Positions 1 to 64,000 of a DNA stretch of 64,000 nucleotides are shown one piece after another. The position numbers and the translations under genes were made by a program. Under the pieces are notes generated by a model that worked only from the letters and a program-made list of their open reading frames with translations, was not told where the DNA came from and searched no databases. Origin of the DNA: Takakia lepidozioides (Eukaryota > Plantae > Bryophyta). The DNA lies in contig CM060733.1 in the NCBI GenBank assembly GCA_030704615.1, forward strand, positions 6,882,001 to 6,946,000, in the 5' to 3' direction. Numbering within the stretch: position 1 is the stretch's first letter; every line of letters begins with the position of its first letter.

Positions 1-507
1 CACCACCTCTTGAGAAGGTTCCTGACGGAGATTGGTTGTGTCCACACTGCTTGGGATAGTGGCAGTGGACATGACTGGAGGCAGCTAACAAGACATGGGA
101 GGCCAAGCTCATAGGAGTCAATACATGAGATCCCAAGCTCAAGTTCACAGGTTGCAAGACGGCGACTAACGATGGGGCAACTCTTGCACCCGCCCTCTTG
201 ATCTATCGAGTTTGAGTGTAGTAGGGATAGTGGTGGAGGACTTAGTGAGGCTATGGTCACTATCACATCTTGTGGCTACCTTGACTTAGAGGGACCTAAG
301 CACCAGCTAGGGGGGCGATTGTGTGGACTAGTGACTGCCATAGTGGGCAGCATAGTGGCAGCCTAGTGAGTGACTAGTTGTAGCCTAGTGGTTGGACTAG
401 TGGCTGGACTAGTGGTGGACTAGTGGTATACTAGTGTGTGGTATGCACATGTGTTGTGTGGTTTTGGACAGCGATGTAGTTGTGTAGCGATATGTATGCG
501 CACGACA
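1..507 (+). mobile_element. 3' end of a PHD-finger Ty3/gypsy retrotransposon (end of PHD ORF, PPT, 3' LTR)
   Basis: 1-59 encodes PPLEKVPDGDWLCPHCLG*. 1-319 is colinear with 40260-40574. Purine tract AGGGGGG at 309-315 is followed by a TG...CA LTR at 320-507. Confidence 0.85.
320..507 (+). repeat. Short LTR built of ACTAGT/CCTAGT-containing tandem units
   Basis: Starts TGTG, ends GCGCACGACA; the same 3' end recurs at 40783 and 41332. Confidence 0.8.
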
Positions 508-910
508 CACGGCACCCTGCACAACACAGTCTCTGCTCTTCACGCTCTCCGCTCTTCAAAACTCTCTCTTTTCTAGCGCTATTCGGTCTTACCACTTCCG
601 TAGCGCTTCCGCGTACACAATGGAGTGGTGAAAGGGTGGGCTGAACGACCACACCCCTTATATGGTGCCGTCGCAAAGGATCTGAACCACCGCGTCCTTT
701 CAAAATCGAACAGTCGCGCGTGTTCCATCCAACATCCATGCAAATATCATCCAATTCATCATTTCCATTCTATCCATCCATTTTACAAATGACTAGATGA
801 AATGAAAAAACAGATGAATGAACGAGAAAATATGACGTTAAGGATCCCTTGCACAGGATCATCAATTATAACCCCGTGGGATATTTCCCACACCCCACAC
901 ATGACGATAA

Positions 911-3900
911 ATGAAATGTACAAGTCAGATCCTCTTGCGGCGTTTTTCCGCTGCAGTGGAGGTTCCGGTGATCATGATTTTAGAGACGGGTCAAAAAGTG
1001 TTTCTTACTCTTCCCGGGTCCTCATCTCCAGTAGCCACTGGGGACTGCCTTAATGTCTCCGGGGTTGGGACTTGTCATGGACAACAATTATCTTCCTCAA
1101 CCATTTCAGTGGTTCTCATCTCTTGTGATGAAGCACAATCATTATGTCCTCTTCCTTATGGACATATGGATGCTGACACCTTGCAGGAGGCCATTGGGAC
1201 CCCGGTGATGTGGAATGTTGGCGAAGTTCTTGCGGAGAATAACGAGTATCAAGGAGGGCCTGACATGAATCCTGATTTTATGCCGGAGACAAGAGATACT
1301 GCCGAGAATTCTGATGACGACGAGGATGAATCAAAACACAGACCATCGAAGAGTTCCGGGAATCCGAGCGGAGGACTCGAAAGAAACAACTGGAGAAACT
1401 TGCAGTGCGTACTGTTGGGTGATGATGGGGGTGCACTATTCGAGGGGAGGATTCAAGCCTGCATTCCGGACGAGGTGATCCTCAATGACAAACTGGGAGA
1501 GGACAATGTTGGAGTTCTTGTCACCAGAATACTTTCTGGAGGTTCTGGATCTTTGATGTCTCTTGTAAAATGGCCTTCAACAAAAACACGACTTTTGGAA
1601 AGTGGGAAACTACTCTCAAATGATCTGGAGAATTTTATTAGATCCTCTGACAGTATCTTGTACGAAGATCACGAGGCAGGTGTGAAGAAAGCGGCGTATC
1701 GGCATTTTACGAGAAAGAAGAGGGATCGAGATTTGGAACACTAAAAAAAAAGAATGAAGAATCTTACTCTGGAGGAAGTCCGGTCCGTGAGCAGCAAACC
1801 TTGCTGCAGACTTCACTGCTGTCAATATTTCGATTGGCGAAAAACCTTGGCTATCCGTACTTCTTTATGGGGATCCACTTTCAATGAGAGGAGATAACAC
1901 GGATTGAATGTTTCGAAACGACCTCTCGCAGGGCATACGTTACGATTGAGGGTGTGGATGTATGTGAGACTGCTTGGTGGACAATTCATGGAATTGGCAG
2001 GTCCACATACATGGAGTACAAAAAGTTGAGTAAATAGGGTTGGTTGTCAAGTCTCCATGGGAACCGTGGAGTGAAGAGGCTACGCCCAATGACGCTTCAG
2101 GCAAAGGGTAACATTATGTCCATTGTCAACGGAAATACTGATCTCATGCCCCATAAGACAAGATGCATTGGGGAGGGAAGGAGGGATACTTTGAGAGTCT
2201 TACCACCTGAAATGAACTGGAAGCGAATACGAGACGAGTCCAACGAGGTATGAAATCTCCATTCTTCAATTTTTTTCCTGGAAGATTTTTCTGATTCAAT
2301 GTGGATGATCCTCCTTTCGATTTTGTCTCTTTCGACTATGGTTCTAGCTTCATGAACCTCCACTGTCCAGTGGACGTTCCTTTCCTGACCCTGCCTTATT
2401 GTAACAGACCAACAGATTTTTCGGGTTGGAAGGAGTCTCGCAGTCGGCTGTTAGCCGCATCCGGAGTCGGATATTTCCTAACGTGGAGGTTCGTAAAACT
2501 GGGAGTACATTTGTGAAGTGCACGGAGTGTGAGATGTTCAAGGACCTGATCAGAAAGTCTGTCAAGAGAAGTGCGGAACATGTGACACACAAACGAGCGC
2601 TTGATAAACATTTGAGGCACCAAGAGTCGTGCAGAAGACTGTACCATAGCTGGAGGAATGAGTCTATTATGATTCCGGAGGAGTTTCTCTGTATTATTCA
2701 CAACAAAATAGATCATAGGAAAACAGCTGTTCCAAGGCTACAGACTCCAAATAAGATGATTTTTGGATTGGGTCAACTTCCAGTTTCACTAACGGGAATG
2801 GTCACGCGCGGACACAGTGATGGAGCTTACGATCAGTATTCTCTTGAGTTCTGGAAGGGAAATTTAAACTTTACAATTGGTTCTTTGGCACGTTGCCTAT
2901 GCCAGCTGGAGAAGCCAACCTGTCGCGAGTCCAGGAACATTTTCGATTACCGACTTCAAAACGAGTTCTTCGAATCACTTTTAAGAGGTAAATCGAGATG
3001 TTTGGATGATCTTAAACCCTGCAGGCCGAAAGACAAACGTGGTGCTCGTCCACTTCCGAGAAGACTATACTTGCAAATGGACAACTCTGCGAAGGACAAT
3101 AAGAACAGATGGATGCTTGCTTTTCTATCCCTCTTGACCGCCAAATATGTTTTTGAAGAAATCCAGCTAGGGTTCCTAATGGTCGGACACACCCATGAGG
3201 ACATCGACGGGTTCTTCAGCTACCTTTCGAAGAAGCTGAAGGAACGAAACACCTACATTCTTTCGGATTTGATGAGGTCTTTTATGACCTCGCAAGATCT
3301 GCAGTTCATTCCACAGATTATTCAGGAGGTTCCCGACTTCAAGAATTTTGTTAAGGGCTGTATTCTGGATGGAAAGGAGGTGTTGGTCGGGATTTCGGAG
3401 ATGCACGTCTTCCGTTTTTTTAAGGATGCGGAGGGCTGGCCCGTCATGAAGTACAAGAAGTCCGCTACTGATTCGGATTGGCTTCCAACAAACAATAGCG
3501 TGAAGATGTGGAAGTCCAATCCTGACGGGACTCCGAAGCTCCCTGAAGGAGACCCAGACGCCGTTCCAAGGAGACCTATCTGGGGAGTCGGGGACGACTC
3601 CTCCGAAAAACAGTCATTCATTAAGAATGGAATAAAAAAATACAGGGATTTTTGGACGAAATGAATGATTCTTGACGATCATTACAGAGGTTGAATGGAA
3701 CAATACGACCAGTACTGGGGAAACATTCTCGCTGAGCTGGATAATCCAATTCCAGAAGCTCCCGACTGTATTCAGCTTCTTGATGGATTCTGGCAGAAAA
3801 CAAATTGGTCCAAGAATCATCACAGAGATGGAATCCATCCACATATATTGCCAGATGTGGAAGAAGATGATGAAATCCTAGAACCTTACTGTGGCCTGAG

Positions 3901-4372
3901 GTGTGAGCGACCAAGAATATCCCTGAATCCGTTCAAGGATATTGAGAAAGGGTTTTTTGTGCTCGTTCGCCCTTATGACCCAAGTACGTGCCTGGTCTGG
4001 ATGAGGGTGGCAATATCTGATGTGATCTGCGAAAGGGAGGATCCTAATTTTAAGAAGGTGAAGGTGGAGTGGTGGAGACCGAGAAAAGGTGATAACCCAA
4101 CAGACTTGGAAAGGTACAGGGACTGTTGGTTAAAACTTTGGGAGTATAACTCGTCAGATCCTTCTCAATGGATCCACGTGAACAATTTTGTGTGGACAAT
4201 GCCTCCACAAAAAAATACGACAAGAAATAGCACTAAGATAATTACTGCCGCCGAAGTAGTGAAGGCGCGCGCTAATTTGGAGGAGGCTAATCGTCAGTCA
4301 GAAAACGAGTCGTGCGAGCGAGTTCCAGACCAAGGACATATTGTTGAGGTCAACTCCAGTACTTCGATTTAA
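911..4372 (+). pseudogene. Sola1/DUF7869-like DDD transposase gene, copy 1 (disrupted)
   Basis: ORFs 911-1744, 2044-2253, 2426-3664 and 3695-4372 form one gene broken by stops and frameshifts. Core motif LYLQMDNSAKDNKN...FLMVGHTHEDID. GT-AG intron 2248-2407 restores the frame (ESNE|TNRFFGLEGVSQ). The likely start, by alignment to copy 2, is ATG 974. Confidence 0.8.
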
Positions 4373-5069
4373 GAAATAAATTTTTCTTCTCTATATGGCC
4401 CTTCTTGTTTGTGTTGGGGGATCCTTTTTGTTATCTTCTTATGTCGCACTGAACCTCGAATGTCCAGTGGACGTTCTCGTCCTTTGTTTCTGGTTTGTTG
4501 GATGATGGCCTGCTGTACGTCCTGGTCAACAAAGATGACCCTGTGGGGGAGTTTCGCCTACATAACATATAGATCACAAGAACAAAATGGGCGGGCACGA
4601 CCACTGGAGTCTTTAAATTCTGTCAAAGAGGTTTTTAACAACGGAAGAAAATAGCCCCATTTCCAGTCCTTCTCTGAAACATTGGACTTGCTTTTCACAT
4701 AACCAATTCTCCCACTGAAGTCTCCCACTAGGAGGAGCCTTACTCAATCGTTGTTGACATACAATTCTTCAATTTGCCAGTCCTCAAGTTTTTTCTATGA
4801 GGTTTTCTTCCATTTTCCCTCTAAGCTCTACGACTTTTCTGCATCAAATTTTCATTTCATTTCATTTTCATACTTCTCATCTTTGGCCCTGGTTTAAGAA
4901 GGAATTTCACATGTCATTTTCCATTGTTCAAATTTTAAGCAATTTTTATTTCTCATAGTTTTTATTTGGTGGTCTGACTTTTTATCCTCTCTCATGTTTT
5001 CTTCAGATCCATTTTCTCCCATGAGATCCAGGCGCTTCCAAAAAGTCGTTATATAACGTCATTTTCTTT

Positions 5070-6670
5070 CCAAATCTATTCATACCATAACCATAGCCAT
5101 AGCCATAACCATTATGGTTATTGAAATGTCTTCTCCCTTCACATTTGCGCTAGCTTTTTTCTTTGTTTTGGATTGACATGCATTTAGGCATGTTACAGTT
5201 TGCTTTATATGTTACATCTTAATACTAGGTCCAGGTTCCAACGACGAGTCTTTCATTTAAATACTTGTCCATAATATTAGGTTATTCATGTTTTTTTTGC
5301 TTACTAGTTTCCTACTAACAACACTAAGTTCTAGCGAAGTCTAGAGTTTTCCATAAGACTTAGTGTTTGTCTATTTTGTAACTTAAAGCAAAAACCCTAA
5401 ACCCTTACCCTAAACCCTTACTAGAAAACCCTAAACATTTACCCTTAACCCAATACCCCAGAACCCTTTCCCTTCCCTTTGCAAATGAGAATCAACTATC
5501 CATACCATAATTATAACCATTTTGGTTATCCAAATCTCTTCAATGTAACCAAATTTCCATTTTGTACCATACTAACACACACTAAGTTATAGCGAGTGCG
5601 AGTCTTCCGGCATGTATGCTCACCATTTCTGCCTTCAACCCAAGCCCTAAACCCTCGTCGAAAACCCTAAGGAAAACCCTACGCCATTGTTACGTCTAAA
5701 CCCTTACCCTTCCCCTGCAACTGGGAATGAAGTATCCATACCATAACCATAACTATTTATGGTTATTCAAATCTCTTCGCCCTTCATCTTGCGTAAGGTT
5801 TTGCCTTTGGTTTGGATTGACATGCACTTACCTTTTTTTTATCGAACTTTGCTTTCTATGTATCTTAATACCAGGTTCCAAGGACGAGTCTTTCATTTTA
5901 ATACTTGTCCGATGCAATGACTACACTTCCATAATATTAGGTTATTCATTTTTATTTTGCTTAGTACTACCTTACTAACAACACTAAGTTGTAGCAAGTG
6001 CGAGTCTTCCGGCATGTATGCTCACCATTTCTGCCTTCAACCCAAACCCTAAACCCTCGTCGGGAACCCTAAACAAAACCCTACGCCATTGTTACGTCTA
6101 AACCCTTACCCTTCCCTTGCAAATGGGAATGAAGTATCCATACCATACTCATATGTATCTTAATACCAGGTTCCAAGGACGAATCCTCAATCTAAATACT
6201 TCTCCGGCCCAATGACTCTTCCATGATATTTGTTTCTCTATTTTTTATTTTATTTTATATCCTTCTAACACACACCAAGTTCTAGCGACTGTGAGTTTTC
6301 CATATTTGTTTGTCCAATAGTGTTTTTAAACCCAAACCGAAAACCCTATCTTTACCATCACCCCTAAACCATTAATCTTACCATAAACCAATAACTTTAG
6401 TGTACTACTTTATTATACTACCATGTTACATCTTCTCAATGTTTCATGCTTTTTTAATATTTTCTTTTGTTGGATAAGGTATGATAGAATGATTACAGGG
6501 ATATCAAATTCCTCAACCATTTCTTAATTCTACCGAGTGTGAGTCCATCATATTTGTTTGTCTTTTTGTACCCTAAATCCATACCCTAAACCCTTACCCT
6601 TATTGTAAACCCAAACCTTATTACACTTCTCTCTAATTACACCCCAAACCTTATTGTACTACCCTAGTAC
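5070..6670 (+). repeat. Degenerate 260-400 bp tandem repeats containing telomere-like CCCTAAA/AAACCCT motifs
   Basis: Unit head CTAACA(C)ACACTAAGTT.TAGC recurs at about 5315, 5572, 5975 and 6265. AAACCCTAAACCC motifs occur at about 5392-5450, 5645-5710, 6044-6110 and 6570-6615. Confidence 0.75.
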
Positions 6671-7299
6671 CTCTTCCGAATGTTTCATGCATTCTAATAT
6701 TTTACTGCCCTTGTCACATCCAAAACGTATCGAGTATGGTACAGTATGAGTTTGGCCCATGTTCGATGCGAACCATTTGTTTATCATGATGACCTGCAAT
6801 GGAATATTATTTTATTCGACTTCCAAGTGGACGTTCAATGAATTGTTCAATAGTGCTACTTCACATTGAGCACTTCAATGTCAAATGGACCTCTTCTATG
6901 ACACATTTTGAAACAAGTATGACATCACCCGAAATTTCACAAGGTTCAATCACACATTACACCATGATATTATTAATATTTCAATTAAATTTATACAAAT
7001 ATATATTAAGTTTAGTCCGGATTTAAGCCAAAAGTCCAGAGTTAATTAAAATAGGGTTATGTGTGTCAGTGCATCGTTAGTGGTAGCTTCTTGAAGCTTA
7101 GAGTTTAGGATTAACTTCAGAGCATGTGAGCTGTGTACCAAGCCTTTGGTGCTAGAGAGTGTATGTGAATTGTCTTATGTAATACAGTAGTGTTGGCCTC
7201 CAAGCACTCTGTACTTGGAGCTTTTGTGTATGACTGAGTGCTTTGTTTAATCTATGCATCGCTGGTAGAGTACAACCCTTTTGCATTTCAATGTACTAA

Positions 7300-7815
7300 C
7301 AATGAAGAGCCACAATTCTTGACATAAACATTGGAGAGTGATGCCTCACAGTGGAAGAAAGTGGAAGAAAGCTCTTGATTCAGAGTACAAATCTGTTACT
7401 TGGGTTCTCGTTCCTCTGCCACTTGAAGGAGAACAGTTGGAAGCAAGTGGACCTTCAAGATAAAGTATAAGGCAGATGGGATTGTGGAGCGATACAAAGC
7501 CCCACTTATTGCCAAGGGCTATTCTTAAATGACAGTGAAGCAAATCTTACGGTATCTCAAAGATATTATTGATCATGGGTTATGCTTCAATAGGAGTCTT
7601 TCAGGCAAGGATGGTTTGTACTTGGTGGGATAATCTGATGTAGATTGGGGTGAAGATTTCGACAAGAGACATTCTACTAGACTGTATGTTTTTATGCTGT
7701 CAATTAATGCTTTTATTTGCTAGAGGAGTAAAAGCGGCCAACAATTGCTTTATCCACAACAAAGGCCGAGTACATGGTTGCAACTCATGCTGCGAAGGAG
7801 ACTATTTGGCTTTGC
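7300..7815 (+). mobile_element. Ty1/copia RT-RNase H relic with internal deletion
   Basis: Piecewise translation gives WKKALDSEYKS, KWTFKIKYKADGIVERYKA, ILRYLK, SDVDWG and ALSTTKAEYMVATHAAKETIWL, with many stops and frameshifts. Confidence 0.8.
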
Positions 7816-8212
7816 AAATTCCTTCTGGATATTCGTGACACAAAGAGAGAGAGAGGAGTGTATTTGAAGTCTTCAAAACCCGGTACAAAGAAATAATCAA
7901 AGATCACCTCTTTTTGGTAGAATGATAGATGTGATCATGATTGTCGGATGTAAAGATTATATCCAGATAACTTCATCATTCAAATTGATATTGATACAAA
8001 TGATGAAGTTTATGTGGATATAATCTTTTCATCCCACAATCTGTACACGTTAGGACAGGAGCCGCAGCTGAGAATACGGTCGGTGCAGCCTAACTACATC
8101 CACATTTGTACCTTGCTGGACACTTGAAAGGGGCGCACCGTCCAACATACACGTAGAGTCGCCATACACCTTCTTTTGGTTCCACATGTGAAGTATGTTG
8201 CGCTGAAGGTGT

Positions 8213-11200
8213 CTAATGGCTTGATCTAATTATCCTCAACATGTCCACAACCACTCGCATGTCAGGCCTGCCAGAAGGCAAGTCCCTGGTGCAGAGGACA
8301 GCCACTTTGAGGAGACGGAGCATCTCGGTCTTCTGGACGTCTGTGGCCTCTCGGACTAGCTCACGATCCAGAATCACTTCACTAAGATTTCCAGGGAATT
8401 TTTCGACATAGGTCCCAACCCAGGGTACAATGTGCATGGAGTCGCCAAAGCTCGCATCAACAGGTTTCCTCCCTGTCAGAAGCTCCAGTAACACTACTCC
8501 GAAGCTGTAAATGTCGACTTTCTGGGTTACCCGAGTTCCGAATCCATACTCTGCAGATAGATCACAAAGGAAAACGTAGTGATTGAGTCAATACGCCCCA
8601 CTTACAGGTGACTTACAATAATTACGGTGGCAATTTTTCACTCTCCCACTACGCCTTCATTCTGCTTTAATGTACTTAAAGTTTTCTAAAAAAAATTGTA
8701 GCTGTTTCTAACCAAGGAACACTATACATAGTACGTCACTGACTTCTTTTGTGCAAGTATCCAGGATGTCCCCTGGAGAAGGTCGAACAAGACCATATCT
8801 TTCTGGTTGGCACAAGTAATTGAGTCTCAAGTAAGCCCCTAAAGATCAAGTCTCAACGCAATAAGAATTGGGCCTGCAGATGAGACAACAACTGTGTTCA
8901 CAAGTCTGCAGTGAACCCGCGGATGAACCTCCCTGCTGACTAGCTTACTTGACAAACTTGCCAGTGCAGGCCAGCGCAGTTCTTCAAAGGCCCCGAACAT
9001 TCATGAACCACTAATGTATAGCTAGTGCTAAGGAAAACGTACCAGGGGCAATGTAGCCATATGTGCCAGCAACAACTGATGTCGAGGTTGTAAGATCGTC
9101 GTTCGGGTTGAGGGCCATCACCTTCGCAATCCCAAAGTCCGCAATATGGGGCTCCAGATCTGAGTCGAGAAGAATGTTACTGGACTTAATGTCTCGATGA
9201 ACGATTGGGGGAACATAGTCATGATGTAGATACGCTAAACCGTGTGCTATACCCTCAGCTATTCCGAATCTCGCATTCCAATCTAGAATGGGTCGGGGCT
9301 TCTTACCATGCAATATCTCACTCAAGTTTCCATTTGGAATGTAAGTGTACAGCAGCAACCCAGTTTCTTCCCATTTGCAAAATCCCAGAAGTTTCACTAA
9401 ATTGCGATGCTTAGCTTTCCCAATGGTCTCTATTTCCCTTAGAAAACTTGTGTGTATTTGCTGGTTCTTGTCTAATGGCCCTATTCTCTTCACAACAATC
9501 ATGCTCCCTGATGCCAAGGTACCCTTGTAGACTGTGCCATGAGCACCCTTCCCAATGATGAATTCGTCACTTAAATTTTCCGTGGCTTCCATGATTTCAC
9601 TGAATGTTAATCCAAGATCATTTGACGCTGTAGTAACTTGGCAGCTGTTGATTTCTCTGACGGAGTCTTGATCTCTCCTCCGACCAAAAATGTACCAGGC
9701 CACAAGGCCACATCCAAGCACGAAGATGACACCCGAGCTTAAAACTATCGCAACCACAACCCCAGTGCCAAGCTCCGTTTTTCTTCTCCGAGACTTGCTT
9801 CCAGATGGGGACACTGGCGCTAGGCACGTCTCATCATTTTGTGAATATGTCAGGCACAACCCCGGGTTGTCAATGAACGAGCTTGGAGATGAACTTAGAA
9901 AGTTCTGTACCCATGATGTTGGGAGAGACCCCGTAAGATGGTTGTACGAGACATTCACTTGAGTTAACGCTAGCATGTCGCCCAATTGAGACGGGATTTG
10001 ACCCGATAGATTATTCTGTGAAAGATCGAGTATTTCCAGCAAGTTCAAGCTTCCCAGAACGGAGGGAATCTCACCCGAAAACTCATTCCGGCTCAGGTTC
10101 AGCTGGACAAGGTCTGGCATTAGTCCAATCACTGCGGGAATGGGTCCTTGGAATCTGTTGCTTCCCAGATTTAGACTCGATAGCTTCTGAAAAGTCCCTC
10201 CCGGGGCCACGCCTGCCAGCTGGTTTCCTTGCAAGATCAGATACTGTAACTCTGACAAGTTTCCAAGCTCCAACGGGACGGTGCCGTTGAGCATATTATT
10301 GCTCAAGTCCAGACCGTAGAGTTTCTTGCACTTTTCAAGGGTAGAAGGAATGGCACCGGCGAAAACATTTGACGACAAATTCAAACTCTGAAGATTTGGA
10401 AGCATCCCAAATTCCAGGGCTGCGATATCTCCATAGAAATCGTTGGACCCAAGTGCCAGGAAGCTAAGATTGCTTCCTGCTCCTAGCCCAGGAGGTATAG
10501 GACCTTGCAGTCTGTTGGATGTCAAGTCCAAATAGTTCAAGTTTCTGCTGTTCTTCCCAAATTCACTTGGGATCATGCCTGTGAAACGATTGTAACCAGC
10601 GCGAAATCTTTGCAGAGATGTGCAGTTTGCGAGCTCCTCTGGGATGCTCCCTTCCATCATATTCCATTGCACATCTAGTAAAGTTAATTGTTTTCCGAAA
10701 CATATCCCCGATGGAAGAGATCCAGAGAGTGAGTTATTCCAGAGATCTAATGATATGAAGGAAGTATTTCTACCTAGGTCGGACGGAATCGTGCCCGTAA
10801 GATGATTATCAAACGCATATATGTACTGCAGTCTTTCCAACGTTGCAATCACGGGGGGCAGCGAGCCTGAGAGATTGTTCGAGCTTATGGTAAGCGTTTG
10901 GAGGCTGGTACAGTTGCCGATCGTGGCTGGAATGATGCCTGTCAGAGCATTGAACGACAGTGTAATATTCACCACATTCGTCAGTTTCCCAACCTCGTTA
11001 GGGATGTCACCCGTGAGTAAATTGTAGTCGAGATACAACCCTGTGAACTTCGTGCAGTTGAATATCTGTGGGGGGATGCTTCCTGTCAACGTACAGTTCT
11101 GGGCGTCGAAGTACTGCAGCTGACTCAGATTTCCAAGCGACGGTGGAATGGTTCCATTCAAGTTGACATTCCACCACAACTGCACGTCAGTCAAGTTAGA

Positions 11201-12589
11201 ACAGCTCCCCAGCTCCGATGGGATGGGCCCAGTAAGCTGATTTTGGTATAGTTGAAGAATCAATAAGTTTGACAGGCGACCCAATTCCCGAGGTATGCTG
11301 CCTGTGAGGCTGTTGTTTCCCAAATAGAGATATTGAAGAGCTGAGCAGTTTCCCAGGCCAGGTGGAATGATCCCTGAGAAGAAGTTGTCTTGGAGAGCAA
11401 GATCATACAATTGCGCCAGAGAACCAATCTCTTTTGGTATGTTACCAGAAAGCGAATTGCTGTACAAGAGAATCTCATAGAGATTTGGGGCGTTCATCAA
11501 TGTCGGAGGTATGAAACCCGTGAAAAAATTGACGTGCATCCAGATGACAGAAATGTTTTGGAGTCTCCCCAAGGCTTCCAAACCTGCAGATGAAAGGTTC
11601 AAAGAAAGATTCAGTGCCGTATACATGTACATATTGTATACACGAATACCCAGGTGCCCACCTCGTAGAACTTGAAAAAATCTTCCTTTCCAGCAATCTT
11701 GATAGTTAGAACGTACTCATTGACCATACGGTGGGGAAGTTGGCTAGACTTTCCGAGTACAAGCTGTACAGGTTTTAAAAAGTACTAGGATCACATGCCC
11801 GAAAACCATTGCAGGTAGACAGAAAGAGGTGAAATTTCGTTTATCAATTCAGTTGGATGCTATGTGCTATCTGATTTGGAAGGCCTAGGGTGCATGATAT
11901 GTACCTGAAGTGATATTTCCTGAGAGTCTATTGTCGTAGAGGTAGATCTCCTGAAGACTTACGATACTGAAGATCTCTGAAGGAACAGTGCCACCAAGGA
12001 GGTTGCTTGGTAGGCTTAGCACCTGGAGTTGCTGACAATTACCCAGCTCATTTGGAATAGTGTCGGAGAGACTGTTCCAATCCAAGTACAAGAATTGGAG
12101 CTCACTGCAATCCCCTAACTCCTTTGGGATGAGTCCAGACAATCTATTGTACGCCAAATCGAGAGTGTTCAGTTGACTGCAGTTACCTAACTCCCTTGGA
12201 ATGCCTCCAAAAAGCTGGAGACCACTCAAAACAAGCTCCTGCAAGCTTTGAAGCCTACCAAGGCTAGGAGAGATGGTGCCTGAAATTTCTTGCCCCGTCA
12301 AGTTCAGTTTCCACACTGTGTAACCATCCTGCAGGCATGAGACACCTGTCCAATTGCACGGTGATTGATCTGAGGCACGCCAGTTGTTGAGTGCAGGAGA
12401 TGACTTGTTGAGGCCATTCTTGAACTCCAGTAGTGCCTCCCCATCCTTGGACACCCCTTGCGCTCTGCCGGCTGCCAAAATCACTAACATTGCTGCAAAC
12501 AAATGAGCGGCAGCCAGAAAAGAAGTGACACCCGCGACCGATCCTCCCAGATAGGATTGCATGATCAGAGATGGTCTTGTGAGAGTCAT
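8213..12589 (-). CDS. LRR receptor-like kinase, subfamily XI (PEPR-like); 3 exons 12589-11905, 11583-9043, 8550-8213; about 1187 aa
   Basis: Signal peptide, LRRNT (W..SDQSPCNWTGVSC), many LxxLxLxxNxLxGxIP repeats, TM segment VVVAIVLSSGVIFVLGCGLVAWYIF, and an RD kinase (IGKGAHGTVYK, HRDIKSSNILLD, DFG, GTYGYIAP|EYG). Both GT-AG introns keep the frame; the exons total 3564 nt. Confidence 0.95.
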
Positions 12590-26009: not shown

Positions 26010-27303
26010 GTTCCGGGGGCCAGATGGTACTGGTGGTGCCTGGAGGCGACGAGAGTTTGCGTGAACGTGTTTGAGCTCCTGCAATCGAACACAAACTTGC
26101 ATTACATTCAAGAGATTGGTCTTTGTATGCCGTTAATTGCATTTGACAAGAGTATGGAAGGATGTGGAGTGCAAGTACATGTCGTCTAGCTGATCTACAG
26201 ATGCGGGAATATGTTAAGCTGTCTAGTGCTATCACCATAGGGTATGTAGATACGGCCATGATGGCTGAAATAAAGTGTAAACTGGAAGCTGATCAGCCAC
26301 AGTCCTGACTTGGATTTGGTGATTACATATTCATGATTTCACCAGAAAACTTCAACTTTGACTTCGAGAACAATTTACTTACATATCTGAGATGTCCCAC
26401 TCGTATGGATGGATTCCGAATTACCTGCTAGTGGGGGGAGACAAGACAAGCTAGCATTCGCCAGGGGAGGGCAGCTACTTCTTCAGAGAAAACATCATGT
26501 AACGAGCATGACATTCACCCGATGCTGCTCGAGGGCCCTATGAATTTATGCGTGAGAGCAGTGCTGTATCATGGAAAGGCAGAGACGATATTATATCTAA
26601 ATAGAATATTGTACCTGCAAATCGAGTAAGGAGTCCGGTGTCCCGTTGAGACCAATCAAATCATGCTCCCGGACTTTGGATGATGCCAGAACTGCAGGAG
26701 AAACAGTTACGGCGCCATTAGCTCACTAGTTACAGACTGCAGGTAAATTTTAATCGGTGATTGCTGCAGCATTCCTAGCTGGACTTATACACAAATTGAC
26801 GCATGCATCAGATGAATTCATATTTATTGAAGTCATATTGTGCTACGAATTCTCGAGAGCTGTGATATAAGCAGCGGAGTTGTTCCAACCACGATTACGA
26901 TGCTCTAACGATAAGCTCTTACAAAGTCGATATTTCGTCTAATGTAGTACTAGTTCCTGAGGTGGACACTTAGAATGTGGTAGCATGCAGTCCGCAGTGG
27001 TAAAATTTGTCGTTATGATGGTAAAAGAGTAGAAATTCAGATGCACACTATGTACCTCTGGAGTCAATGTGCAGAAGATGGCGCGAGCGTGTGCTTGCAC
27101 CAGAGACAAAGAGGACCTGCAGGCTACCAGTTATCACCAGTAGCTGGAGCAGCAGCACTTTTTGGAGGGTATAAGATTCAATGGGATGGTGCTTATGTCC
27201 CTTCTGGGCGGCCATGTAGCCGGCTGTCGACCCTCGGGCCCTACAGAGTTTGTTTGGCTCATGCAACTCTCTGCAAAACAACGTTTGTATGTAGGTCTAG
27301 TCC

Positions 27304-27355
<52 letters not shown>

Positions 27356-27660
27356 GAATGCGTGATTCACCTGGGGTGGTAAGTTAATATGACACAAGCA
27401 CAAAACACTAGAGCCCGAGGCTCTAAAACTATCATGCTCTCCAAGGAACACGTCTGAGTCAACGCGTTGCGCTGGTCCCACTGATTCTTCTGTCAAGGCA
27501 CGGGCATAGGGTCTTTCATTTCAATCCCTTGGAATCGGGATGAGGACTTGGGAGAGCGCAATCTAAGCTACAAGAGACTTTGACAATATTCCACCCTGTC
27601 CGAGAGTAGCAGTGCGAATTTAACCCCGGAAAGATTTTCAAAGGACAAATTAAGAAAATT
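26010..27660 (+). repeat. Decayed module, copy C (inverted relative to A and B) with (CT)n
   Basis: Reverse complement of copy B; (CT)n at 27306-27351 follows GTAGGTCTAGTCCGAT, as in copy A. Confidence 0.75.
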
Positions 27661-28109
27661 CGCTGGCATAAGAAAAACGTTGTCTCTTGTATGCATGTGT
27701 AAACTGGGCTCGCCCACCATTTGGTATCTATTGCTTCACAAACTGATGCTGCTTTCTAGTTTTGTGAAATCATGCCGAGGGTTGAATATATTCACGCGCA
27801 AGTTTCAGGTGTGGAGATTGGACTTTCCCTTCAAGTCCTCATTGACTCGAAATGTCCGTGCATTGACAGACGAGTCGGTGGGACCAGGCCTTGATGCATT
27901 GACCAGCAGCGCCAATTTCAGACGCGGCAACTCCACAATGCCGCGGCCTGCGGTTTCGGGGCTCTTCGCGCGTCCCCAGCAGCACCACCCCAACTCGGCC
28001 GAGTGTCGGTCGTCTCGCAAATCCGCTCTTCAAGCAGGGCATCTACAACTCCGTTGCAGCCCCCCCAAGTCTCACACGGCGCTATCTGGATCTTTGAGTA
28101 TGGTCTCGT

Positions 28110-29214
28110 GATGGAATGGGAGCATCTTATCGTCTCTGCAGCCACTTATGGCACGCCGGGTCGTTGCTACTGCACACACCAGGGCGCCTCCTCCAACTAC
28201 AACCAATGTGGGAGGAACCACAACAAGACCTCGCGGCACCAAAGGGAAGCACTTCCAGGATAACAAAGAAAAGGCTCTTTCCTAGCGATCTCTCAAGATC
28301 CATGCACAGGAAATGGGCAAAAGAGTGTCACTTTCTGGGAGAGGGTGGGTCTCGGCGCATTACAATGAGCACCATCCAGCAGGGTGTGGCTATAGACATG
28401 CCAGATCCTTGGAGACGAAGTGGGGAAACATCAAGCATGATGTGTCCAAGTTCGCAGGTGTTTATTAGCAGGTGATAAGCGTGAAGGAATTGGGAACCGG
28501 TCACAACGATAATCTCCAACGTGCGCTTGAGCTCTACCAACTCAACTCAAGAACCCTACCAAGCTGGAATTCCTATACCTTCATTGCGGCTTGTATTACG
28601 TGGCGTTCCTCGATGGACAGAAGGGCCACAAGATCTTAGCAAACCAACCCCAGCGTTAAGCGAAAGTCTTCAATGATAAGCAAGTCCCCAGCTGTCCCAG
28701 CGGTTAGAGATGCTTCAATCGCGATTGACGTTATAACCCCTACCCCAACTTCAACAGAGAGCGATATGGAAGATGGGCATGAGGGTGGCTTGCCGGCACC
28801 TACCTGCATGGCCAGGCCAATTGGATCGAGAGAGCGGCTAAGGACCAGTTGGGGATAGCTCGGTCGAGAGAGAGCTCACCTAGGGCGCAAGCAGATGCTA
28901 TCGAAGGTCTCACTAGAGAAAGCTAAAATGATGTCGGATCAATCAGCATTGCAATTGATTTCCATGCCACTGCCGCATCGGGGAGGACGCTCGTGAGTAC
29001 CTATTGTTGAGAAGGCGTGAGGAGCTCAATAAGATTCGCCGACGGATTGCGGAGGAGGAAGCTGCAACAGCTTCTGCGGGGCAAAGAAGCAGCTACGCCA
29101 ACCAAGTCCGTGCCAATTCCACCCCGGCCGGCCAAGTTGCTTGCACCTAATCAAACCTCAGCACCTGTTCCATACATGGAGCACCTAGATGACATTGAAG
29201 ACGATGGAGGATGA
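28110..29214 (+). pseudogene. Harbinger ORF1, Myb/SANT-like (NAM-associated) DNA-binding protein, frameshifted
   Basis: Piecewise translation gives ISQDPCTGNGQKSVTFWERV, HYNEHHP, RSLETKWGNIKHDVSKFAGVY, FLYLHC, VPRW and RPIG. The start is approximate. Confidence 0.8.
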
Positions 29215-29394
29215 CTACCACGTAACGTGTTTAGGTGATCTGAGATTGGGTACAACTTGAATGCCAATTCAAGGATTGATGTGTATTGTTTCGTGCACAA
29301 AGGCTGCACCTAAGTAATGATGAATAAAATCAATTCGTGTTTGATTGTAGCGTAATATGGAGAGCAGTGTTCAAGCACAATATGATTGGCAAGT

Positions 29395-32065
29395 GCATCA
29401 TGCATCAAGCATGTAGGTACCTTGAAACTGGCAAAACTGGCAAAATCACTAACGGGGGAAATCCAAAACCACAAAAAAAAATCAGATGCCTAAGAGGCAT
29501 TGTCAGGTGAATCATAGCCCTTTCTAGCATTCCAAATTTCCATCACGTTCTTGAATTGGCCAAGTGTAGCCTCCCATCAAGGTGCCCAAGCATGTGGTTA
29601 CCTTGAAACTGGCAAAACTGATAATGTCACTGAAGGGGGCCATCCAAAACTAGAGAAAAACATCCGATGCCTCGTAGGGTGAATCCTACACCATGCTAGC
29701 ATTCCAAATTGCCATCCCGCATCAGAATTGGCCAAGTCTAGCCCCCCATGAAAGTGTTCAAGCATGTAGGTACCTTGAAACCGGCAAAACTAACAGAGTC
29801 ACTAAAGGGGACCATCCAAAACTACTAAAAAAAAACACATGCCTAAGAGGCAATGTCAGGTGAATCCAAGCCCTTGCTAGCATTCCAAATTGTCATTATT
29901 CACTTGAATTGGCCAAGTGTAGCCTCCCATCAAGGTGCCCAAGCATGTAGGTACCTTGAAACTGGCAAAACTGCCTCAGAGTCATTGAAGGGGGCCATCC
30001 AACACTATAAACAAAAATCAGATGCCTAAGAGGCATTGTCAGGTGAATCATAGCCCTTTCTAGAATTCCAAATTTCCATCATGCACTTGAATTGGCCAAG
30101 TGTAGCCTCCCATCAAGGCGCCCAAGCATGTAGTTACCTTTAAACTGGCAAACCTGCCTCAGAGTCACTGAAGGGGGCCATCCAAAACTAGAAAACAAAA
30201 TCCGATTACTAAGAGGCATTATCAGGTGAATCATAGCCCTTTCTAGCATTCCATATTTCCACCATGCACTTGAATTGGCCAAGTGTAGCCTCCAATCAAG
30301 GTGCCCAAGCATGTAGTTACCTTGAAACTGGCAAAACTGACAATGTCAATGAATGGGGCCATCCAAAACTAAAGAAAAACATCCGATGCCTACGAGGCAC
30401 TATCAAGTGCATCCTACACCATGCTAGTATTCGAAATTGCCATCCCACATCTGAATTGGCCAAGTCTAGCCCCCCATGAAAGTGTTCAAGCATGTAGGTA
30501 CCTTGAAACTGGCAAAACTGCCAGAGTCACTAAAAGGGACCATCTAAAACTACTAAGAAAAAACAGATGCCTAAGAGGCATTGTCAAGTGAATCGAAGCC
30601 CTTTCTAGCACTCCAAATTTCCATCATGCACTTGAATTGGCCAAGTGTAGCCTCCCATCAAGGTGCCCAAGCATGTAGGTACCTTGAAACTGGCAAAACT
30701 GCCTCAGAGTCATTGAAGGGGGCCATCCAACACTATAAACAAAAATCAGATGCCTAAGAGGCATTTTCAGGTGAATCATAGCCCTTTCTAGAATTCCAAA
30801 TTTCCATCATGCACTAGAATTGGCCAAGTGTAGCCTCCCATCAAGGCGCCCAAGCATGTAGTTACCTTGAAACTGGCAAACCTGCCTCAGAGTCACTGAA
30901 GGGGGCCATCCAAAACTAGAAAACAAAATCCGATTACTAAGAGGCATTATCAGGTGAATCATAGCCCTTTCTAGCATTCCATATTTCCACCATGCACTTG
31001 AATTGGCCAAGTGTAGCCTCCCATCAAGGTGCCCAAGCATGTAGTTACCTTGAAACTGGCAAAACTGACAATGTCAATGAAGGGGGCCATCCAAAACTAA
31101 AGAAAAACATCCGATGCCTACGAGGCACTATCAAGTGCATCCTACACCATGCTAGCATTCCAAATTGCCATCCCGCATCAGAATTGGCCAAGTCTAGCCC
31201 CCCATGAAAGTGTTCAAGCATGTAGGTACCTTGAAACCGGCAAAACTAACAGAGTCACTAAAAGGGACCATCCAAAACTACTAAAAAAAAACACATGCCT
31301 AAGAGGCAATGTCAGGTGAATCCAAGCCCTTGCTAGCATTCCAAATTGTCATTATTCACTTGAATTGGCCAAGTGTAGCCTCCCATCAAGGTGCCCAAGC
31401 ATGTAGGTACCTTGAAACTGGCAAAACTGCCTCAGAGTCATTGAAGGGGGCCATCCAACACTATAAACAAAAATCAGATGCCTAAGAGGCATTGTCAGGT
31501 GAATCATAGCCCTTTCTAGAATTCCAAATTTCCATCATGCGGCCAAGTGTAGCCTCCCATCAAGGCGCCCAAGCATGTAGTTACCTTGAAACTGGCAAAC
31601 CTGCCTCAGAGTCACTGAAGGGGGCCATCCAAAACTAGAAAACAAAATCCGATTACTAAGAGGCATTATCAGGTGAATCATAGCCCTTTCTAGCATTCCA
31701 TATTTCCACCATGCACTTGAATTGGCCAAGTGTAGCCTCCCATCAAGGTGCCCAAGCATGTGGTTACCTTGAAACTGGCAAAACTGACAATGTCAATGAA
31801 GGGGGCCATCCAAAACTAAAGAAAAACATCCAATGCCTACGAGGCACTATCAAGTGCATCCTACACCATGCTAGAATTCAAAATTGCCATCCCACATCAG
31901 AATTGGCCAAGTCTAGCCCCCCATGAAAGTGTTCAAGCATGTAGGTACCTTGAAACTGGCAAAACTGACAATGTCACTGAACGGGGCCATCCAAAACTAC
32001 TAAAAAAAACAGATGCCTAAGAGGCATTGTCAGGTGAATCAAAGCCTTGTTAGCATTCCAAATTG
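29395..32065 (+). repeat. About 182-bp tandem satellite (about 15 monomers) with a 4-monomer 728-bp higher-order repeat
   Basis: AAGCATGT(A/G)G(G/T)TACCTT(G/T)AAAC recurs mostly every 181-183 bp. Near-identical shadow ORFs start at 30079, 30807 and 31535, giving a 728-bp period. Confidence 0.95.
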
Positions 32066-33015
32066 GGCTATTATTCCCTAGAAAGGGCTATTATTCACCT
32101 GACCATGCCTCTTAGTAATCTGATTTTTTTTTGTAGTTTTGGATGGCCCCCTTCAATGACTCTGTCAGTTTTGCCAGTTTCGGCCAATTCAAGTGAATGA
32201 TGGCAATTTTGAATGCTAGAAAGGGCTATGATTTCATTCACCATTCCTATTAGGCATCTGATTTTTGTTTGTAGTTTTGGATGGCCCCTTTAATGACCCT
32301 GTCAGTTTTGCGAGTTCAAGGTAACCACATGCTTGGGCACCCTGATGGGAGGCCAAACTTGGCCAACTCAAGAGCACGATGGAAATTTGGAATTCTAGAA
32401 AGGGCTATGATTCACCTACAATTCTTCTTAGTAATCTGATTTTTTTTTCTAGTTTTGGATGGCCCCCTTCTGTGACTCTGAGGCAGTTTTGCCAGTTTCA
32501 AGGTACCTGCATGCTTGAACACTTTCATGGGGGGCTAGACTTGGCCAATTCTGATGTGGGATAAAAATTTGGAATGCTAGAATGGTGTAGGATTCACCTT
32601 AAAATGCCTCTTAGGCATCTGATTTTTGTTTATAGTTTTGGATGGCCCCCTTCAATAACATTGTCAATTTTGCCAGTTTCAAGGTAACCACATGCTTGGG
32701 CACCTTGATGGGAGGCTACACTTGGCCAATTCAAGAACACGATGGCAATTTGGAATTCTAGAAAGGGCTATGATTCACCTGAAAATGCCTCTTAGTAAAC
32801 TGATTTTTGTTTCTAGTTTTGGATGGCCCCCTTCAGTGACTCTGCCAGTTTTGCCAGTTTCAAGGTACCTACATGCTTGAACACTTTCATGGGGGGCTAG
32901 ACTTGGCCAATTCTGATGTGGGATGGCAATTTGGAATACTAGAATGGTGTAGGATGCACCTTTAAATGCCTCTTAGGCCTCTGGTTTTTTTATGCGTTTT
33001 GGATGGCCCTTTTCA
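32066..33015 (-). repeat. Inverted arm of the same satellite (about 5 monomers)
   Basis: Reverse-complement monomers (CAGTTTCAAGGTA.C.ACATGCTT, TTTTGGATGGCCCC). The switch point at about 32065-32095 carries a duplicated GGGCTATTATTC. Confidence 0.9.
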
Positions 33016-33051
33016 ACGTACCTTTGGACTTGAAGACCTTGTGGTCATGGG

Positions 33052-34362
33052 TCACATGTGCAGTAAGACTGGCCCTTTTCCAGGCATGATACAGCTGCCC
33101 ACATTGCTCAGTGATGTCAAACCAAAGTTTGTAGTGTTCATGTTTTCAATATCTTCAGTGCTTTCTACCAACCCTTGGAAGGTCAAGCCTCGTCTCATGT
33201 GTGCACGGCCAAAGTGGTTAACCATTGGCTCCAATCCCAAGTCTGATTCATCCTCAATAATCATATTGTGCTTGATGACGCAAGCAAGCATAATGTCTAT
33301 AATGGTACCAAGATCCCACTGCCTGCAAGGATTAGCAATGAAGCCCAACGCGCTTGCAAGACACCAAAACAACGCTCAACATCTTTGCGAGCTGCCTCCT
33401 GCATCATACAAAAATGTTGTCGCTTCTCATCCTACGGTTCATGAATTGTTTGAACAAAACATGCCCACTTCGGATAAATGCCATCTGCAAGCAAATAGTA
33501 CCGAGGATAATTTTGGCCATTGACCAGAAAATTGACACGGTGTCCTGAGCCAAACAACATATCAGCAACAAGGGGTGACATGTCCAATACATTGATGTCA
33601 TTGTTGGATCCAGGCAAGCCAAAGTAAGCATGCCATATCCATAATGACTGATCAGCCACAGCCTCCAATATGATGCTCCTAACCCCATCCTTATCTTAGA
33701 ACTGACCCTGCCATCCAACAAGGCAATTCTTCCACTCCCAATATATCCAATCAATCGATGCAAACATACCCGTAAAACCTCTCGCAGCATTGATGTCCAT
33801 CTGTTTCTCCAAATCAGCACGAGTAGGTTGCCGGAGGTAGGTATCCTAAAAGCAAGCTTGGATTGCCCCACAAACCGCTTCATAGAAAGCATTGTAGTGC
33901 TAGCACCCATTCGCACGTACTCATCGGGTTGCATCAGCCCCCACTCCATAAGCAAGCATTTGCAATGCAGCAATGCATTTCTGAATGCTTGACAACCCAA
34001 TCAAACCTGTAGCATTAGGCTTCTGTAGGAAATAGACATCATAAGCCACTACTGCATCCACAATCCTCATATACAAAGACTTCATCATCCTGAAACGGCG
34101 TCTGAAAAGCCTCTCGCCATAGACTGGCTTTTCACAAAAAAAATCTCTCATGATCGTCTCATGCCCAGCAACCCTATCTTTCTTCAAACTGTGTAATCTG
34201 CCAAGTTGGGAACCACCCCACTTGGGGACTTGCTTCTCTTCTACTTCCGAGTTATCCTGATTGGTTAAGAAGCAAGTCCATGAAGAGCTCATCATCTGAT
34301 TCATCACCAAATAGATTGGTCTCAATCTGGTCCACAAGAGAAGCTCTCCAAGCATCCACCAT
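33052..34362 (-). pseudogene. PIF/Harbinger DDE transposase (plant type), frameshifted
   Basis: FRRRFRMMKSLYMRIV, ALQMLAYGVGAD, DEYVRMGAST, EAVADQSLWIWHAYFGLPGSNNDINVLDMSPL, YYLLADGIYPKW and ACVIKHNMIIEDE. Confidence 0.92.
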
Positions 34363-35267
34363 AGTAGTGTCCACAGAACCTAGTCCCAAGTATCTATTGC
34401 ACGGAGTGTCTGTATACGTTGCGATGAAGGTAGTATGGAGCAAACGATTTTGGCGCGAATGGGACAACGGCTGACAAAAGCATGACATCAGCGAGGCGCC
34501 ACATAGGACGTCGTCAGCGAGCGGCGGGGGGTTTGTTGTGGGAGGCTTACATGCTGCTAGCCTTCCCACTAGCTCCCACGGGATTAAATGATCCCCGGCC
34601 CAAAAATGGGCTGGCATAATGCCATTCGCGTGTCTGTTTGTTGTGCCACTGCTGGTCATGCTCTAACGGCATTATGGCAGCCCATTTTTGGCCCGGAGAC
34701 CCTGTCTTTTGCGCCATCTGGCACAGTTGTGAGTAACAACTTTATTTCCGTCATAGCTGGAAATACCACGTGTGACTTTTCATCGTACAACCTGACCTGG
34801 GCCCACCAAATTTGAAGATTCGTGCGAAGATCAGCGACGGAAAAAGAGCGAAATATGCCGTGGGAGAGGGGGTGAATTTCAGCGGGGACGGTGGCTTAGG
34901 GAGCCGCGCGGTGCTGCTGGGGACGCGGACAAGCAGCCCCGCACATCATCTTGAGGTTAGCATGCCATTTTTTACGCTGCTGGCCTCAGGGAAAGGAGTA
35001 GAGGTTGAGGTGCGCACTATGTGTAGGATAAGGGCCCCACGCAAAGGCTGTCACACGTTTAAGCCACTGGGAACGAGGGCGGAGTGTGTAGGGTAGGGGC
35101 CCCACGCGCGGGCTGTCACACGTTTGCACCACTGGTCACTCGGGTAACAGCTGCAGATATGAATTTGGAACAATGACTTCAAGGGTCTGTATGTTCAATT
35201 ATGATGCTATATGGTCGGCCATGAACATATATGGGAGGTTTATGCTGAATAGCCATTGGTCTCTGGA

Positions 35268-35427
35268 GGTGGATTTTAGCGCCCGCGAGTCCCCAAACAG
35301 GCCGTTTTGATTTTCGACGGGCTGTACAAGGTGCAGATCTGGGTGGATTTTAGCGCCCGCGAGGCCCCAAATAGGCCGTTTCGATTTTCGACGGGCTGTA
35401 CAAGGTGCAGATCTGGGTGGATTTTAG
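35268..35427 (+). repeat. About 74-bp tandem repeat, 2+ copies
   Basis: GGTGGATTTTAGCGCCCGCGAG...CGACGGGCTGTACAAGGTGCAGATCTG is repeated. Confidence 0.85.
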
Positions 35428-36182
35428 TGTTTTTTGGTGCTGCAAAAGGCCCTCCGTGTCAGCTAGGGCATGCAAAAGGGATTTGGCTGATTCAATTTCA
35501 GCTGTGAGATCTTAGGGTTTGAGTGGCAGGGGATCGGCGGTTGCCTTCCTCGCACGTTTTCTTTTTGCTTCCCGCGGTTTCCTCGTGCTTCTCTCTCTCA
35601 TGCTCTATCGCTCACGCTAGGTCGCAGCAAGGAGCCGTTGTTGTTGTTTGCAGGGAGCCTTGGCACGCCGCGCGCTGCATCTTCAAGACCTTTGTCGCTC
35701 TTCCTGCAACACCACCTACTTGCTCAGGTTCTATTGTTGAGCACGATCTGTCTTGTCTGTAGATGTGTCTGTTAGCCTTGCTTTGCAGAGGGGAGAAAGA
35801 GCTTGGAGTTTTGATTTGGGAGATGGTTGTCAATGTTCAAGTGTAATGGCTGTGCTAAATGTGCCCCCCCCCCCTGCGCCTGAGGGTCTTGTAAAGGAGG
35901 CGGCTGTCATCTCCTCTTGGGCGAGAGATTTAGGGGCGTCTAAAGAACAAATTGCTCAACTGATTGGGGCATTGAATGAGGACTACCTCCTCTCCCTCAA
36001 GCGCCCTGCGCGAGTCTCTTGGCCAGCATTCCCAGCCGCAACCTGCCAACTTCCGTTATTTGTGGCGTCGCTAAGCAGCAGAATTGCTCGGCTGGGTCAA
36101 GCGAAAGGAAGAGGGGCACCCTACTAGCTTCTCGCAAGCTGTGAATGATGTTTTGAGGGATTCAATTTGGCCTGACTTCGCT

Positions 36183-36628
36183 CACTAGTGCAGATTATCA
36201 TTTTTATGACTTCAAATATCACTATATTTGCAGTGATAAGTGCGATTATAACTACACCACTCTGCAGTGACAAACACGAAGTCAGTTCTACCATCACTGA
36301 GGAGTGATAAAGTGCGAAGTGATGGTCGTCACTGCAGACGTGGCACCTGCCAACGACTCACAGTGACGTGGGGTGTACTGTTGTAGTCATAATTATACGA
36401 CTACAAGGCCACATGTCATAGCTACACTTACGACGTCACTACAATTGAGCGCCAACATGGAGAGGTCTCTCCATGACATGCATGACCCCCCGGATGTATT
36501 TGACTACACGACTGTACCTTATGACTACACTTATGACTATATCACTACTCACTACATCGCTGAGGGTAGCATGTGGCATAATTTCATGACTACAAATATG
36601 ACTCCATCACTGTAGGTTTGTACTAGTT
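36183..36628. mobile_element. CACTA-type non-autonomous element
   Basis: Begins CACTAGTGCA, ends TGTACTAGTT, with internal TGACTA/TCACTG repeats; TSD not clear. Confidence 0.45.
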
Positions 36629-37099
36629 CTGGTAGGTCATCTAACACGTGTCCTTATTCGATTAGTTTATATAACCATTAATTCTATTATGTTTATTAAT
36701 TTCATGTAAATTTCATTTATCGTTTTGATATTCAGATATGTCTCAATATACAAAGCAATATATTTAATTGAATGACAGAATTTCGCACAAATACACATAT
36801 TGTCTCTGGAATGTCGATCATACAGCAAAAACCAATGGGAAAAATGTTCCCATGGATGCCACAAAGGCTCTACAATGAGCATTCAAGAAGCCTGAAAGGC
36901 CACATGGATAAATAACCAAGCCTCAAAGGCTACAAGACCCAAAACCCAAGCCCACACAGGGCAGCAGTCCACTAGTACTCCCTACAATTGAAGAGCTCTA
37001 TTTACAAATCACCACTGTGGCATATTTTCAACTACATTGCATCACATAGTCCCACCATTGACTGGGATTAGTAAAGTAATCATTTCACAACTTCTCGTC

Positions 37100-39190
37100 A
37101 TTTGCCCCTAGGTCTCCAAAGCCTCCATCACGCGCCCTTGTTGTGCATATCCTACAATCATCACACTCCACAACACCACATGTCGTTCAACTATATTGTC
37201 GAACACTCCTTTTGCATCCTCAATGCACCCACATTTGGCATACATGTCCGCCAGGGCAGTGTTCAGAATGACAGGTGCAATTCCAGATTTGATGATGCCA
37301 CCACAGGTGCCCTTTTCCAGGCCTACCAGCTTGCACAAGCATTGCAAACACACAAACGTGATCTGGTTACACTTCACCCCTTCCCCCATCATTTGCTCAT
37401 AGGTCTCCAAGGCTTCCATCTCGCACCCCTGCTGTGCATATCCTGCAAGCACGGCATTCCATGACACCATATCTTGTTCAGCCATACTATCGAACACTCC
37501 CTTTGCATCCTCGATGCACCCACTGTTCAGAAGGACATGGGGTACAATCCAGCTTTGGCAATGTCACCATGGACCTCTTTATCCTTTTCCAGGGCTACCA
37601 GGCTTGCACATGCATATACCAAGTCCATGCTGTGCATACCCTGCAAGCATTGCGTTCCACGAGACCACATCTCGTTCAGCCATAGACTTGTTGAAAACTC
37701 CCTTCGCATCCTTAAGGCACCCACATTTCGCATACATGTCCACCAAGGCAGTGTTCAGAATGACATCTGGTACAATTCCAGCTTTGACGAGGTCACCATG
37801 GACCTTTTTCCCATTTTCCAGAGCTCCCCTGCTTACACATGCATTGCAAACACAAACAAATGTGATGTGGTTGGGCTTCACCCCTTTGCGTAGCATTTGC
37901 TCAGAGGTCTCCAAAAGCATTCATACCACACCCAGGCTTGGTAAATCCTGCCAACGTTATATTCCACGTGATCAAAGATCGTTGAGGCATTCTGTTGAAC
38001 ACTTGGTGAGCATCCATGATGCTCCCACACTTAACATACATGTTGACAAGGGTGTTGAGTAGAAAAACATTTGGTGTGAATCTACTTTAGATAATGTGAG
38101 TGTGCACCTACTTTCCAGCTTCCAGACATTTTATCTTGATGCACTTGATGACATACGTACTTGAATCTGCTGAAATGCCTCTTTGATTTAAAGTCTGTAG
38201 AGCCTATGTCAATCTGCCTGCCTCACAAAGCATCTTCACATGCCCAGAAGTGCCAGAAGAGGCATTGTGGACTTCCTCTTTCAGAAGCTGTGGTCATGGT
38301 TGAAGTGCCTGGTTTACCAACTGTGCCGCTGCAGCTACTGCCTTTAGTTGACCATCTACCCATGTAGGTTTCTTGTAGCTATTGATCCACAGGGAATCAT
38401 AGGTAATCTTGAGCTTGAAATCTGGCCCTCTTGGATGAATCTGGACCCACACTCTATCCCTGCACCTTCAGCTATCTTGCAAATAGTGCATTCATCATTG
38501 CCTTGCTGCTAACTAACAATGACAGCCTAGATTTGTTCTAGGAAACACCCAACTCAGCTTATCACACTAGTTCTTATGCTCAATTGCATCTGCTATTCTC
38601 TGTAATCCCATAGGCATTCACCTTTTTGCCTCGATTGTCCCACCATTGATGACAGTTTATCCTCGTCTCTGTTACCTGTTTCTGGATACTTTCATATTGT
38701 CACATTGGCCGTATCATGTTAGTCACTCCAAACTATCAAAGGTTCACTCAACCAGCTAACTTGCAGAATTCAACATGAAATTTAGGGACAACTATGATAG
38801 CAGGGAAAAACAGGGTGAAATGTGGTGAAGAAGATCCCTTGATTACCAGTGCCTGATTTTATCAGTGCAGCTAAGTGGGCAGAGATTGAAACACGGCCTG
38901 CTAAGATGCTATTAAATTTGGCGTGAATCCACTTTGAATAATGTGAGTGTGCACCTACTTTCCAGCTTCCAGACCTTCCATAATTGCATCTTGTTGCACT
39001 TAAGCAAGAGACAGACATACATATCTGAATCTGCTGAAATGCCTCCTTGGTTTAGAGTCTGTAGAGCCTCTGTCAGGCTGCCTGCCGCACAAAGTATCTT
39101 CACATGCCGCAAGGATGTCTGCATGATTTGTGCAGAGGCATGGATAGCTGAAGGAGCAGGGATAGAGTGTGGGTCCAGATTCATCCAAGA
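37100..39190 (-). pseudogene. PLS-class pentatricopeptide repeat (PPR) pseudogene with a duplicated 5' part
   Basis: LNTALVDMYAKCGCLKDAKGVF, RDVVSWNAMLAGYAQHG, GVKPNHITFVCV and GKKVHGDLVKAG; multiple frameshifts; no E/DYW domain seen. Confidence 0.88.
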
Positions 39191-39749
39191 GGGCTGGACT
39201 TCAAGCTCCAGATTACCTTGATTCCAGGTGGATCAGTAGCTACAAGAAACCTGCATGGGTAGATGGTCAACTAAAGGCAGCAGCTGCAGCGGCACAGTTG
39301 ATAAAATCAGGCACCTCAACCATGACCACAACTTTTGAAATTAGAGGATCAAGAGAGGGAGTCCACAATGCCCTAGATTTATTCTATGAAACACCCAACT
39401 CAGCTTATTACACTAATTCCTATGCTGAATTGCATCTGCTATTCTCCTGTAATCTAACAGGCAATCACTAGGACAACACCAAAAATGAGGATAGACTATG
39501 GTCTGCCATTCCATCTTCACACACCTCCACGTTCACCGCAGCAGATCTCTCGGCCTTATCCCTTATAAACTGAATCTGATTCTGATTGAGGGATGATCCA
39601 ATCCCCAGGACAAGCACTGTTCACTCCTTCACAAGCCCATGCTAGGAATCAGCGTCCCCATATCTACTGACTCGTCCTTAAGTCTCTTAGAGCAGACAAC
39701 ATATAAGCGTGAACAGAGAGCCGGACCACCACTTGCATTGTACAACTGC

Positions 39750-40783
39750 TAACGTTCTGGCTGCAGTAGTCCTCAACCTTGATGATCCGGCTGCGTGGAC
39801 ACAAGCATGTGCCCAACGGGCAGAGTTGTTCAAGAGAGTCATGCCTATTGCTTTTGATTATCTTGCTATTGCCCAACACCGAGACACATTGAGGTGTGCC
39901 ACTATACGTGGAGGGGGATATCGGCCAGGTGTTCGGCGTTTCCACCCTGGGGACTATGTGTATCTGCAGCAGACAGCGCCTAAGACCTTGGATATCGCAA
40001 CAGGACATGTGATTCTAAGGGTCAGGGAGGTGTTGCCTTCAGGAGTGTTGATTCTGGAGGGTCGAGATGGCATGGTATGCAAGGACCATGTACGCAATTG
40101 TGCGCCATGTCACCTTCCATATGTGGATGGGAGGATAGATCCCAACCTTGCAGTGGTACCTGCAGGGTTGCGTTGTATGCTATGTGGGCATGCGCGTGGT
40201 GCCGCCACTATGTTGGCGTGTGATCGATGCTCAAGATGTTGGCATATAGGATGCCTGACACCACCTCTTGAGAGGGTTCCTGATGGAGATTGGTTATGTC
40301 CACACTGCTTGGAATAGTGGTAGTGGATATGACTAGTGACAGCTAAGAAGACATGGGAGGCCAAGCTCATAGAAGTCAATACCCGATCTCAGGCTCAAGT
40401 TCATAGGTTGCAAGATGGCGACTAACGATGAGGCAACTCTTGTACCCGGCCTCTTGATCTATCGAGTTGAGTGTAGTAGGGACAGTGGTGGAGGACTTAG
40501 TGAGGTTATGGCCACTATCACATCTTATGGCTACCTGGACTTAGAGGGACCTAAGCGCCAGCTAGGGGGGCGATTGTGATGGACTAGTGGCGGCCTAGTG
40601 ATGGACTAGTGGCTGCACTAGTGGTGGCTAGTGGCAGCCTAGTGGTTGGACTAGTGGCTGCACGAGTGGTGGCTAGTGGCAGCCTAGTGGTGGACTAGTG
40701 ATAGACTAGTGTTTGGTGTGCATATGTGTTGTGTGGTTTTTGGACAGCGATGTAGTTGTGTAGCGATATGTATGCGCACGACA
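39750..40783 (+). mobile_element. 5'-truncated Ty3/gypsy element: integrase C-terminus with PHD finger, PPT and 3' LTR (40575-40783)
   Basis: ORF 39709-40317 ends CMLC...MLACDRCSRCWHIGCLTPPLERVPDGDWLCPHC (C4HC3 PHD). PPT AGGGGGG precedes the LTR. Confidence 0.85.
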
Positions 40784-41080
40784 GCTGTAAAATTATTTTA
40801 CCACTAGTGTGAAGTTAGCTAGGAAATAGCTAGCTTTTATATATTAACATTTGGGATTAACACAAGTGTGGGCACCTGACATTGTTATCTTCACAGCAGA
40901 TCGCGGTGGGCTCATCTTTCTCGAGTTGAGCCTCACCGCATCTAGCTATGGCGCTGTAGTGTGGATTCCCCATGGCATGGGGTACACTTGGCTCACCCTA
41001 ATAAATGAGTGATGTTTTCATGTGCAAGTATGTGAGTTTGAGAAAGCTTGTGTGTTTGTATCATTTCTTTCTTTATCTAT

Positions 41081-41332
41081 TGTGATGGACTAGTGGCGGC
41101 CTAGTGATGGACTAATGGCTGCACTAGTGGTGGCTAGTGGCAGCCTAGTGGTGGACTATTGGCTGCACGAGTGGTGGCTAGTGGCAGTCTAGTGGTGGAC
41201 TAGTGGTTGTCTAGTGGCAGCCTAATGGTGCACTAGTGGTGGACTAGTGATAGACTAGTGTTTGGTGTGCACATGTGTTGTGTGGTTTTTGGACAGTGAT
41301 GTAGTTGTGTAGCAATATGTATGCGCACGACA
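41081..41332 (+). mobile_element. Solo LTR of the PHD-gypsy family
   Basis: TGTGATGGACTAGT...GCGCACGACA with no internal region; the flanks TCTAT and AACCA do not match. Confidence 0.8.
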
Positions 41333-41499
41333 AACCAATGTATTGCAAGTTTTCAATTGATGGATTAAAACGTTGAATGGAATAAGGTTGGATTTCAAAT
41401 AAATATGTGAATTATGTTTCAAAATATTTAGGGATCATTCCGAAAGGTTCATATAACAACCAAATATTGTGGAAGAGTGTCATGTAGATTCAGCTATAA

Positions 41500-42300
41500 A
41501 GTCAATGAACCAAGCTGGAATTAGGTTTTAGGTTATAGAGTTTGCTAGGGTACATTGAAACATAGTACTTGGTATGAATGGAAAAAAAAAATATGGGAAA
41601 GTGTACCGATGACTTGGCACCTATGAAAATTTGTTAATGAAATATCCCAACCACAGACTATATTCAAATTTCTATGAGGAATGTGAATTCGACCGTACCC
41701 AAAATTGCAAGTAATAAATAAATAAGCATCAAACATTGAAATTAGGTTTTAGGATATAGAGTTTGCGAGGGTACTAACCATAGTACTCAGTATGAATGGA
41801 AAAGAAAATATTGGGAATGGTACAGATGACTTGTCACCTATGATTTAGGGTTTAGGGAATAAAATTTCCCAACCACAGATTGTATCTAATCTATGAAGAA
41901 TGTGCATCAAACAATGGAGTTAAGTTTAAGGGTTTAGGGTTTAGGGTTTAGACAACTATAAATGGACAAACAATTATGGAATGTGTCTTTACGTGGAGGT
42001 CGTACAACAATTCAGGAAATATCCCCTCCACTTCGACCGCACCCAAAACTGGGAGCAATAAATTAAATAGGCATCAGACATTGGAATTAGGTTTTAGGGT
42101 ACGGAGTTGAGTAGTGTAGTAAACATACTACTGGATATGAATGGACCAAAAAATCTGGGAAAGTGTACAAGTGACTTGTCACCTAAGAAATTAGACTTGA
42201 ATGAAATATCCCAAGGGCCATTCTATTATGCCCAACCTTGTAACCCTTGAAGAATGCGCATCAAACATTTGAATTAGGTTTAGGATATATGGTTTAAGGT
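41500..42300 (-). repeat. Tandem repeats with TTTAGGG telomere-like motifs downstream of Sola-like copy 2
   Basis: AATTAGGTTTTAGG-type unit at about 41517, 41738, 42083 and 42270; GGGTTTAGGGTTTAGGGTTTAG at about 41930-41951. Confidence 0.75.
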
Positions 42301-42997
42301 GAGGACAACGTAAGGAGGCCCCAGAAGTATTGTCTTTAGAAGGTCCTAATAAGATAAACAGACCCAAGATAAATTGACGTGAGATGACACGGAATAACGG
42401 GTGGCAAAGCAAGGTTCATGACTGATTAGTGACGAAGAAAATTGAGAAGAATCTTAAGATAATCCGAAAAGACAATAAAAGAAATGTAACTTTATAATTG
42501 AAGCCAGACTTACAGAAAGCTATTGACGAGTAATGGGAGAAGATTCACAAGATTCAGAAGCAGTAAACCGCGAGAAAGCCTGTCCATTGAAGCGATAACT
42601 TTCACAAATTGCCATGCGGTTTATACTCAGGACATTTTCTAAACCAATCATATTGAGCCCAACATACGACCATGTGGACCGAGAATGAAGGAGATGGGCG
42701 AATTTGTTGAGGATAAGACACTTTGGTGAGAACCAGAGAACCAAAAGAAATGGGTGTAATGTGAGAGATGAACTGCAAAGAGAAGGAAACAGTGACATCA
42801 TAAAAGCTAGGAACTCCGGATGATCACTTGAGGTTCCTGAAACATTACAGAGATGAGGTCCGGAAAAAACTGGTGGCTGGCAAAAAAGGTAGATTAATAT
42901 TTGAACACGTGAAGAGAAACAAATGGAGAGTGGAGGTAAAACATTAGTTTTATTCTTGAAAACATGTCGAGGAGTGAACCTCCACAATATGTCCTTG

Positions 42998-43808
42998 TCA
43001 ACCTTGTTCTCCGCCAGAGGTTGCATTGTCTTCATTGTCTGACTGTTGATTGGTCTCATCCAAATTTGCTCGTGCTTTCTCCGCCTCCACCGCGGTAATT
43101 TTTTTAGAGCTATTACGTATCGTGTTTTTTCTGGCGGGCATTGTCCAAACGACAGAGTTAATGTGAATCCACTGAGGGGGATCATCTAGATTGAACTCTC
43201 CAACTTTGGACCAACAATCTCTGTACCTGTCCAAATCGGAAGAGCTACCTTCTTTCTTGGGTCTTTACCATTGGACGTGAATCTTCTTAAAGTTCTTGGA
43301 TCCTCTGTCGCGGACCACATCCGATATTGTCATCCCCATCCAGACTGGAAACGTCACAGTATCTACTGGTCGAACCAAGATGAAGAATCCGTTCTTAATA
43401 TCCTTGAACGGATTTAGAGGCTGCTTCGGTCTATCACACCAGGGGCCACAATACGGTTCCAGGACTTCATCTTCTTCCGACAGATCATCATCTGCAGGTG
43501 TATGGATTCCAGCTCAGTGGTGGTTGACAGCCTACTTGGTTGAGGGCCAAAAATCCTCTTTTAGCGCGATTGAATATCGTGATTATCCAGGAATGGGAAG
43601 ATCAAGTTTTGCAAGGATTGCTTTCCAGTATTGATCATACTACTGTATCATGATGTCACGATAATGATCGTTAAACAACATCCCCTTCTTCCAGAACTCC
43701 CTGTATTTTTTAATTCCAGTTTTGATAAAAGACTGTTTATCGGATGAGTCATCTGCCACACCCCAAATTGGTGTTTTTTTTACAGCCCTGGGTTGTACTG
43801 CTACAGGC
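42998..43808 (-). pseudogene. Sola-like transposase copy 2, 3' part (displaced by LTR insertion)
   Basis: Minus strand PIWGVADDSSDKQSFIKTGIKKYREFWK and RYRDCWSK...KARANL align to copy 1 positions 3570-4300. Confidence 0.85.
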
Positions 43809-44495
43809 TGTCAAGGACGGGAACATGACTGAACACAAACAAGAGATAAAACTAGAGGTACAATGCTAGATAAGAAGTCAAGGTCGGCGTGGCCGAATGC
43901 ATGATGAGTAAATATGATTCAATGCGATCTTTATAACAATGAACAAGAGTACAAGATATTGGAACACGACTTGAATACTGGAATGCTGGAAACTGGACTG
44001 GAGTACCAGATACTGGAAACTGGGCTAGAGTACTGGGAATTGGAAACAAGAGTAGCTTGAACTGGTGCTGGTGAGACTGAAGAGTGTCCAGTCTCGCCTC
44101 CTATATATACTGAGTACTAAGAAGCTTCCACAAGAAGCTTCCCCTATGGAGGTTTCTTGCTGGAGAAGTTTCCAAGATTAAACAAAGGTTTCTTGATGGA
44201 CAAGCTTCCTTAAACAAAGGAGGTATCTTGATGGAGAAGTTTCCTGCAAATGAAGCTTCCTGAGTAGTTTCCCAAGTTACTCTTGGTAATTTGGTAAACT
44301 CCCGATAACTTGATAAGTAATGGTAAATCATGGTAGATCATGGTAAATCACGATAAGTCATGGTAATATTTGGTAACTTGGTAACTTTGTAACTTCTGGT
44401 ATTTACTCCTGGTGAGTTCTTCTGGGCTATGTCCGTGACACCACCCCCTCCTCTAGCGCCGAGTTCCTCGATAAGCGGTAAAATCTTGGACTTGC

Positions 44496-45005
44496 TTAAA
44501 GTTGGAGAAAATCCAAAATCCGACGAATGGTACTTGCCAAGTATTCGGCTCTTTGTTCTTGACTCAAATGATTTATAGGTCCCTGCAACCATCGATAGTG
44601 TCCAACACCTTGAACTTGGGACCACGCAGTGATTTGAGCATTCTGATTTTCGAAGCTGCCTTCAAACATGATTTCGTTGCCCTCTCGGTCCAAAGCCTCA
44701 ACCTCCAACATAATTATCATACTTCGAGTAGGCTCCACTTGCCGTTGTACGGGGTTCAGACAAGGAAGTACGCGTCGTATTGGTGGCTCATCGTCTCGAG
44801 AGCGTCGGCGTGATGTTGAAGGTCGTGAGAGTCGGAATGGCTGATCTGGTAGCTGGGTAAGCGACAACTCCAATGTATCTGGTTCCTGTGACTCCATACT
44901 GCCAATACAAGATGCAAGAGTGTTGGAAGTGTAGCTATATATACTGATGTGTGGTGCTTCTCCCTCCTTAGCGTGTATCAGGTACATTGAATGTGAAGTC
45001 TTCAC
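44496..45005 (-). CDS. Extra ORF of unknown function between the chromodomain and PPT of the outer gypsy element
   Basis: Uninterrupted 169-codon frame (MESQEPDTLEL...RRILDFLQL from the internal Met), in sense with pol. Confidence 0.4.
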   Translation of the reverse strand: MKTSHSMYLIHAKEGEAPHISIYSYTSNTLASCIGSMESQEPDTLELSLTQLPDQPFRLSRPSTSRRRSRDDEPPIRRVLPCLNPVQRQVEPTRSMIIMLEVEALDREGNEIMFEGSFENQNAQITAWSQVQGVGHYRWLQGPINHLSQEQRAEYLASTIRRILDFLQL

Positions 45006-45091
45006 CTTGAAGCTAACTTGGCTAACATCATCGTTGTGACGTCTTATTGATGTGTAGCTCGGGGCTTAGCTGGATATCGTTGATGAAACTC

Positions 45092-46380
45092 TTAGACTTT
45101 GTCAGATGCATTGACGAGGTTGGATGAAGGTTCCCACGTTCGTTCGCTGATGTCGTAGCCTTTCCAATGTACGAAATACTCAAGACGTTTATACTTGATG
45201 CCATAGTCGAGGACTTCGTCGACTTCATACTCAAGTTCTTGATTGACTTCGATTGGTGGAGATGGTACGGAGATTTTCCCTGGAATATTCGATGGATGAT
45301 ACAACTCCAATAATGAAACATGAAAGACTGGATGGATGCACATACTTCGTAGGAGTTCAAGCCGAAAACTGACCGGATTTATTTGTCGAATAATTTTGAA
45401 TGGTCCCAGGCGTTGATAATCCAACTTTCTTGATGGTCGCGAGGTTTGTATGTCTCGTCGAAGAAGCCACACACGATCTCCGACCTTGAACTGGGGTTGG
45501 AGTTGGCGACGTTGATCTGCATACTCCTTGTATTGTTTTTGAGCTTCTGCGAGGTGGGATGTAAGCTCCTTGTGAATCATAACTAGATGAGTAGCAAGGT
45601 TTTCTGCAGCAGGGCTTCCAATAGTTTTCATGTGGAAAGGGTTTGCTCGAGGATGATGACCATAATTGGAGAAAAATGGAGTTTGTTTGGTCGAAGAATG
45701 TATAGTGTTGTTGTAGGCAACTCAGCCAATGACATAGCTCCAAAATCTAGTTTACACGTTCGGTTTGACTATCAGTCTGTGGATGATTAGCTGTAGAGAG
45801 GTTGATCTTAGTATCCAATATGTGAAATAATCCCCTCAAAAAATTTGATATGAACTGTGGTCCTCGATCAGATACGATGTCCTTCGGGAGTCCATGAATG
45901 CGGTAGATATTATTGAGGAAGAGTCTTGCAGTTTTCTCGCCGGTAACCGTCTTATTACATGGAATGAAATGTGTCATCTTCATAAAACGATCTACAATAA
46001 CAAGGATTGAATCGGTGGTCTTGGAAATTGGAAGGTCCGTAATAAAGTCCATAGACACGGACGACCATGGGCCCTCGGGAATGGGTAACGGTTGAAGAAG
46101 GCCGTAAGATCGATGTCGTGGTCCCTTCGCTCTAGCACACGTGTCACAAGATTTTATGAATTCTTTCACGAGTTTTCATATCTGCGGCCACCAATAATCC
46201 CTGGATATCAACTCCAATGTTTTGTTAAAGCCAAAATGTCCTGCAGCCGGAAGATCATGACATGTTTGAAGAATTTGAAGTCGTGTAGGTCCTGGAGGTA
46301 CATAGAGAAGTCTTTTGAAGTAAAGTAAGCCATCTTTGAATTCAAAGTCGTTTGCGCTGTACGATAAATTATCACCAAGA
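45092..46380 (-). pseudogene. Outer gypsy integrase and chromodomain
   Basis: HDLPAAGHFG...CDTC zinc finger, SMDFITDLP, IVSDRGPQF, HPQTDSQTERVN, RLGPFKI, HPVFHVSLL and a chromodomain. Confidence 0.9.
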
Positions 46381-47193
46381 TAATTCGACGGACCTTCAAG
46401 TAAAAAATTTTCCCGTCTTCTTCGTGCATGCAATGAGGGATTCTTCCGTGGGCTGCTAGTATCGCTGGTGCTCGTACCGACACTCTTCTTAGCAACTGGT
46501 GGCACCTTTGTGATGAAAACTCACACTCAAACCGGCTATCAGCTTGTCTCTAATCCCCCTTTCCACGAGGTAACCGGGTAGAGAACATGTTGCGGCTTAT
46601 GGTTTGGAATACTATGTTCCTATTCTGAACCTACACCTGCACCTGCATCCACCGCAGGCACTCCTATGGTCTGCTGGTCATCAACCCAACCTCACCATAA
46701 GATAAACAATGATGGTCTACTAGCCTCACCACCGACAACACGCTCTAGGATTGGCCAGCCACAATATTTCCGGCACAACCACCTATAAAAGCAAGTGCCC
46801 AAACCAAACTAGCATGGCGCACAGTCAAGCATGCATGTGTGGGAGGAGGATCCAAACACATGAAACTCAAACAACAACACCTCCCACAGCTTAAATCAAT
46901 CGATCTCCTTGCGGCTTCAATAAACCTGCAAGATGGCAAAGTCTCTATCCAAACTAGCTCTGCCTCCGCTTACGGAAAAACTTTGGCCTACAAGAATGAT
47001 GGAAGACTATAGAGAAGGGAAGCTAAAGCAATCTCTAAGCCCAGAATGCTCTTATCCCATTACTCCCCCTATCTTCATACTCACTCTTGCTCAAGCAATA
47101 GATAAGACTATCCTTAAAGAACCTCTCAAATCACTCTCAAGAGCCCTCAAATTATTGCCTTGAACTTCTGAAATCAGCCCTCAATCAGCCCTC

Positions 47194-47998
47194 ATCATCG
47201 AGTGGATTAAACCAACTTCGGTCCGAGATGTACAATGTTTTCTGGGCTTTGCAAATTTTTATAGAATCTTCATCAATGACTACTCCAAAATTGCTACATT
47301 GTTGACACGACTCACATGGAAAGACAAATTTGTATGGGACGAGAAGGCTGACCAGGCATTTGAAATGCTCAAGCAGGCATTTACAACGGCTCCAATACTG
47401 GTACATGCAGACCCATCTAAACCATTCTTCTTAGAAGCAGATGCTTCAGACTTTGCACTTGGCGCTGTACTCTCGCAATACGGTACAGATGGCCGATTCC
47501 ACCCTGTTGGTTTTCGTTCTCACAAATTTTCCGCTGCGGAGATCAATTATGAAATCCATGACAAAGAACTTCTAGCGATTATCGATGCTTTTGAGGAGTG
47601 ACGACATCTATTGGAGGGAACTAAACATCGGGTCACTGTCTACACCGATCATAAAAACCTCGAATATTTTATGAGTGCTCATGTTTTTGAATCGACGTCA
47701 AGCGAGATGGAGTATGTCACTAGCAAGGTTTGATTTTGTTATTACCTACCGTCCCGGACATCTTCAAGGAAAACCAGATGCTCTTTCTCGACGATCGTAT
47801 CTTGCGTAAAAAAAATGGGATGCAGTTTTTGACCAACAAAAATCCATTATCTTGAAACCAACAAATCTCCAATTGAATATGCTATCTATGTCCACCTATG
47901 ACGATGCAGAGATTATAAAGGACATTCAGGAAGCATTGAAGAGCGACCATTTTGCTACGACACTACGAAGTCAACTAAATCAACCTCGAGACAACCCA
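47194..47998 (+). pseudogene. Inverted RT-connection/RNase H segment of the outer gypsy element
   Basis: Plus strand EWIKPTSVRDVQCFLGFANFY, EADASDFALGAVLSQ, NYEIHDKELLAI and TDHKNL; opposite orientation to the flanking pol. Confidence 0.85.
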
Positions 47999-47999
47999 C

Positions 48000-50152
48000 A
48001 TGTTGTATTTTCTTCTGATCCATAAAGACGCCTTTGTCGGAAATAATATAGCCCAGAAATTTGACCTTAGATTGATGGAAAAGACATTTATCCAACTTGG
48101 CATATAGTCCTCTTTCTCTCAATTTATCAAGGACAAGGCGTACATGGCGGCCATGTTCTTCTTCATTCTGTGAAAATATCAAATGTCGTCCAAATAGATG
48201 ACTACAAAGTCATCTAAAAATTCTCGAAAGATGTCAGTCATCATATGTTGAAAAATTGTTGGAGCATTGGTAAGATCGAAAAGCATAACACTGTATTCAA
48301 AATGTCCATACCTTGTTCGAAAAGTTGTTTTCCATTCGTCTCCTTCTTTTATCCGTACAAGATTATAAGTTCATCTCAAGTCGATTTTGGTGAAAAACTT
48401 CACTCGTCCCAGCTGGTTGAGAAGCCCAGAAATCAGCGGCAACGGATAACGATTCTTGATTGTGACTTTATTGAGACCGCGATAGTCGACACACATGCGT
48501 AATGATCCGTCCTTCTTTTTCACAAACAAGATAGGCGCCCCCACAAGTGATTTTGAATGTCGGATGAAGTGCTTCGACAAATTTTCATCAATGTATTCAC
48601 GTAATGCAGCCAACTCCGTCTGGGATAAGTTGTAGATTGGGCCGAATGGTGGTTGGGCTCCTTCTTGTAACTCAATTGCATAGTCATAAGGTCGATGTTC
48701 TGGCAACATGTCTGCATTTTTCTTCTCGAAGACATCTTTGAAATCTTGATATTGAGCGGGTAATATTGAAGTACATTTGTCTATTGTGGTCTTGATCGGA
48801 GTCGCATAAAGTGCAAATGCCGCCTCTTTTTTGGTAGCTCTCATGAAAGCTCTAGCTCCAAGGAATAGGGGTTGAATACCTTTGATATTTCTACATTTTT
48901 GTCTTGCAGAATTTTTTCGCGATCGCCAGTCGATGTCGAGATTGTGAAGTACGAACCAGGGAAGTTCAACGATCATAGGATTCGTTTGAGACTGGATGAC
49001 ATTGAGAACAATATGTGATGCTTGATCTTTAAGCTTCACTTCAAGTGGTTGAGTTTCATGGTCCACATTTCCTGATGCTAACGGTCGTCCATCGCTGACT
49101 TCAACGGGGGCCGAGGGTTTCTTCTTTACGAGCGTTAAATTGTGTTGCTTCGCAAAGTTTTTGTCCATAAAACAAGGTGAAGCTCCTGAGTCCAAAAGTG
49201 CTTCTACAACGATATCTCGATTTTGCATTCTGATTTTTCGAACACTTGAGTTGTGCCCCGAGCTTTGAATCTTCTCTTGTTGGGGCAGTTTAATGCTATG
49301 TGATATTCTTCTTCGCAATAGTAGCATAATCCATTCGACTTCCGTCTTTGTTTTTCTTGTGGCGTCAATGGTTTGAATCGGATAGCATCAATCTGCATAG
49401 GATCACTACTGGATGTCTGATGGATCGTTGTATTTGGTGTCTTAGTAGTAGTGACATGATGCGTCGTCGACCATCCAGATCGCTTCTCTTGACGTCTTTC
49501 GAACAAACGATTATCGCTTGCAATGACTTGGGTGATGAATTCACTCAGTGTGCCTCTTCTCATTCCAATCGAGGTTGCACGCAAGTTGTCGAAATTCGGC
49601 AACATAAACAGAAGCAGGACGTGCTCCTTGTCGAACATTTCGCATCTTTGTTTCTGCAACTCTCTCTCTATCATTCTCTCTAAACGTTGCAGTGAACTCG
49701 GACATGAATACTTCAAAATTATATAATAAATGCGATTTTTTTTCTAATAGCGGTGCAAACCAAGATAGGGCAGTGCCTGATAGAAGGGTGCCCACGAATC
49801 CCACTTGAATACCTTCATCGGGGTAGCATTGTGGATGTAGTCGTAGGAACAATCGTACTTGTTGAACAAAACCGCGAAATCTTGATCTCGTCCCATCAAA
49901 TTTCTCGGGCATGTTGATCTTTGGTTCTCTCGTAATTTGTTGAAGAGGAACCGTTGCAGTAGGGACTCGTATGGTTGAAGATCCATTGTTCGACTACTTT
50001 AACTCTGAAATTTGTTGTTGCAAATTGTGGAGAGCGTTGCCAAGATCTTGAGACTGATCAGCTTGCAATTGGGCGGTAGATGTACGAAGTTCTTGCATCT
50101 GGAGCTGAAGACTCTGCAATGTGGTGACCATTTCCGCAAATGTGCCTTCCAT
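48000..50152 (-). pseudogene. Outer gypsy gag-protease-RT
   Basis: ORFs 49541-49912, 49204-49716, 48371-49327 and 47955-48182; [22 protein letters not shown], with frameshifts. Confidence 0.9.
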
Positions 50153-50199
50153 CTTAACTAACCAACGAACAAACTTTAGTCTCGCTAAACTGCGCTAGC

Positions 50200-53100
50200 A
50201 TGCATTCTACACACTAGCCAACCACACCATGCATCACCATTCCAAACAAAATAGGAAGCACAACATTTGGAACCCATTTCCTTTATTACAAATTTTTGTA
50301 CAATACAAGTTTTTGCAATCGAATTCCTAAGCTAGCTAAACCGGGCTAAGCATGCATTTCCTCCCCCACGCTCCAAGGTTGATGTCCCCATCAATGCTTC
50401 TTCCGATTTTGAGGTCGCCCTTCGAAAACTGCAACCGTCTCGGATGCGTTTCCCATTTCTGAGGCACGCACCCAAGATGCCTCCACATGATGATAGCCCT
50501 TCCATTTGACGAGATACTCCGTTTCTCGGTTCTTGAACCTCCTCGACTTAAGTACTGCCTCCACCTCGTACTCAGGTTCATTTTCATGATCCAACAGCAC
50601 AGGTGGCGGACACAACACTTGATGCCAATTCGGACGCGCTTCATCTTTGAAGTAAGGCTTCAAAAGGGAGACGTGGAATACTGGATGCACCTTGCTGTTT
50701 GCCGGCAGCTCCAATTCATACACATCCTCATTCATAACCTTCCGGATGTGAAAGAGTCCCGCATATGGAGGTACGAACTTTGGACTCACTTCCGGAGGTA
50801 GTCGGAAATTCTTGATGTTCAACCAGACCTCCGTGCCTGCCTCAAACTTCACTTCCCTCCACTTCCGATTCGCCTGCCTTTCATACCATTTCCTAGCTTT
50901 GGCAATGTTGTGCTTTGCGAACTTCAACAAACGCTCGCGTTCTTCCAGTACCTCTGCTACTGCCGGTTCCTCAACGTCCTGGGCGGCCCAACTTGTCGGC
51001 ACCAGAGGTGCCTTTCCATAGACCAATACGAAAGGGGAAACTCCCGTTGCGGAGTGTTCTGTGTTATTATAACAGAACTCTGCCGCGTCTAAGTGTTCCA
51101 CCCAGTCTGTTTGGTCTGCTGACACGTAATTCCGCAAGATCTGCTTCACTACGGAATTCACTCTTTCCGTTTGGCCGTCGGTCGTAGGTCGGAAGGCGGT
51201 GCTCATCTTCAGCCTCGTCCCCATCTTCTTCCAAAGTGCCCTCCAAAATTTACTCGTAAACTTTGGATCGCGGTCCGAGACAATATCCTTCGCGACTCCA
51301 TGATGCTTTAAGACGTGGGCGAAGTAAAGTCGCCATGTTTCCTGCGCCGTTGCCGTCTCCTTGGTGGGGATGAAATGGCCCATTTTACTGAACCTATCCA
51401 CCACCACCATGATTGCATCGAATCATTTTGACAGCGGCATAGCAGTCATGAAATCCATCGAGACGCTTTCCCAAGTCCCCTCTGGAATCGGCAAGGGTTG
51501 TAACTCGAACGGACGATCGAACTCCGGGATTTTCAAGACTGGAGCTTGCTTCAATTCAGCAAAAGCTTGGCCACAAATGGTGTTCCATGCCTAGACTTTG
51601 GATTTACACAGAAGGTCTGACAGCGGCCCTGTGATCTTGGCGAAATTTCTCACATACTTCCGGTAATAGGAGGCGAGTCCTAGGAAGGATCGCACTCCCG
51701 GGACCGAAGTCGGAGGCTCCCAGTCCAAGATTGCCCTCACCTTCCTGTCATCCATTCTGATCCCATCTTGTGTAATCACATGCCCCAGGAACTCCACTTT
51801 TGTGACCCCGAATTCGATCTTTGAAGCTTTGGCATACAGCTTCCCTTCCCGCAATTTCTGGAACACCCTTTTGAGGTGCTCCAGGTGCTCCTCCTTTGTT
51901 TTCGAATACACCAAGATGTCGTCGATGTACACGATCACAAAGTCATCCAACCACTCCTAGAAAAGGCTGTTCATCAGCGTGCTAAAGGTCGCGGGAGCGT
52001 TGGTGAGTCCAAAAGGCATCACCAAGAACTCATATGAACCATACCTTGTCCTGCACGCGGTCTTCTTCTCATCTCCTTCCGCCACTCGAATTTGATGATA
52101 GCCGGAGCGCAGATCGATCCGGCTGAAATACTTCGCTCCTGCCAACCGATCGAAAAGGTCGTCGATCATTGGCAAAGTGTACCGGTTTTTTATAGTCACC
52201 TTATTCAAAGCCCTGTAATCGACACACATCCGCAGTGTCCCATCCTTCTTGTCTGCGAATAGCACCGGGGCTCCGTAAGGTGACTTACTCGGCCGGATGT
52301 ACCCCTTTGACATTAGATCTTTGAGCTGAGTCTTCAGCTCGACCAACTCTCTGTGGCTCAACCGGTAGGGCGCCTTGGCAGGCGGTTCCGATCCCGGTAT
52401 CACCTCAATCTTGTGGTCAACTCCTCTTCGCGGTGGCAAGCCGCTTGGTAAATCCTCTGGCATCACATCCTGGTATTTCTCCAAAATCCCCTTGATCCAA
52501 TCTGGGCTCGGCTCCCCATCGCCTTCTCCCTTCACTTCTCTAATGTAGAGCAAAAACTGGGGCTCGTGTGCCTCCTCCATGGCCCACTCCCTTGCTGACA
52601 GAAGGTTTATTCGCCCTCCCACGGGTTTGGGCGTTTCCGACACTCGTAAGACCTCGCCACCATTCCCACATGGCAGCGTGACTACTCTCTTGCGGCCATC
52701 TATGACTGCTCCGGATTTGCTCAAAAAGGTCATCCCCAAAATGAGATCCACTCCATCGATCTCGCAGATGGTGAAGTTCTCACGTCCCTCCCAACTCCCC
52801 AGTTGAAGAGGAACATCAAACGCCAACCTTGTCGCCAATTGCGGTTCTCCTTTGGCAGAAGCACCTCAATAGAGGCCCCCGCGTCACTTGTCGGGAGTCC
52901 TAGCTTTTGTGCCGTTGCCGGTGTCATGAAGGAGTGCGACGCTCCTGTGTCCACCAACAACGACACGTTAGTTCCGGATATTATCCCATCCACGAACAAT
53001 AACTGACTCCCTTACGTAAGGCGCCAGTTTCCTGATACAATTCACAAGAAAATTTGCCTACCTTGCAAGTCCTGGCGACCACGCTTCTACCAAGCGACTG

Positions 53101-54990
53101 ATGGTATCTTCCGACAGCTCTGTGGTCGCCCGAGTCATGTTCAGTTGCCGGGGCTTCGTGCACTTCTTGGCCATGTGCCCGGGTCCCCGCAATTGAAACA
53201 CACTCCATCAAAGGTCACCTTTTGTCCGCCATAGGCCGCTCCACCCGCTTTTCTTCGAAGCACCGGGTGCCGCCTTGATTGTGAAGGCCCTCCCTTCGAT
53301 TTCCACGTGCCATTGTCGCCGCGTGGCCTATCCCACTTCTTTTCCGGTCGGAAGGAGTCACCTTCCCGCCGGGTTTGTGGTTCAGCTCCGTACGGCCTTG
53401 TCTTTCACCCTTAGGGACATCTGAGAAACATTCAGCCCTCTCAATTGCCTCGTTCAAAGTCTTAGGTGGCTTCTCCTCCAACTTCCGCCTGGCCCATGGG
53501 GCCAGTCCCGCCACAAAGTTGAAGACCATTTCTGGTTCTGCCATGTCCGCGACTTCGAGCAACAGCACATTGAAAGCCTGAACGTATCCCCGAATGTCGT
53601 CTGTTTGCTTCAAATTCCTCATCTTGTCCCGGGCGAGCCAAGACGCTTTGAGGGGCATAAACTGCCTCTTCATCAATTCCTTGAACCCACTCTAGTTCAA
53701 GGTTTCCGGGCTTGGACCTCGGTCGTGAAGGCGTTTCTGCCACCATTGTTGAGCATAGCCCCTCAAATAGGTGGGAACCACTTCCACCCGATCCTCGTCA
53801 CTCAACTTGGCCGCCCGGAAGTACTGCTCTAGCTCCAAGAGCCAGGTGTTGAGTGCCTTCCGATTTCGGACGCCCTCGAAGGTGCCGGGTTCCTTAGGCT
53901 TCACCTTAAACTTTGCCTTAGTGGAAGTGGCATTAGCCGCCTTCAACACGTCTTTCAATGTCCCGCCAAATTGCGCCAACAACCCTTCCCAAAAGGCTGC
54001 CGGCATGGGAGGCATCTGTTGGTCGGTCGGAGCTCTCAGGGATTCCTCAGGCTCCGACTCCTCAGATTCCTCCCGCTCTTGAGCGGCCTCGTTTTCGGAA
54101 ACATGCATTGCTTCCTCAAACGGCCGCCTCGGTGACACGTCGCCCCCATCGGGCTCACCAAGATCATCATCTTTTGGGCCGTTCCGTTTTTGCTTTGGCT
54201 TGCCCGACCCCATGATGAGGCCAACCCCAGAACGATCGCGTACTGAACTCTAAGCTCTGATACCAAGTGTCGCGCACCTCAATTCGGTAAGCTCCCCCCT
54301 CAAGTCATAGTTACTCGCTTGATGCGCGTGCCTAACTCCCAACCTGGCCGCCGGGCCAACTTGGAGCTCCGGCTGCTCACCGGGGCATAACAATCCCCCT
54401 TTGATCTCCCAAAGAACCCTCCAACGATTTGGAACCAGCGGAATTCCCTTTGGTAGTTGGCAGTCCGGAACAGCTCCCCACTCTTTGGTCGCTTTCCGGC
54501 TCGCTCGCTTACTCACTAGTTTTTGGTCACCAACGGGCTTGCACCGTTCTCGGGGTTACTACTCCCTATATATACTTCTGTAGCTGTCCGCGGGGGTTTC
54601 ACAAACAACCCTGCCATTTTATGGCGAACCACCACGAACACCCTCGACTCCCGGTGATGAGTCGCGGTGAGTCTTTGGCCCACCCACCACGGCCCCTGAC
54701 CGTGATGAGTCCCAAGACTCCCCACGACCCCCACCACGAGGTCTCCGCCCCAGGGTGAGTCCTATGCCACCCCCACTAAGTCCCGCTAAGCTACCACCAC
54801 CCCTTGTGGAGGCACCCCCACCGCAACCCGGTGTGCGGGGCTCCACCTAGTGAGCGCCTCCGCCTCCTTGAGTGCCTTGGGCACTCAAGGGTGCTTCAGC
54901 CCCCCATACCTATCGCTGCTACTGCCCCCACCACAGGGGCAGCCCCTCTTGTGTCCCGACCTCCTGCCCTCAAGGTAAAGGGCCGCGACA
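50200..54990 (-). mobile_element. Second Ty3/gypsy chromovirus inserted in the 5' LTR of the outer element; 5' LTR 54268-54990, 3' LTR missing
   Basis: LTR TGTCGCG...CGCGACA. tRNA-iMet PBS TGGTATCAGAGC (complement at 54254-54265). gag 53215-54213, protease LVDTGASHSF, RT YIDDILVYS, integrase and chromodomain 50391-51410. Confidence 0.9.
54254..54265 (-). promoter_or_regulatory. Primer binding site (tRNA-iMet)
   Basis: TGGTATCAGAGC lies two bases inside the 5' LTR end. Confidence 0.9.
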
Positions 54991-55484
54991 ACAAGAGTAC
55001 AAGATATTGGAACACGACTTGAATATTGGAATGCTGGAAACTGGACTGGAAAACCAGATACTGGAAACTGGGCTAGAGTACTGGGAACTGGAAACAAGAG
55101 TAGCTTGAACTGGTGTTGGCGCGACTGAAGAGTGTCTAGTCTCGCCTCTTATATATACTGACTACTAAGAAGCTTCCACAAGAAGCTTCCTCTATGGAGG
55201 TTTCTGAAGAAGTTTCCAAGATTAAACAAAGGTTTCTTGATGGAGAAGCTTCTTTAAACAAAAGAGGTATCTTGATGGAGAAGTTTCCTCCAAAGGAAGC
55301 TTCCTGAGTAGTTTCCCAAGTTACTCTTGGTAATCTGGTAAACTCCCGGAAACTTGGTAAGTAATAGTAAATCATGGTAGATCATGGTAAATCATGGTAA
55401 GTCATGGTAATATTTGGTAACATGGTAACTTGGTAACTTCTGGTATTTACTCATGGTAAGTTATTCTGGGCTATGTCCATGACA

Positions 55485-58105
55485 AAGGCAACTTTGGAGA
55501 TCCATCGGGATTCGACTTCCACATCTTCACCCCACCTTTTTTGGGGAGCCACTCAGAATCAGTAGCAAACTTCTTAAACTTCATGACAGGCCAACCATCT
55601 TTATCTACATAGAATCAAAATACATGCATTTTTGTTTGCCCAACTAAAGCCTCTTTTCCATCGAGAATGCAACTGTCCACATACGCCTTGACATCTGGTA
55701 TCTCTTGAATGATTTGAGGAATAAATTGCAGATCTTGAGAGATCATAAAAAACCTCATAAGATCGGAGAGAACATAGGTGCTGTTTTGCTTTAGCTTCTT
55801 CGATAAATAATTGAAATTGATGTCCTCATAGGTATGGCCAACCATGAGAAATCCCATCTGAATCTCCTCAAACATTCCTCTCGCAGTTAGGAGCGACAGA
55901 AAAGCCAGCATCCACCTGTTTTTGTTTTCCTTCACGCAGTTGTCCAACTGCAGGTAGAGTCTTTGCGGAAGAGGGACTTTTCCTTTTTTCTTCTCCTTAT
56001 TGCCGAAAGGTTTCAGGACGTCGAGACGCCTCGATTTACCCTTCATGAGAGATTTGAAAAAGAAATTCTGAGGTGGGTAGTCAAAGATGTTACGACTTTC
56101 GCGGCAAAAGGGCTTCTCTAGTTGGCGGAGGCATCTTGCTAGAGAGCCAATCGTGAAGTTTGGGTCTCCCGGCCAGAAGTCCAGAGAACACTGTCCATAG
56201 GCTCCGTCCTTGTGGCCGTGGGTGACCATGCCGGTCAGCGAGAGTGAAAGCTGACCTAAGCCGGAGACCATCTTGTTCGGCTTGTGCAACCTTGGAATAG
56301 CTATTTTCCGATGATCCATCTTGTCATGAATGATGCAGATGAACTCAAACGGCATCATAGCTGACTCATTCCTCCAGCTGTGATAGAGTCTCCTGCAAGA
56401 CTCCTGAAGCCTGAGGTGCTTATCAAGTGCTTTCTTGTGCGAGGCCTGCTCATCGCTATGTTTGACCGACTTTTTGATTAGGTCTTTGAGCATCTCACAG
56501 TCTGTGCATTTGGCAAACGTGCTACCATTTTTTCTAGCCTTGACATTGGGAAAAATCCGTTGTCTGATTCTGCTGACGGCTGCATGGGAGATAGGCTTCA
56601 ACCCACATATTTTATTTACCTACAAGACAGACACTGGGGAAGAAACCTCGCGCGATCGCCTGAGCTTTAATAGTGAGAGGTCTGATACATTGCGTGGAAG
56701 CAAAACAGCGAAGGTCCGAAAAAATATAGAATTCGGAAAGTGGTAAAAATAAGAAGAACTGATCTCATTACACTCCTCACGAAGTTTTTTCCAGTTCAGT
56801 TCAGGTGGCAGAACTCGAAGAATATCTCTCCGTCGTCTCCAATACAACAGGTCTTATGACGCAAGAGATCGGAATTTCTGTTTACAATCAACATTAAGTT
56901 TCCTTCAGCTTGACGAGTTTGGGGCCGTTTCACTCCGTGCAACGATGTAACCACACCATTTCTGCTTAGTTTTTTGTATTCCACGTAGGTTGAACGACCG
57001 ATTCCGTGAATTGTCCACTGAGCTATCTCACACACATCAACGCCCTCAATGGTTATATAGGCCTTTGTCGAAACCCCGTCGATTCGATGAAGTCTTTTGG
57101 GCACATCAAAACCAAGCTCTCTCCGTTTGTCGTAAGAAGATCCCCAATAAGCAGTCCGGATAACGAGTGTTTTTCTCCAGTCGAAATATTGGCAACACTG
57201 TAAATTGCAACATTGTTTGCAAATTGCTGCTGACTTCTCGAACTGTCTGCAAAGAGATGTGAGAATTTATCTTTTAGGAATTGTCTTTTTTCGGATTTTT
57301 TTTTGGTCTGTTGAAATGTCGGTATGCTGCTTTTTCACACCTTTCTCATTGTGACCAATATTTGTTTGTTCCTTGCTATTGATGAACCTATGAAACTCAT
57401 GTAACAATGTCCTGCCACTATCAATCAACCAAGTTTGTGTCAGTGGCCAGTTCACGAGTGGTCGAACTGCCATTCAAAATCCTTGTAATGAGCGTGATGT
57501 TCTCCAACTTTCTCACAAAATATCACCTCGCCAGGATGACATGCTTGAATTCTGCCCTCGTACAAAGCACTTTGTTCATCTCCAAGGACAATATTGGTAC
57601 CCTTTTTAATTTGTAATTGTTTTCTAACTTTTATCTACAACGAATATATTGTACCCTATATTTTACTCATTTTATTTCTCCAACTGTCTATATCCATAGC
57701 AACATTGTTATTCAGAGACGGCCTTGACATGTGAGATTCAGTTTGTTCATTGAATTTTGGATCGGAATCATCCGCAGATGTCAATTCGACCTCCGAGAAC
57801 TGAGGATCCTCATTGTTGGTGTTGATGTCAGTTCCGATATCTTTTTGAATTTGCACAACATCCCAAACGACAGGTGTTCTGATTGCTTCTCCCAAAGAGT
57901 CCGCATCCATGTGCGGATATGGCAACGACACAGAAAAATGTGCTGGATCGCAAGACACTATAACAACAGATATTGTGGACCCGTTTAGCTGTCGTCCGTG
58001 GCAACTTCCGCAACCAGTCACGTTAAGACATTCTGCTGTTGCGATGATAGAGTTCGAGCCCTGAAGAGCGAGGAAAACTTATTGACCAGTTTGGAACAAC
58101 GACAT
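55485..58105 (-). pseudogene. Sola-like transposase copy 2, 5' part and catalytic core
   Basis: Start MSLFQTGQ*VFL aligns to copy 1 MILETGQKVFL. Core LYLQLDNCVKENKN...FLMVGHTYEDI. The intron is at the same position as in copy 1 (about 56621-56763) but its donor reads AT. The segment ends at PDGSPKLP at the LTR. Confidence 0.85.
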
Positions 58106-58800
58106 TTCCACGAACCTCGTGGGATCGCGCGTGTATCCTACAGTAGAGATGTTGGTGATTAATGATTTGGCACTATATCGATGGACACTAAGAAAGAGTG
58201 AAACAATAAGTTACTGAAGTTTGTTTAGAAAAACTGAGGATGAAGATGAAAATGAACCTGTCGCGATCGTCCGCGTGTAGGGTTATAATGATTTGGGAAT
58301 TGAAAATAGAACTCGGACTCTCGGATTATGTACTAGAATGTAGAACGTAGGTCTGTATTGGTCGAAACAAAAATTTGTAGAAAATCAAAGGATTTGCTAA
58401 AGCTACGACCCGAATGTACAACATTGTCTACGACTCGATAACAGAAATAGAACAATCTCGACGGGCATTCGCGCGTGGTTCAGATGGATGAAATGAAGGA
58501 CGGATGAATAATGGTAGACGAGTTTCGGATGACAAATAAGAAAATGGATAAATAAATGAAAACATGGATGAACGAAACAGCTGTAGTGCGAGTGATCATT
58601 CGAAGTACATAAAACGGTCGGGTGTGTAGGGAAGATCTTTGCAGACAGTGGATGGGAACAGAGGAGCAGAGAGACCGAAAAGAAACCCAGATGAAGTGGA
58701 GAGGCTCTCAATATTGACAGAATTACAAAGGAAAGAATGAACGTAAGACAGACAGTCCTGAAGATCAGCGAGCCAGAGCAACTGAGAGGGAAAAAATGGC

Positions 58801-61552
58801 ATGCGTGCACAGGGCAAGCTCTTATACGGATTGTCAAACAATCTGTACCAGTTGCGAGTTCTCAATACGAACCATCCCGTCTATCTGGCGCCGAGGAATG
58901 AACATGTGCCTACCCAGGTGTGTGCGATGAAACCAAGGCATCAGAATGATATTAACAATTCAAAATTCTTCGTCATTGGAGGCCAGCAAACAATTATGGC
59001 TGCAAAGGTATAGTACATCAACGTTTACCTCGCGCGATCGCGCGTGCTTCTATATTCTTCTCTGCTTTTATGAGAATCATCTTTCGGATATTTCTTTGTG
59101 TTGCCTCATTATCATTCTTGCGCGATCGCGCGTGCTTCTACTAGATGATTATATCAGATGCATCAACGACTTGTTTCTAAGAGATGCATAGCATGATAAG
59201 CAAGCACGCGCGATCGCGTGTGCTCCTTTCTAATTCAATTCCATGCTGATGTAAACATTTTCCAAATCAGGAACTCGTGAAGGAGATTACTGACTGGGAG
59301 CAGAGGGACTACCCAGCCGAATGGCCATCAATTATTCTTTGGTCAGATAGCAATAATCGATTGCTGAAAATTTCTAAGCTCCTGAACGACCCAAATAAAG
59401 CCCGAAAATTCGACACAACATTCCCGGAGAAAGTTGCTCACGCCAAGATGTATTATGAGTTGAGGGGGAAGCCCAAGAAATTCAACGATAACGTTTCCAA
59501 ATCTGAAACCGTTCAGTGGAAGGTAATCATTCAAACTTCCTTTATTGTTTAATGTTTTGTTGTACATTCACTAGAACTGTGTGGCCCTGTTGTGTGTTGG
59601 CCTGACATGCTGTTCTTGTTGACCAGGAATTTCTGCAAGTCTCACAACTTATATTGGAGATGCTTAGCGTTAAGGAGGCCATGACCTTGGTCCTTTGCGA
59701 TGACGATGTTTGGGAGAAGAGGCAGGAGGTTTTCAGAGAGTGGGAGAAATGAAACCTCTTGGACATTAACGGAAAGAAGCACAAGGATGTACAATCGCAG
59801 CTCACAAAATCTGCTTTCTGCAAACTCCAAGGATTGAACCCCCTTCAAATGAAGAAGGTTGCGCAGAAGATTTTGGACTTGAAGATATGTGTTCGTGGTC
59901 CTTACAAGGGAAAAGACCCCAAGATTCTCTGCATGTCCAATTACATCGATCGAATAAAGGACATGTAGTTTATCATCGATAAGGTCATGGTGGTATTGGG
60001 ATTTTATGCCAGGAGCAAGCAGCATCCAGAGCCGTACACAAAAGCACAATGGCTCGAAGTGAAGAAAATGTACAAGTTCAACAAGTCGGAGTTCGAGACA
60101 TTCCGATCGAAACTGGGGGCCAAATACATGAAAAACAAAGTGAACATGAATATGAAGACCGAGAAAGTGAATGACGCTTTCATCAAATACGTGCTTTCAT
60201 GCAAGAAAAGGGTTGAAGATATGGAGAAAGAAATGGGCAACCTCAAGGATACCTTCAAGTCACATTACCAATGCATAGGAGGGAAGCGGAGGTTCACGGA
60301 TGCCAAAACACAGTTGAAAATTATGAGAAAGAGGGATTTCATTAACATCGCAATGGTGTTCGTCAACACAGTCTGTGACGATCACTCAGTTGTTTTCATG
60401 CAAAGAAATTACCAAGAATATTTTCGATGCGTTCTTCGAACAGCAGCTGAGCTCTAAAGCATTTGTCTTCTTCTCGACACAGAGGTCATTTTCCAATCTG
60501 GTTTTGTACATAAGGTTTGGCGAGGGGTGGGACAAGTATATTCTACTTCAGGGGTTGTATTTTCCTGGAGAGTTCGACAATCTTTACAAGAGCCGGCCAA
60601 AGTCTTTTTCAAGGCCACTCATGTGCCTTGATTACGTATTTCCTGTTACAGCTGCCCAGATTGAGAACCACAAGGAGCACCTGCAGGGGGTCTTGATGTT
60701 CAGCCCCATTAAACCAGTGATTAAGGCTCCAGACACTGAGCTCACGGAACACGAGAAAGATTGTGCCGCTTATGAACACGAATTGCGGGCAGAGTCCAAC
60801 GACTACATTGCGTCCTTGTTCTGTGGCGAAGGAATGCCGGCTGTCAATCTTTTTGGAGGAGTAATGTTAACATCGGCTCTCCACGTAAGCAATTCCATTT
60901 CCATTTCCAATTCGATTTTCTTTTCCATTTCCATTTCCGAAACACATTCATCCTATTTACTCAATGGTTCGCATCTTTTGCAGGCCCTAGGAACGTCCGA
61001 GTCCTTGATATAAACCTGAAAAAGAAATTATGCGCGAATAAGGTTGCCGCAAACTACACACTCCTCCATACGGAGAATGAGGACGGAACCGAGGTTGGTG
61101 ATGACACAGGGGGAGGGCAGGAGACCCACAGGCACAATGGCGAAGAAAATGACGACGACGATGAAGATGACGAACAAAGAGATCTGGAGACAGAAGAAAA
61201 CCAAAAAGAAGGTGACGGAAACGAAACGTTGGACAAAAATGAAGAACTTGAGAGAGGTGAGGAAGACAAATGTGACTACCAACCCGATGATGCCGTCAAT
61301 AATTTCTTGCAAGAGGAGACAAAACAATTTGAGCAAGGCAAAAATCCACCAGCTGAACAAGCAGGGAGGGTATTATCCGAAGAAAGCCACCATCCACAGG
61401 CCTTGACAAATACCGGTGAAGGAGACAATCTAGAGACAACTGTGCTGGGTAGTTGCAAGGTTGAGTGGATAAAAAACGGCAGATCCTGCTCCATGAAAAG
61501 CCATGACAAAAAAACAAAAGTTGAGGATACTATCCCAAAATATTTTTTTTAG
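58801..61552 (+). pseudogene. Multi-exon gene divergent from the Sola-like transposase: putative ParB-like domain, degenerate beta-class DNA methyltransferase fold and acidic tail
   Basis: GT-AG introns 59008-59270, 59523-59626 and 60885-60983 join the ORFs (two internal stops, two frameshifts). Motifs FFVIGGQQTIMAAK; HELRAESNDYIASLFCGEGMPAVNLFGG...SALH; RNVRVLDIN. The gene model is better supported than the domain calls. Confidence 0.6.
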
Positions 61553-62129
61553 TGATAGATAATGGTATACTGAACATATTTAGTAAAGAGTCCTACCCCA
61601 AATATTAAATATATAATTCATTAAATATTTTAGTCTATTATTTAGAGAAATTATGAAAAACTAAAACTTAGAGTTTACAAAAACATTTCAATATGACACC
61701 TAGCCATTGAAGATTATAGGTTTTTATACTTCTAGAAAAAAAATGACACCCAAAATCCAAAAAACAAGATGAACTATGGACTTTTCAAAAAACGCCTATT
61801 TGTTTTACATATATTAGTATGAATCAAATGACAAATGATTTTGTCACTTCAAATCCATACCTATGATGTGGACCAAAATGACCACCTTATGTCCAAATTT
61901 CAATGGAATTCACTAATGGCACATATGAGAACTTGAGTCCATTGTAATTCCATTCATTGCGGTAACATTCCACAATGACGGTGTTCAAAAGTCCATAGCG
62001 GAGTCATTTCTTATCGGATTCATGATTGGAGAGTTGCTATAGCTGCGTATTGAAGCTAGGAATCCAATGACATATATATTTGCTGGTTTTAATGAGTTAA
62101 TTCAATTTCAATTGATGACACCATCAATT

Positions 62130-62262
62130 GCAATTTGTAATATAATTGAGGCTCCTTTGTTGAGTTGAAAATGGTATCCCACTCCACACAATCCACACAA
62201 TCCATCTTTGATTTCTTCAACGTAGAAACATGCGGAAGTCCAAGGTGTCATTCCAGCTTCAA
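62130..62262 (-). repeat. About 130-bp dispersed repeat, inverted copy of about 21800-21932
   Basis: Both share GAAGCTGGAATG.CACCT.GGACTTC...GGATTGTGTGGATTGTGTGGAGTGGGAT.CCATTTTCAACTCA.CAAAGGAGC. Confidence 0.7.
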
Positions 62263-64000
62263 TTGTGTTCGTTGCCAAAGTAAGTTTATTTGGGAAGAAG
62301 GCCAAGGCCTTGAAAAGCGTAGAAAACATAGCCTACTTGACATAAAAAGTTCTATTCTAAAGTTCTGTCCATTATTATTTGACCCACCGAGAGAGAGTGT
62401 AGTGCAGCCATTCTTTTAGTGGTGAATAATCGCCAGATTTTGACCTCGCGTGGGTCTTGGCGACAAAGGCAAAGGAAAATGAGGCTCTTTTTGCCAAAAG
62501 CTGATCTCGTGGGCCCACCTTTCACCATAGGGGCCGCAAGAGGGAGACACATGGCGCCATATAGAATGAAGGCAATTTACACCATATGAGCCAGATCCCA
62601 CCGACCACCTACACGACATTGCCCCCTTCCGAGTGGGCGGGAGGACTTGGAGCCAGCTATGCTGCCCATTTTTCTACATAAATATATGTATATATATGGG
62701 TAAGTTTAGTATGTATAGATAGACTTTGTAGTGATGAATTTGCAACACATATATGGGTAGCTTAGCGGTAGAGAACTCCCTTGGTAGCCATTCGACCTGG
62801 TGTTTTCAATTCCTAACACCTCAATATTTTTTCGATAGCAACCTGGTTTGGATGATAAAGTTCCTAAATATGAAAAAGGTGGCCGCGGAGGAGGGCAAAA
62901 GGGTGACTGTAGAGGAGGATGATAATCAAAAGGGTGGGAAAGGTTTACGAAACAGAATGAGAATGTCACTTATTCATTTTTTTGGGATGGAAGGACACAT
63001 GTCAGCAAGTTTAGAAAAAAGAACCCCAACATCTATAACGTGTCGTGACATATATCTTTACAAGCTTTGTGAGCCAAGTTACTTGGTAATTTTATTTGTA
63101 TTCCCAAGAGCTTTGCAAATGATGATACTTCTTCTCTATGTGCCATGTAGCATTAGACATGATCTTTTTGGGCCAGGGTTCAAATATGCCACTTAGTGTA
63201 GATTGACTGAAATGCAATATAAGCCAATTTAAGGTTTTGTACTTATGAGTGGTAGTTTAAATTTTTATTTTTTTGGTGGTGTTTGCCATAATTTCTGCCT
63301 AGTCTCCATGTTGAGAGCCTCCAATTTGCTATGTCAATTCTGGGTTATTTGCCTCAGCAAGTCTACTAGGTTTTAGGTTCATTCGCCCAACACCCGTTCA
63401 AATCGCCAACCATTTTGACTATGTATTTTGTACAAGCGCCATACATGCTCCTCTAGGTTCTCATGGATGCCACTTGTACTACAATGTAAATACCTGAAAA
63501 GAAACGCTGGTGTAGTGTGTCACGTGTACCCACTCTTGCCAGGCTAAACCCTAACAAATCATTTATCATAAACAAATATAGTAAAACTTGGATAAGTTAG
63601 GATTTTATGCCTTGGGAGCAACACAAAGATAACATTTACAATTTACAAATAAAGAGGATTACGGGTACAGTACCCCGCCCATCACTTGGAAGGCCACACT
63701 TGCAGAACCTGTGGATGTAGCTGGCATCGTTCCTCCATTTTTCTATTTTATCTTGTCTCTTCGGCTTACAGATGTCAGATTAAACAAGAGATAACATTCG
63801 TGCTCCATTCACGCTGTAGCCAATAATACACACAAGAATTAGAGTTGAAACACTGATTAGGGAAAAGGCAAGAACAATGTACGTACATAGGCCTCGCAGT
63901 CAGAACACCATAAGAGCTGAAGCAGTTCCATCTGCACTCCACAACCTGGTGACTTAACCATTTCAGAAGAGGGTTCTAAAAAAGGTGAGCACCTTATTCC

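Follow-up and report, generated by a model that had tools for sequence, protein, structure and literature searches.

A decayed DUF7869-type transposon from Takakia lepidozioides with a candidate ParB-like/methyltransferase-like accessory gene

The locus raises two questions: do a transposase remnant and the spliced gene facing it belong to one mobile element, and what does the second gene encode? The window, which is the whole 64-kb stretch of Takakia lepidozioides DNA analyzed here, had been described in an earlier note as containing a Sola-like transposase and, about 0.7 kb away on the opposite strand, a gene with ParB-like and methyltransferase-like motifs. We consider it probable that a high-copy, cut-and-paste transposon of the DUF7869 type (labeled Sola1 in the closest published case) has left a dead fragment here, together with its ParB-like/methyltransferase-like accessory gene, the product of which probably binds specific sites. 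The divergent arrangement is confirmed. The accessory gene starts with an ATG at 58801 and transposase homology reaches 58099, leaving an intergenic region (58100-58800) between the two gene starts that is crossed by many contigs of sister copies. Three-frame translation recovers all of the previously quoted peptide strings in their reported frames, and decay is borne out in both genes, each of which contains frameshifts and at least one stop. The span first assigned to the pair, 55485-61552, needs correcting at both ends: 55485 is a retrotransposon edge and not the end of the transposase, and similarity to other copies is already over at ~61447, ahead of the accessory ORF end at 61552.

The transposase pseudogene occupies the minus strand in three ORF pieces (57656-58021, 56796-57104, and 55615-56601), the last of which matches DUF7869 (PF25273; Pfam E 1.4e-34, 119.8 bits, cutoff 26). 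Its parts were mapped by tblastn using a better copy from the same window (911-4372) as the query. The core with the DUF7869 domain (55486-56601) carries an in-frame stop at 55615-55617 and shares 72% amino-acid identity with the window copy at 2426-3664. The middle exon (56761-57104) is frameshifted near 56833, its match falling in two frames (56951-56835 and 56832-56761), and the N-terminal region (57295-58099), also frameshifted, aligns in three pieces with the 277-aa N-terminal ORF of the other window copy (41% identity, E 1e-43). The alignment stops at 55486 and picks up again at 43792, on the far side of an LTR retrotransposon of ~11.7 kb (43793-55485) that is foreign to the element. The LTRs of this insertion (43942-44440 and 54990-55484) are 93% identical over 499 bp, and its gag-like ORFs lie on the minus strand around 53.2-54.2 kb. 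The C-terminal part of the transposase, including the last exon, is thereby parted from the rest (42965-43792, minus strand); core residues 377-412 of the better copy correspond to 43792-43685 (75% identity), and its C-terminal exon corresponds to 43639-42965 (56% identity, E 7e-77). With the retrotransposon cutting the transposase at 55485, the copy is more broken than was first recognized.

As read from the sequence, the accessory gene consists of four exons on the plus strand with two stop codons and two frameshifts, and would specify a protein of about 750 aa. Exon 1 (58801-59007) ends in KFFVIGGQQTIMAAK, at the position of the ParB-like motif. Intron 1 (59008-59270, GT..AG) is made up of three 88-bp repeats, each with one CGCGCGATCGCGCG palindrome (59031, 59119, and 59207). 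Exon 2 (59271-59522), which covers the second half of the ParB-like region, is followed by intron 2 (59523-59626) and by exon 3 (59627-60884), which spans the middle and methyltransferase-like regions; two in-frame stops (59750-59752 and 59966-59968) and, near 60412, a +1 frameshift damage this exon. Intron 3 (60885-60983, GT..AG) is skipped (60886-60986) in one 1116-nt contig (run X6, tentatively taken as RNA); this skip is absent from DNA contigs. Exon 4 (60984-61549) contains a 2-nt insertion near 60985 and encodes RNVRVLDIN, then an acidic tail. Sister copies are found on 587 contigs from the same organism at 85-99% identity, with loose contig ends at 61444-61447. At 60412, 1 nt is missing from DNA contigs of this organism, and five DNA contigs lack 2 nt at 60985; these are the exact frameshift sites of the window copy. 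The element is a high-copy plant DNA transposon, and the window holds a decayed, interrupted copy of it that is non-functional.

The accessory gene was searched as separate, unjoined exons and pieces. None of these has a significant match in Pfam, NCBIfam, PADLOC, or the PDB, and exon 1 in particular has no Pfam match. A comparison of the segment 60375-60884 with 1.84 billion representative proteins yields no relative, and its single-sequence AlphaFold model is unusable (pLDDT 38). Tests by Pfam, PDB, or fold thus gave no positive result on the window pieces. Information comes instead from a family in the liverwort Riccia sorocarpa (GCA_046195345.1; loci L007, L009, and L013; proteins P0121-P0204, annotated as hypothetical). 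An HMM of the middle block of this family matches 59753-59965 (E 0.0013) and 59606-59749 (E 0.016); the two ORFs rank first and second of the 1669 in the window, in collinear order, and hhalign of the middle block with them gives P 3.5e-3 and 2e-4. By sequence comparison, the middle region alone is significantly homologous to the Riccia family for the window copy itself.

The ends of the Riccia proteins are more readily classified. Pfam N6_N4_Mtase is matched by 39 of 55 family members (best E 3.3e-6), and the family profile finds M.RsrI with an E of 2.7e-7. The AlphaFold model matches only beta-class DNA methyltransferases (Foldseek E 1e-7), with which residues 407-665 align at Z 11-13.3 in VIA-align; rotifer N4CMT (PDB 8s9n, Z 12.6) is among the best structural matches. 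By profile and model, the DNA methyltransferase fold of the Riccia family is of the beta class (N6A/N4C). A single scan of prokaryotic genomes, made with the motif I block, returned no relative. For the N-terminal domain (residues 25-215), five of the eight family sets listed by an Atlas structure search are of the ParB_N type, four with Pfam ParB_N and one ParB by name only (TM by query 0.47-0.60). The domain looks ParB_N-like at the level of a lead only, the likeness coming from a low-confidence Atlas model with no sequence support. The proposal that the accessory gene is ParB-like and beta-class methyltransferase-like, lacking (D/S/N)PP(Y/F/W), is therefore upheld via the homologous Riccia family and not by the window pieces themselves.

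This leaves room for a reading in which the second gene is a lineage-specific orphan ORF that has only the helical middle module in common with Riccia, its ends being neither ParB-like nor methyltransferase-like and its motifs arising by chance. In keeping with this, the window pieces lack library matches, 60375-60884 lacks relatives, and neither the ParB-block nor the methyltransferase-block HMMs from Riccia pick up the window pieces (shuffle p 0.25-0.30 for the methyltransferase blocks). However, three pieces have their best local alignments at collinear ParB or motif I positions that were predicted beforehand. In hhalign, exon 1 aligns best with the Riccia N-terminal profile at KFFVIGGQQ versus VFLAISGQH (P 0.09, shuffle p 0.056); residues 31-69 of exon 2 align best with Riccia YHDISYLDNKNNE..PSFVEC..LR.PK (32% identity, P 0.23, shuffle p 0.018); and, at the end of exon 3, the motif I stretch (residues 147-169 of 60375-60884) finds its counterpart in Riccia motif I (P 0.045). 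The ParB and motif I stretches reported for the window gene are collinear with the Riccia positions, but the statistics are weak (P 0.045 to 0.23). Total length and order also agree with the Riccia protein, and a divergent transposase and GC-rich palindromes are common to both elements. We regard the orphan interpretation as unlikely.

Alternatively, the two genes would not form one element: nested insertions or gene capture would have brought the second, an unrelated host or mobile gene, next to the transposase remnant. Nested repeats make up the window as a mosaic, neither element terminus was found, and no transposase is present within 10 kb at two of five Riccia accessory loci. Against this, a divergent DUF7869 transposase lies within 10 kb of the accessory gene at the other three, which are independent loci (L007, L009, and L013), and the same head-to-head pair occurs in Ectocarpus Sola1-1. 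Sister contigs cover 57900-61447 gap-free. Furthermore, the 14-bp palindrome CGCGCGATCGCGCG (0-3 mismatches) occurs six times, versus 0.19 expected by chance, and nowhere outside the element in the 64 kb: in a transposase intron (56649), in the intergenic region (degenerate copies at 58118 and 58462), and in the three repeats of accessory intron 1. Its 8-bp core, GCGATCGC, is found five times versus 0.26 expected. An origin as two unconnected genes is accordingly quite improbable. The reading as a two-gene transposon is supported by the Riccia and Ectocarpus pairs and the palindromes, but the pairing is not universal, because seven loci of other DUF7869 transposases show no accessory gene. Six of these (L001-L006, from ENA and Logan) are about 50% identical to the window transposase and one (Riccia L008) is weakly similar; full 10-kb flanks on both sides are available for L001, L002, and L008 only, the other four being short contigs of 3.6-13 kb.

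It is very improbable that the accessory proteins modify the element as active 4mC or 6mA DNA methyltransferases, as suggested for algal proteins: although the Riccia family has the beta-class fold and partly keeps motif I (TVLDFFSGG), and liverworts use beta-class N4C methyltransferases such as MpDN4MT1 (10.1101/2021.02.12.428880), (D/S/N)PP(Y/F/W/H) occurs in 0 of 84 Riccia-family proteins, which have D(L/V)THP at the motif IV position, and the pseudogene in the window reads VFVNTVCDD there and NLFGG at motif I.

We therefore return to a transposon with a site-binding accessory protein. Intact relatives would carry two divergent genes, for a DDE-type transposase and for an accessory protein whose ParB_N-like N-terminus is followed by a helical middle and, at the C-terminus, by a beta-class (N6-adenine/N4-cytosine) DNA-methyltransferase-like domain. 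This last domain is without the (D/S/N)PP(Y/F/W) catalytic motif in the bryophyte lineages covered here and is most likely a DNA- or cofactor-binding module rather than an enzyme. Introns and intergenic DNA of the elements carry many GC-rich palindromes that are specific to each lineage. By analogy with ParB/parS and with proposals for algal transposons, the accessory protein most likely binds the palindromes of its own element and would thereby mark or shield it; that it, and not the transposase, is the binding partner we purely infer.

The Riccia elements resemble the window element in the divergent DUF7869 transposase and accessory gene, with its homologous middle region, and in GC-rich palindromes with a CG core throughout introns and spacers. 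Their palindrome, GGGACGCGTCCC, differs from CGCGCGATCGCGCG; its 20 copies in the 22.9-kb locus L007 all lie at 659-13217, where the three genes of the element stand. Similarity between the transposases is weak (tblastn matches of the window pseudogene to L007/L008 reach about 33-35%, and the other window copy matches Riccia P0063 at 33%). The Riccia elements also have NIF/FCP1-like phosphatase genes, and some Riccia proteins open with a histone H3 tail-like peptide; the window has neither.

Sola elements can no longer be regarded as transposase-only. In the brown alga Ectocarpus, the giant DNA transposon Sola1-1_Ec32 (21.5 kb) carries a ParB-like and methyltransferase gene opposite the transposase strand, and its 1104-aa protein was judged able to methylate (PMC12477816, Genome Biol 2025). 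The likeness is drawn from the published description; the window element, by contrast, resides in a land plant, its accessory protein is shorter and lacks the catalytic motif, and only a broken relic of it is left. Because the arrangement was already reported for this Sola1, the locus adds a land-plant member to a known kind of system.

Phages and plasmids of prokaryotes carry the same fold pair in modules of ParB plus an N6_N4 methyltransferase (ParB-Tls loci; PMC4738411), which also share the beta-class order of motifs, motif I lying near the C-terminus. These enzymes retain a DPPY-type motif and are recognized directly by Pfam ParB_N and N6_N4_Mtase, whereas none of the plant proteins reaches the ParB_N threshold. 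Marchantia MpDN4MT1 and bdelloid rotifer N4CMT have the same methyltransferase fold, but these enzymes belong to the host, keep their TSPPY-type motif intact, and have demonstrated 4mC activity. PAG3 of the red-alga Plavaka/KDZ giant transposons (Bostrychia moritziana; 10.1101/2025.02.11.637652) likewise fuses a ParB-like N-terminal domain to a nucleic-acid-modifying domain, and adjoining inverted-repeat arrays have been proposed as its binding sites. There, the transposase belongs to another superfamily, and a 2OG-dependent oxygenase takes the place of the methyltransferase.

The accessory gene facing the DUF7869 transposase pseudogene was modeled from three-frame translation and splice signals as four exons on the plus strand: exon 1 (58801-59007), exon 2 (59271-59522), exon 3 (59627-60884), and exon 4 (60984-61549). 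The coding sequence is broken at four points, namely stops at 59750 and 59966, a +1 frameshift near 60412, and a 2-nt insertion near 60985. The last transposase homology on the facing side lies at 58099, about 0.7 kb from the start of the accessory gene. The arrangement described in the earlier note, a spliced gene placed head-to-head with a decayed transposase at this distance, is borne out; all of the peptides quoted there are present, and both genes are broken. Public sequencing runs from the same organism were aligned on 57900-61600, and 587 DNA contigs were placed at 85-99% identity, indicating a high-copy family in the Takakia genome. Relative to the window copy, these sister contigs are shorter by 1 nt at 60412 and by 2 nt at 60985, which are its exact frameshift points. 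Additionally, in a run guessed to be RNA, one contig of 1116 nt omits 60886-60986, corresponding to intron 3. Sister-copy similarity stops at 61444-61447. Near 61546-61600, contig depth rises about tenfold and new contigs start; here a different repeat of very high abundance adjoins the gene end. At the other end, the sister contigs track the window to 58840, beyond which they read GTATGAGG..., a sequence that resembles a splice donor, and an ORF from 58737 runs into 58840. The true first exon may be 58737-58840, and the window copy may have lost sequence there.

The transposase of this pair is represented by three ORF pieces on the minus strand between 55.5 and 58.1 kb of the window. The largest (55615-56601) belongs to Pfam DUF7869 (PF25273, E 1.4e-34), with a score of 119.8 bits against a gathering cutoff of 26. 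A second, better-kept DUF7869 transposase gene is found on the plus strand at 911-4372 (ORFs of 277, 69, 412, and 225 aa; core 2426-3664, E 2.4e-40), and the two copies share 72% amino acid identity in the core. The ~900 bp of window upstream of this second gene contains no accessory gene. Alignment to the 911-4372 copy reveals that the paired transposase has an in-frame stop at 55615-55617 and shifts frame near 56833 as well as in its N-terminal part. The same alignment breaks off at 55486, picks up at 43792, and ends at 42965. The gap is filled by an LTR retrotransposon (43942-55484) with LTRs at 43942-44440 and 54990-55484 (499 bp, 93% identical), and position 55485, previously taken as the transposase end, thus marks the border of an insertion, the transposase resuming at 43792-42965. 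The element copy in the window is a dead relic that predates the retrotransposon insertion, the LTRs having diverged by 7% since. It has no function of its own, and the window adds only one broken copy to the family. Gag-like ORFs with a CCHC-type knuckle lie on the minus strand inside the retrotransposon (~53.0-54.2 kb), and ~150 bp (43793-43941) separate the latter from the transposase remnant.

A search for inverted repeats at the element termini gave nothing convincing. A repeat with ~70-bp internal sub-repeats occurs at 1-510, 40259-40783, and 41082-41335. The first of these is just upstream of the 911-4372 transposase; those at 40-41 kb have the same orientation and 84-86% identity, and lie 1.6-2.7 kb past the 3′ end of the 42965-58099 transposase. 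Repeats placed in this way would be compatible with subterminal inverted regions in related elements. The repeat may instead be unrelated, because its copies are more alike than the transposase genes are.

Taken alone, the window provides no statistical support for ParB or a methyltransferase. All searches with the window gene were run exon by exon, and no accessory exon piece has a match in Pfam, NCBIfam, or PADLOC. Pfam ParB_N (PF02195) does not match exon 1 (E ≤ 1) or exon 2 (E ≤ 10), and N6_N4_Mtase (PF01555) matches no window piece. Two accessory pieces compared with the PDB by phmmer returned only noise, and exon 1 yielded no usable match in the Atlas feature search. For 60375-60884, an exhaustive HMMER search of 1.84 billion representative proteins produced zero matches, and the single-sequence AlphaFold model is unusable (pLDDT 38); two metagenome scans, with this piece and with exon 2, recovered no relatives. 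An arginine-bearing nucleotide-binding motif follows the central strand in ParB (GERRxR), Srx (GCHR), and DndB-like proteins (DGQHR). At the corresponding position the window gene reads GGQQTIMAAK, with neither His nor Arg, so that the arginine-bearing motif is lacking. Catalytic motif IV, (D/S/N)PP(Y/F/W), is also absent from the window gene.

A search with the transposase core recovers 138 relatives at E ≤ 1e-5, and PF25273 is present in all 120 of those listed. Among the matches listed, the closest (50-58% identity) are ENA, JGI, and Logan proteins, followed by proteins from the liverwort Riccia sorocarpa (~28-44%) and bivalves (28-30%). Searches by tblastn and with HMMs of Riccia blocks found no relative of the accessory gene at six loci with transposases of ~50% identity (L001-L006) or at one Riccia locus (L008), three of these seven having full 10-kb flanks and four being short contigs. 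At another Riccia locus, L007, a DUF7869 gene faces an 805-residue gene on the opposite strand, with an NIF/FCP1-like phosphatase gene beyond it. The family of this 805-residue protein comprises 83 annotated Riccia proteins (P0121-P0204 minus P0189, which is an ENA protein), annotated merely as hypothetical. A divergent DUF7869 transposase lies within 10 kb at three of the five Riccia family loci fetched (L007, L009, and L013), and an NIF gene is nearby at three of the five. The phosphatase genes adjoining the accessory gene are located at 1-657 of L007, 5482-6959 and 14327-15847 of L009, and 14127-15516 of L012, and some gene models fuse both. The Riccia NIF/FCP1 parts find nothing in the window by tblastn. 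Several Riccia accessory proteins (residues 1-25 of P0121, P0187, P0191, and P0195; L007:6657-6806, minus strand) start with M(V/A)RTKQTV(R/K)KS(T/S)GGKPP, a close mimic of the histone H3 N-terminal tail. A similar H3 tail-like start at 58737 of the window gene was considered and rejected (p 0.19).

The window gene is connected to the Riccia family through its middle region. When the Riccia middle-block HMM is run against the 1669 six-frame ORFs of the window, 59753-59965 comes out on top (E 0.0013), followed by 59606-59749 (E 0.016), and the two are collinear. Alignment of two middle-region window pieces to Riccia by hhalign gives P values of 2e-4 and 3.5e-3. These profile comparisons indicate real homology in the middle region and place the window gene in the Riccia family. 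The HMMs of the Riccia ParB and methyltransferase blocks do not match the window pieces, and pairwise alignments with shuffles between the window and Riccia proteins reach a z of at most 3.8. The best local hhalign alignments of the flanking pieces sit at the positions predicted from collinearity, with weak statistics. In exon 1, KFFVIGGQQ aligns with Riccia VFLAISGQH (P 0.09, shuffle p 0.056). Residues 31-69 of exon 2 align with Riccia YHDISYLDNKNNE..PSFVEC..LR.PK at 32% identity (P 0.23, shuffle p 0.018), and the end of exon 3, SLFCGEGMPAVNLF-GGVMLTSAL, aligns with Riccia NNFSSDGTTVLDFFSGGVFAREAL at motif I (P 0.045). We read the pattern as probable full-length homology with fast-evolving end domains, and claim the ends more weakly than the middle.

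The C-terminal part of the Riccia proteins resembles beta-class DNA methyltransferases. Pfam N6_N4_Mtase is matched by 39 of 55 members at E ≤ 0.1 (best E 3.3e-6); the three members with scores given (18.8 bits; 15.8 bits; P0189, flagged "weak") all fall under the 26.7-bit cutoff. The family profile aligns with M.RsrI, a beta-class N6-adenine methyltransferase, from motif X through motif I (E 2.7e-7). An AlphaFold model of the member P0194, built with the family alignment, has a mean pLDDT of 50, rising to 70-80 in parts of the domains. Foldseek identifies only beta-class DNA methyltransferases as structural neighbors of this model, with RsrI as the top hit (1e-7), then CcrM, MboIIA, M1.HpyAVI, PvuII, and bdelloid N4CMT. 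Residues 407-665 align to MboIIA, CcrM, RsrI, PvuII, and N4CMT with VIA-align Z scores of 11-13.3. The predicted structure of the Riccia homologue thus has a Rossmann-type methyltransferase fold in beta-class order, with motif IV before motif I. Motif I reads TVLDFFSGG in the family, and the motif IV position is occupied by D(L/V)THP. The (D/S/N)PP(Y/F/W) motif, which the earlier note proposed to look for in intact copies, is missing from the Riccia family: none of its 84 proteins carries it, even with His allowed at the last position, anywhere in the protein. Because the motif is missing from all members, the Riccia family has the methyltransferase fold but probably not the chemistry. A prokaryotic genome scan with the Riccia motif I block recovered no relative.

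For the N-terminal domain, the Atlas structure search with P0194 residues 25-215 identifies ParB_N-type clusters in five of the eight family sets listed (Pfam ParB_N in four, the name ParB alone in the fifth). The TM scores by query range from 0.47 to 0.60, for a model of mean pLDDT 0.54. P0194's own AlphaFold model has low confidence in this domain, and its hit lists are filled by methyltransferases. The protein-language-model feature search with the same residues places fungal DUF3723 proteins first (0.95), and a ParB_N cluster appears at rank 28. On Starship giant transposons, DUF3723 genes are conserved accessories whose function is unknown; at the sequence level, DUF3723 has no match to P0194 residues 25-215. 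ParB_N matches none of 55 Riccia homologues at E ≤ 0.1, and the Riccia N-terminal profile finds nothing in the PDB. At the nucleotide-binding motif position, the Riccia family reads SGQHSSRAQQ, retaining His and Arg. Based on these models, the putative ParB likeness of the Riccia N-terminal domain is a supported lead rather than a result. The ParB and methyltransferase module proposed for the window gene is partly supported, by way of its Riccia homologues, with their predicted beta-class fold and ParB lead, and by the middle-region homology.

Such an arrangement has a precedent in the 21.5-kb Sola1-1_Ec32 family of the brown alga Ectocarpus (PMC12477816, Genome Biology 2025), which has its architecture in common with the window element. 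The view that Sola elements carry only a transposase no longer holds, and the design is not new, since Sola1-1_Ec32 is already a two-gene element. For Sola1 transposases, PMC5751038 uses the RNase H-like profile from Majorek et al. 2014 as the reference. The window DUF7869 element could be classed as Sola1 solely by analogy with the Ectocarpus architecture. A Bostrychia element (10.1101/2025.02.11.637652) carries a ParB-like and 2OG-oxygenase accessory gene adjoining inverted-repeat arrays. So far, published descriptions of the design come from algae (Ectocarpus, red and green algae); it is now seen in land plants, in a high-copy Takakia family and a large Riccia sorocarpa family. In neither family is the catalytic methyltransferase motif present, and each has lineage-specific palindromes. 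What may be new is the presence in land plants, the lost catalytic motif, and the NIF/FCP1 company in Riccia. Transposons with their own DNA-binding and DNA-modifying proteins make it harder to separate selfish DNA from epigenetic machinery, and this accessory-gene transposon family merits a proper study in bryophytes.

In Takakia, the palindrome is the 14-mer CGCGCGATCGCGCG, which occurs six times in the window with up to three mismatches, where chance predicts 0.19 occurrences. Every one of these sites lies within 56649-59220, in a transposase intron, the spacer, and, three times, the 88-bp repeats of accessory intron 1. In Riccia, the 12-bp palindrome GGGACGCGTCCC is found 20 times in L007, always within the three-gene stretch (659-13217), and seven times in L009; another 12-bp palindrome, GCGATGCATCGC, occurs six times in Riccia elements. 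Among the transposon genes, these Riccia palindromes sit in the introns and spacers (L007 659-13217; L009 630-2076 and 8778-13560). By analogy with ParB, the accessory protein would be the natural candidate reader of the palindromes, and protein and palindrome together make a concrete, testable pair for element self-recognition. A much broader scheme, which we consider rather improbable, is that protein and site co-evolve as a system in the land-plant elements, every lineage having a GC-rich, CG-centred palindrome of its own (CGCGCGATCGCGCG in Takakia, GGGACGCGTCCC in Riccia). Spread through introns, the palindrome would be read by the element's ParB-like, catalytically dead methyltransferase-like protein, and this protein, with the FCP1-like phosphatases and the H3 tail mimic, would direct how the host silences or transcribes the element; such genes might also be the source of liverwort N4-cytosine methyltransferases.

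We note that at L003, an ENA contig with no detectable accessory gene, the region upstream of the DUF7869 transposase (1200-5100) contains many ORFs on both strands with the repeat peptide MDGPSI. Its repetition across so many ORFs suggests that one short DNA motif is densely arrayed here.
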